A DNA stretch of 55,132 bases from Folioceros fuciformis (GCA_049999805.1 JBNGIO010006348.1:161554-216685), one strand, 5' to 3'; counted from the first letter of the stretch, positions 1-55,132 are shown. The notes: generated from the letters alone by a model not told the origin. Program-made: numbers and translations.

Positions 1-185
1 AGAGTACGTCGTTGCAGATTCCTCCTCTGCTTGCTCTTCGCGAGTTGTGAAACGTAGTTATGGCTCGTGCATTCCTTGTCGGGGTTCTAACTGCAGCTTG
101 TGCAAAACGTGTCGCAATGTACACGGTTCTTGCGTAGTGCGTGAATACTGTCTGGAAGTCTGATAGGCTTGTCGATTCCTCGCAG

Positions 186-495
186 ACAACATTCCAGACT
201 AATGGAGAGCTTCATGTTCAACGCGGGAAAAATGCTGACCAGGAAGGGGCAGGTCCATATCGCACACAAAGCGGGATTTCCATATGACAAGTGGAACATG
301 GAAACACATGCGTTGAACAACGGATTGACGCTACTAGGCAAGAGAGCGTTCCACAGTGCTTGCTATCCAAACTACTGCAATCGACGCGGATATGGAAGGA
401 GGCCTGGACGAACGTTTCCCATCCACAACACTGCTTTCACTTTCATCTTCAGCAAACCGACCAGTCCTGCAGGATACTTCGGGCAGTCGCTGTAG
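186..495 (+). CDS. Terminal exon of a DUF2431 / BMT5-like (25S rRNA uridine-N3 methyltransferase-like domain) protein; 5' exons not resolved
   Basis: Translation H..LMESFMFNAGKMLTRKGQVHIAHKAGFPYDKWNME...YPNYCNRRGYG...TFPIHNTAFTFIF matches the recognisable plant DUF2431 C-terminal pattern (F..NA..ML...G.IH..HK...P...W.....YPGY.NKRG.G). Candidate acceptor CGCAG at 181-185; stop TAG ends at 495. Confidence 0.7.
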
Positions 496-1115
496 GTGCA
501 GATGTGGGAGGAGGCCTAGGAGCTCTAAAGAGATGCTTCCCGCGCGGCTTATGGGAGGGCTAAGGTGTTTGTTTAATCCAGACAAGAATGTGTACCAGCT
601 GCTTAAGATATTATCATGTTTATTACTTCGCTATAAATTATTTATAAATTGAGGTAGAAAAGTGTGTGAGACTAATAATGTGAGATTTAATATTTGACAA
701 TATTTAATCTTTTAAGTGTGTGCACCAGGGTAGTTGAAGAAGTCTTGGAAAGGGTGGGGGAATGGGATCGAAGGCCGAGCAACTTAGAAAGCAGCATGTC
801 TTCTAAGTTCCTCGATTGCATGTCAGCTACTCGGCTTGCTTTTGGATGTCGAACCGGATAGAATGTGACAAGAAGGGAGAGAGACTGGAGGTCGCGCTCC
901 CCGAAAATATGCTCTGCGTCCAAGCAAGTGGCTAGAGAAGGATATCCTGCCCGACAGATATCCAAAATACGAAAGCCGACAACGCCAGGATATAAGTACA
1001 GTACATACGAGGCTCCACTACTCCAGTCGCAGTCCCAGTCTCGGTGACGGTCCCAGCTCCAGCTTTCGATCCCACCGGCCTGAAATTGGCGTTGGAGCCT
1101 GCCTTCGAGGCAGCC

Positions 1116-2875
1116 ATGACGATGGCGCTGCGCCGGGCTGCGGCGTCCACCCTATTGTGCATCCGCGACCGCGCGCGCGTCTTCGTCTCTTCCACTGCGC
1201 GCCTTGGCACGCCCGAGCAAGAACACGCGCATCCACCGCCGGTGTCGTGGCCTTCCGCGCGCTACGTCGGGCCGTCCCCGGCTGCCGAGGCGGCTGAGCA
1301 GGCGGTGCGGGATGGCCCGCGTTCCGACTGGACCAGGGACCAGATTCGTGCCGTCTACGACTCGCCTCTGCTCGATCTTGTGTTCCACGGGGTAAGTGAG
1401 TGGAATGTGGAATTGAGGAGCGGGAGAGGTGGTTCTTGAACTCCCTGCGGTCTGATGAGCTGAAGACGGTCGGGATGCCGGTTTGCAGGCGCAAGTGCAC
1501 CGGCAGACGCAGAGGCTGCGGGAGGTGCAGCTCTGCACCATTCTTTCCATCAAGACCGGGGGCTGCGCTGAGGACTGCTCCTTCTGCCCGCAGTCGTCGC
1601 GGTACAAGACCTACGTCAAGGCCTCTAAAATGCTGGACAAAGATTCAGTGTTGGAGGCTGCCAGAGAGGTGTGGGACGTTGGTAGTGGATGAGGAGCGGT
1701 TACAAGACTGCTCCAAATTTGATTCCGGTGACTAGTGTTCCCACCTTGCGGCTGACACCAGATTGCTTGCTTGGTTGCTCCTGCTGCTGTGTGTGTATAG
1801 GCCAAGGATGGCGGGAGCACGCGCTTCTGTATGGGAGCTGCCTGGCGGGATGCCGTTGGGAGGAAGACGAATTTCGGCCAGATTCTGGATTACGTGAAGG
1901 AGATCAAGTATGACAAAACTCGTCCCCCAGGAAGAACGAGTGGGATTGTAGATGCGTAGTGGTTCACGATTTGGCTCGAGTCACTCGCTCAGATTTTTCT
2001 TTTGGTTTTTGTTCGTGGTAGGGGAATGGGACTGGAGGTCTGCTGCACCCTCGGCATGCTTGAGAAAGGGCAGGCAGAGCAGCTCAAGGCTGCTGGCCTT
2101 ACCACATACAATCACAATCTGGATAGTTCGCGGGAATTCTATCCTTCGGTCATTTCCACAAGAACTTACGATGAACGCCTCCAGACTCTGGAGTTCGTGC
2201 GGAACGCAGGGCTGAACGTCTGCTCAGGTACTATATCCTATTCTAAGCAAATACCTCACTCAAAATCACGTCTCGTTCCAAGAATCGAGGCATCGCACGT
2301 CACGTTTGGCTTGAACTTCGCGTCTTCTGGAATGCATTGTGAGTCAGGTGGGATTCTGGGCCTAGGTGAAGCTGAAGAAGACCGTGTTAGTTTGCTTCAC
2401 ACTCTGGCGACCCTGCCGCAACATCCGGATTCTGTGCCGATCAACGCCCTTGTTGCGGCCAAAGGCACGCCGCTCGAGAATCAGGAAGTACGCCTCTTGA
2501 GTCACGGCCCCTCACCATAGTAAACCATTTCATTTCGGTTTCATAATGGGCTTCTTGTTGGTCATGAATCAGCCTGTGGAGATCTGGGACATGGTGCGGA
2601 TGATCGCCACGGCGCGAATCGTGATGCCAAATTCGCTGGTCCGGCTTTCCGCTGGCCGCTTCAGGTTTTCCCAAGCCGAGCAAGCCCTGTGCTTCATGGC
2701 CGGTGCCAATTCCATCTGGGCAGGATCCAAGCTGCTGACAACCAAGAACAACGACTTGTCGGCAGACCAGAAGATGTTCGAAACCCTCGGCCTCATCCCC
2801 ATGGCCATCAGGGAGGAGGTCTTCGAGCAGGCACACGAGAGCGACTCGGACTCTGACTCTGCAGTCGCTTTCTGA
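1116..2875 (+). CDS. BIO2: Biotin synthase (radical SAM, mitochondrial), 6 exons: 1116-1391, 1489-1668, 1801-1907, 2022-2227, 2348-2487, 2573-2875 (403 aa)
   Basis: GT-AG introns join into one 1212-nt frame. It contains the CxxxCxxC motif (CAEDCSFC), [48 protein letters not shown] and AGANSI. The N-terminus is Arg/Ala/Ser-rich, like a transit peptide. Confidence 0.96.
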
Positions 2876-3628
2876 CAAGACGCATTCAGCTTATTAGAGA
2901 AGCTGGAACTATTTCAAGGGAGCTCTTATACCAGAGATGTGTGCATAGAATGTGAGGTAAGCAGCTGCCCAGCCGAGAAAGAACTTCCTGCCGCTCTCGA
3001 TTGTTGAGCTCTTATCAGCCTGGAGTAATCATTAGTGCGCACGATGAGGATGGAAATTGTTGGAGAGGTAGATAAGACTTTGGTGGACAGTTGGATAGCC
3101 AAGTAAAGTACTAGTGTAGCCGGCGCCCGAGGAGCTTTGATGACCAAACTGCAGGGTAAGCTTTGCAGTTGTTCCGAGGTGGAGGGGCAAGTCCCGATAC
3201 AGCCCATGTATATACGACGGTTTTGAGATGTGATTATCGTGAAGAGTTTGTTTCGAGGTGCAATTCATCATCACGAGAGTCTCTTTCAAAGAGCAATTGA
3301 TGAGACGGGAGTCTGTTTCGAGGTCCAATCACTGTTTCGATTTGCAAGCCCAGAAGGAATCAAACTTCATCTGTTTCGAGGAGCAATTGCCCTGAGTTGA
3401 GTCTGATTCGAAGTGTGCGGATTCATGTACTCTGTTCGGAGGCGCACAGGGCTGGGTTCGAAGTCCAGACAGTAGAGGAAAGTAGCAGAAGAAATGGCAC
3501 CAGTCGCACTAGGAGGCCGTGCACAGGTCCGTCGTTTCAGTGAAGGGAATTCTAGGAATCCGGGAAGTGCTGCTGCGCACACCAGCTGCATAACTGCAGA
3601 TGAAAGCAAGATGAGATGACAATATTCC

Positions 3629-4129
3629 CTAGCTGGCGAAAATTTCAACAAACTGAGGCTTCCAGTCTGGGAATTCTGGGCAGCAGCGGTGGCACTCGTA
3701 GGACACGTAGAAGATGTAGTCCATGGTTACAGTAATGAGGACTCTGCAAGTAGGACAAGTGGTGGCCCGATCCCTCTTCTGCTGCAGGCACCGAGTACAA
3801 AACTGGACATGAGAGCAAGGCAAGATGCCGGTGTTCCTGGCCCGCGCAAAGCAGATGCACGCTCCTCCGATTTCATCTCTCCCGCCCGGTCGGCCTCTCG
3901 CAAGGCTTCCACACCTTTCTTGGACGCACGCAACGCCTGGACCAGGTCCACAATTACATCCACCTCGGAGTCCCCCGGCTCCGATTTCCTCCTCGTCTTC
4001 AAATTCCCAAAGGCGAGCGAACATTGTGCGTGGTGCCTCCCGCCGCGTTGTTCCCTGCTCGCCGCCACGCCTGGCCGCCGCGTCCGTGCTGCCTCTTTCG
4101 GCGCGGTAATGCGCAAAGTCTGCGGCCAT
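3629..4129 (-). pseudogene. Intronless RING-finger (C3HC4, IAP/BOI-like RING) gene, probably frameshifted
   Basis: CICFARARNTGILPCSHVQFCTRC...CPTCR is a RING motif, but the first pair is C-x-C instead of C-x2-C. The helical-looking segment VDLVQALRASKKGVEALREADRAGEMKSEER lies in another frame and ends exactly at that point (about 3860). Confidence 0.55.
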
Positions 4130-4934
4130 TTTGTTTCAGCTCTGATTCGCTCGCACTAATAGGACACACAAAGCGGGCGATAGCCTGGTCCTCCTTTCTG
4201 TTGGGGGCCAACGTGCTCCAGGGTTGCCTCTATACAGATAAGTGCAAACGCCCTCCCACATTCTCACGATGAAAGACTCTACTGCATCCAGAACTGTCTT
4301 TCCTTTGCGATGTCCGAATATCCAGGCTAGCCTTCAATTTGTTCACATAGTTGAAACTTGTCTTTGTTGATGCATGGGGTAGGAAAGTCATAGTACAGCT
4401 GTGAAGCTTGGCCCTTAGCAAGGAGCAACACTCACTTAGCGTATAGAACAATTGCTAGAATACAAACAACCATAGTAGGTACCACGGAACTCTTTAGCAC
4501 TTGAAGTTCGAAGTGCAAAACCATAGTAGAGAATCTCCTAGCCTGTGAGACCCAAATTACGTCCATGGCAATGGCTTGGCTCTAAGATTTAATTCTTATA
4601 AAAATAAGATGCAAAGTACACTTAAAGATTTCCTCCTCCCTACAAATGGCTAAGTGCTTATCACTTAAAGACATATCCCTCTATAGCTACTCATATCTCT
4701 TGGCTAAGCAAGTAAAGCATATCTCTTCCACTTGATTGTGGATAAGCATATCTCGAGCATCTTCACAAAAGCCATTCTAACCTTCAATTTGTAATTAAAG
4801 CATTGAATGCAAGAGTGTGATTCCTTGAATTAAATCTGTGCAATCTTCATAATGTTCTCTTCAATCTCACTTTACAATCCTCATAATATTGTCTTTAGTT
4901 TCACTCTACAATCCTCATAATATTATCTTTAACC

Positions 4935-5297
4935 TCACTTTTGTGGTTCCTTGTCGAGGGTACCAACTTTCCCATGTGGTGTGTTGTGCCACTAAACACA
5001 TACTCATGCATTGTTCATTAATTAATAATTATTCACACCACAATTTTCTATACACAATAACCATTGCATGATGGTGGTGTACCAACTTTCCCACCTTGTG
5101 TGTTGTGCCATTAAACACATACTCATGCATAGTTCATTAATTAATAATTATTCACTTTTGTGGTTCCTTGTCGAGGGTACCAACTTTACCACCTAGTGTG
5201 TTGTGCCACTAAACAAATACTCATGCATGGTTCATTAATTAATAATTATTCACACCACAATATTCTATACACAATAACCATTGCATGATGGTGTTGT
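4935..5297. repeat. AT-rich tandem repeat, about 217-bp period (about 1.7 copies), with an internal ~75-bp subunit present 3 times
   Basis: TCACTTTTGTGGTTCCTTGTCGAGGGTACCAACTTT at 4935 and 5152; GTGTTGTGCCAYTAAACAMATACTCATGCAT..TTCATTAATTAATAATTATTCAC occurs three times. Confidence 0.9.
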
Positions 5298-5736
5298 AAA
5301 CTTGTAAATGAATGTTTCACCACGAATGTTCAATGAACAATGTTGTAGCATCGAGGCGATGGAACCGAGATAACAAGCAAGGATCGTAGGTGAGGCATGG
5401 GAGATGGGGTCCGTGAGCCCCCCACGTGGGTGCTCAGCAACTAACACTTGGGCAGAGGTAGTCGAAGACCGTAGTCGTAGTCAATCTCACACGAATGTAG
5501 GAATTTTAGGCGGTATGGAAAAGGGTAATGGGGCTCAAGGAGAAGCAGGAGCACATGCCTCTTGAGAGGACGGTCCTTCCTTGGTACGGTCGACGAATAT
5601 TGGCTCTGCCACAATCTGCGAAGATGGTGATCCGGGCCAAGCGCCAAGGTACTCCTCCACTAGCACTGTGGAGAATATTCGGCTTGGCCCACTAGCAGAC
5701 ATAATCATAGAAGCCAATTTTTTTGAAGCCGAGGAA

Positions 5737-5830
5737 GGACGTCTTGCAAGCAACTTGGTGGTGGGAAGGCTTTCAGTGGGGGGTGGCGGACGTCTTGCAA
5801 GCAACTTGGTGGTGGGAAGGCTTTCAGTGG
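5737..5830. repeat. Exact 43-bp direct duplication, 51-bp period
   Basis: GGACGTCTTGCAAGCAACTTGGTGGTGGGAAGGCTTTCAGTGG at 5737 and 5788. Confidence 0.9.
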
Positions 5831-5947
5831 CCCCCCCCCTCTGTATAGGAAATCGAGGAGTGGGTAATGGAGGTTACTGGCAGCCCACCTGCTTACACTT
5901 TCATGAAGGAAGACGGATCATTTGAGATTAAGTGTGACAAGGGTAAG

Positions 5948-6213
5948 TCAAGGATTGCTAGGGGAGCCACATGATGAAGGAGGAAAGGAGAAAGCAAGGT
6001 CTCTCACCCACTCTATATTGCAAAGGAGCTCAAGAGGGTATTTATACCCTTTAGAAGAGCTCCCAAGGAAGCTTCACAAGAAGCTCACATGAAGCTGCGT
6101 AAGAAGCTTCTTAAAGATTAGCTTAAGCTAATCTAAACTAATGATACTTAACTAGACACTAATCTTAGACTAAACACATTAGTCTAAGCACATTGGGCTT
6201 TAATAACCCTACA
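5948..6213 (-). repeat. 3' LTR of Copia-1
   Basis: Aligns with 10988-11242; ends ...TAATAACCCTACA next to the PPT. Outer boundary uncertain by about 2 bp. Confidence 0.85.
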
Positions 6214-9200
6214 ACCTCCCACTTAAAGGCCAATTTACCTTCATAGAAGAGTGGTCTACCTCATGCCCATGAGTGTCCGAGCTTGTGCGAATTGCTCCGT
6301 AGAGAGCCCCTTCGTAAGAATATCTACAGGGTTGTGACTGGTGTGAACTTTGACAAGCTGTACCCTCTTGTCTTCCAAAACCTCTCGAATGAAGTGATAT
6401 TTCGCGTCCACATGTTTGGTCTTCGCATGAAACACTGGATTCTTCGCCAATTGGATAGCACTCTAGCTATCACAATGCAACACTGGCAGCTCAACCTTAA
6501 TCCCCAAGTCTCCCACAAAACGAGCAAGCCACATGGCTTCCTTGCAAGCCTCAGTCGTTGCAACATACTCGGCCTCTGTGGTAGATAGCATTATGCACGA
6601 TTGCAAATGAGATCGCCATGAGACCGCCCCTCCAGTGCACATGAAGACATAACATGATGTGGACCTTCTTTTATCCATATCCCCTGCATAATCAACATCC
6701 GTATATCCCACGACAGATGCATCTTCACTACCAAACCATATGCACAAAGCTTTTGCTCCATTTAAATACCTCATACCTCCTTTTACTGCCTCTCAATGCT
6801 GCTTGCTAGGGTTTGACATAAACCTGCTAACCACTCCCACTACGAAAGCAATGTTAGGACGTGTAGCAATCATTGCATACATCAAACTCCCTATAGCTAA
6901 TGAGTATGGAATCTTCTCCATTTCAACTTTGTCCTCTGCAGAGCTTGGGCAATCCTTGCTCAAAAGTTTCACACATGGAGGCAACTCAATACCTTCCCCT
7001 TCTCCATGTTCAAACGTTGAAGCACCATGTTAATGTATTCAGTCTGAGACAAGTAAAGCAAATGCTTATGTCTGTCTCGACAAATACGCATGCCAAGAAT
7101 ATGGCTGGCCTCTCCCAAATCTGTCTTGTCAAAGCGAGCATTCAACTTTGACTTTAATGCTGAAATCTCATCACTGCTATTCCCAGCAATGAGCATATCA
7201 TCCATATAGAGGACCAAAATGAGCTAGCTTGCTTCGTATAGAGGCAATAATCCTCATCGCTGCGTTTGTAGCCTTAAGAAAGCATAAATGAGTGGAACTT
7301 GTAATACCACTCTCTGGGTGCCTGTTTCAAACCATGAAGGCTCTTCTTTAACCTACACACCAGATTCTCTGTGCCCTTCTCAATGAAACCCTCTAGTTGC
7401 TGCATGTATACCTTTTCCTGGACATCACCATGCAGAAATGCCAACTTCACATCCATCTAGACAAGTTCCACGTCATCCCTCTCAACCAGAGGAAGAACAC
7501 ATCGCAAAGTGGTCATTTTGACAACTGGTGAGAAAATCTCATCAAAGTCAATACCTTGTTGTTGCTTAAAACCCTTAATAACCAATCGTGCCTTGTACTT
7601 GGGTTTGCCATCATGGGGTATGCCCTTCATCTTATACACCCATTTGCATGGCAATGCCTTCTTATCCCTAAGAAACCGAACAAACTCCCTAGTTTGGTTC
7701 TTACGCAGCAAATCTATCTACGACTGCATCGCCTTCTCCCACTTGTCCTTGTCAGTCACCAACATGGTCTCTTTGTAGCAAGAGTGCTCCCCATAATCCG
7801 TCAACTTGACATAATCAAGAGATGCAACATACCTATTAGGAGGACGTGAAATCCTTCCTGACCTACAAAGCACAGGCGCCTCGATCGGAGCTGGTTGCAC
7901 TCTCTCTTTTTCTACAAGTGGAGGAATGGGTTCCTGCACATCACGACGTTCAACCTACCCCATGACGGTCAAGTCCATCTTCTTGGAAGACCACCCATCG
8001 CACGTCCACAATTGCAGCAGGCTTCTTGTGCATTTTGTTCTCATTGAAGAACACATCATTGCTGCGAACAACCTTCTTGGTTTCTAGATCCCATAAACAG
8101 TATCCCATCTCACCAAGAGTCACCATAGCCAAGAAAAATATAATTTCTAGACTTGGGTGCCAACTTGTCCCAAAACTCCTGTAGAACATGGTAGTATGCC
8201 TCTCAACCAAACACTCGTAGATGCTTGTAAGACGGCTTCTTTCCATACCACAGCTCCTCTGGAACCTGCTCATCCACAGCCTTATTAGGAGATCTGTTAA
8301 TAAGATCCGCAGTAACCACTGCTTCTGCCCAAAATCCGTTAGGCAATCTAGAGTTTGACAACAAACTATGCATCCTCTCCTAGATGGTCCTGTTCATCCG
8401 TTCAACCACACCATTCTGGGGAGAAGTATACGGGGTAGTCAATTCTCTCTTGATTCCCTTGGAATCATAGAATGATTGAAAAGCCTTCGCAACGTACTCT
8501 CCACCATTATTTGTCCTTAGACACTTTAGTCGGAGGCTAGATTGATTCTCTGTAAGGGTGACAAATTTCTGAAACATTGTGAGAACGTCCTTTTTCCTCA
8601 AAGGATAAACCCACACCTTGCGTGAGAAATCATCTATGAAAGTGACAAAATAGAATGCACCGCCTAATGATATAATGGGCATAGGTCCACAAACATCATT
8701 GTGAACCAATTCAAGAGGTTTACTTTTGTGTTTATGTCTTGCTCTATGTGGTGATTTCGTCTGTTCCTCATACAAACAGTGCTCACACACGGAGAAATCG
8801 GAGAAGTCAAAAGTAGAGACGTAACTAAAACAAGATAAGATCTTCATTCCTTTTTGAGACATATGTCCTAACCGACAATGCCACAAGGAAGCATTTGGCT
8901 ATTATGTCACACAAATCACATGATCCTTGATAATGGTTACCTAAAGTGAGTACAAGGTGCCACACTTCGATCCACGAGCTAACACAAGAGAACCTTTAGA
9001 GACCTTCCAAGAATGATCCCTAAACCAACAGTGGTAGCCAATGTCATTCAATTGCCCTACGCTAATCATGCTTTTTGTCAACTTCGGAACATGCCTGACA
9101 TCCTTCAGTATGAATGAAGATCCGTTGTCAAACTTCAGCTACACATCACCAACGCCTGCAATCTCGCATGCGTAGTTATTTCCAAGCCGAACACATCCTT

Positions 9201-10987
9201 TCCTAGTAGCATCATAGGTGCTAAACCACTCCCTATGTGGAGTAACATGGAAAGATGCTCCAGAGTCAATTATCCAATTAGAGAATAAGTGACTATCCAC
9301 GACTGTTAATTGTGCAGAATCGAAGGAAGAAGAGATAAAAACATCTCCATCATCAACAGAATTCACCTCGTCAGGCTTGATACTCAGACTTGTCTTGTTG
9401 TCGTTCTGCTTTTCTCCTTTCCTTTGTCCTTCTTGAACTTCTCGCAGTCCCTTCTGATGTGACCCTTTTGTGACAATGGTAACATTCAACATTGTTACGA
9501 CTACGAGATTTGCTACAGGAAAGGCTTCGCTCCTTTTGCTTCCTCTTTGAAGTGAACCTTCTCCTCACCATGAAGGCATTGGAACCTTTCGAAGGTTCCA
9601 TATTCTTCCTGTTCACCTCTTATGTTAACAGGCTACCTTCTACATTTACAATGGTGAGACCACAGGCCGGAGCGGAATTACTCAGAGCTGTACGAAAGGT
9701 GTCCCAACTCTCTGGTAACGTGACCGACAGAAACATAGCTCTCACGGTATCTGGGAACGAGATACCTTGAGATGAGAGCTGGCTGAAAATGTTATTGAAC
9801 TCATTCAGATGATCGGACGTCCTCGTCCCTTCCTTCATCTTCAAGTCCACAAGTTGTTTCAACCAGTACACCTGAGAAGTTGCACTTTGCTTCTCATACA
9901 GATTACACAACTTTTGCCATAGCTCGTAACTTGTGGTCTTGTTTTTCACATTGAAGTAGACCTACTTCGACAATGTTAGCATGATGGTAGATCTAGCAAG
10001 CTCATCTCAATCCTGCCACTCATTCTTAGTCATGCTAACAGGTTTCACACCTAGCAACTTTTTGGGCTTTTTCTGCACTAGAACATTATACACTTGTTCT
10101 TTCCAAAACGGGAAGTTAGTACCATCTAACTTTTCGATATTGAATATAACATTTTCTGAGGACGTCATCATTCAAAATCGATGCAAATCAAACAAAAGGC
10201 TAGTTAGACATGGTCGGAATATTGTAGATTTTGAAAGTTACCCTCACGCCTTGTTCCGCATCAGCTGACACAACTTGTAGACCTCAAACCATTGCACAAG
10301 TCTTTTCACAATTTAGGCCGACATGACGGGCCCAAGTCCGATTCTGGACCGCCTGGCATTGGGAGACTAATCCAATCGTCTGTGGCCAGAATTCGGTCGC
10401 TCACGACTGAAGTGTCCCATCCGGCAATCGAGATCTGGCCGCCCACAGCTCTCGATCCGGCCACACCACCTAGCGGCTATGAGCCGGGCCTGGGCAGCCC
10501 GAGCCTGATCCCGCAGCCAGGATCTGGACTACCCTATGCCCGGCGCTTGATCCCCTCGCCTCGCGGCCGAGATCCCAGTTGGCCCGTGCTCGGGGACTGA
10601 TCCCGCCACCTCGCGGCCGGATTGATCCTAGCACCCGCCTCTTGGCCGCGCCCCGGGGTCCGCGGCTTGGCCGCGTCCCGCGCCGGGCACTGGGGCAGGG
10701 CCTAGTGCCCCGCAGCCTGGGCGTCTAGCGCGCTTAGCGCTCCACACTAGGGTAGACACTCTGGGCTGTGGGGTGGCGTGGTGGCGCCTCCTAGGTGCCC
10801 CGCGCTGCCGCGGCCTGAGCACGGCGGGGCTGGAGCCTCATGCACCCCGGGCGGCAGAGTGGCCTCATACAGCCCCCGGGATGCTACCTTCACTCACTTT
10901 GGTGCTTTCCTCACGTCTTTGTGCACCTTGTTTGCAGCACCTACATGCATCATCATCTTGCTCCACAATCCTAACTCTGATACCAGT

Positions 10988-11242
10988 TGAAAGATCGCTA
11001 GGGGAGCCAAATGATGAATGAGGAGAGGAGAAAGAGAGGTCTCATACTCTCACACTCTATATTGCAAAGGAGCTCAAAAGGGTATTTATACCCTCTAGAA
11101 GAGCTCCCAAGGAAGCTTCACAAGAAGCGCATAGGAAGCTATGCAAGAAGCTTCCTACATATTAGCTTAAGCTAATTTAAATAAATGATACTTAACTAGA
11201 CACTAATCTTAGACTAACACATTAGGCTTTAATAACCCTACG
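10988..11242 (-). repeat. 5' LTR of Copia-1
   Basis: Starts TGAAAG two bases from the PBS and ends AATAACCCTACG. Confidence 0.85.
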
Positions 11243-11565
11243 ACGTCAGCAATAAAAACTTGTTGATCTTCTTGGACGAGCAAAAGGTCAACCCAAAGAG
11301 AAATGCCATTAAGTAGAGTATATGGGGTAGAAAGCCAACCTCCTTGGCCAACAAAAACATGACATCCTACACGGCATCATGCATAGCAATTTGTTGACAC
11401 CCATTCAAACAATGAGCAAGATGAGTACCAGAGTTATCTAGAGGCACCCGACAATTGTAAGAGGAGAGAGAGCAAGCCAAAGGTTAAACCAAACCAAGGC
11501 AAAATCTCATTGTTATAGAGAATGTGGTTGGTGAGATTTGGTTCTTATGCACCCGTGAAGAAATG
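11243..11565 (-). mobile_element. Fragment A of a CRE-like non-LTR retrotransposon (zinc knuckle + REL endonuclease region)
   Basis: Minus-strand translation FSITMRFCLGL...CRVPLDNSGTHLAHCLNG...MHDAV.D...GISLWVDLLLVQEDQQVFIADV fits the C..D..G.H...C..G...HD...D...R.D...DV signature of REL-type non-LTR elements. Confidence 0.6.
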
Positions 11566-11599
11566 TACTTCTTATGTACATGTGAAGAAACATAAGAAG

Positions 11600-12340
11600 A
11601 TGATTTTCTATTTTTGAAAAAGAGATGAAAAGTCCCATCTACTCCAAAGATTGGAGAAACTACCCGAGCATGGCTAAAGGCTAAAAAGGGTACTAGCCCC
11701 TTTAAACACCCTTTTCAAAAACTACTCATCGCTCCCAAAATGTCATGCCGTGGAATAACAAAAGGTCTACTTACCATTGATGCTAAGGAAGCTACTTGAC
11801 CTGCGCTTGTTATGTTATAAAAACTGCATTGGTTAATGCTCTTTGCAAAGCAATAGATACGCATTGTCAAAAGAAGCCACCAGAGAGGAAAGAGGGAGAA
11901 CATCATTCCTATTACACTAATAAACCTTTGTGCACTCCTTGATGAACCTTGAAAAGTCCTTTCCCATGGTCCTATGAGTCTCAAAAGTAAGGGGGTTGAA
12001 AATATGCTTGTCTTGTAGGGGAGAATACTTATGGACTTTGGTGCTTGCACAACCCTCTGCTGTCCATTTGGGGGTAGAAGATATATACTCGCAAGTCCAT
12101 AACAACCACATCAACGATACAAACCTAGTCTCCCTTAGAGAAAAAAAAAGGTCAGCTCTAAGAGAAACCTCATTCCGCTTAGTATATGGATACTCGTTAC
12201 ATGGAAGAAACCCACACCCCTTAGCAATTGAGAATATAACATCTCCAACTAAATCATGGGTGACAATACAGGGAATTGCATCATGTGGCAATACAGGGCC
12301 TCAATGGGACCATGTGCTAGATGGGATCATGCCCCAGTGA
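11600..12340 (-). mobile_element. Fragment B of the CRE-like non-LTR retrotransposon (REL domain plus 3' tail)
   Basis: THDLVGDVIFSIAKGCGF...VSLRADLFF...KWTAEGCASTKVHKYS...FNPLTFETH.TMGKDFSRFIKEC, across frameshifts. The 3' tail GAAAAAGAGATGAAAAGTCCCATCTACTCCAAAGATTGGAG is shared with 45425-45465. Confidence 0.65.
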
Positions 12341-12535
12341 GACAATGTGCTAGATGGGACCTTTTGTCGACAAGACAATGTGCTAGATGGGATCTTATGT
12401 CAAGGGGACAATGTGCAAGATAGGACCTTGTGTCAAGGGGACATTTGTCGACAGGACAATATGTTAGATGGGACCTTGTGTCAAGGGACAAGGTGCAAGA
12501 CCCTTGACAACGTGCAAGATGGGACCTGGTGTCGA
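12310..12535. repeat. 33-bp minisatellite (ACAATGTGCTAGATGGGACCTTTTGTCGACAAG-like), about 6 degenerate copies
   Basis: ACAATGTG starts at 12342, 12375 and 12408 (33-bp spacing); the minus strand reads repeated LDTRSHLAHC. Confidence 0.85.
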
Positions 12536-12551
12536 AAATGGCAATCACATA

Positions 12552-13000
12552 CACCCGTGAAGAAACCAACCTTCTCATGCACTCTTGAAGGAACCAACCT
12601 TCTCACGCACCCGTAAAGGAACCAACCTTCTCACGCACCCGTAAAGGAACCAACCTTCTCACGCACCCTTGAAGAAACCAACCTTCTCACGCACCCCTAA
12701 CCCTAAACCAACCTTCTCATGCACCCTTGAAGAGACCAACCTTGTCTCCCACCCGTGAAGAAACCAACCTTCTCACGCACCCTTGAAGAGACCAACCTTG
12801 TCTCCCACCCGTGAAGAAACCAACTTTCTCACGCACTCGTGAAGAAACCAACTTTCNNNNNNNNNNAACCAACTTTCTCACGCACTCGTGAAGAAACCAA
12901 CTTTCTCACGCACCCGTGAAAAAACCAACCTTTGCACGCACCCCTAACCCTAAACCAACCAACCCTAAACCCTAAACCCAACCTTCTCATGCTCCCGGCA
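12552..13000. repeat. 28-29-bp minisatellite (AACCAACCTTCTCACGCACCCGTGAAGA) with embedded telomere-like CCCTAA/CCCTAAA units; spans a 10-N gap
   Basis: About 15 tandem units. CCCTAACCCTAAACC near 12695 and 12942; AACCCTAAACCCTAAACCC at 12961-12979. Confidence 0.9.
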
Positions 13001-13982
13001 AAGAAACAATGTTTGAAACATACGCCTATGATCCCGGTTTCCCACGTCCAACCCATTTCCCACGTCTCCAAGTGTAGTAGGCAGGACACAAAGTGCAGCG
13101 CCGTCGCATGTGCGGCCTTTTCCTGATTTGTTACTTCTGCGACCCACCTCGTTCTCTGACAGGTCCAGGTCGCGGAGGCGGAGTGGGGTTCGCTCTTAGA
13201 GCAATGCGCAGATGGGCTAGCCTGCGCGCATTTATCTTGATCCGCGAGATATTCAACAGGCGAGGCGTGCCGCTGTGGGCCAGGACCTCACGGGACGCAC
13301 TTCCCAGCCTTCAACCACCGATCGGATTCAGCTGTTGTACGGAGGATCTTGCATTGAGCGATCGATCGTGAGGGTCTCGCATTGGCAGCGAGAACGAGCG
13401 CCCGGACTTCCGAGCAAGGCTTCTCCACCGGATCCGCCGTCAGCTGTAGGAGATTCCGTACTAGCTGCGAGTGGAAGAATGGCCCGTCCTTGCCCGATTC
13501 GTTGGCCAGGTACACATCAAAACATCTGAGATGTGGAAGCCGAGGCCCACGCTGGCCTTCATCAGTCGCCAAGATCGTCCAGGAGCTCCACCAGGCCAGC
13601 AGGAAGCGGTACCGGACCCTGTTACTCGCTGGTGAGCTTCCAACTCTCCATGCCTCCTTTTGTTGAGCCAGCACACAGCCGCTCCTACCACGCGGATGAA
13701 GGAAACCTGCTGCCCTCGGATGCTCTGGCCGGGCTCCGGCTCCCGCGTCTGTGTTCTGCAGCTGCTGCCTGGATGCCGCTGTGGCTGGGCTCCACGTCTC
13801 TGTTACGTCTTTTCGTTTGCGCGTCCCGCGACCACTCGAAGTCGGTGGTAAGGTGAATCATCTCCCAGAACCGTTCGAGCTAGACAATGTCGGCTATGGC
13901 CGACTGGAGAGTTCTCATTGGCGAGCAAATTTTAGCATCAAACATTCGCATCAGTGTATAGGGCACAAGCAAGGAAACACGC

Positions 13983-16900
13983 ATGGTGCTCGTCTCATCA
14001 GCCATGGCGGCGCGGAGCCATCCAGCTCCCTTGGCAAGCCATGAAGCCGCGAGGTGCAATTCACTTATAAGACCGCCAGCCTGTCCGCGAACATGTACGA
14101 ATGGTGGGCAGGCGATTCAGGCGGGTAACAGACCAGACACCAACGGCTTCCGGCCTACACTACACGAATGGAGGGTGACTGTGAAGATGGTGAGCAATCT
14201 ATGTGAGCAGGGACATGTGAGTGAGGGTGTTGAGGCTTTGGGCTGTCTGGTGGAGGGAGGCTGGGGTGTTCCAGCATCTCTTTTTTACTCTGTGCTGAAG
14301 GCGTGCGTTCTGAAGGAGGATGTGGTGGTAGGTCGCCGTGTGCATGCTTTTATGGTGAGGCAGGGGTACTGGGGGGACTCGTTCCTGTGCAATCACATGC
14401 TGCGGATGTATGCGTCTCATGGGAGGTTGGGGGAGGCGATGGATGTGTTTGGCATGGTTCCGGAACCGGATGCCTTTATGTGGTCTTCCATCATCTCTGC
14501 CCATGTGAAATGCGGGCGGGACAAGCAGGCGTTAGATTTGTATGGTCGGATGAGTAGGTCAAGCGTCAAGGCAGATGGGCATGTGTTTGTGGCGGCACTT
14601 CAGGCTTGTGCAAGGGGACGGAACTTGAGAGCTGGACAGGAGCTGCATGCTGATGTGTTGGCCTGTGGGCTTGGGTATGACTTGTTTGTGGGCAATGGCT
14701 TGGTGGACATGTATGCCAAGTGTGGCAGCTTGGAGGACGCTCGGAGAGTGTTTGACGGGCTTGGTCAGAAAGATGTGGTGACATGGACTGCTCTGATTGC
14801 AGGGTATTCCCAGCATGGCATGGGAAAGGAAGCGCTTCGTGTGTACCGGGCTATGCAAGAGGAAGGCGTCGTTGTGCCCAATTCGGTGACTTTCGTGTCC
14901 CTATTGCAGGCATGTGCAAGTGTGGGCACCTCGGCTCTGGAGACGGGGAAGGAGCTTCACTCACATATCAGAGAAGGACGGCATTCTGCTGATGTGCTTG
15001 TTGCCAACAGTCTAGTGAACATGTATGCAAAATGTGGCAGCCTGGAAGAGGCTCAACGAGTCTTCGACGGTCTGGGCCAAAAGGATGTGGTGACCTGGAC
15101 TGCGCTAATTGCAGGCTATTCCCAGCAGGGCATGGGCCAGGAAGCTATCCGCCTGTACAGTGCCATGCAACTTGGGGGCATCGCTGTGCCCAATTCCATC
15201 ACGTTTGTGTGCCTCTTGCAGGCTTGTGCAAGCGTAGGCTCTGGGGCATTGGAGAAAGGGAAGGAGCTTCATACACAAATCAGAAAACTTGGACACGAAT
15301 CTGATGTGTATGTAGGTAGCAGTTTGGTGAACATGTATGCTAAATGTGGGAGCTTGGAGGACGCTCAAAACGTCTTCGATAACCTTGCCCAAAAAAATGT
15401 GGTGACCTGGACGGCGCTAATTGCAGGATATTCCCAGCAGGATATGGGCCCGCAGGCTCTTAGTCTTTACAGTGTTATGCAAGCAGAAGGTATCGCTGTG
15501 CCAAATGCTGTGACATTTGTGTGCCTCCTGCAAGCATGTGTGACGGTCGGCTTTCCAGCTTTGGAGATCGGGAAGCAGCTCCATGCACAAATTAGAGAAC
15601 AGGGACATGGGAGTGATGTGTTTGTAGCTAGCAGCTTGGTGTGCATGTATGTAAAGTGTGGCAGCCTTGAAGATGGCCGAAGAGTGTTTGACCAGCTTGG
15701 TCAAAAGGGTGAGGTAGCGTGGAATGCCATGGTGGCAGGGCTTTCTCAGGAAGGCAGGGACCGGGAAGCCCTTTCCCTCTACCGTGAAATGCAAGAAGAG
15801 GGTATTTCTGTATCCAATTCCGTGACGTTTGTTTGCCTCCTGCAAGCGTGCGCAAGTCTAGGCACCCCAGCACTGGAGACTGGAAAGCAGCTCCATACAC
15901 AACTTACAGAATGTGGACACCAAGCGGATGTGTTTGTAGCCAGTAGTTTGGTGAACATGTATGCAAAGTGCGGCAGCGTGGAGAATGCCCAGGCAGTGTT
16001 TGATGGACTCGTCGAAAAGAATGTAGTGACATGGACTGCCATGATAGGAGGGTTTTCGCAACACGGCATGGGGCAGGAGGCCCTTCGTCTGTATAGTGCT
16101 ATGCAGGGAGAAGGTATTGTTGTACCCAATGCTGTGACATTTGTGTGCCTTCTACAGGCCTGTGCAAGTTTGGGCGCCCCAGCTTTGGAGGAGGGAAAGC
16201 AGCTCCATACACAGCTCAGGGAGCTAGGACATCAAGCTGATGCATTTGTAGCTAACGGTGTCGTAAACATGTATGCAAAGTGTGGCAGCTTGGAAGATGC
16301 TCAAAAAGTGTTCGAGGGACTTGGGCAAAAAGATGTGGTTACGTGGAATGCCATGATAGCAGGGTATTCCCAGCAGGGAATGGGGCAAGAGGCCCTTGGT
16401 CTCTATAGGGCTATGCAAGAAGAAGGCACCACCGTACCAGATTCTGTGACATTTTTGTCTCTTCTGCAGGCATGTGCAAATGTGGCCGCGTTGCATCTGG
16501 GTAGGGAACTACATGCGCAGATTGAAGAGCAAGGGCTTCAAGTTGACATGTCAGTAGCCAGCAGTTTGATCCACATGTATGGAAAATGTGGGAGCATGTT
16601 CGATGCACAGCTTGTTTTTGATGCATTGCCTAAGAGAAATAGCGCTACTTGGGGTGCACTGATTGCAGGCTATAGCTCTCAAGGAGACAGTGTTATGGTT
16701 TTCCTCTTGGTCGAGAGAATGAAAGAAGATGGCATACAGCCAGGGGCCATCACATTCCTTAGTGTGTTAACAGTATGTAGTCATGCGGGTCTGGTAAACA
16801 GAGGGAGAGACTGTTTCGACGCTATGAGCAGGCAATACGGGATCAATCCAGCGGTGGAGCACTACACATGCATGGTGGATCTCCTGGGCCGTGCAGGCCA

Positions 16901-17285
16901 ACTGGACGAGGCACTAGCCATAGTAAGGGCCATGTCTATCCTGCCTGATTCATCAGTTTGGCACACTCTGCTGGGTGCCTGCCAGAAGTGGAGAAACGTG
17001 GAGGTGGGACGCCAAGCTTTTGACCAAGCACTAAAGCTAGATGAGCAAGATGCCGTAGCATATGTGTTGATGTGCAATATCTACAGGGCAGCACAGATGT
17101 GGGAGGAGGCACGGAAGGTGCAGGTTAGGAGAACAAGAACCAGAGCATGGAAGCAGGCAGGTCAGAGCTGGTGGACCGACATCGATGGACTGGTGCACAG
17201 TTTTTTGGTTGGGGATGAAAAGCAACCCGAGCGCTTTTCAAGACAGAAGGTTCATAAGTTCAGGGAGGCACAAGTCTGCAGTTGA
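13983..17285 (+). CDS. PLS-class pentatricopeptide repeat protein with E1-E2-E+ (WW-type, no DYW); putative organellar RNA editing factor, about 27 motifs
   Basis: 1100-aa intronless ORF with repeated P (DVVTWTALIAGYSQ), L (NSVTFVCLLQAC) and S (SLVNMYAKCGSLEDA) motifs, then P2-L2-S2 (VCSHAGLV, HYTCMVDLLGRAG), E domains and KQAGQSWWTD..G.VHSF.VGD. The true start may involve upstream exons. Confidence 0.95.
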   Translation: MVLVSSAMAARSHPAPLASHEAARCNSLIRPPACPRTCTNGGQAIQAGNRPDTNGFRPTLHEWRVTVKMVSNLCEQGHVSEGVEALGCLVEGGWGVPASLFYSVLKACVLKEDVVVGRRVHAFMVRQGYWGDSFLCNHMLRMYASHGRLGEAMDVFGMVPEPDAFMWSSIISAHVKCGRDKQALDLYGRMSRSSVKADGHVFVAALQACARGRNLRAGQELHADVLACGLGYDLFVGNGLVDMYAKCGSLEDARRVFDGLGQKDVVTWTALIAGYSQHGMGKEALRVYRAMQEEGVVVPNSVTFVSLLQACASVGTSALETGKELHSHIREGRHSADVLVANSLVNMYAKCGSLEEAQRVFDGLGQKDVVTWTALIAGYSQQGMGQEAIRLYSAMQLGGIAVPNSITFVCLLQACASVGSGALEKGKELHTQIRKLGHESDVYVGSSLVNMYAKCGSLEDAQNVFDNLAQKNVVTWTALIAGYSQQDMGPQALSLYSVMQAEGIAVPNAVTFVCLLQACVTVGFPALEIGKQLHAQIREQGHGSDVFVASSLVCMYVKCGSLEDGRRVFDQLGQKGEVAWNAMVAGLSQEGRDREALSLYREMQEEGISVSNSVTFVCLLQACASLGTPALETGKQLHTQLTECGHQADVFVASSLVNMYAKCGSVENAQAVFDGLVEKNVVTWTAMIGGFSQHGMGQEALRLYSAMQGEGIVVPNAVTFVCLLQACASLGAPALEEGKQLHTQLRELGHQADAFVANGVVNMYAKCGSLEDAQKVFEGLGQKDVVTWNAMIAGYSQQGMGQEALGLYRAMQEEGTTVPDSVTFLSLLQACANVAALHLGRELHAQIEEQGLQVDMSVASSLIHMYGKCGSMFDAQLVFDALPKRNSATWGALIAGYSSQGDSVMVFLLVERMKEDGIQPGAITFLSVLTVCSHAGLVNRGRDCFDAMSRQYGINPAVEHYTCMVDLLGRAGQLDEALAIVRAMSILPDSSVWHTLLGACQKWRNVEVGRQAFDQALKLDEQDAVAYVLMCNIYRAAQMWEEARKVQVRRTRTRAWKQAGQSWWTDIDGLVHSFLVGDEKQPERFSRQKVHKFREAQVCS

Positions 17286-19375
17286 AGAGCGGCGAATGTT
17301 CATATTTATCAGCGCTCCTCCCGGTATTTGTCCGGAGTTGAAGGCGTTTAAGATCCTCGCCGAATTGCTGTGCTTGACGCTCCTGGTGAGGTGCCTTGGA
17401 TTGAAATGCCTACGCTGCTTGAAGACCCTTAATTTGTGTGTCTTTTTCTATGGAGGACGCTGGTGAGGTGACGCTTCATATGTTACAGGGCATGAAAGGA
17501 GGTAGCTCCAGATCTCTTCAAAGGACCCTCAGGCGGCTGGCAAACCGGCAGGAAGACGAACTCCACCAAATCTCACAGATTCCAAGGACAACAGGTGCAT
17601 GCGATGGCTTCCCTCATGGATGCATGTCTTGTCTCGCAACATGCGTTTTTCTTTTACTTGCGCGTCACGCTGCAGTGTCTCACTTCGCTCCCTTGGCATG
17701 ATTGAAGAGGAGCAGGCGCAGCAGAATCTGATTGCTGGACCCACGTCTTACAAATAGCCCCTGGGTGCTCTCCGAGAATTCTACCCGAAGCTCATTTTCG
17801 AGGAGAAGCTAGAACATAATACCCTGCACCAAGTGTTGGAATTCGTTAGGATGAGGCATCAGTGGAAGTTCAGGTGAGGCAAATGCGCTCTCCAAAATTC
17901 GGAGGCATCGTTAGTGGGCAGTACAGTTCCATGTGGATATCTACCTGGTGAAGAGCAGGCTAGATCAATGACGTGTCGGAAGCCCGGGTGACTAGGGTCT
18001 GCTTCGATGCTTCTGGAGGCATCTTCTGCCGCCAGATGGGGCGGCTGAAGATCGTGCTGGCCTGGATGTGAACACTCTGGCAACTGAAAGTGTGGCCATC
18101 AATGCTCTGTGGCTGGTGTGACATCAGCAGGTGACTTTTCCCTCTTGTACTTCTAGTGGACACGGGTGACCTCATTTATGCTCCAGGGCTCATCTCCTCG
18201 ATTTTAATTTTTGACAGCCGGTCATATTCTCGGCTAGGGAGTCGGTCCCGGGGCTGGTCTGTCATTGCCAACCAGCAAGGTGCTGCTCATTCTCAGGTCC
18301 CAGTAGTTGGCCCCCTCCACCTGCCCACTTTACTCCTCTTGGAAGTTCCACCTACTGGTACTCCTGCACTTGTATGTACATACTGGGATACTGGAACACA
18401 TTCCTTCGAGTTGCTAACACGCTGTGCGATAACTGGCAGTGTGATCACCAAGCCAAGAAATTTGTACTGCATTGCCGAGGCACTCAAGCATGCCAAATGT
18501 TGGAAAGCAAGTTGTGAGATCTTCGGAGTCTTGGTGTGTCCGAGTTACTACGGTGTGTACAAGCATGTACAAGTCAAAGCCATGAGTCAAGCCCGATTCG
18601 CATGAACGTACGTCCCTGCCAGTGCTTGCTGTGAAGCACTGACCGAGCCGCACTTGAATAGACTGGGTTACTGAGGATACACATGTCTGGAGGTCCAGGA
18701 CGCATGAACATGTGCATGTACAGAGCACCATGTGTATGTGTATGTTCGCTGTACAAAAATGTGAAGCATGGCGAGGACGGTGAATTCAAACTGGAGCAAT
18801 TGGGTGTTAATTAGAGTAGTGTGTTACGGCACTGGAAGATTGCGATCCGGTGGGTGCAGTAGTACCTGATTCTGAGAGGCACTGACAAGCCCGCGAGGTG
18901 GCATTTGTTTATTGCTGCGGTGTGCTGCCGCTCATCTGTGATTGCTCGGATCCGCTGCCAGCGGGCTGACCGACGGCTCGCCGCCCGATCAGGCGCCGGT
19001 GAGCATTTGTTGCAGGCTGTGTGAGTAGTATAGGCGAAGGTTCTGTAGTTTGCCGGAGGGCACGGTGGGCTCTGGGCAGCTGCTGCGCTTTTGAGAGCTT
19101 CCAGGAGCTGGAGGAGTTTCCGACAGCTAGGAGTGTGGTGGTCAATCATACGGAGATTCCGCGTCTTAGTGCTCTGGATTGGCATGGTTTCAGCTGGCTC
19201 ATTGCTGGGTGGAGATGCGGCGGCGGCGGGAATGACGCTCGGTGCACGGGAAGTGGGTTCCGAAGGGAGTGGTAGATGCCAGCTGCTTCCGGTTTGAGTA
19301 GGTTTGAGGCAGATTGGGGAGATTTAGGGAAGTTGGTGTTTCGAGGATCGTTTGCAGGTGAGAGATGTGCTGAGG

Positions 19376-20419
19376 ATGGGCAAAGGAAGAGGTAGTTGCT
19401 GCAGCTCAAGCCCCGAGGTTCCTTCGGAGCCTGAGCAATTTCGTCCAGGTGAGCTCCCTCTCTCTGGTTGCCTAAAGGGTACTGTATTCCCGAGAAGCGG
19501 TTGAACTCAATATCGGGTTTGGCAGATTCTCCTTCCAGGTCCCCAGTGCTGCCAGCTGGGAAGCTGAAGATCTACATCATGTGAGTGAGTGGTGTGCTGT
19601 GAGATGGTCCAGTGGTAGATTGGTGGTGTGAAGCCGTGACAGTAGCTCACGGCTTGTTGGCAATGGCAGTTATTACAGCCTGTTTGGTCATATTGCCACC
19701 CTGGCTAAGAAGATCAAGGAAGGAGTGGACAGCGTTGACGGTGTTGAGGCGCATCTGTTTCAAGTCCCCGAGACGCTGACAGATGACGTGTTGGCCAAGA
19801 TGGTGGCTCCGCGAAAGGACCCAGCAGTGCCCATCATCCAGCCGGAGCAGATGGTAGAAGCTGACGGGCTCATATTCGGGTTTCCCACCAGGTTTGGGTC
19901 GATGGCGGCTCAGATGAAACAGTTTTTTGATTCCACTGGCCAGCTGTGGAAGGGTCAGAAGCTAGCGGGCAAGCCTGCTGGGCTGTTTGTGAGCACTGGA
20001 TCACAGGGAGGTGGACAGGAGACCACGGCGTAAGTTTCATATGACTTGCGTTTTGCCCAGTTGGAATATTGCAGCTGTCTCTCTCGCTCCTGTGTGTCTT
20101 GAGCGTGGTTGCTGTGAGTATGGGCAATGTCAAGTACAACTGTGGACGGTTACGGTACGTTCAGTGCTGTGGTAAACTCTTTGTGAATTTTTGCAGGTTA
20201 ACAGCAATCACTCAACTGGTGCACCACGGTATGCTATTTGTTCCCATTGGCTACACTTTCGGCAAGGGGATGTTCGCCTTAGATGAGCCACGAGGTGGAT
20301 CCCCCTACGGTGCGGGAACTCTTACAGAGAATGGATCAAGGCAGCCCTCCCAACTGGAGATGGATCTGGCTGTACATCAAGGACGACGCACGGCTCAAAT
20401 AGTTAGAAGGTTGGGTTGA
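19376..20419 (+). CDS. Flavodoxin-like NAD(P)H:quinone oxidoreductase (WrbA/FQR1-like, N-terminally extended type); 4 exons: 19376-19448, 19526-19580, 19670-20029, 20197-20419 (236 aa)
   Basis: GT-AG splicing gives a 711-nt frame: MGKGRGSCC...KIYIIYYSLFGH...FQVPETL...ADGLIFGFPTRFG...[35 protein letters not shown]...GGSPYGAGT. Confidence 0.93.
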
Positions 20420-21144
20420 TTCCCTTTTCTCAATATTCAAAACTGCGTTTCTTGTGAGGGGTGTGATGCCTAACGTCCTCTCGCCGAATTCTTTGGCCAG
20501 ACCCTCGGGCTCCCTATTGTAGCCTAAGTCTATGTCCTTGTAATCCTTCTCAGTGCAGTGACGATCCTCAACTCAGTAAAGAGCTGGCACACAAAGGCAC
20601 TTGAGAAACAGTCGGATTTAAGCTTTTATGTGCTATCAGCTTTATTATCACTTACAAAGTTTGAACCATCAGGGCAACTAGTTTTCCCTTAAAAGGCTCT
20701 GTGCTTCAGAGCACAACCCAGTGCGTTGCGTGCATCACTGCCTGACCAATCACAAACTCCCAACTGTAAACAGGGCGGTCCGGCGAGGAACCGTGTTGTG
20801 CTTTCGCCGACAGCAGCCACTCACCGATACTACCGAGTGCGTGATGCTGCCTGAGATCCCAAAGTATGAGGTTCCCTCAGGTGTAGCAAACCGCTTTTGG
20901 TTTCCGGGTGACACCATGGTGCGATTCACAGGAAGACATTTCCCTGAGGATCCAAGACTGGCACCTGTCAACAGCGGTACGTTTCTTGTGAGGTATCCTC
21001 CTTTACTCGCGACATTGCGAGCGAAGTCACGGTTGGAAACGATGAGAAGAAGGCAGTTAACGTCACCAAAAACTCGACATATTTCACGTTAGGGACACAG
21101 TCAGAAATCCGGATGTAGACGCAGCTGTTCCATGCTCGACTTCA

Positions 21145-22786
21145 CTACGTCCCTTGTTCTGCACCCAGTTTTTCCAAGAAACGAGAGGTCTCTTCAGTGA
21201 TCCCATGCTTGGAGTTGGTGGTGACAAAGGAGACCCATGTCATACTAGTTGGTTTCGGTAAGCCGTGCAGCACATTAACGGCGTCCTGTGGGCTGTCACA
21301 CCTCACAAACATGTCCACAACCGCTACCTGCAATACCAAATCTGATCCCAGCCCTCTCTTGCAGGTGTGGGCGTAAATCCTTCGGCCTTCCTCAGCAGCC
21401 TTGAGGCTGGCACACGCATACAGGGCCCACACATACGTGATGGCGTTGGGTTTGGCATCATCCAGCAGTAACTGCTTGTAAAGCTTCAAAGCCTCCTTGC
21501 CATCTTGGTGTGTAACATATCCTTCGAGCATGGTGTTCCATGAAACAATATCCCTGTACCGCATTTTGTAAAAGACGTCTCTCGCAGACTCCATGCTGCG
21601 ACATGTAGTGTACATTAATATGATTGCATTCTCGATGAGCATGTCTAGTTCACAGCCACTGTTGACTATTTTGTTGTGAATGTCGCGGCAATGCTGCAAA
21701 GAACCAGTATTAGCACATGCGCCCAGGACCTGGACACAAGTCTCAGTGGTGGGTTTGACACCGGAAACCTGCATTTGCTCGAAGAGTTTGATGGCTTCCA
21801 TAACATAACCTCCATTAGCACATGCTCTTATCATCTCCGACCATAGTGCCTCAGGTCTCTTAGGTAGGTGTTCGAAGACTGCAAATGCTGCCTGTATGTT
21901 CCCACACTTGGCGTACATGGCAACAAGTGCTGTCCCCACATAGCTATCCCCTGCAAACTCGCTATTCATAATTCGCTTATGAACTTGGCTGCCTTCCTTC
22001 AGAGATGATGCATCCCCGCATGCTTTCAGGACGGAAGAAAAAGTGGATCTATCTGGCCTGAATCCTTCTAGACACATCCGCTCAAACATCTTAAAAGCAT
22101 GAATACCATGACCATATTGAGCATATCCAGCAATCAAACCGTTCCAAGATACCACGTTACGTTGTCTCATGCTCTCGAATAGTTGGCGCGCTGACCTCGT
22201 GCAACCACACTTTCCGTACATTTCTATGAGAGCATTGCTCACAAAAAGATCTGAATCAAACCCGTAGTGGATGACCAGGTCGTGTATCTGCCTGCCGTCC
22301 TCCAGGTTTGTTATGCTTGTGCAGGCATTGAGGGCAGCCACCAAGACAAACTTGTTAGGCTTCACTCCCTCACGGATCATCTCCCGAAAGGCTCTCAGTG
22401 CCTCGGTGTTATGCTTGAGCTTCACATACCCTCTAATGAGAACGTTCCATATGAAAACATTCTGCTTTTTCAAATCATTTGCAAAGTTCCTCGTTTTCCG
22501 AAAAGCAGTTCTTGCAAGACCCATTTTCCCACAGGCAGCATACATCCTAACCAGAAGAACTCCAAGATAGAAGCTGGACTGCAATCCAGCACGGTTGATG
22601 TGCGCATGTACCCGCTTGCCTTGAACGAGGGCTTGCCTCTTCATGCAAGCAAGCAGGAGAATACTGTATGTTTCAGTTCCTAGCGACCAAATCCCTTGGT
22701 GGTCCATGTTTTCCAGGATGTCTACAGCATCTTGCAGACGATTCTCAGCACATAGTCGAATGACATCGTCCGATTGCCCTGATAAC
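21145..22786 (-). CDS. Main exon of a divergent PLS-class PPR protein with no E/DYW extension; N-terminal exon(s) probably lie in 22950-23730
   Basis: 520-aa ORF of P/L/S motifs (NVFIWNVLIRGY, NALIEMYGKCG, NVVSWNGLIAGYAQ). The frame continues upstream (DVIRLCAENRLQDAVDIL) to a TGCAG acceptor next to 22786. It stops at 21145 with no E motif. Confidence 0.88.
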
Positions 22787-23951
22787 CTGCACCCACATCA
22801 TTGGAAGAGTACTCTCGTAGATGTTGATTTGCACAATGTCTCCTTGAAATCCCTCAAACAGATATTAGCAGTGCGACAAATGAAGAAATACAGTGCCAAT
22901 TCCCACCTCCCGAGGTCTGGGCTCAGAGAATGATTGAGTCTAACTTGAGAGAATCCCAGTGTTCCAGTGTCCAGTCGGTCTGCTCTAGGCCAATGGGAGT
23001 ACAAGCCTAGTGCCGCCCTACTGACTCTCTTGTCTCGCTTCCATGGAAAGCCTGACATGCAAACTCCTTGGTGGTCAGACGCAAAGCGGTTTGTTTGGAC
23101 TGACACAGTATCTCTCTCCCACAGATTAACTCACCCGAAAAACCCTTCAGGGATGCACAGCTTCTCCCAGACGCAAGGTACCCCACAATTTGTCCACAAC
23201 CTCGTTGCCTCGCGAAGGTGAGGAGTTTCTGCATAATGCTCCTCGTAGCTCCAGATCAAAACAATCAACACATCTTTCAGTTTTCCAGCAGCACAACTCC
23301 ACATGCAGGAGAGACAGGACGGGGCATAAACACAAACAGCAGTGGAGCCACTGGCTTCGGAGCAAATCACTTTACTGCCCATCAACGAGTGCTCTGAGGC
23401 ACGTGAGAATGAAGCTTCCCTGGTAGGACAATCCCTGCCGACTGTCGGGACTGTCTGTGCTCCAGGGAATGGATGGCCGCTTAGAGCAGGAAGAGGCCCT
23501 TTACACCCCAGCTGAGACATGTTTGTAACTTTGTGAAAGTCATGTTGGGAATAGCATCGGACGTGCTGGGCACCGATGAATGCTGACGAGTCTATAAAGT
23601 GGGGAGTAAGACAATCCTTGCACGTAGGCGCCTGTGATATTGGCAAATTACGACGTCCAAGTAACTCGGCTCGATGATAATGGCTCATAGCTGCTAGCTG
23701 TGGCTGTTCAGAGCTTCGCACTCGATTCACATTAAGGGCAAGAGAAACCGATTCCAGAATGGTTTTCTGGACCGAACGAAGTGGAGGGCTGTCATCAGAG
23801 TGCCCAGGAAATGCTGTCTTTCGCCTGACTTCAAGGAACCAACCGCTGCAATCAACCAGGCCTCGAGGCGCAGCAGCTTCACATCAAAGCCAGTCCCTGC
23901 AAAAGAGCATGTCTGGTTGGAAACGCTTGTCCCACCGTGAATCGTTTGGAT

Positions 23952-26900
23952 ATGGAGATGGCTTTTCGCGCCTTCACATGCAACTTGAGGCTGCCGGATG
24001 ATCCTGGCCCACGCAGGCCTGGAGGATACGAAAGAGGGGTCACGGTACATACCGTTCGCAAGCTATGCCATCAGGGCTATCTCAAGGAAGCCGTTGAGGC
24101 TTTGGGAGTTTTGGTGCAGGCAGACGGTCGTCTCTCCAGGTCTATTTTTTATGTTGTCCTGAGAGACTGTGTAGTGAGGAAGGACCTTGCTCTTGGTCGC
24201 CGTGTTCATGCCTTGTGTGTTCAAAAAGGATATGAATCAGATACGTTCCTGTGCAATCACATTCTACGAATATATGCCTCTCATGGCAAGTTGCAAGACG
24301 CGATGGATGTGTTCACCATGGTTGACAAACCAGATGCCTTCATGTGGTCTTCTATAATTTCTGCGCATGTCAAACACGGACAAGACAAGCGAGCCATTCA
24401 TCTGTATCACATGATGCGCAGGTCAAGTGTGAAGCCAGATGGCCATGTATTTGTGGCAGCTCTTCAGGCTTGTGCAAGGGCAGCAGACATCGATGCCGGG
24501 CAGGAGCTGCATGCAGATGTGTTGAAAAGTGGTGCTGAGCGTGATTTGTTCGTCTGCAATTGCTTGGTGGACATGTATTCCAAGTGTGGCAGCTTGGAAA
24601 ACGCTCAGAGAGTGTTTGACGGACTTGGTCAGAAAAATGTGGTAACGTGGACTGCTCTCATTTCTGGATATTCCCAGCATGGCATGGGCCAGGAAGCTCT
24701 TAATCTCTACAGAGCTATGCAAGATGAAGGCATCGTTGTCCCAAATTCTGTGACATATATGAGCCTCCTGCAAGCGTGTGCAACTTTAGGCACCCCGGCA
24801 CTAGAGAAGGGTAGGCAACTTCATGCAGAAATCAGGAAAGGAGGACACCAAGCTGATGTGATTGTAGGCAATAGTTTGGTCCACATGTATGCAAAATGTG
24901 GCAGCTTGGAAGATGCTCGGACAGTGTTTGAGGGACTCAAGCAAAAAGACGTAGTGACGTGGACTTCCCTAATTTCAGGGTACTCCCAGCAGCACATGGG
25001 CCAGGAAGCTCTTGGTCTCTTCAGAACAATGCAAGAAGATGGCACCACTGTGCCCAACTCTGTAACCATTGTGTGCGTCCTGCAGGCATGTGCAAGTGTG
25101 GGCACGCCAGCTTTGGAGTTGGGGAAGCAGCTGCATGCGCAACTGAGAGAAGGAGGACGTGAAACTGATGTGTTTGTGGCCAACGGGTTGGTGAACATGT
25201 ATGCAAAGTGTGGAAGCGTGATAGATGCTAGAAGAGTGTTTGACACGCTTGTTCTAAAGGATGTGGCAACGTGGAATGCCATGATAGCAGGGTATTCTCA
25301 ACAGGGCTTGGGACATGAAGCTCTTGGTCTTTACAGTGCGATGCAAGAAGAGGGGATTGCTTTACCAGATTCAGTGACCTTTGTGTGCCTCCTGCAAGCA
25401 TGTGCAAGTGTGGGCACACCAGCGTTGGAGACCGGCAAGGAGCTTCATGCACGGATTAGTGAATGTGGACACCAATCTGACTTTCTTGTTGCCAGCAGTT
25501 TGGTGAACATGTATTCCAGGTGTGGCAGCTTGACAGATGCTCAGACTGTGTTTGAGACACTTCGTCAAAAAAATGTGGTGACCTGGACTGCACTAATTGG
25601 AGGATATTCCCAGCATGGCATGGGCGATGAAGCTCTTCGACTTTACAGTGCTATGCAAAGTGAAGGCATCGCTGTACCCAATTCCGTCACATTTGTGTGT
25701 CTCTTGCAGGCATGCGCAAGCATTGGTGACCAAGCTTTGGAGACGGGGAAGCGGCTTCATGCACAAATCTTTGAAGGCGGATACCAGAGTGATGTGTTTG
25801 TCGCCAACAGTTTGATTGACATGTATGCAAAATGTGGGAACGTGGAACATGCTCAGAGAGTCTTTGACGGACTTTGTCAAAAAGATGTGGTGACGTGGAC
25901 TGCTCTACTCGGAGGGTATTCCCAACAGGGCATGGGGCAGCAGGCCCTTCGTGTCTACAGTGTTATGGAAGAACAAGGCTTAGTTGTACCAGATTCTGTG
26001 ACATTTGTGTGCCTCTTGCAGGCATGTGCAGGTGTAGGCACCCCAGCATTAGAGAAAGGGAAGCAGCTTCATGCTCAGATTATAGAAGGGGGATACGAAG
26101 TTAATGTGACTGTGGCCAGCAGCTTGGTGAACATGTATGCAAAGTGCGGCGACCTGGAAAAGGCTCAAAGACTGTTTGAGGGTCTGGCTGAAAGAGATGT
26201 GGTGACGTGGACTACGTTGATTGCAGGGTACTCCCAGCAGGGAATGGGCCAGGAAGCCCTGCGTCTCTACAGAGCTATGCAAGAAGAAGGTTTTGCTGTA
26301 CCCAATTCTGTGACATATGTGTGCCTCCTGCAGGCATGTGCAGGTGTGGGTACTACAGCTTTGGGCACAGGGAAGCAGCTTCACACACAAATTAGAGATC
26401 AAGGGCTTCAAGCGGATGTGTTCATAGCTAACAGTTTGGTGAACATGTACGCGAAGTGTGGCAGCTCGGAAGATGCAAAGACGGTGTTCGACACACTTAG
26501 TCAAAAAGATGTGGTGACATGGACTGCCCTAATCGTGGGATATTCCCAGCAGGGCATGAGGCAAGAAGCCCTTTGTCTCTACAGCTCCATGCAAGAAGAT
26601 GGCCTAATTGTCCCCGATCCCGTGATGTTCGTATCTCTCCTGCAGGCATGTGCAGGTTTGGGCAACGTAGCGTTGGAGAAGGGGAAGCAGCTCCATGTGC
26701 AGATTAGAGAACGAGGACTTCAAGCTGATCTGTTTGTCGCCAACAGTTTGGTGGACATGTATTCAAAGTGTGGCAGCTTGGAAGATGCTCAGAAAGTTTT
26801 TGATGGGCTTGGTCGGAAAGATTTGGTGACGTGGAATTCCATAATATCAGGATACTCCCATGGGGGCATGGAGCTGCAAGCCCTTAGTCTATACAGTGCT

Positions 26901-28019
26901 ATGCAAGAAGAAGGCATTGTTGCACCAGATTGTGTGACATTCACGTGCCTCCTGCAGGCATGCGCAAGTGTGGGTGCCCCTGCTTTGCAGAATGGGAAGC
27001 ACCTCCACATGCAGATAGTAGAGCAAGGGCATGAAGCCGATATGTTTATAGCTAGCAGTTTGGTGAACATGTATGCAAAGTGTGGCAGCGTGGAAGACGC
27101 TCAGAGAGTTTTTGATGGACTTGGTGAAAAAGATGTGGTGATGTGGACTACCATGATAGCAGGACTTTCCCAGCACAGCATGGGGCATGAAGCCCTCTGT
27201 CTCTACAGTGCTCTGCAAGAAGAAGGTAGGGGTGTATCTGATTCCCTCACACTTGTGTCCCTCCTTCAGGCATGTGCAGATGTGGCAGCCTTGGATATAG
27301 GAAGGCAACTACATGCACAGATTGAAGAAGTAGGACTTCAATCTGATGCCTTCGTGGCCGCCAGCTTGATAAACATGTACGGAAAATGTGGGAGCATGAT
27401 TGATGCGCAGCAGGTATTTGATGGCTCGATTGAAAGAGATGTTGTTACGTGGAGTGCGCTGCTTACAGGATACGCTTTTCAAGGAGACTTTGAAGGGGTC
27501 TTCGACTTGTTCGAGAGAATGAAAGAGGACGGCATACAGCCAGTAGGCATCACATTCGTTAGCCTACTGACAGTATGCAGTCACGCAGGGCTTGTGAACA
27601 AGGGTAGGGAGTACTTCGATGCTATGAGCAGACGTTACAGCATTGCTCCAACAGTGGAGCACTACACGTGCATGGTGGATCTCCTGGGCCGTTCAGGCCA
27701 TCTGGATGAGGCACAGGCTTTGATAAGCACGATGCCTGTTCCACCCAATGCGGCAGTTTGGCACACTCTATTGGGGGCTTGTCGGAAGTGGAGCAACGTA
27801 GAGTTAGGACGCCATGCTTTTGACCACGCGGTGAAGCTAGACAAGGAAGATGCTGCAACATACGTGTTGATGTCCAACATATACTCTGGTGCCCAGCTGT
27901 GGGATCACGCACAGGAGTTGCAGGAGATGAGGAGAAGAATCGGTGCACGGAAACAGCCGGGCCAAAGCTGGTGGACAGATTTGGATGGACAAATACACAG
28001 TTTTGTATCTGGAAGTTAG
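23952..28019 (+). CDS. PLS-class PPR protein with E1-E2-E+ (WW-type, no DYW), about 36 motifs; paralog of 13983-17285
   Basis: ORF opens at GTG 23937, first ATG 23952. Same architecture as the first PPR, with three extra P-L-S triplets; ends RKQPGQSWWTDLDGQIHSFVSGS-stop. Confidence 0.95.
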   Translation: MEMAFRAFTCNLRLPDDPGPRRPGGYERGVTVHTVRKLCHQGYLKEAVEALGVLVQADGRLSRSIFYVVLRDCVVRKDLALGRRVHALCVQKGYESDTFLCNHILRIYASHGKLQDAMDVFTMVDKPDAFMWSSIISAHVKHGQDKRAIHLYHMMRRSSVKPDGHVFVAALQACARAADIDAGQELHADVLKSGAERDLFVCNCLVDMYSKCGSLENAQRVFDGLGQKNVVTWTALISGYSQHGMGQEALNLYRAMQDEGIVVPNSVTYMSLLQACATLGTPALEKGRQLHAEIRKGGHQADVIVGNSLVHMYAKCGSLEDARTVFEGLKQKDVVTWTSLISGYSQQHMGQEALGLFRTMQEDGTTVPNSVTIVCVLQACASVGTPALELGKQLHAQLREGGRETDVFVANGLVNMYAKCGSVIDARRVFDTLVLKDVATWNAMIAGYSQQGLGHEALGLYSAMQEEGIALPDSVTFVCLLQACASVGTPALETGKELHARISECGHQSDFLVASSLVNMYSRCGSLTDAQTVFETLRQKNVVTWTALIGGYSQHGMGDEALRLYSAMQSEGIAVPNSVTFVCLLQACASIGDQALETGKRLHAQIFEGGYQSDVFVANSLIDMYAKCGNVEHAQRVFDGLCQKDVVTWTALLGGYSQQGMGQQALRVYSVMEEQGLVVPDSVTFVCLLQACAGVGTPALEKGKQLHAQIIEGGYEVNVTVASSLVNMYAKCGDLEKAQRLFEGLAERDVVTWTTLIAGYSQQGMGQEALRLYRAMQEEGFAVPNSVTYVCLLQACAGVGTTALGTGKQLHTQIRDQGLQADVFIANSLVNMYAKCGSSEDAKTVFDTLSQKDVVTWTALIVGYSQQGMRQEALCLYSSMQEDGLIVPDPVMFVSLLQACAGLGNVALEKGKQLHVQIRERGLQADLFVANSLVDMYSKCGSLEDAQKVFDGLGRKDLVTWNSIISGYSHGGMELQALSLYSAMQEEGIVAPDCVTFTCLLQACASVGAPALQNGKHLHMQIVEQGHEADMFIASSLVNMYAKCGSVEDAQRVFDGLGEKDVVMWTTMIAGLSQHSMGHEALCLYSALQEEGRGVSDSLTLVSLLQACADVAALDIGRQLHAQIEEVGLQSDAFVAASLINMYGKCGSMIDAQQVFDGSIERDVVTWSALLTGYAFQGDFEGVFDLFERMKEDGIQPVGITFVSLLTVCSHAGLVNKGREYFDAMSRRYSIAPTVEHYTCMVDLLGRSGHLDEAQALISTMPVPPNAAVWHTLLGACRKWSNVELGRHAFDHAVKLDKEDAATYVLMSNIYSGAQLWDHAQELQEMRRRIGARKQPGQSWWTDLDGQIHSFVSGS

Positions 28020-28095
28020 ATTAGTGGGGGCCATTATCTTCGAGTACCCATTATCTTATGTCAAATTCATCTTCATTTGTGGAAAAGAGATGAAA

Positions 28096-28691
28096 AGTAA
28101 CACCCCCTTCAACGGGATGGGGTAGAACCACGCAGTTAGAAGCCAAAGCAAGGGTCAGTTTTAAACACCAGACACAGCACTAGGCTTCCAAGTAGCCCGC
28201 CCTCCTCTTCTAGGAGGACTCGTAGCCAGCACTCTTGCTGCTGCTGTTTATTCAAATCACAAGTCAACAAGAACATACAGAGCTGGAGGGCTAGAGAGAA
28301 CTCCCCATCTTTGCCTAAGCTAGGAGTTTAGCTCTCCCTTCTCTTGGCCTCCTCCCACAACTCCTTCACAGCACCTTTCATGTGCTCTCACAGCCCAAGC
28401 GACACATGCTCTCAAGGCATAGCCCAAGCACCCATTGCTCTCAAGGCTTTGAGGAGATATTGATCTCAATTCCATTGTACTGAACTTGCCTTAGCCCTTG
28501 GCTGGGTCTCCTTTTATACACAAGCTCAAGTCACTAACTTAGCAACTACTTACTTAAGCACTTACTTAAGCCTTAAGATATTATACACTTTTCTTAGGGC
28601 TGTATGCTTCTCATGCTCTTAGTAACCTGCTCTGCTAAACATGCCTCTACATGGAGCTTACTTGCTTGGCACTCAAACCAACGTTGTTACT
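28096..28691 (-). repeat. 3' LTR of the Gypsy element (596 bp), bounded by the inverted repeat AGTAACA...TGTTACT
   Basis: Aligns with 33303 onward; terminal 7-bp inverted repeat. Confidence 0.85.
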
Positions 28692-28883
28692 AGGAACCCC
28701 ACTAGGAAAAAATCACTGCCTTCAGTGATAATCAGTGTAACGAGCAATCATCCAGGAGCCTCTCTGGATATCCTCTAATGTTACCCAAACTGGTGTTGAG
28801 ATCCCACGCAACTTTACCATATACTATGGTAGAGTTCCACGTCTCATAGCCACGCTACCTTCTGCAAGGAATTCCTCAATCTC

Positions 28884-31800
28884 TCACAGTTCTTGATCAT
28901 GCTGCACCAGGATACTATACTTCTTCCTATCCATATCTTCTTTCTCTTTGCCTAGCACAAATGGTTTCAACATAGATACATGAAATACATTGTGTGCAAA
29001 AATCCAGTCAGGCAAGTCCAACTTGTAAGCCACTTCTCCAATGCGCTTCAAGACAACATATGAACCTCCATACTTTGGTCTCAACTTTAAAGACAATCCT
29101 TGGGGTAGTGTGAAATGCTTCAGTTTCACCCAAACTTTATCTCCAACATTGAAGACAGTTTCTCTCCTGTGCTTATCGGCATATCTCTTTTGACGTGCTT
29201 GAGCCTTGGCTAATATCTTTTGGGCAACCTCATGCCTAGCCTTCAATTGCTCACCAAATTGGCTTGGATCTCCAATAGTAGTGTCGAAAACTTCAGCATG
29301 GATATCACATCCAAAGCTGAATTTCCACTCATCTCAAAAGGACTACATCCCAGGGAGCTATGAATTGTGTTATTGTAACAAAACTCCACATCATCAAGAT
29401 GATCAGCCCAATCTCTCTGATCAATCTGCACACAGTGCCTCAAATATTCTTCTTGGATTCGGTTGACTCGCTCAGTTAATCCATTAGTATCTGGATGGTA
29501 TGCAGTACTCATGCATAGCTGCACATTCAAGCTCTTCATCAAGTGCTGCCGGAACTCTCTTGTGAATCTTGGATCTCTATCGCTCACAATCTGCACGGGC
29601 AACCATGATACTTGTACACATACTTTTTGAACAAGTTTGCTGCCTCAGAAGAGGTCACTCGCTTCTTGGTGGGGATGAAGTGTGCTTGTCTGGTGAATCT
29701 ATCCACCACTGTCATGATAGCTGTAAATCCATTACTGGAAGGCAAGGGCATGATGAAGTCCATAGAAATACTTTTCCATGGGCCTCTTGGGATAGGTAGG
29801 GGCTGTAATAAACCTCTCGGCTTAGCCTGCTCAACCTTGTCCTGCTGACAAATAGGATATGCCTTGACATAATCTAATGTATCTTGATACATTCCTTGCC
29901 AATGGAACAGTCTCCTCAACTTCTCATAAGTTGAATCACCTCCACGGTGACCAGCACTTGGCACATCATGACACTCAGCAAGCAATTTCCTCTTCAAGCC
30001 TACAGAGTTAGGGATCACAACTCTCTTCTGTTTGTATATCAACAAACCATCTCTGAGTTTGAACTTGCTTCCTTTCTCTGCCACCCCATTCATCTAGTCC
30101 TGTACTTCAGGATCTTGCAGATAAACTTCTTTTATCTCTTTGTGAGCATCCAAAGGTTCAATCACAGTTGCCATTGCTTTCACGTCTTGACTTTGCTTGC
30201 GGCTCAGCGCATCTGCAACCTTATTCTCTTTTCCAGGTTTATATCTTAGAGTCACGTCATACATAGCTAGGAAATCTTGCCATCTAGCTTGCCTCACATT
30301 CAACTTCAACTGGTTTGAGAAGTACATCGTGCTAATATTATCAGTATACAGCACAAAAGACCTACCCAAGAGATAGTGTCTCCAAGCCTTCAGACAGTGG
30401 ATGACAGCAGTCATTTCCTTCTCATAGGTGGGATACTTCCTTTCATAAGGATGCAACTTCCTTGACTCAAAAGCTAACGGCTTTTGGTCCTGCATCAAAA
30501 CTCCACCTATAGCCACATTTGAGGCATCACAAAACACTTCCACATCTCTCTTGGGGTTATACATTCCCAACACCGGAGTCGTGCTCAACTTCTTCTTAAA
30601 GCATTCAAAGGTTGCTTGGCAATCAGCATCCCATTTCCAAGCTTTTGCTATCTTCAAGAGGTCAGTTATGGGGGCTGCTATCTTAGCAAACACATGTACA
30701 AACTTCCTGTACACAGAAGCCAAACCCATAAAACTTCGCACCTCATGAATATTTCGAGGGTACTGCCAATCTTGAATGGCCTTAACTTTATCAGGATCCA
30801 TCCTGATGCCCTTGGCAGAGACAATGAAACCTAAGAATGAAATTTCTGTCTTGATAAAGTCACACTTCTTGATTGCCAAGAACAAAGAATTCTCTCTTAG
30901 TCTCTGTAACACTTTCCTCAAGTGTTCAACATGTTCCTCCAAGGTATGACTATAGATCAAAATGTCATCCAGATAGATTACAACACACTTGTCCACCAGA
31001 TATATGAATATAGTATTCATAAGAGTCTGAAATGTAGCAGGTGCGTTAGTAAGTCCAAATGGCATGACAAGGAACTCAAAAGATCCATACCTTGTTCTGC
31101 ATGCTGTTTTGTACTCATGCCCCTCAGCAATCCTGATCTGATAGTACCCTGCCATCAGGTCTAGCTTGGTGAAATACTTGGCACCCTTCAACCTGTCAAA
31201 CATGTCGTCCATTCTCGGCAAAGGATATGCATTCTTGATTGTAATCTGGTTCAAAGCTCTGTAATCCAGACACAATCTAAGTCCTCCATTCTTTTTGCAC
31301 GTGAATAACACAGGCGCACCAAAGGGAGACTTAGAAACTCTGACATATCCCTTTGCCAACAGGTTGGATAGTTGTCGCTTGAGTTCTTGCAACTCATCTT
31401 GTGACAATTTATATGGTGCTCTCGAAGGAGGTGTACTCCCTGGCCTCAACTCAATTTCATGATCCACAACTCTGCGAGACGGCAATGGTGGCAACTCATC
31501 TGGCATCAAGTCCTTGAACTCATCTAGTACAACTTGTACTTCTTTTGGGATGTCCTTCTCCTCTGTGGAATCTTCTTCCAAACCATCCTCTAGTCCTTGG
31601 AGTAGAACCAAGTATAACTCCTTCTTTTTCCTGAGGTCTTTCTTGAGCTCTCTTTTTGTAATCAACTGTACTGATACGCTCTCAAGCCTCTGGCTACTGC
31701 TAGCACAACTTACTTTGTGCTTTCTGGATATCTCGATAGCGCATGACTTAACATCCATTTGCACTTCATTAGATCTCAACCACTCCAGACCTAGGATGAT

Positions 31801-32060
31801 ATCATGGTCATCCATCTCCACGACTGTAAAACTCACACTTCCTTGCCACACATCAACTTGCAGCTTTACTCCATGCAATTCATCCAGAAATTGCAGAGTT
31901 CCTTTAGCTTGCTTGATTCTATATGGCGTGGAAGTTTCAGTCCAATCAAGGCCAAGCTCTCTTGCCTAATGTGGAGTCACAAAATTATGGGTGGCTGTAG
32001 AATCTAACAATAGCTCAACATCCAAGCCATTGATCTTGCCACATATATACATCAAGTCTC
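28884..32060 (-). pseudogene. Gypsy pol (protease-RT-RNaseH-integrase), interrupted by stops and frameshifts
   Basis: ORF pieces 30094-31878 (RT/RH), 29584-30093 (integrase HHCC region, SMDFI), 29243-29602 (IVSDRDPRF) and 28884-29246 (GPY/F-like, HNVFHVSMLK). Confidence 0.9.
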
Positions 32061-32136
32061 CACCGTCCCTGGAAATAGTGTCATCCTTGACACTTGATGA
32101 CTCACCACATGTCTTCACAGCATGTGGCCCCTAGCG

Positions 32137-33249
32137 TCACCTAGACTCTTTAGAGAGCTCTTGGATCCTGGCTCTAGGAACATGTGGATTTGTGGCAACT
32201 AGATTCAAGTTGCGAGCTCCTGCATGTGGACAATTTCTAGCAAAATGTGCCTGCTCTCCACAACTATAACATACACCAAAGGTAGGCGCTACATGTCGTC
32301 TTCCACGACTCCTGTTATCACCTCTACCCCGGCTTCTGGCAGTAGTCTCAGTTGCACTGTTCCCAGTGGTGGTGGCTCGTCCTCTACCTCTAGATCTACC
32401 CTGAGATCTAGGATATCTCCCCTTGGAGATTGGAGCCTCCTGGACAAACATGTCCGGTATGGCATCTGCTGCTGCCATAGCCTCTTGCAACGTTTGAGGA
32501 TTAGTCAATGCAATCCTGTTTTGAGCCCATCTCTTAAGGCCAGTAGTAAACTTGTGGAGTTTGTCCTGCTCATGCATCTCAGGACATTGCAAGACAATAG
32601 AGCTGAATTCACTCACATACTCCTGCACAGTTCCAGTATACTTGACATTGTCGAGCATCCTTCGCGCCAAACTCGTAGCATTAGCTGGTTGGAAACGAAG
32701 TTGCAGCGCTTCCTTGAAGTCTGCCCATGTGAAGATTGTTGCTCTACGATTGCCTTGCCTTACGTTCTCTACGTAAGTCCTCCACCAAGTAAGAGCATAC
32801 TCGTCCAAGAAGTTCGTGACATGCTTCAAGTACTCGTCATGCGGCACTCCGCATGATTCCAAGTACGCTTCCAAAGAGAAAAACCAAGAATTGATTTTCT
32901 CTACGTCACGCTCGCCTTTATAACTCTTAGGCGCAGGAACACTCAATCTCAACTTCTTGGCGTTCTTAGGAGCTCTGATCTCAGGCTCGGGCTCCACTTC
33001 TTCTGGCTCTTCTTCAACGAGCCTACGTTTGCCTTTGATCTCTTGATCAAGGGCATCAAGTCTCCTCATGATTTTTTGGAGCTGGTCCTCTATGGTGGTA
33101 CCGGTCCTTTGCTCTGAAGTTCCTTCCTCCGTCGTTCTCACGACTTGAGGATCCACCTGTGGCTCTTCCACAACGGCTTCGGTAAGCGGGGCCTTATCCT
33201 TCCTGCGGCGCACCCTCTCTGCTCTCCCTGGCTCAGTAGGATCTGCCAT
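32137..33249 (-). CDS. Gypsy Gag, intact 370-aa ORF
   Basis: Retrotransposon gag motifs (A..WW, F.P, F..GLK) and CCHC knuckle CYSCGEQAHFARNC; ATG about 40 bp after the PBS. Confidence 0.88.
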   Translation of the reverse strand: MADPTEPGRAERVRRRKDKAPLTEAVVEEPQVDPQVVRTTEEGTSEQRTGTTIEDQLQKIMRRLDALDQEIKGKRRLVEEEPEEVEPEPEIRAPKNAKKLRLSVPAPKSYKGERDVEKINSWFFSLEAYLESCGVPHDEYLKHVTNFLDEYALTWWRTYVENVRQGNRRATIFTWADFKEALQLRFQPANATSLARRMLDNVKYTGTVQEYVSEFSSIVLQCPEMHEQDKLHKFTTGLKRWAQNRIALTNPQTLQEAMAAADAIPDMFVQEAPISKGRYPRSQGRSRGRGRATTTGNSATETTARSRGRGDNRSRGRRHVAPTFGVCYSCGEQAHFARNCPHAGARNLNLVATNPHVPRARIQELSKESR

Positions 33250-33302
33250 CGTTAACCAGCGTACTAGTCAAGGATGCTTCAACCTATGCTCTGATACCAA
33301 CA

Positions 33303-33980
33303 AGTAACACCCCCTTCAACGGGGTGGGGCAGAACCACGCAGTTAGAAGCCAAAGCAAGGGTCAGTTTTAAACACCGGACACAGCACTAGGCCTCCAAGT
33401 AGCCCGCCCTCCTCTTCTAGGAGGACTCGCAGCCAGCACTCTTGCTGCTGCTGTCTATTCAAATCACGAGTCAACAAGAACATACAGAGCTGGAGGGCTA
33501 GAGAGAACTCCCCATCTTTGCCTAAGCTAGGAGTTTAGCTCTCCCTTCTCTTGGCCTCCTCCCACAACTCCTTCACAGCACCTTTCATTTGCTCTCACAG
33601 CCCAAGCAACACATGCTCTCAAGGCATAGCCCAAGCACCCAGTGCTCTTAAGGCTTTGAGGAGATATTGATCTCAATTCCATTGTACTGAACTTGCCTTA
33701 GCCCTTGGCTAGGTCCCCTTTTATACACAAGCTCAAGTCACTAACTTAGCAACTACTTACTTAAGCACTTACTTAAGCCTTAAGATATTATACACTTTTC
33801 CGAGGGCTATATGCTTCTCATGCTCTTAGTAACCTGCTCTGCTAAACATGCCTCTGCATGGAGCTTAGTAACCTGCTCTGCTAAACATGCCTNNNNNNNN
33901 NNACATGCCTCTGCATGGAGCTTAGTAACCTGCTCTGCTAAACATGCCTGCATGGAGCTTACTTGCTTGGCACCCAAACC
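33303..33980 (-). repeat. 5' LTR of the Gypsy element, with an expanded 39-bp tandem repeat and a 10-N gap; outer end missing
   Basis: CTTAGTAACCTGCTCTGCTAAACATGCCTCTGCATGGAG occurs at least 3 times here and once in the other LTR. Confidence 0.85.
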
Positions 33981-34203
33981 TGCTTGGAGAATAATTAAAA
34001 GGACAAAAAAAAACCACAACAGGAACTAACTCCCTTTCCACTAATCACATGACTTTGCTACTTGCACCTACTTAAAGAAAATTTAAAATATCAACTTAAA
34101 AATGCGAAAAAACAATTCTTCCGATATTTAAATCGACAAAGATACCACCTAGACTTCGTTTTCAGTATTCCAGTCACGTTTTCTTTACCCTAGAACAACA
34201 CGT

Positions 34204-36171
34204 TCACATTTTCGCTTTGTACATGCCAGGTAACAGTCGAGGGACCGCGATGGCCATCAAGTGCTGAGCTCTGGGGAGGGTGAGTCCGAAAGCCTCGGAC
34301 ATATCCAAATGCTCTGGCTTGTTGCCATCTGGCAGAGACCAAGTGAACGCTTGAAGAAGTCGAGCTAAAGAGTACTGGACCAAAGTGAGGCCCAATGTCA
34401 TGCCCGGGCAACCTCTCCGTCCTGTTCCAAAAGCAAGAAGCTCGAAGTGTTTCCCTTTAACATCAATGTCACTGCATCCAGAAACGCATGACGGAATCTG
34501 AGTAAAGTATACGCCACTCTCTGAGAAACAAGGGTTCCAGATCAGTGAAGAGGGAGTTTACCTGTCTCGGAATCTATCCGGGTTGAACGAGAGGGCATCT
34601 TCCCAAACTTCGGAACTTCTGCCCATCCCCCATGTATTGACCAGCAGCCTAGTCTTTGCGGGTATGTCGTAACCCAGAACTTGGCAAGGCTGTACGGATT
34701 CATGAGGGATCAACAATGCTGTCACCGGGTGAAGCCGGAAAGTCTCCTTCACAATATTCCGGAGGTAAGGAAGTTGTGGGAGATCTGACTCCGACACTAA
34801 ACGATCTGTGCCCACCACAGTGTCAAGCTCTTGCTGTGCGTTCTTCATGATGTGAGGGTGTCTCAGCAGTTCTGACATAGCCCACTCAACTGTGATGCTG
34901 GAAGTATCCGTGCCTGCAATGAAGAGGTCCTGCAACAGGCGTTGGTGAGGATGAGCGATCTTGAAGGCTGCAGATTATGCCTCAAACTGAGTTTGCGCAG
35001 GAAGAGTCTTTCTTACAATCAGAAGGCCCTTGATGTTGTCATCAGTCCAGAGCTCTGATCCATCGGGACCGGGCAAAGTGAGCAGGACCTGAAGAAAGTC
35101 TGCATCAGCCTTCAAACCTTCGCCCTTGGTCTGTGATCGTCGATGATCAGCTATGACTGTACCCAGGAAATTGTCCACTCGCCTACGCACTTTCTGCATC
35201 TCTGCCTTGTAGTTTTTCAGTCTGTCAAGAAAGCTCAAGTACGGGACATAGTCCTCCAGCAGAGGTATAACCTCCAGCCGCAGGATCTCCTCCAAGAGGT
35301 GCTTTAATTCCGTAGCCTTGAGAAAGATGGTAAGATCAAGAACCACCATCTTGTCATAAGCTTGACAAACAAGAGGTAACGCATTGCACAGGCAAGAGGG
35401 GCACTGTAGCTAGAACAACTTACCTCAGCCGCAGCAGCCTGACTGAGCTCTGCATTTCGCTCCGTCAATGCTTCCTCTGCTCCGTAGTTGAAAAACCTCT
35501 TGCTCATTATCATCTGGGTCATAATGTTCATGGTCACGCACCACATTCTGACATTCAAATCCACTACTGTCACGACACCAGATTTGCTGCTGCTGTCCTC
35601 CCTAACCGATCCAATCATGATGGACAACTCTTGAGCTCGAAGTTTCTCAAACTGCTGCAATCTCTTGTTGTTCAGGAGCTCCGTGACAAGTACCTTTCTG
35701 CATAACAGACAAGCGTCAAATCCTGAGCTGGCTGCCGGTCACTTAGAAGTGGATGCTCGACTGCACTCCGTTTCTACCATACCTCATGTTTTTGTATTGC
35801 GCATTATAAGGGCAGTACGCGGGGTGACTGTCTCCATACAAAAGATAGTCCTTGGCAACTATATTGGGCCTGCCTGCGAAATTCTGGTCGTGAACCTGTA
35901 GCATCTCTCTGGCCAGTTCTGGTGAAGACACAACGAGAGCTGGCTTCAATCCCAATTTGATAGAAAATAAAGGCCCGTACACCTGGGAGATGCGAAAGAG
36001 CTCCCTGTGCGGGCCAGGGGTCATAAAAATGGAGAGGTTTCCGAGTATTGGAACTCCCTTGGGCCCTGGAGGAAATCTGAGCACCTTTGCCTGTGCTTTG
36101 CCACGCAGAACATAAGCACTCAGCATTGCCAACCCAACCAGGATCCATGACACTACGACGGTGCCCTCCAT
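34204..36171 (-). CDS. Cytochrome P450, CYP71 clan (A-type); 5 exons: 36171-35783, 35697-35424, 35316-35017, 34929-34562, 34471-34204 (532 aa)
   Basis: GT-AG splicing gives a 1599-nt frame: membrane anchor, PPGP hinge, I-helix AGTDTS, K-helix ETFR, PDRF and heme motif [10 protein letters not shown]. Confidence 0.94.
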
Positions 36172-36579
36172 GGGATGCTTAGGAATGCAGTTCTACTAGT
36201 GGAGAAGCAGCACTCTCCGTTCTTGTGCTTTATGGAACCGTCCTCTCGCGTGTATCCTGGTGTTTGATATTCTCGAGGACGAGACTTGACTTGAGATTCT
36301 CTCATCAGTATTTTTGTTATTTGAAGTTCTTTTGTCGTACTTGGGGGCGGCCAAATGTTTGCGTCTTGACGTACAGGGTGGTTCGAAATTTTATGATTTT
36401 TCTATGAACAGTTTCACACAAGAGAGTGTCCAAGATGATTCTCAAAACTACTTGTCAGGCTACCTCGAACTTTTATGATTTTTCTCAAACAGTTTTACTT
36501 GAGAGGAAATAAAAATTTCCAATATCATTCTCAAAACTAAATGTTGCTCGCAAAAAATCATGTTGCGAAATAACAAAAA

Positions 36580-37150
36580 GCCTATGTAGCATGCGGAATA
36601 ATAAAAGGCCTATCTAACACCAATGCCGAAGAAGCAACTTGACATGTACTCGTTGGTTGTTGTTCTAAGACCACATTGCTCAGTGCTCTTTGTAAAGTAA
36701 TGGATAGGTGATGCCAAAAGAAGACTACCGCTGAGGAAAGGGCAAGAACCCCATTCGTATGACTATGATACACTTTTGTGCACTACTTATGAACCTTGAA
36801 AAAGTCTTTACCCATGACTCCATGGGTCTCAAGAGCAAGTGGATGAAAACATGCCCATCTAATTATGGGCTTTGGCACTTGCACAACCCTTTGCTACCCA
36901 TCCAGGAGGATTGGAGGGTTGATGACGATATGCTCTCAAATTTGTGACAACTATATCAACAACACAAACTTGTTCCCTATGAGAAGTGAAAAAAAAGGTT
37001 GATTCTAAGTAAAACCCCATTGTGTAAAGTATACGAATGCTCCCATACGAAAGAAGCCCACATTCCCTAGCCATCTAGCACATGACATCTTAGACTGCAT
37101 CATGGGCGCAAATGTGGTGTCTGATCGAGCCATGACATCCTGGACTACAT
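36580..37150 (-). mobile_element. Fragment C of the CRE-like non-LTR element (REL domain and 3' part)
   Basis: Colinear nucleotide similarity to 11745-12300 (e.g. TGTGCACT.CTT.ATGAACCTTGAAAA.GTC.TT.CCCATG); translation HDAV.DV...MARECG...EQVCVVDIVV...GWVAKGCASAK. Confidence 0.65.
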
Positions 37151-37324
37151 CATCAATAACCTATGGTTAACCTAACTCGGTTATTGAACCGATAGGGTTA
37201 GCAATACTTTAACTATAAAAGCAACACCATGCTACAATTTATGCATACTTATTCTATATATGCTTTCTTGCATCTAGTCCTTAGATGTTCTTTTTGTGTG
37301 TCTTCACACTTATAGAAAGTATCA

Positions 37325-40300
37325 TGGTATCAAAGCTATCGATGCTCTAAGACTTCCGCTGCACCATCTCTAGACACTAAGTGTGATGTTAATTTAGTGA
37401 AGTAGAGGTGTCGGCGAACCTCAACCTTCTTACTATGGGAAGGCTGAGATTTGCTGACGTCTCCATGCCACCAACCTGCACACAACACGTTAGTCTAGTT
37501 TGTATGATCTATCTAACTATTCTACAGATGTTTGATAGATACTATTCAGCACAGGCCCTGCTCTAAATATGTCTAGGAGAGGAAATAGATGCAGTTCCAG
37601 GATTGCTCTTTTCTCTTCGAGGGCTGGCAAGGGATTCTACACACAGGCTAAGCGATTCCTTTGATTCTGAACAATGGATTCCAAGACGCCCACGCCAGGA
37701 CAGAAGGAGGAAACAGATTGTTGCCTCGCCTCACTTGTTTTCCAGTCGCGTTGCAGCAAGGCGTTTGGAGCTCAATAACCAGCATAGTCGAAGTTCTCTG
37801 CAACCATTTTGCTATCTGGCCTGGATGAAACAACTGTTACTGAAGTTGATTTCCTTGACTCAACTAAAGCAATTTGAAATCAACTTATGGAGACTTACTA
37901 GGTTCAGAATATCTGTACCTTCATTAATGTCAGCAATGACTTCCACAGTCTCAGGCTGAAGGAGGGGGAACCAGTTGGAGCACATATCGCTAAGTTGAGG
38001 CACCTGCGAGCACAACTTGCTGCGTTGGGTACCAAGATAACGGACGTGGAGATGACTGCTCAACTACTGTCCAGCCTTCCTTCTTCCTTCCAGACATTTA
38101 TCTCAAGTCAGAATGCCACTCTGCATGATGCATATAAGCCTGCAGCGAGTGGACAACCGTCAACTCTGAATCTAAATGAAATCATTGGGGCACTCCTGCA
38201 AGAGGAGCAGAGTCGTCAGCGAGCTCATCCAGGTTCAAGACTTCGTGGTGAGAAAGCCCTGTTTGCCGCAAAGGGAAAAGGACTTTGGAAGGGGAAGGAT
38301 AACAAGAACAAGAGAGGACAAAACTTATTTGGTCCTCCTGGTTCTTCTTCTGCAACCACTAAGCGTCAAGGTAGTTGTACCTGGTGCCAGATCCCTAGCA
38401 CTGGGAACGAGACTGCCGGAAATAGAAGGTTGGTGAGCCCAAGAAGGATGCAAGATCTGAGGCTCATGTTTCTACTAAGGAACATAAATTGTCACCTGCT
38501 CGACAGCAATTTGCTCGAAGTAGCAGTACAGTTCTTATAGTTTGCTTGACTTCTACCATCGAGAACTCTCGGCGTTGGTATATTGACTCAGGAGCTACTG
38601 CTCATGTTTGCAATAATCAGCATATGTTCACCACCTTTCACGAACAAACGACATCTTTGTCAGTTTTTGTAGGAGACTCTCGTGGTGTAGAGGTAAAAGG
38701 AACTAGTGAGGTTGTCATACCTTTGCTTGATGGCTCCACACTGCATCTTCAGGATGTCCTTTGTGTTCCTCAAATGGGTAAGAATTTGCTGTCTATTAGA
38801 GCCATTACAGAAAGCCATAGGTATGGCTTTAGGTTTGAAGACCAAACCTGTTACATCTACTCTTTGTCAGATATAGAAAGCTATGTTGGTAAAGCTGTCC
38901 TAGTCAATGATCTCTATCAACTAGTGCCTATTCAAAAGTCTAAGTATAAGGCGTTACTTACAACTTTGGATGTCAAGGCCCAAGTGTGGCATGCCAGATT
39001 AGGTCATGTGAATAGGTCTAAACTAGATTTGATGTCTAAATCGTCCTGTTATTGTGAGAGTCTGCCACCATGTTTTAAACATCTTGCACCTTGTAGTTCT
39101 TGTATCCTGTCCAAGCAGAAAGAACTACCTTTTAAAAATAAACACGCTACATGAGCAAAGCAAGTACTGGAACCGATGCATGCAGACATAGCTGGAAAGT
39201 TACCTGTTAAGTCTCTTGGAGGTGCTGAATATTACTTAACTCTGTAGATGATTTTTCATAATACACATGGACCTTTCCCCTCAGATTTAAGAGTGATGTA
39301 TTTGAAACCACCTCTACTTGGATCAAGATGGTTCAGAGACAAACAAGTAAATTAATGAAATGCTTTCGAATTGATAATGGCGGAGGGTTCACATGTTGTC
39401 AGTTTGATGAACTGTTTGAGGAATATGGCATCACAAGACAACTCTCTGTACCCTACACACAACAACAGAACGGGGTTGCAGAGAAGAAAAATCAAACACT
39501 CATGGGGATGGTTAGAAGCATGTTGTCATGGGCTGCCCTTCCAAATAAATATTGGGCACAAGCTGTGGTTTGTGCTACTTACATTCTAAACAGAGTTGTG
39601 ACGTCTGCGTTGCCTGGTAGAACTCCATATGAAGCCTTTTGGGGTCGGAAACCTAGTTTGCTTCACTTAAAGGATTTTGGGTCTCCGGCTTTTGCATACA
39701 TACCTGAAGCCAAAAGGAAGAAGTTAGATAATCGAGCTCAACCTCTTATTTTTCTCGGATATTCAGAAGAGTCTAAAGCCTATAAATTGTTTGACCCTAC
39801 CTTGTCTCGCAATGCTACTTTCACAGAGCTCACTTCTCCTCGGTCTGACCTAGCAGTACCACAACTGTATGAGTCAGAACCATTCTCCACAACACAAGAC
39901 TTGTTTGCTAGCCTAGATGTAGAACAGACTCAAGTTCCTTATACTTACCCTGATTCTGATTGTGAAGTATTGATTTCGGCTGAACTTGCTGTTGGACGAT
40001 GAGGAGTTGATGGTTTGTATGCACAGGATGCCCAACCAGTTATAGATCCTGCCAACCCAGATGACATTCGGTCAGTTCAGTCTGAAGACTCAGTCAAATC
40101 AGATGATTTGGCCGCAGAGGAGGTTCTACAGGAAGTTGTGAATGAGGAGCACTTACCTGACCCTGATGAAGTAGCACATGTGGACGACCCTGAAGTTGAA
40201 ACTTCTCACTATCCAGTGCGAGAGCGCAGGTCTCATGACAATTGGCTTGAACCTCCATATTAGGCCCATGATTTTCGTACACATGGAGCACATGTAACAT

Positions 40301-43300
40301 ATCTTCATGTACCTGATGTTCGATCAGACCCACAGAGTTATTCAGAGGCTCTATCAGGACCTGATGCTGAACACTAGAGAGTCTCCATTGATGATGAGTA
40401 CACCTCGTTGATGAAGAATGGCACATGGGAACTTGCAGAACTTCCCCCTGGTCGTAAGCTGATCACTTGCAAATGGGTTTTTAAAACCAAACTTAAAGCT
40501 GATGGAAATATATCCAGATACAAGAGCAGACTTGTAGCTAGGGGATTCTCATAGATTCCAAGCGTAGATTTTGGAGATACATTCTCACCTATGGTCAAGC
40601 CACCATCTATTCGAATCTTGCTTGCCCTTGCTGCTGAGTTCGATCTTGAGCTTCACCAAATGGATGTTTGTACGGCCTTTTTGCATGGAGAGCTTGAGGA
40701 GGCCCCGTATATGGTTCAACCTGAAGGGTTTGTTAGTCAGAAGTGGCCTCAAAAAGTTTGTAAATTGTTGAAGACAATCTATGGCCTAAAACAGAGTTCG
40801 AGAGCATGGTACAAACGCATCACAAAGTTTCTGATTCAGTCTTGTTTCTTACAATCCTTAGCTGACACAAATGTTTTTTACTTAGCTAACTCAAGCTCGT
40901 TTGTGATTCTAGCTCTATACGTTGATGATGCCATTCTCCTCAATAACAATGTGTCTCACCTCAATACTGTTAAGGCCCTTTTGCGCAATGAATTTGAGAT
41001 GACGGATCAAGGCCCTCTACAGTTCTGCTTGTGCATACAGATTCTCAGAAATAGACAGAATGGTACTCTAGTACTTCATCATACTAAATACCTCAAGGAG
41101 ATCTTTAAGCGTTTTTACCTTGATGAAGCTAGGCTAGTGTCTACTCCTTTTGTTGTTGGTGAAAAACTCACTGCAGATCAGTCCCCAAAGTCTGTAGAGG
41201 AGGAAATGGACATGGCTTCTATCCCTTATGTAGAGGCAGTTGTTGAGATCCTAGTAATAGGATTGCATCTAATCTAGCATGATTAGGATTGCATCTAGCC
41301 TAGCATGATCAAGATGCAATGCTTAGAGAGATATTTCGTGTTAGTCTCTAAAAAGTGTATATAAAGTGTGTCTTAAATAGTGTTACTAGGTTTCTCTTCC
41401 AAAGAGGCACACCCGTTCGTAATTATTAACTACTATTAGTATGGTCTACGGTAACTAGCTAGTCGGCAGGGCTACGGGCAAATTATCCATTCTGTAACAC
41501 TCCCTCTTAAGCTGAACGTAATCTGACCGGTGGTGGAGGCTATCTCCCATGGAGCGCGACGCTCCTCTTTGATGTGCTCCCTCTAAAGGCTAATGAGAGC
41601 CTGTACATGCCGTCTTGAGGCACGGCACTGAAGAGGCACAAGTCAGGATTTGTGGTCCTGAAAGGGTAGCATGACCCCCTTGAAGCAAGCATCTTACGAT
41701 CGCCTTGCTTCAACAGCTAAGTCATGGAGACCAGGTTCTTGCCAATCTGTGGGACTAGGAGCACAGGCTCCAAGGTAAGCACCGAACCGTCCTCGAGGGG
41801 AAGTTCGCAAGTGCCTTGTCCCATGATTGGCAGGCTAGATCTACTCTGTTCGTCACCAAGTAACACCCTTTCCTTGAGAGGACGAGTATCAAGCTTGGTG
41901 AATAGAGTACGATTGTTGCATGTGTGGGCGGTGGCTCCACTATCCAGATACCACCCCGCATCCTGATGCAACTGGGTTGAGGCAAGCCATAAGTATCTTT
42001 ACGGTTCTTGTCTCCGTTGTGCTGGCGTTCCCCTTGACTATAATACTGGCTGCCTGTCACAAGTCAGCCTTCTGCGGCTCTCCGGCCTCTTTCTTGCGGC
42101 ACTCTTGTGCCCAATGGCCGGCAGCTCCGCACCAATTGCAGTTTCCAGCTTGGCGAGGAGGGGCAAAGGTTGAGTCACCTTAAGGGGTGAAGTTCGCCTC
42201 GCCCTTCGAATTCCTCCCGGGCTTGAAGCGGGTGGAAAGCGCCCTGTCTGCTTTGGGCTTGGACCCTCCTGCAGAACATAAGAGGCTCTACTCTTGCTGA
42301 CACAGAGCACCGATGATGTCCTCCACTGTTAGGGTGGGGGCGGTACCTGCCTTACCCTGAGTTGATACCAATGTCAAGCTGGTAACAAAATTCTGGTAAG
42401 ACAATGGTAAGCTCATTAGCAGTTGTGCAGTGGCATCAGTCTCCGACATGGTTGAGCCAAGGGAGGCGAGCTGCCCTCGCAGCTGTCTGAACTTCAAGGT
42501 GTGAGCAGAGATCGTATCTCTCTTTCATCCGTAAGGAGTTGAATTCCTGCCTTATACTATACAAGGTTAGAACATTGGTAACATTGTAGGTGTTAGACAA
42601 TTGGTCCCAGATGGAAGATGCATCTGAGAGAAGTTCAACACTAGGCACAAGACTTGAATCCAGGCCGCTGATCAGGAGTGCCACAACTATCCCATTCAAA
42701 TAGTCCCATCTCTCAACGACGGCGACTAGCGGGGGTGGAGTGGCAGAAGGGTCGGGCTTTGGAAGGGTGCCGTCGACGATCTTCCAAACGCCTCGGTCAA
42801 TAAGGACCGACTTCATCCGAACGCACCACACAGGATAGTGCTGGCGTTGAATCAGTCTTTCTCTCTAATGTGGTCGGTGAAGACGGGAATCGAGCCGGTG
42901 GAGGGAGTACTAGCCATGGTAGCCAATAGCATCAAGCGAAAGAGAGTTGAAGGGTTGTATAAGCTGATTCACCATGTCTCCGTGAGTTGTGGTCATAGGA
43001 CATCAAGTTGAGTCCTCATCGCAGGCTATTGGTGTGGCAAGTGAACGAAAAAACGAAGGGTCCCTCCTCCACAAGTGCCGACAGAAGATCCTCAAAGAAA
43101 ATAATTATCCATCGCTTGCTTACTTTTAATTTCTCTTGGGGTATGGATTTTTTTTTTTTTTTTTTTTGCACAGGTACTAGCGAAAAAAAAACTGTCGAAG
43201 AAAAAAAAACATATTAGACCCGTTGGAGAGTAACGGGGTGGCACCCGTTCGGAACGGGCGCACCGTTCCGTTGAACGGGTGTGCCGTTCCGTGAAACGGG

Positions 43301-45085
43301 ACACCCCGTTTCGTTGCCCCCCTTACCCGAAGCGTTATCCAACTTAAGTTGGATAACGGTTCGCCTGTGTGCGAACCGGGGAGGCAGCGAGGTAGGGGCG
43401 CCTCGTTGCCTTGCACCTCACACCACCTTGCGCTTCGTTGCGATTGCCTCGAGTACCTGCAACAGGTGCGATCGGCTGCAGGCGCTAGATCAACAAGCCA
43501 GGGTGCCTCCTCCTGCAAAGCCTTGTGTCTGAATTTGGTGTATTTTAGGTCAGGATCAGCCTAGAATTGCTTCTCATCCTGCAATCTTCCACACCCCCTT
43601 AGATCCACCTCAATTCTCGATGGAGTTTGTTCGATTCTGGCACCATTTGGCAGAAGTTGAGTAATAGGGGGCAGATCCTCTATGGGAATACCTTCTCCCC
43701 CTAGACGCCTGCAGATTGGGGGAAATTGAGCCAGTTCAGAGATACTAAGATCGACCGAGCTCCAATCCCTCACTTCCTCAATCAAGCTCCAATCAGCAAT
43801 TTCTCATGAGTTGAGGCACCTAATTATTGGCAGACAAAGGGCGCCTTGTAGGCGCGACCAGCCCTGGCTTGAAATCGCTGTGAACGGGGCATCGGCGCCT
43901 CCGATTGCTGTGCCCAAAGATCCTCCTTGGGTTTCATTTACGCTCCCAACAATTGATATGTACAAAAAATATACACCTTGAAATCTTCCTGAAGGAGAGT
44001 AGAGAGGGTAGCCCGTGCTCTTTCAAAACTCTAGAGTCAAGCATCCTGGGGTCGGATCAGCACCTGGATGGGAGACCTGTTTTGGTGCACTCATCTTTTT
44101 TTTCTCCCCTTTTTTTTTTTCAAAGGGAAAATTTTGATAGCATTTTCTAAGCCTAGGCACTATGTTTCCTAGACATTCTAGGACAAACAACCTTCTTCTA
44201 GCTTAGATTTTCCCTATCCTAAATCGTTAGGTCTCGACTAGCATCCACAAGATTCTTCTCGTAATTCGAACGAATAAAGAAAACTATCATGATCTGATGC
44301 ATGATTTATTTTGCAGAGCCGGAAAAACTCGTCAAGAAGATCTATTGGCAAGCGGGTAAGGTTCTCAAAAATCTTTGGATATCGCTTGCGCAACCTCAAT
44401 GACATGTTTCTAGCCATGATTAGAATACCATGTGAGCCAAGGCTCTAATACCATGTTGAGATCCTAGCAGTAGGATTGCATCTAATCTAGCATGACTAGG
44501 ATTGCATCTAGTCGAGCATGATCAAGATGCTATGCTCAAAGAGATATTTCGTGTTAATCTCTGAAGAGTGTATACAAAGTGTGTCTTAAATAGTGTCACT
44601 AGGTGTCTCTTCCGAAGAGGCACAACTGTTCGTAATTATTAACTACTATTAATATGGTCTACGATAACTAGCTAGTCGGCAGGGTTACAGGCAGATTATC
44701 CATTCCGTAACAGTAGTTGGGTGCTTGATCTTCTTGGCTAACTAGAGTAGGCCTGACATCAGCTTCTCAGATAGTGTAGTCGCCCAGTTCTTGAAGACTC
44801 CTGGTAGAGCTCATTGGTCTGCAGTAAAGCGGATCTATCGTTACCTTAAAGGCACCATCAACTTTGGCTTGCATTATACAGCTAGTGGTAAAAAGGAGTG
44901 TGTTCTTACAGTTTTGGCGGACGCAAATTGGGCTTTGGATTCTGACTCTAGAAAAAGTCTCTCTGCTTATGTCTACTTCATATCCTCTGGCCCTGTCAAC
45001 TAGTCCTGCAAAAAGCAATCCTCCCTTGCCCTCTCATCTACTGAAGCTGAGTACAAGGCTTTAACAGATGCCTGTAAGGAGATTG
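37325..45085 (+). mobile_element. Ty1/Copia retrotransposon (Copia-2), decayed, 3'-truncated in RNase H and interrupted by a nested element; 5' LTR ends at 37324 (start not resolved)
   Basis: ...ATCA followed by PBS TGGTATCAAAGC at 37325. Gag 37995-38540, protease WYIDSGATAH, WHARLGH, integrase (DNGG.F, QQNGVAEKKN), RT (QMDVCTAFLHG, LYVDD). RT resumes at 44713 (VGCLIFLA..SRPDISF) and RNase H reaches SSTEAEYKAL. Confidence 0.92.
41241..44712 (-). mobile_element. Non-autonomous Copia-related LTR element encoding only Gag and protease (TR-GAG-like), nested in Copia-2 RT
   Basis: 259-bp TG...CA LTRs at 41241-41499 and 44454-44712. PBS TGGTATTAGAGCC (44441-44453, minus); PPT AAGAGGGAG next to 41500; TSD GCAGT/GTAGT. 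Gag from ATG ~42917 with knuckle CNWCGAAGHWAQEC and protease WYLDSGATAH; no integrase or RT. Confidence 0.93.
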
Positions 45086-45099
45086 AAGGAGCAAGGAGG

Positions 45100-45770
45100 C
45101 TTGAAGATCCCTGAAGACCTCTCAATACAAGGACGTATATGAGTACACATCATACAAGTAATATATGCATAATAATTTATACAAAATACNNNNNNNNNNG
45201 TACACATCATACAAGTAATATATGCATAATAATTTATACAAAATACGGTGTGAAGATTCCCGAAGACCTCTCAATACAAGGACGTATATAAGTATAAGGT
45301 ATATAAGTAATATATGCATAGTAATTTATGTACAATACAACCTCAAGATCCTTCAAGACCTCTCAATACAATTTATACACAATACACCCTAAAGATCCCA
45401 AAGTGGGGGGTATTTTCTATGATTGAAAAAGAGATGGAAAGTCCCATCTACTCCAAAGATTGGAGGAATAACTCTATTAGGGCCAAAGGCAATAACTCTA
45501 TTAGGGCCAAAGGCAAAAAAGGTACTCTGTCCTGCGAATATCATTTTCAAAAATTACCTACTCCCAAAATATCATGATATGGAATAACAAAAGACCTACC
45601 TACCACTCGTGTGCCGAAGAAGCCGCTTGACCTGTGAAGACTTCTCAATACGAGGGACATATATAAGTACAAAGTATACAAGTAATACATGCATAGTAAT
45701 TAATATATAGTACACCTTGAAGATCCCCAAAGACCTCTAAATACAAGGGATGTATGTAAGTACATCCTCA
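45100..45770. repeat. Degenerate AT-rich ~85-90-bp repeats (TGAAGATCCCYGAAGACCTCTCAATACAAGGACGTATAT...), with a gap and an inserted CRE-like tail
   Basis: Unit starts near 45102, 45251, 45343, 45634 and 45718; 10-N gap at 45190-45199. Confidence 0.8.
45412..45632 (-). mobile_element. Fragment D: isolated 3' tail of the CRE-like element
   Basis: Colinear with 11602-11805 (ATTTTCTAT..TTGAAAAAGAGATG.AAAGTCCCATCTACTCCAAAGATTGGAG...GGAATAACAAAAG..CTAC.TACCA); contains a 21-bp internal duplication. Confidence 0.7.
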
Positions 45771-46099
45771 ATATATTGTACATAGAAGGGACCATAAATG
45801 CACGTTAGAATATAGCACATATTTAAATGAAAATGCATTCAAGGTAAGGGAAAGGCCTTAACTGAAGGTAAAATGATGGTTAACATGTTTGGAACCAAAC
45901 CTAAAAATATGTAAGATTATTACAAATGTGTGTAACACTTAATGATGTTTTGGTGATAATAGTATGTAACCTTTTTTGTTACACTATGTTACAGTTTTTG
46001 GTGGGTGACATGGAACATAGTATAACTAATATTGTTATAAACTATGACAAGCTTCTAGGAAAAGTGTTACAACATCTAATAAACTCTTAAACCCTTAAC

Positions 46100-46470
46100 C
46101 CTAAAAATTTGTTAAGAAAGATGTAGCAAACCACCCCATATTCTAGAAGTGGTTAATGGAGAACATGGGGAGCTCTAAGGAATGGTACTAGCACTATCAC
46201 ACCATGGGACAACAATGACGACCAAATGGGCCTAGATAGTGCGAATTTTCGAAGGTGAACTATAACATTTGGCCCATTGTAGATGGGCAACCTCAATAGG
46301 TGTTTGCTATAGGAACAACAACCTCCGATAAAAGACTTAACAACTAGTAGCTAGTCTAGAAGACCTAGTAATTATCTAGACAAAGATAAAAGCCGCTTTC
46401 AATATGAAGAAGAGGATGGAGTAACTGCCGTCCCAACTCGCAAGCTGCAATGACCAAGAGCAATTCACAA
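46100..46470 (-). mobile_element. Possible very decayed reverse-transcriptase remnant of a CRE-like element
   Basis: Across frameshifts the minus strand gives SRL..VVKS..GG..PIA..EV...YLGP.FG, resembling the SRLLAL.K..GG.RPIA.GE...P.QFGV RT start. Weak. Confidence 0.3.
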
Positions 46471-46471
46471 T

Positions 46472-46890
46472 GGTGGGCTTTAGTCCAAGACAAGTTGGGA
46501 CGGCAGCAATGTCGAGGGAAGCCCATAGATAGAGGCAGAGTGAGGCCGCTAGCAGTTTAGCCTATTACGGTGAGTAGCTGCACGATGAGGTGGGTAGGGT
46601 GGGAGCTTAGGTGGGCTTTAGTCCAAGACAAGTTGGGACGGCGGCAATGTCGAGGGAAGCCCATAGGTAGAGGTAGAGTGAGGCCGCTAGAAGTTCAGCC
46701 TATTACGGTGAGTAGCTGCACGATGAGGTAGGTAGGGTGGGAGCTTAGGTGGGCTTTATTAGTCCAAGACAAGTTGGGATGGCGGCAATGTTGAGGGAAG
46801 CCCATAGATAGAGGCAGAGTGAGGCCGCTAGCAGTTCAGCCTACTACGGTGAGTAGCTGCACGATGAGGTGGGTAGGGTGGGAGCTTAGG
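46472..46890. repeat. 138-bp tandem repeat, 3 copies
   Basis: GGTGGGCTTTAGTCCAAGACAAGTTGGGA... starts at 46472, 46610 and 46748; copies are highly similar. Confidence 0.93.
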
Positions 46891-47099
46891 TTTGCAGCGA
46901 ATTCCCGCAATTCGATTGCACTTGCGAGTGGGGAGGGGATGGGTTTTGTCAATTGGGGGGGGTGAAGGTTGAGACCTATGGCCACTATCCAAGCATTTCC
47001 AACCATGGAGAGAGCAGGGTCAGAGCTCGAAGCAACTCCCCTTGGCAAGCAAAGGGAGACGGGGAGTGGAGAGGCACACCAGGAGGTAATGGTGAGGTG

Positions 47100-48560
47100 A
47101 CTCCCAGGCCTATGAAGGTTGCCCTCTAGGCCTTGCTACAAGCCCTTACGGAGAAGAGGGGCAAGGGATGACAACCTAGATGCCGTCGTCCCCTTCCATG
47201 TAGGGGGGGCACCCCAAGAGCTAGCAAGGGGGCAGGCGTATGGTAGGGCCACGGTGGCTTGGAGGTTGTAGTGGCCTTATTGCTCGGGAAAGGTAGTCTC
47301 CATAGCCAAAAGGTGGGCACGGGGGGAGCGGTCCCCCCCCCTCGGGCCACAAGGCTATTCCTACCTTGCAAGTTACAAGGGACATCCCCTCCAGTCAACC
47401 CTGGCATGGAGGGGGTGATGACGGCCTTAGGGCTGGTGTTGCCTTTTAGGGTAAGGAGGTGTAGCCTCCCGAGCTAGCTTATGCATGGGGCAAGGCCACA
47501 GCGACCTTGGGACTTCCATGGCCATCCAACTAGGGCAAGGCAACCCCTAGAGCTTATAGGGAGGCGATGGTGGCCTTAGAGCTGCCGTCGCCTTGTATGC
47601 TTGCGAAGGCAACATCCCAAGCCAACACAAAAGAATGTGGCATGCCCCAAGGCTAGCATCGCCTCCCCTCGTGTCGCCATGGCCTTATAGGTAGGGGAAG
47701 GTAGCCCCCAAAGCTTGCAGGCAATGGTAGCCTTGCTGCTATCGCTGCCTCGTAGGCTCGGGAAGGCAACCCCCAGAGCTTGCAGGCAAAGGTAGCCTTG
47801 CAGTTGTCGCCACCTTGCTGGCTTGGGAAGGTAGGCCCATGAGCCAACGTGGGGGTGTGGGGCAAGACCATGGTGGCCCTAATGCTGCCATGGTCTTATG
47901 AGTAGGGAAAGCTAACCCTTGAAGCCTTGTAGGGTAGCACCGGGGACGCAGTGTTGGCCAGAGGTTGCTATTGTCTTGTAGATGGGGAGGGGTAGCCCCT
48001 TCAAATAGTAGGTTGGTACGAAAGGAGGCAATGGTGAACCTATGGCCACCATTGACGTGCAAGCTTGGCATGGCAGCCCCCCGGAGCTTATAGCGGGGCA
48101 TGAGGGAAGGCAGTGGCAGCCAAAAGGCCGCCATTGCCTTGCACTCTCAAAGGGGCAGCCCCTCTAGCTAGTAGGGTGGTGGAGGGGGTGGCAACCTGAT
48201 GAAGTATAGTGCAAGTGTCGGGCGAGGCTATGGCGGCCTCAACATGGCCTTGCAATTAGTAGGAGGCAGCCCCTAGAACTTGGAGGGGGGCAAGGGGGGA
48301 GGGGATGGGGCTGTCATCCCCTTGCAAGATGGGAGAGGTAGCCCCCTTGGCCACCACGGGGATGGTAGCAATGTGCGCACTATTACCCTGCATCTTAGGG
48401 AGGGTATGATGACCTTGTGGACCAAGCATTACAAGCCCCGAAGTAAGAGGTGGAGGAGGGGAGCTTGTGGAAGGGGAGCTAGAGGGCTTGGGTGGAGAAT
48501 AAGAGGTTGTTGCATAGGTAGGTGTGGGGTGAAATATTGCACCCGGGGTGCTGCGAGGTC
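47100..48560. repeat. Ancient, decayed G-rich repeat (GGCARCCCCYAGAGCTT...GGCAATGGTGGCCTT)
   Basis: The motif recurs many times with irregular spacing (e.g. ~47538, ~47700, ~47765, ~48072, ~48153, ~48265). Confidence 0.5.
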
Positions 48561-50062
48561 CACACAAACCCTCTTTGTCGTTATAGCACTGGGATTTGAC
48601 CCCAAGGGAATGATTTGTGTCCAACTACACAGGTTTCCTCTCAAAATAAGTTACTACCTTAAGGGCACCTAACTCCTCAGGACCCTCACTTTTCACGCCC
48701 CAACTACCCAAGTCATACCTGGATGCTCCTACTCTCCCTGACTCCCTGACAACCCCAGCTCCGGCCACTCCTTCAACCACCTCGACCACTCCGTCGCCCT
48801 TACGACTACTTCTGCTCAAGACTACCTCCGTTTCCCTCCGGACAACCCCCATTCCCCTCTGGGTAGCGGTCGCCCATTCGGCTACCTCAATGGGTTCCAC
48901 TTTCTCTCTCCTTCTCTTTCTCTCTCTCAATCGCTCCCTCTCTCCTCTAACCTGGGTTTACCCTCTGATACTTACTTTACCAGTCCTTGCCTTCCAAACC
49001 GCCAGCAACTTACCTCCAATCGCGCTCACCTACGAACTCACCGACCTCCGCCCTTACTCGCTAGCCCTCTAGCGCCTCGACTGAAACGCACCAGCGTTCG
49101 TCATGCACACATCTGCACTCAGAGAGTCGCGAAGGGACCTTTGGCAGTACAGTCCCCAATCTATTCACGTAACCTAAGCCCAAACCCAGGCCGTTTTGCT
49201 CTTAATTGTCTTTCAGTTACACACGCGCCAGGGTCTTATCGGCGCTCGATCTCTTCAACTTAGTGACTCCTCTTTCATGGTTCCTCTTTCCCTCATACTC
49301 CAGGCACTTGCCTTTGGATCGCAGCACCCTCTCCGCGACGCCGCCAACATTCCCCTGTTTAATTATAGTCTCCAGTCCACTCCTCCCTCACATGGGTCTG
49401 GGTGGCTTCCACCATGCAGCCATCTCGTATTTCTACCACCACTCTTCACCTCTCACATATACACCCCCAGTCGCGCGGTCCTGTCCTGACGACCGTTCAA
49501 TGTCACGCACTTACATTCGCTGCCTCTCTTGATCTTGCTTCTTCACTTGTTCACATTTTCTCGACTTCATACTCAGTCCTACCCCCCCTCCTGGGCCTTC
49601 TCCTATGGAATTAAGGAATGCTGAAACATCGGGGCTAAGGGAAGGGATACCCACTTCCACTCCGAACTCGCGAATTCAGCCCCGACGTCTTCACCACTCC
49701 ATGTGATCGCCCCGAGGATAGCTGGGGAGCTCGTCTCCCACTCGGCGAGGTTCCACCTCCCGATTCGTCCCTTGGCTCGATCACGGAGCATCCACCACCT
49801 GCACCCACACCTCCTGATTGCTACGTGCGCGCGCTTGCCTGGACCTTCTGTCTAGCAACGGCCATCGCTAGACTCCTGCAAGGTTGGGTGGTTGGGCTGA
49901 TTTTTGCTAATTTCCCAGGGCCTCAAACTGGCCTCTTATACACGGTGGTGGCGGTCTTTCCGCTATAAAGTCTGTCAGGGGTCAGTCGGCGCTCTTAAAT
50001 TCCAAGCGGCTCAGGTCCATGTAAAAGCATTCCAAAAAGAACACTATCCTAGCCTGCAATTA

Positions 50063-52760
50063 CTATCGCCTCTCTCCACGCCACTGGCACCTTCCCCCCT
50101 GTCTGCGTCCGCCTCTTCTCACTGGTCCCCCTCTTGCTCTCCTACCCCTCCGTTGATCGGGCAGATCTTCCCATTGGATCTCTACGTCACTACTGCTACT
50201 GGACCTTTCCGGCGGTGGCATAGGTGGGCCCCGCCGCTGAGAACCACTGTTCCCCCTCCTCCTCTGGTTATTGAGGATAGCAACAGGCTCCCGTTCTACC
50301 CATCGTTGGGCCTCTTCTTCCGTCAGCTCCTCTAGGACTGCCTCCACGTAGCAATGGGGCAGGCCTGTCATCCACAAGCTGTAGCGGTAGAGTCCCTTGT
50401 GGGTCCTCAGATGCAGGCCGTAGCCCCGCGTCCCTCGTGTGCCCATACGTACATACAGAAACAGTTTAAGAACTCTGGCCCCTTCCACATAAAGACCTGG
50501 CACATAGGAAGCCTCCTCCTCATACTGCAGCACAACCCGACCTTTTGTCATAAAGGAGGTGCTTACCCCTTCCTCCCTTGGGCTACCGTGGGCTGTCTGC
50601 TCCCCATCTTACTGGGGTACCTGAAGGTCCTTCATCCGTCCAGCTGTTGCTTCCTCCGGCTCTGTCCTTCTGGTGCGGATCAATCTCCTGGAGCGCCTAA
50701 GCTCAAGCGCCTTCGCTGTTTCTTCCTTGGTTCCCAGGGCTGGTCCCTTGGCTACTCTGGGCTCAACCGGGCTACTAGTAGCCTTGGCGACTACTCGGCT
50801 ACCGGTAGTCCGCTCGACTACCGGTTCCCCTGCTCTATTACCGGTAGCCCCTTCAGCTACCGGGGTCGCTGGTTGACTTGGGCACCCAACCTTACCCTTC
50901 CCCTTCACTCTCTCTCTGGCTTCGTCTCGCTCCCGCTTGTACTTGTCAGCCAGCTTTTGGGCCTGTTCCACGGCTGCTACCTCCAACTCCTGCGCCCTGG
51001 CCATCTCCTGTTGTATCTCCAGGTTAGTCTCATGGGCCTCCCTCACCTGAGCTAGTAGGATCCCCTGTTGCTCCCTTAGCGCTTGGACCTCGACCTTCGC
51101 CTGGCGTGCCTCTTCCTCAGCTTGTGCCCTCTCCTTATCCAGGACTCGCTGTCTCTCCTCCAGCAGTTGCCGCGCCGACTCCAATGTTGCCAGTAGCCTC
51201 CGGGCTTCAGCCTCCTGCTGGCATGCCTCTGCTTCCTTCCCTCGGGCCTTGGCTTCCCGTTCCACCTGCACACTCAGCCAAGTCATTGCCCTAGCAGCCT
51301 GGTCCAGGAGATCTGCTTGGACCTATACCATCGCGGCAGTCAGCCTTGGCAGATCCACCTCCTGCGTTTCTCCAACAGTCATTCCTCTTGCCGTAATCTG
51401 CTTGCCCAGAAACTCCCTTAGCTTCTCCAGGTCTCCCACCTGCAGCCTATCCTTCTGAGGAATGCTCCTGAAGATTTCCTCCCATCCTGAAAAAGCTCCT
51501 TGCGTCGAAACGTGCCCTAATTCACTCTCATGCCTGGGAGGAATTAACTCGGCGGCTAACGTCTGCTCCTGAGACTCCTCCACCCCTGCTTCATCCTGCC
51601 CCTGCTCCTCCAGTCCTTGATCCGTGACTCCCTGTTCAGCGAGCTCCTGTTTTACCTCCTGTTCCTGTACAGCCCGCTCCTCTATTTGACCTTCGATTCA
51701 CTCCAGGGCTGTCTCCGATGTCTTCGGCCTACTCCCTCCTCTCATGCTCTGCCCGCTGACCCATCTCCTCTTGGCAAGGGTCTTCCTCTGAGCTGCTGTC
51801 CTCTTCTTAGGCCTGACGGGAACCTCTCCCTCCCAGCTGTCCCCACTCCCCGATACCCAACTGCTGGAGTCAGCCTTCACTGGCTCAGCAGGCTTCCATT
51901 TTACATCCCTGATTGGCCTCCACATGTGCAGTGAAGCCAACACCTCCAGTTTCAACACCAGATTAGCATAACTTTAAATATGCACTAGAAACGGGGAAAT
52001 CATCGGGGGCTGAGGAGAGGGCAGGGTCAGATTCTGCCTCTCCTCGTCCATCCTGGGATACAGAATTTTTCCCCAATCAATCCTGGTCCCCTTCACTACC
52101 TCATGCACAAACAGGAGCATCTAGTCAGACAGATAATCCTGTTTGCAAACCTGGAGAAAACTAAGAAACCACCTGGCTAGACCCATTAGCTGCGGGCTCG
52201 CCATGTCGCGAACCAACCATCCGTTAGCCTCCTTCTTCGTGCCTGGTTTGAGCAGTCCTTTAGCGTCTCCTGTACCTCGCCATTTCCTCAGGGACTCCAG
52301 CACCAATCCTCTCTCTTCTCGCTGGTCACGGCCATACACCCTCCTCACTAGCTCCAGGTTCCACCCCTGCGGTCTACCTCTGATCCCCTTCTCACGGACA
52401 AGTTCTTTCAACCTCAGGGTGCACTCCTTGACCAACTGTGGCGCTGCATGGTTCCACTTCTGGGTCATGAAACCCATACCCAATTCATCCACCAGCCCTC
52501 CTGCTCTGACCCTCCAGTGCTCCATGTTGGGCCACAGGAGTAGGTCGATCCGGGGAACAAAAGGTTCCCCCTCCTGCTCAGGTACTGTCACTCCAGGCAG
52601 CAGTTCAGGGCGTGACCTCATCCTGCCAACCTCCTCCTCGTGCTCCGGCTTCTGCGGTCCCTCCTCTCTCTCGCTACTTGCCTCGGCCCGTCCTGTTGCC
52701 TCAGCGTCTGCTTCCCTTCCAACCGCCTTCACGCTCCCGGGTTACTGCCCTTCACGTTTC
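50063..52760 (-). mobile_element. Decayed accessory ORF(s) of a probable Gypsy-type LTR retrotransposon (mobile-domain-like N-part plus coiled coil)
   Basis: ORF segments 52121-52732, ~51960-52120 (IDWGKILY...SPFLVHI), 51323-51583 and 50609-51286 (E/Q/R-rich coiled coil), separated by stops. Intronless and strongly purine-skewed; resembles extra ORFs of seed-free-plant LTR elements. No gag-pol is visible. Confidence 0.5.
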
Positions 52761-52947
52761 AAATACTAACTTAATTCCCCTCCAAACTTCCCTTTAGGGT
52801 TTTTATACTGGCCATTTTCTTCTCTCACTACTGCCAGTTGGACTACCACCAGTCACCCTTTTCGCGATGGTTGCCTCGCTGGCCACCGTTGCCCAGTCAC
52901 CTCAACCCAACCTTTGTCCTAAATCCACAACTAGCTAGCCCCCTTCC

Positions 52948-53047
52948 NNNNNNNNNNNNNNNNNNNNNNNNNNNNNNNNNNNNNNNNNNNNNNNNNNNNN
53001 NNNNNNNNNNNNNNNNNNNNNNNNNNNNNNNNNNNNNNNNNNNNNNN
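52948..53047. other. Assembly gap (100 N); other 10-N gaps at 12857-12866, 33893-33902 and 45190-45199
   Basis: Runs of N in the sequence. Confidence 0.99.
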
Positions 53048-53229
53048 AGGCCCAAGGACACCCTTACTCACTCACTTCCAGATCGTGGTCTTCGGTATCC
53101 CAAACACCCAAAGACCAAGGCCATTTTTGTGTATGAATACCCCTATCTTATTCACATACTAAGCCGATTTGCCCGTTCCTTCACACAAAAGAGTCATCTA
53201 GAGTCATCTTACAGGTGTCAAAGGTGGAG

Positions 53230-54982
53230 TGGGAGCATGCTCCGTAGTGCCAAGTGTAGTGAAAGAAAATCTTTTGAATGGAGCAAAGGCGAAGGTGATA
53301 TCTTCATGCATTGCATCAACACATCAATCTGGTACCTCGAGTTCTCAGCAAACCACAGTGGAGAAGGCATGGGAGCTACCACGAAGAAAGCTAGTAGAGT
53401 TCTCAGCAAACCACAGTGGAGAAGGCGTAGGAGCTACCACGAAGAAAGCTAGTAGATACAGCTATGGTGAGGTGCTTTTATCCATACGGGTTATCATTCA
53501 ACCTTGCATGGTCTCCCTTCTTCAGTGCCATGGTCACTGCAATTGCCAACATAGGTAACTCGTATAAGCCCCCAAACTTCAACGCTTTGCAAACTACACT
53601 ACTGGATGAGGAAAAGGCCACTGTCGAAGAGAAGTTTGAAACGTCAAAGCCTCTAGAACATTTGGTTGCTCAATCTTAAGCAATGGTTGGAGTGACAGAC
53701 AAAACCGGCCATTGGTGAATGTGTTAGTGGCCTCGCGGCAAGGGAATGTATTTCTTAGAGCGGAGGACACATCAAGGCATGAGAAAACGGCTTTGTTCCT
53801 TGCAAACCTATTTTGGCAAGCAATTGATGTGGTAGGCCGTAAGAATGTGATTCATGTGGTTACAGACTCTGCAACAAATTGTAAACGTACTGGACAGATG
53901 ATTGAAGCACAATATCCTAGCATTGTTTGGACACCTTGCTCGGCTCACATCCTCGACTTACTCCTTGAATCAATGAACAACATCAATTGGATACAACCCA
54001 TCATTCACCAAGCTCGACAAGTGGTTCAATTCATCACTACCCATCATGCTCCCTTGGCTATGTTTCGACAAGTGGTTCAATTCATCACTACCCATCATGC
54101 TCCCTTGGCTATGTTTCGACAAGGTTCAATTCATCACTACCCATCATGCTCCCTTGGCTATGTTTCGACGCACTTAACTGAAGAGGTGTTGAAGCGTGTA
54201 GCTTCTAGATTTGCTACGCATCATATATGCTTACAATATCTCTCAAGTTAAGAACAGTCTGCATCATATATGCTTACAATATCTCTTAACTTTTGCTACG
54301 CATCATATATGCTTACAATATCTCTTACAATATCTCTCAAGTTAAGAACAGTCTCCAGGAAACCAGGAAACCATGGTGAGCGAGTCTTGGGAAGCTTGGA
54401 GGCCTTCTAGCTCAAGAGCTTTGGAGCTTAAAGGTCAAGTGATAATAGATGTTATGGATGATAGTATGTGGGTAGGAATAAAGGCTGTCTTCTCCATCAT
54501 TGCACCCTTTGTACAGTTATTGAGGCTTGTTGATGGGGCAGGTTAGGTCATGGGGCAAATCTATCCAACCATGGTGGCAGCACGTAAAGAGGTGTTCAAC
54601 TTGTCTCAGTAAAGAGGTGTTCAACTTGTCTTCGGTTCTGGGGCATGCTAAGACAAGTGAATTTTGGCAATCATTGACACGAAAGTATCAGGGGGATGGC
54701 CAAGAAACAAACGTAGCAATCGTGTCAAGTCTACATACATACTTGGATGCAATCATGGGTGTAGCAATTGTAGCAATTGAGGTTTTTGAGTATTGTCTCT
54801 TCACGGTGATATATTTATCATTTATTAATTATTTTATTATATACTTAATGGTCCATATTTTATTACATACTTAATGGTCTGTTTGAGGGTTTTAAGTATA
54901 ACAACGTATTGAGAATATACGCATAAAATTTGTAGTACCATACTCTGTACATTCCGCAAATTTTACGAACCGGGTAACTATG
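53230..54982 (+). mobile_element. hAT DNA transposon remnant (DUF659-type transposase pseudogene)
   Basis: FY..GLSFNL..SP.F..M...YKPP....L.T.LL, GCSILSNGWSD.QNRPLVN, AIDVVG.KNV.HVVTD.A.NC, WTPC.AH.LDL.LE and RFATH. Possible right TIR CCGGGTAACTATG at 54970-54982. Confidence 0.85.
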
Positions 54983-55132
54983 GCTAGAGACAACAACGGC
55001 AAGTGTGTGTGGCTTGGTGGGTGGGGGATTTATCCAGAGGGCTTCAAATCATGTCCATGTGCATGTCCATGTGCAAGTGTAGCCGGAAGGGGAGATGAGA
55101 CGCAATATGGAGTTAGCTCGGCCCAGGAGGTG

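What the first reader, a model, noticed from the sequence alone, without database searches (positions are those of the whole stretch)
13983..28019. Two paralogous RNA-editing-type PPRs built as accordions of an exact 312-bp P-L-S module (about 27 vs 36 motifs)
Seen: the ATG of the MY(A/S)KCG motif recurs at exactly 312-nt intervals. In gene 1 it is at 14709, 15021, 15333, 15645, 15957 and 16269. In gene 2 it is at 24573, 24885, 25197, 25509, 25821, 26133, 26445, 26757 and 27069. Each gene then has one 306-nt step. The N-terminal and C-terminal caps are homologous, and the genes differ by exactly three modules. The module scaffold is nearly invariant while the specificity residues (5th/last: TN, TD, ND, NN, SN, SD) vary. 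Established: these residue pairs set base recognition in PLS proteins. Inference: unequal crossover or gene conversion of a homogenised module acts as a TALE-like, reprogrammable generator of new RNA specificities. Arrays this long are well above typical angiosperm PLS proteins.
Basis: partly seen in the sequence, partly recalled or inferred. Interest (0 to 1): 0.75.

Follow-up and report, generated by a model that had tools for sequence, protein, structure and literature searches.

The report
Two long-array PPR genes, old repeats
These are two intact neighbouring plant genes for long RNA-binding PPR proteins whose equal-length repeat modules were copied long ago and have since drifted apart, so they are ordinary members of a huge known family and not an active specificity generator.

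Summary
The coordinates and spacings are exact. Two intronless ORFs (13983-17285, 1100 aa; 23952-28019, 1355 aa) carry the MYxKCG ATG at 312-nt steps (5 and 8 steps), then one 306-nt step each. They have homologous caps and differ by exactly three modules.

Both are PLS-class PPR proteins ending in E1-E2 plus a PG-box stub, with no DYW deaminase.

The modules are equal in length only:
- They are 67-79% identical in DNA and 56-76% in protein, and 23 of 104 columns are invariant.
- Synonymous divergence between modules (medians 0.8-1.4) matches that between the two genes' caps (about 1.0-1.1).
- The module tree is a star and modules do not group by gene.
- A conversion-tract test is negative, global p 0.54.
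- The 5th/last residues vary as described but rank only 30-47 of 104 in variability.

So whole modules were gained or lost in register long ago. Ongoing homogenisation or a TALE-like generator is not supported.

Long, consensus-like PLS arrays are common in conifer, lycophyte and fern homologues. The 104-aa triplet (P1 36, L1 37, S1 31) is a minor variant.

Verdict: a new member of a known kind, of low interest.

The parts
13983..17285 (+). Gene 1: intact intronless ORF, 1100 aa, PLS-class PPR protein of the E+ type (protein P0001)
   Evidence: ORF, translation. Pfam PPR, PPR_2 and E_motif match, with no DYW.
13983..14678 (+). Gene 1 leader and N-cap (aa 1-232): presumed targeting leader, a P-L pair, and one canonical 101-aa S-P-L triplet
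   Evidence: Segmentation. Homologous to the gene 2 N-cap, dS 1.10 and dN/dS 0.25.
14679..16238 (+). Gene 1 array: five 312-nt (104-aa) S1-P1-L1 modules
   Evidence: Spacing. Unit identities. TRF period 312.
16239..16544 (+). Gene 1 last array unit, 306 nt (102 aa; its L1 lacks the 2-aa insertion)
16545..17285 (+). Gene 1 C-cap: S1-P2-L2-S2-E1-E2, a PG-box-like stub (KQAGQSWW...), then the stop codon
   Evidence: Pfam E_motif at aa 1004-1063. Sequence. No DYW downstream in the three forward frames, and no DYW signature motifs in any of the six frames.
23952..28019 (+). Gene 2: intact intronless ORF, 1355 aa, a paralogous PLS-class PPR protein (protein P0002)
   Evidence: ORF, translation. Pfam PPR, PPR_2 and E_motif match, with no DYW.
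23952..24542 (+). Gene 2 leader and N-cap (aa 1-197)
24543..27038 (+). Gene 2 array: eight 312-nt (104-aa) S1-P1-L1 modules
   Evidence: A three-module piece (25167-26102) folds as 18 helices, pLDDT 88. It has TM 0.90 to the synthetic PPR-DYW structure 9kfx.
27039..27344 (+). Gene 2 last array unit, 306 nt (102 aa)
   Evidence: It pairs with the last unit of gene 1 in the unit tree, support 69/73.
27345..28019 (+). Gene 2 C-cap: S1-P2-L2-S2-E1-E2, with the PG-box stub cut short after ...HSFVSGS
   Evidence: Pfam E_motif at aa 1280-1340. Compared with gene 1 there is an insertion of roughly 60 nt. After it stands a TAA where gene 1 has CAA.

Best explanation
These are two neighbouring genes on the same strand, 6.7 kb apart. 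They are intronless nuclear genes for PLS-class PPR proteins of the E+ type, meaning E1-E2 plus a short PG-box stub and no DYW deaminase.

Each protein is an alpha-solenoid of helix hairpins. It has 27 (gene 1) or 36 (gene 2) PPR motifs.

The inner part of each array consists of 104-aa S1-P1-L1 triplets. All of them share two small derived insertions: +1 residue at the end of P1 and +2 residues in the L1 loop. They therefore descend from one founder triplet that was multiplied in register, by tandem duplication or unequal crossing-over.

That multiplication, and the events that left 6 versus 9 units, are old. They date to about the time of the duplication that made the two genes. Since then every module has evolved on its own under purifying selection (dN/dS about 0.2). 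I found no detectable homogenisation.

The exact 312-nt period reflects structural constraint on motif length. It does not reflect sequence identity.

Inferred function: each P and S motif reads one RNA base through its 5th and last residues, so each protein binds its own long single-stranded stretch of an organellar transcript. Lacking a deaminase, it would have to recruit one in trans, as angiosperm E+ proteins are proposed to do with DYW2.

Shown here: gene structure, family, fold, absence of DYW, module divergence, purifying selection.
Inferred only: RNA target, organelle location, editing role, trans deaminase.
For: Structure and family:
- ORFs and exact spacings.
- Pfam PPR_2 at E 3e-116 and 1e-167, and E_motif at 7e-11 and 1e-14.
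- A three-module model has pLDDT 88.2 and 18 helices. Its best fold match is the synthetic PPR-DYW 9kfx_A, with TM 0.90 and rmsd 2.3 over 312 columns. The designer PLS protein 5iww is second. Both are also the top sequence matches.

Age of the modules:
- Units are 67-79% identical in DNA.
- dS medians are 1.40 (15 pairs within gene 1), 0.80 (36 pairs within gene 2) and 1.00 (54 pairs between genes). Cap dS is 1.10 and 0.96.
- The tree is star-like with no grouping by gene.
- Tract test: the observed longest run of concordant sites is 20, against a permuted mean of 20.2, p 0.54. The longest exact run shared by any two units is 29 nt.
- No DNA similarity was found outside the ORFs.

Common founder:
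- The +1 and +2 insertions are shared relative to 101/102-aa units of ten homologues.

Purifying selection:
- Cap dN/dS is 0.25 and 0.22. Mean unit dN is 0.20-0.23.
- A related organism's run (X4) holds pieces about 93% identical on both genes. Of the 39 listed differences I took as X4's, 19 are synonymous.

Ordinariness:
- 24 of 120 homologues have 5 or more equal-length triplets with mean unit identity of 0.63 or more. They come from Cryptomeria, Diphasiastrum, Adiantum and unnamed sources.

Papers:
- PLS tracts tend to be longer in seed-free plants, and E+ forms are counted there (PMC13263110, passages).
- The DYW domain can be supplied in trans (PMC11094755, passage; PMC11121751 and PMC7076377, abstracts).
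Against: - No direct evidence of function, target or location was obtained.
- Gene 2 is truncated inside the PG-box region by an insertion and a stop codon. This could mark decay.
- dS on 104 codons is noisy and near saturation, so the order of module multiplication and gene duplication cannot be resolved.
- Within-gene-2 dS (median 0.80) is somewhat below cap dS. This leaves room for some later duplications or old conversion inside gene 2.
- The tract test saw only the 15 units of this window. Donors elsewhere in a clearly large family could not be examined: 5613 contigs of run X1 lie on the stretch at 90% likeness or more.
- Unit counts were not independently verified, because no contig spans an array.
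- In the less biased set of 136 representatives, none has units as alike as here: 0 of the 8 with 5 or more triplets reach 0.63. The arrays are therefore at the consensus-like end of the range.
Confidence: 0.75

Rival explanations
1. The 312-bp module is kept homogeneous by ongoing unequal crossing-over or gene conversion, and only the specificity residues are free to vary. The loci would then act as a TALE-like generator of new RNA specificities.
For: - Exact period with no indels.
- A whole-module difference between the paralogues.
- Code residues differ between modules.
- The majority sequences of the modules of the two genes are almost the same.
Against: - Units are only 67-79% identical in DNA.
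- dS between units is about 0.5 to over 1.5, equal to cap divergence.
- The tree is a star with no grouping by gene.
- The tract test gives p 0.54 and the longest shared exact run is 29 nt.
- Code columns rank 30-47 of 104 in variability, and 81 of 104 columns vary.
- Exact period is also seen in homologues with much lower unit identity.
Confidence: 0.05
2. Family-wide mosaic evolution. The uniform, star-like divergence is a steady state between mutation and occasional short-tract exchange among hundreds of PLS genes of this genome. The donors would lie outside the window.
For: - Thousands of contigs 90% or more alike pile on the arrays. In run X1, 5613 were laid: 712 at 99% or more, 1557 at 95-99% and 3344 at 90-95%. 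The flanks stay near depth 13.
- Many contigs join a gene 1 place to a gene 2 place.
- A few unit pairs have nominally long concordant runs, with pairwise p of 0.005-0.03 before correction.
Against: - The global tract test is negative.
- The first and last units still pair across the genes by position.
- Short contigs may match only the most conserved stretches of any PLS module, and summed depth is not a copy number.
- No family member outside the window could be read.
Confidence: 0.1
3. Decaying relics. These would be former PPR-DYW genes that lost their deaminase and are now non-functional or on the way to becoming pseudogenes.
For: - No DYW domain is found in or after either ORF, or anywhere in the window.
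- Gene 2's PG-box region is interrupted by an insertion and a stop codon.
Against: - Reading frames of 3.3 and 4.1 kb stay open despite a dS of about 1 between the copies.
- dN/dS is 0.22-0.25.
- About half of the listed differences to a related organism are synonymous, 19 of 39.
- DYW-less E+ proteins are a functional class in angiosperms (PMC11121751 and PMC7076377, abstracts) and are counted by the hundred in a fern (PMC13263110, Table 1 passage).
Confidence: 0.1
4. Assembly artefact: the unit numbers (6 and 9) are errors of assembling a repeat.
For: - The window has four N gaps.
- No short-read contig spans an array.
Against: - Units are distinct. The longest exact run shared by any two is 29 nt.
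- The N gaps lie outside both genes: 12857-12866, 33893-33902, 45190-45199 and 52948-53047.
- Both frames are open throughout.
- Contigs of another sample of the same organism label (X3) match the unique parts of both genes without any difference.
Confidence: 0.03

Closest known systems
E+ subgroup PLS-class PPR editing specificity factors of angiosperms, proposed to recruit the deaminase DYW2 with NUWA
   Same: P-L-S triplets, then P2-L2-S2-E1-E2 and a short stub of the DYW N-terminus, with no deaminase of their own. The 5th/last residues use the canonical alphabet.
   Different: The arrays here are far longer (27 and 36 motifs). The modules are consensus-like. The triplet is 104 aa. The organism is probably not an angiosperm, and whether a trans deaminase exists there is unknown. 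The DYW2/NUWA role is taken from abstracts (PMC11121751, PMC7076377).
Long, consensus-like PLS arrays in Cryptomeria japonica, Diphasiastrum complanatum, Adiantum capillus-veneris and unnamed assemblies
   Same: Proteins of 1100-1828 aa with 5-11 equal-length triplets and mean unit identity of 0.63-0.94 (24 of 120 hits).
   Different: Their period is 101 or 102 aa, never 104. Many carry a DYW domain. The best identity to the window's proteins is only 45-54%.
DOT4 of Poaceae
   Same: This is a PLS editing factor whose DYW domain degenerated while its PPR stretch was kept and extended by six additional PPRs, that is, two triplets (PMC6424221, passages). It is a precedent for whole-triplet gain together with loss of the deaminase.
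   Different: It involves a single extension event in a conserved orthologue. It is not a burst of one founder module.
Designer PLS proteins (synthetic PPR-DYW 9kfx; PLS9-PPR 5iww)
   Same: They are the best sequence matches (E 6.5e-113 and 3.3e-87) and the best fold matches (TM 0.90 and 0.71). The natural modules here are close to the family consensus used for design.
   Different: They are man-made, built of three identical triplets of 101 aa.
TALE repeat arrays and RFL (restorer-like) PPR clusters
   Same: All are modular nucleic-acid readers with one base read per repeat. RFL clusters undergo unequal crossing-over (PMC7380019, passage).
   Different: TALE repeats are near-identical outside the two specificity residues (recalled, not tested). 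Here 81 of 104 columns vary. RFL proteins are P-class.
Naegleria gruberi PPR-DYW genes with 104-residue units
   Same: The unit length of 104 residues is the same, and the arrays consist of amplified triplets.
   Different: There, some units are reported as 92-97% identical (recent copying) and a DYW domain is present. This was not checked here, and I do not know whether the extra residues sit at the same places.

Membership tests
PPR protein, PLS class | Tandem PPR motifs detected by family profiles | tested here: met
   PF13041 at E 3.3e-116 and 1.3e-167; PF01535 at 9.1e-105 and 9.6e-146.
PPR protein, PLS class | Motifs of unequal length arranged as repeating P-L-S triplets | tested here: met
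   Triplets of 101, 104 (five and eight of them) and 102 aa. Motif lengths are 36/37/31 against the canonical 35/35/31, with the extra residues located. The canonical lengths are taken from a PMC13263110 passage.
PPR protein, PLS class | Helix-hairpin alpha-solenoid fold like solved PLS proteins | tested here: met
   Model pLDDT 88.2, with 18 helices for 9 motifs. TM 0.90 to 9kfx_A and 0.71 to 5iww_D.
PPR protein, PLS class | Polar 5th and last residues of the recognised code in P and S motifs | tested here: met
   S1 has ND, SN, SD, NN and SG; P1 has TN, TD, ND and NN. The meaning of the pairs is recalled and was not tested.
E+ subgroup (E1-E2 with truncated DYW) | E1 and E2 motifs after P2-L2-S2 | tested here: met
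   PF20431 E_motif at aa 1004-1063 (7e-11) and aa 1280-1340 (1.2e-14).
DYW subgroup (self-sufficient editing enzyme) | DYW cytidine deaminase domain (PF14432) with HxE and CxxC zinc signature | tested here: not met
   No PF14432 match. Nothing was found in the three frames downstream. No HxE(K/R)xA or CxDCH motif occurs in any of the six frames of the window.
Organellar RNA editing specificity factor | Organelle import, binding upstream of an edited C, editing defect on loss | not testable with these tools
   No organelle genome, editome or expression data of this organism were available.
TALE-like or concertedly evolving repeat array | Repeats near-identical outside the specificity residues | tested here: not met
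   Units are 67-79% identical in DNA and 56-76% in protein. 23 of 104 columns are invariant, and the code columns rank 30-47 in variability.
TALE-like or concertedly evolving repeat array | Signal of conversion or recombination between repeats, with repeats grouping by array | tested here: not met
   Tract test global p 0.54. No grouping by gene: 5 changes against 4.9-5.0 for shuffled labels. Donors outside the window were not testable.

The most novel reading that the evidence does not exclude
In this plant lineage a derived 104-aa PLS triplet was burst-amplified from one founder and now populates a very large gene family. Whole-module gains and losses (6 versus 9 units here), together with occasional short exchanges among hundreds of paralogues, would supply new long-array, deaminase-less specificity factors. 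That would be a slow, natural module-shuffling system for organellar RNA recognition. A further possibility is that the 104-residue unit is a shared derived mark linking this lineage to the plant-type PPR genes of Naegleria.
Probability: 0.1. Interest if true: 0.5.

Novelty: new member of a known kind. Interest (0 to 1): 0.18.

Why it matters
The practical value is modest. The two genes add to the known picture that plants outside the angiosperms carry very long PLS arrays made of consensus-like triplets. They also show that such arrays can arise by in-register multiplication of one founder triplet, followed by long independent divergence.

The result is useful as a caution. An exact repeat period in a PPR gene reflects constraint on motif length and is not evidence of concerted evolution.

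The natural 36/37/31 triplet, which still folds like designer PLS proteins, may interest people who build synthetic PPR scaffolds.

Nothing here makes an open question newly testable.

Tried and rejected
- **Own genome:** none is held, so the rest of the family could not be read.
- **Earlier notes:** none for this genome or for look-alike stretches.
- **Sequencing runs:** no RNA holder is listed. One holder is only guessed to be RNA and also covers intergenic DNA, so I drew nothing on expression from it.
- **Unit counts:** short-read contigs break inside the arrays and none spans one, so the counts could not be checked independently.
- **DYW domain behind an intron:** rejected. The three frames downstream show none, and the window has no DYW signature in any frame.
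- **The roughly 60-nt extra stretch at the end of gene 2:** I considered it as a short intron. With either possible acceptor the frame stops within a few codons, and a TAA stands where gene 1 has CAA. I read it as an insertion.
- **Flanking homology:** none at E 1e-5 or below, so the extent of the duplicated segment beyond the ORFs is unknown.
- **Placing the three-module difference:** every diagonal shifted by multiples of 312 nt scores 70-74.6% and the tree is unresolved. The breakpoints cannot be placed.
- **Taxon:** the FQR1-like neighbour is 79% identical to an unnamed protein, 73-74% to Ceratopteris and 63-73% to named angiosperms. It is a land plant, probably not an angiosperm, and not resolved further.
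- **Close relatives of the proteins:** none above 54% identity in three searches.
- **Literature:** six searches found no paper describing burst amplification of a founder PLS triplet. Gutmann et al. 2020, the most likely place, is not held. I therefore make no claim that it is absent from print.


Full report
**What is there**

The window holds two long open reading frames on the + strand: 13983-17285 (1100 aa, gene 1) and 23952-28019 (1355 aa, gene 2). There are five 312-nt steps in gene 1 and eight in gene 2, each series followed by one 306-nt step. Tandem Repeats Finder reports period 312, 5.7 and 8.7 copies, 0% indels and 73% matches.

Cutting the proteins at the S1 motif gives this layout for gene 1:
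- a leader;
- a P-L pair;
- one 101-aa S-P-L triplet;
- five 104-aa triplets;
- one 102-aa triplet;
- S1-P2-L2-S2-E1-E2.

Gene 2 is the same but with eight 104-aa triplets.

That makes 27 and 36 PPR motifs by my segmentation, and a difference of exactly three modules. The length difference of 255 aa is three modules (312 aa) minus gene 1's longer leader (35 aa) and longer tail (22 aa).

**Family**

Pfam finds PPR, PPR_2, PPR_1, PPR_3 and the E motif in both proteins, and no DYW deaminase.
- The three frames downstream of either stop codon show no DYW sequence.
- No frame of the whole window holds the HxE or CxDCH signatures.
- Both proteins run a short way into a PG-box-like stretch (KQAGQSWW / KQPGQSWW) after E2 and then stop. 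Gene 2 stops earlier, after an insertion of roughly 60 nt relative to gene 1, and has TAA where gene 1 has CAA.

In the usual nomenclature this is the E+ type. Reading the PG box as a sign of the C-to-U branch rather than the KP (U-to-C) branch is from memory and untested.

A model of three modules (aligned with eight other three-module pieces of the window) has pLDDT 88.2 and 18 helices. Its best structural match is the synthetic PPR-DYW protein 9kfx_A (TM 0.90, rmsd 2.3 over 312 columns). The designer PLS protein 5iww follows. Both are also the best sequence matches in the PDB.

**Are the modules homogenised? No.**

- The 15 core units (6 + 9) are 67-79% identical in DNA and 56-76% in protein, whether compared within a gene or between genes.
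- Nei-Gojobori dS has a median of 1.40 within gene 1 (15 pairs, one not computable), 0.80 within gene 2 (36 pairs) and 1.00 between genes (54 pairs). Mean dN is 0.20-0.23.
- The caps, which can only be compared between the genes, give dS 1.10 and 0.96 with dN/dS 0.25 and 0.22.

The modules are therefore as old as the gene duplication itself, within the large error of dS on 104 codons.

A maximum-likelihood tree of the 15 units is a star. End branches are 0.14-0.21, and none of the 12 inner branches is well supported. Units do not group by gene: 5 label changes against 4.9-5.0 for shuffled labels.

The only pairings with some support are cross-gene and colinear:
- first unit with first unit (90/81);
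- last with last (69/73);
- g1u4 with g2u3 (61/87).

A Sawyer-type test on 222 polymorphic columns finds no excess of long concordant tracts. The observed maximum is 20 and the permuted mean 20.2, giving a global p of 0.54. The longest exact run shared by any two units is 29 nt.

BLAST diagonals shifted by any multiple of 312 nt all score 70-74.6%, and there is no similarity outside the ORFs.

**Where the variation sits**

Among the 13 full 104-aa units, 23 columns are invariant and 43 have entropy below 0.5.

The code positions do vary, and they toggle within the canonical alphabet:
- S1 fifth residue: N or S.
- S1 last residue: D, N or G.
- P1 fifth residue: T or N.
- P1 last residue: N or D.

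They rank only 43, 30, 47 and 45 of 104 in variability. The most variable columns are elsewhere, for example S28, L21 and P18. The claim that the rest is nearly invariant is not.

**Origin of the modules**

Compared with 101- and 102-aa units of ten homologues, the 104-aa unit has one extra residue at the end of P1 and two in the L1 loop. This gives motifs of 36, 37 and 31 residues.

All 13 full units share these insertions, while the first triplet (101 aa) has neither. The last array unit (102 aa) lacks the L1 pair.

Shared derived insertions, a star tree and almost identical majority sequences in the two genes point to a burst of in-register copying of one founder triplet, followed by long independent divergence. 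Whether the burst came before or about the time of the gene duplication cannot be settled.

The somewhat lower dS within gene 2 leaves room for some later copies there.

**Selection**

Two frames of 3.3 and 4.1 kb remain open at a dS of about 1 between copies, and dN/dS is about 0.2.

A run of a related organism (X4) holds pieces about 93% identical on both genes, for example 17 differences in 261 bases and 26 in 380. Both genes therefore predate that split.

Of the 39 differences listed in table 3 that I took as X4's, 19 are synonymous and 20 are not. This list is partial (182 more rows were not shown) and may include paralogues.

**Context**

Contigs of another sample of the same organism label (X3) match unique parts of both genes without any difference. 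Contigs of X1 and X2 may come from the source sample and are not independent.

Thousands of contigs lie on the arrays at 90% likeness or more. In X1, 5613 were laid: 712 at 99% or more, 1557 at 95-99% and 3344 at 90-95%. The flanks stay near depth 13. This fits a very large PLS family in this genome, though summed depth is not a copy number.

A third PLS gene with ordinary, dissimilar 101-aa triplets lies between the two on the other strand. LTR retrotransposons flank the region.

Papers report 1583-3256 PPR genes in hornworts, lycophytes and Takakia, expanded mainly by dispersed duplication linked to retroposition (PMC13386178, section 6 read). They also report that PLS tracts tend to be longer in seed-free plants, where E+ forms are counted by the hundred in one fern (PMC13263110, passages).

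**How unusual is it?**

No protein closer than 54% identity was found.

Among the 120 best hits of gene 2:
- 73 are 1100 aa or longer and 21 are 1355 aa or longer, with a maximum of 1828 aa;
- 34 have five or more equal-length triplets, with periods of 101 (29 proteins) or 102 (5 proteins);
- 24 of those 34 have a mean unit identity of 0.63-0.94, against 0.65-0.69 here. They come from Cryptomeria, Diphasiastrum, Adiantum and unnamed assemblies.

That search favours consensus-like hits. In the exhaustive search of representatives (30,399 hits at E 0.001 or below), 136 of the best 150 were new. Eight of these have five or more equal-length triplets, and none reaches 0.63.

The arrays are thus at the consensus-like end of a known range.

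No hit has a modal 104-aa period. However, earlier notes of this scan report 104-residue units in Naegleria PPR-DYW genes (not checked).

**Likely working**

By analogy with the family, each P and S motif reads one base through its 5th and last residues. Using the recalled code, the S1/P1 pairs of the six array units of gene 1 read U,A / U,A / A,A / ?,Y / A,A / U,U. The nine units of gene 2 read Y,A / U,A / U,U / A,A / U,G / G,A / U,G / U,U / G,G (pairs). The two proteins should therefore bind different long RNA stretches.

Without a deaminase they would need one in trans, as proposed for angiosperm E+ proteins with DYW2 (PMC11121751 and PMC7076377, abstracts; PMC11094755, passage).

Very long arrays may tolerate mismatches. 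This has been shown for synthetic P-class proteins beyond about 11-14 motifs (PMC11094755, passage).

A precedent for triplet gain with loss of DYW is DOT4 of grasses (PMC6424221, passages).

**Verdict**

The interpretation as an active, homogenised, TALE-like generator is not supported. These are two ordinary, probably functional members of a very large known family, carrying a minor triplet-length variant.

Noticed in passing
window 21145-22707 (-), stop-to-stop 21148-22797: A third PLS-type PPR gene (520 aa from its ATG) lies between the two genes on the other strand. It has ordinary, dissimilar triplets of 101 aa, and no E motif was found. A 4206-nt contig of run X3 covers 20197-22784 and 23134-23710. 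That contig carries 146 other letters where the window has 349 bases (22785-23133), which may be an indel variant.
   Followed up: partly
window 28887-33267 (-): ORFs of a Ty3/gypsy-type LTR retrotransposon (gag, zinc knuckle, protease, RT, RNase H, integrase, SH3) lie directly downstream of gene 2. They are split over several frames.
   Followed up: partly
window 37902-41274 (+) and 8383-8898 (-): ORFs of copia-type retrotransposons: gag, the Pol beta-barrel domain and RVT_2 on the + strand, and an integrase fragment on the - strand.
   Followed up: no
window 19632-20030 (+): An exon of an FQR1-like flavodoxin-type NAD(P)H:quinone reductase sits between the PPR genes. It is 79% identical to an unnamed protein and 73-74% to Ceratopteris richardii.
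   Followed up: partly
window 12301-12983: Minisatellites lie just upstream of gene 1, with periods of 17/33/66 and of 28/142 bp (14 copies of the 28-bp unit). A 10-N gap sits at 12857-12866 inside them.
   Followed up: no
window about 28015-28077: Gene 2 has an insertion of roughly 60 nt relative to gene 1 inside the PG-box region. Its own stop codon lies at the start of this insertion. After it, a TAA stands where gene 1 has CAA.
   Followed up: yes
window 1960-2517 (+), 35307-36192 (-), 53640-54248 (+): Fragments or exons with Pfam matches to radical SAM, cytochrome P450 and DUF659 (a domain often found in hAT-type transposase-like proteins).
   Followed up: no
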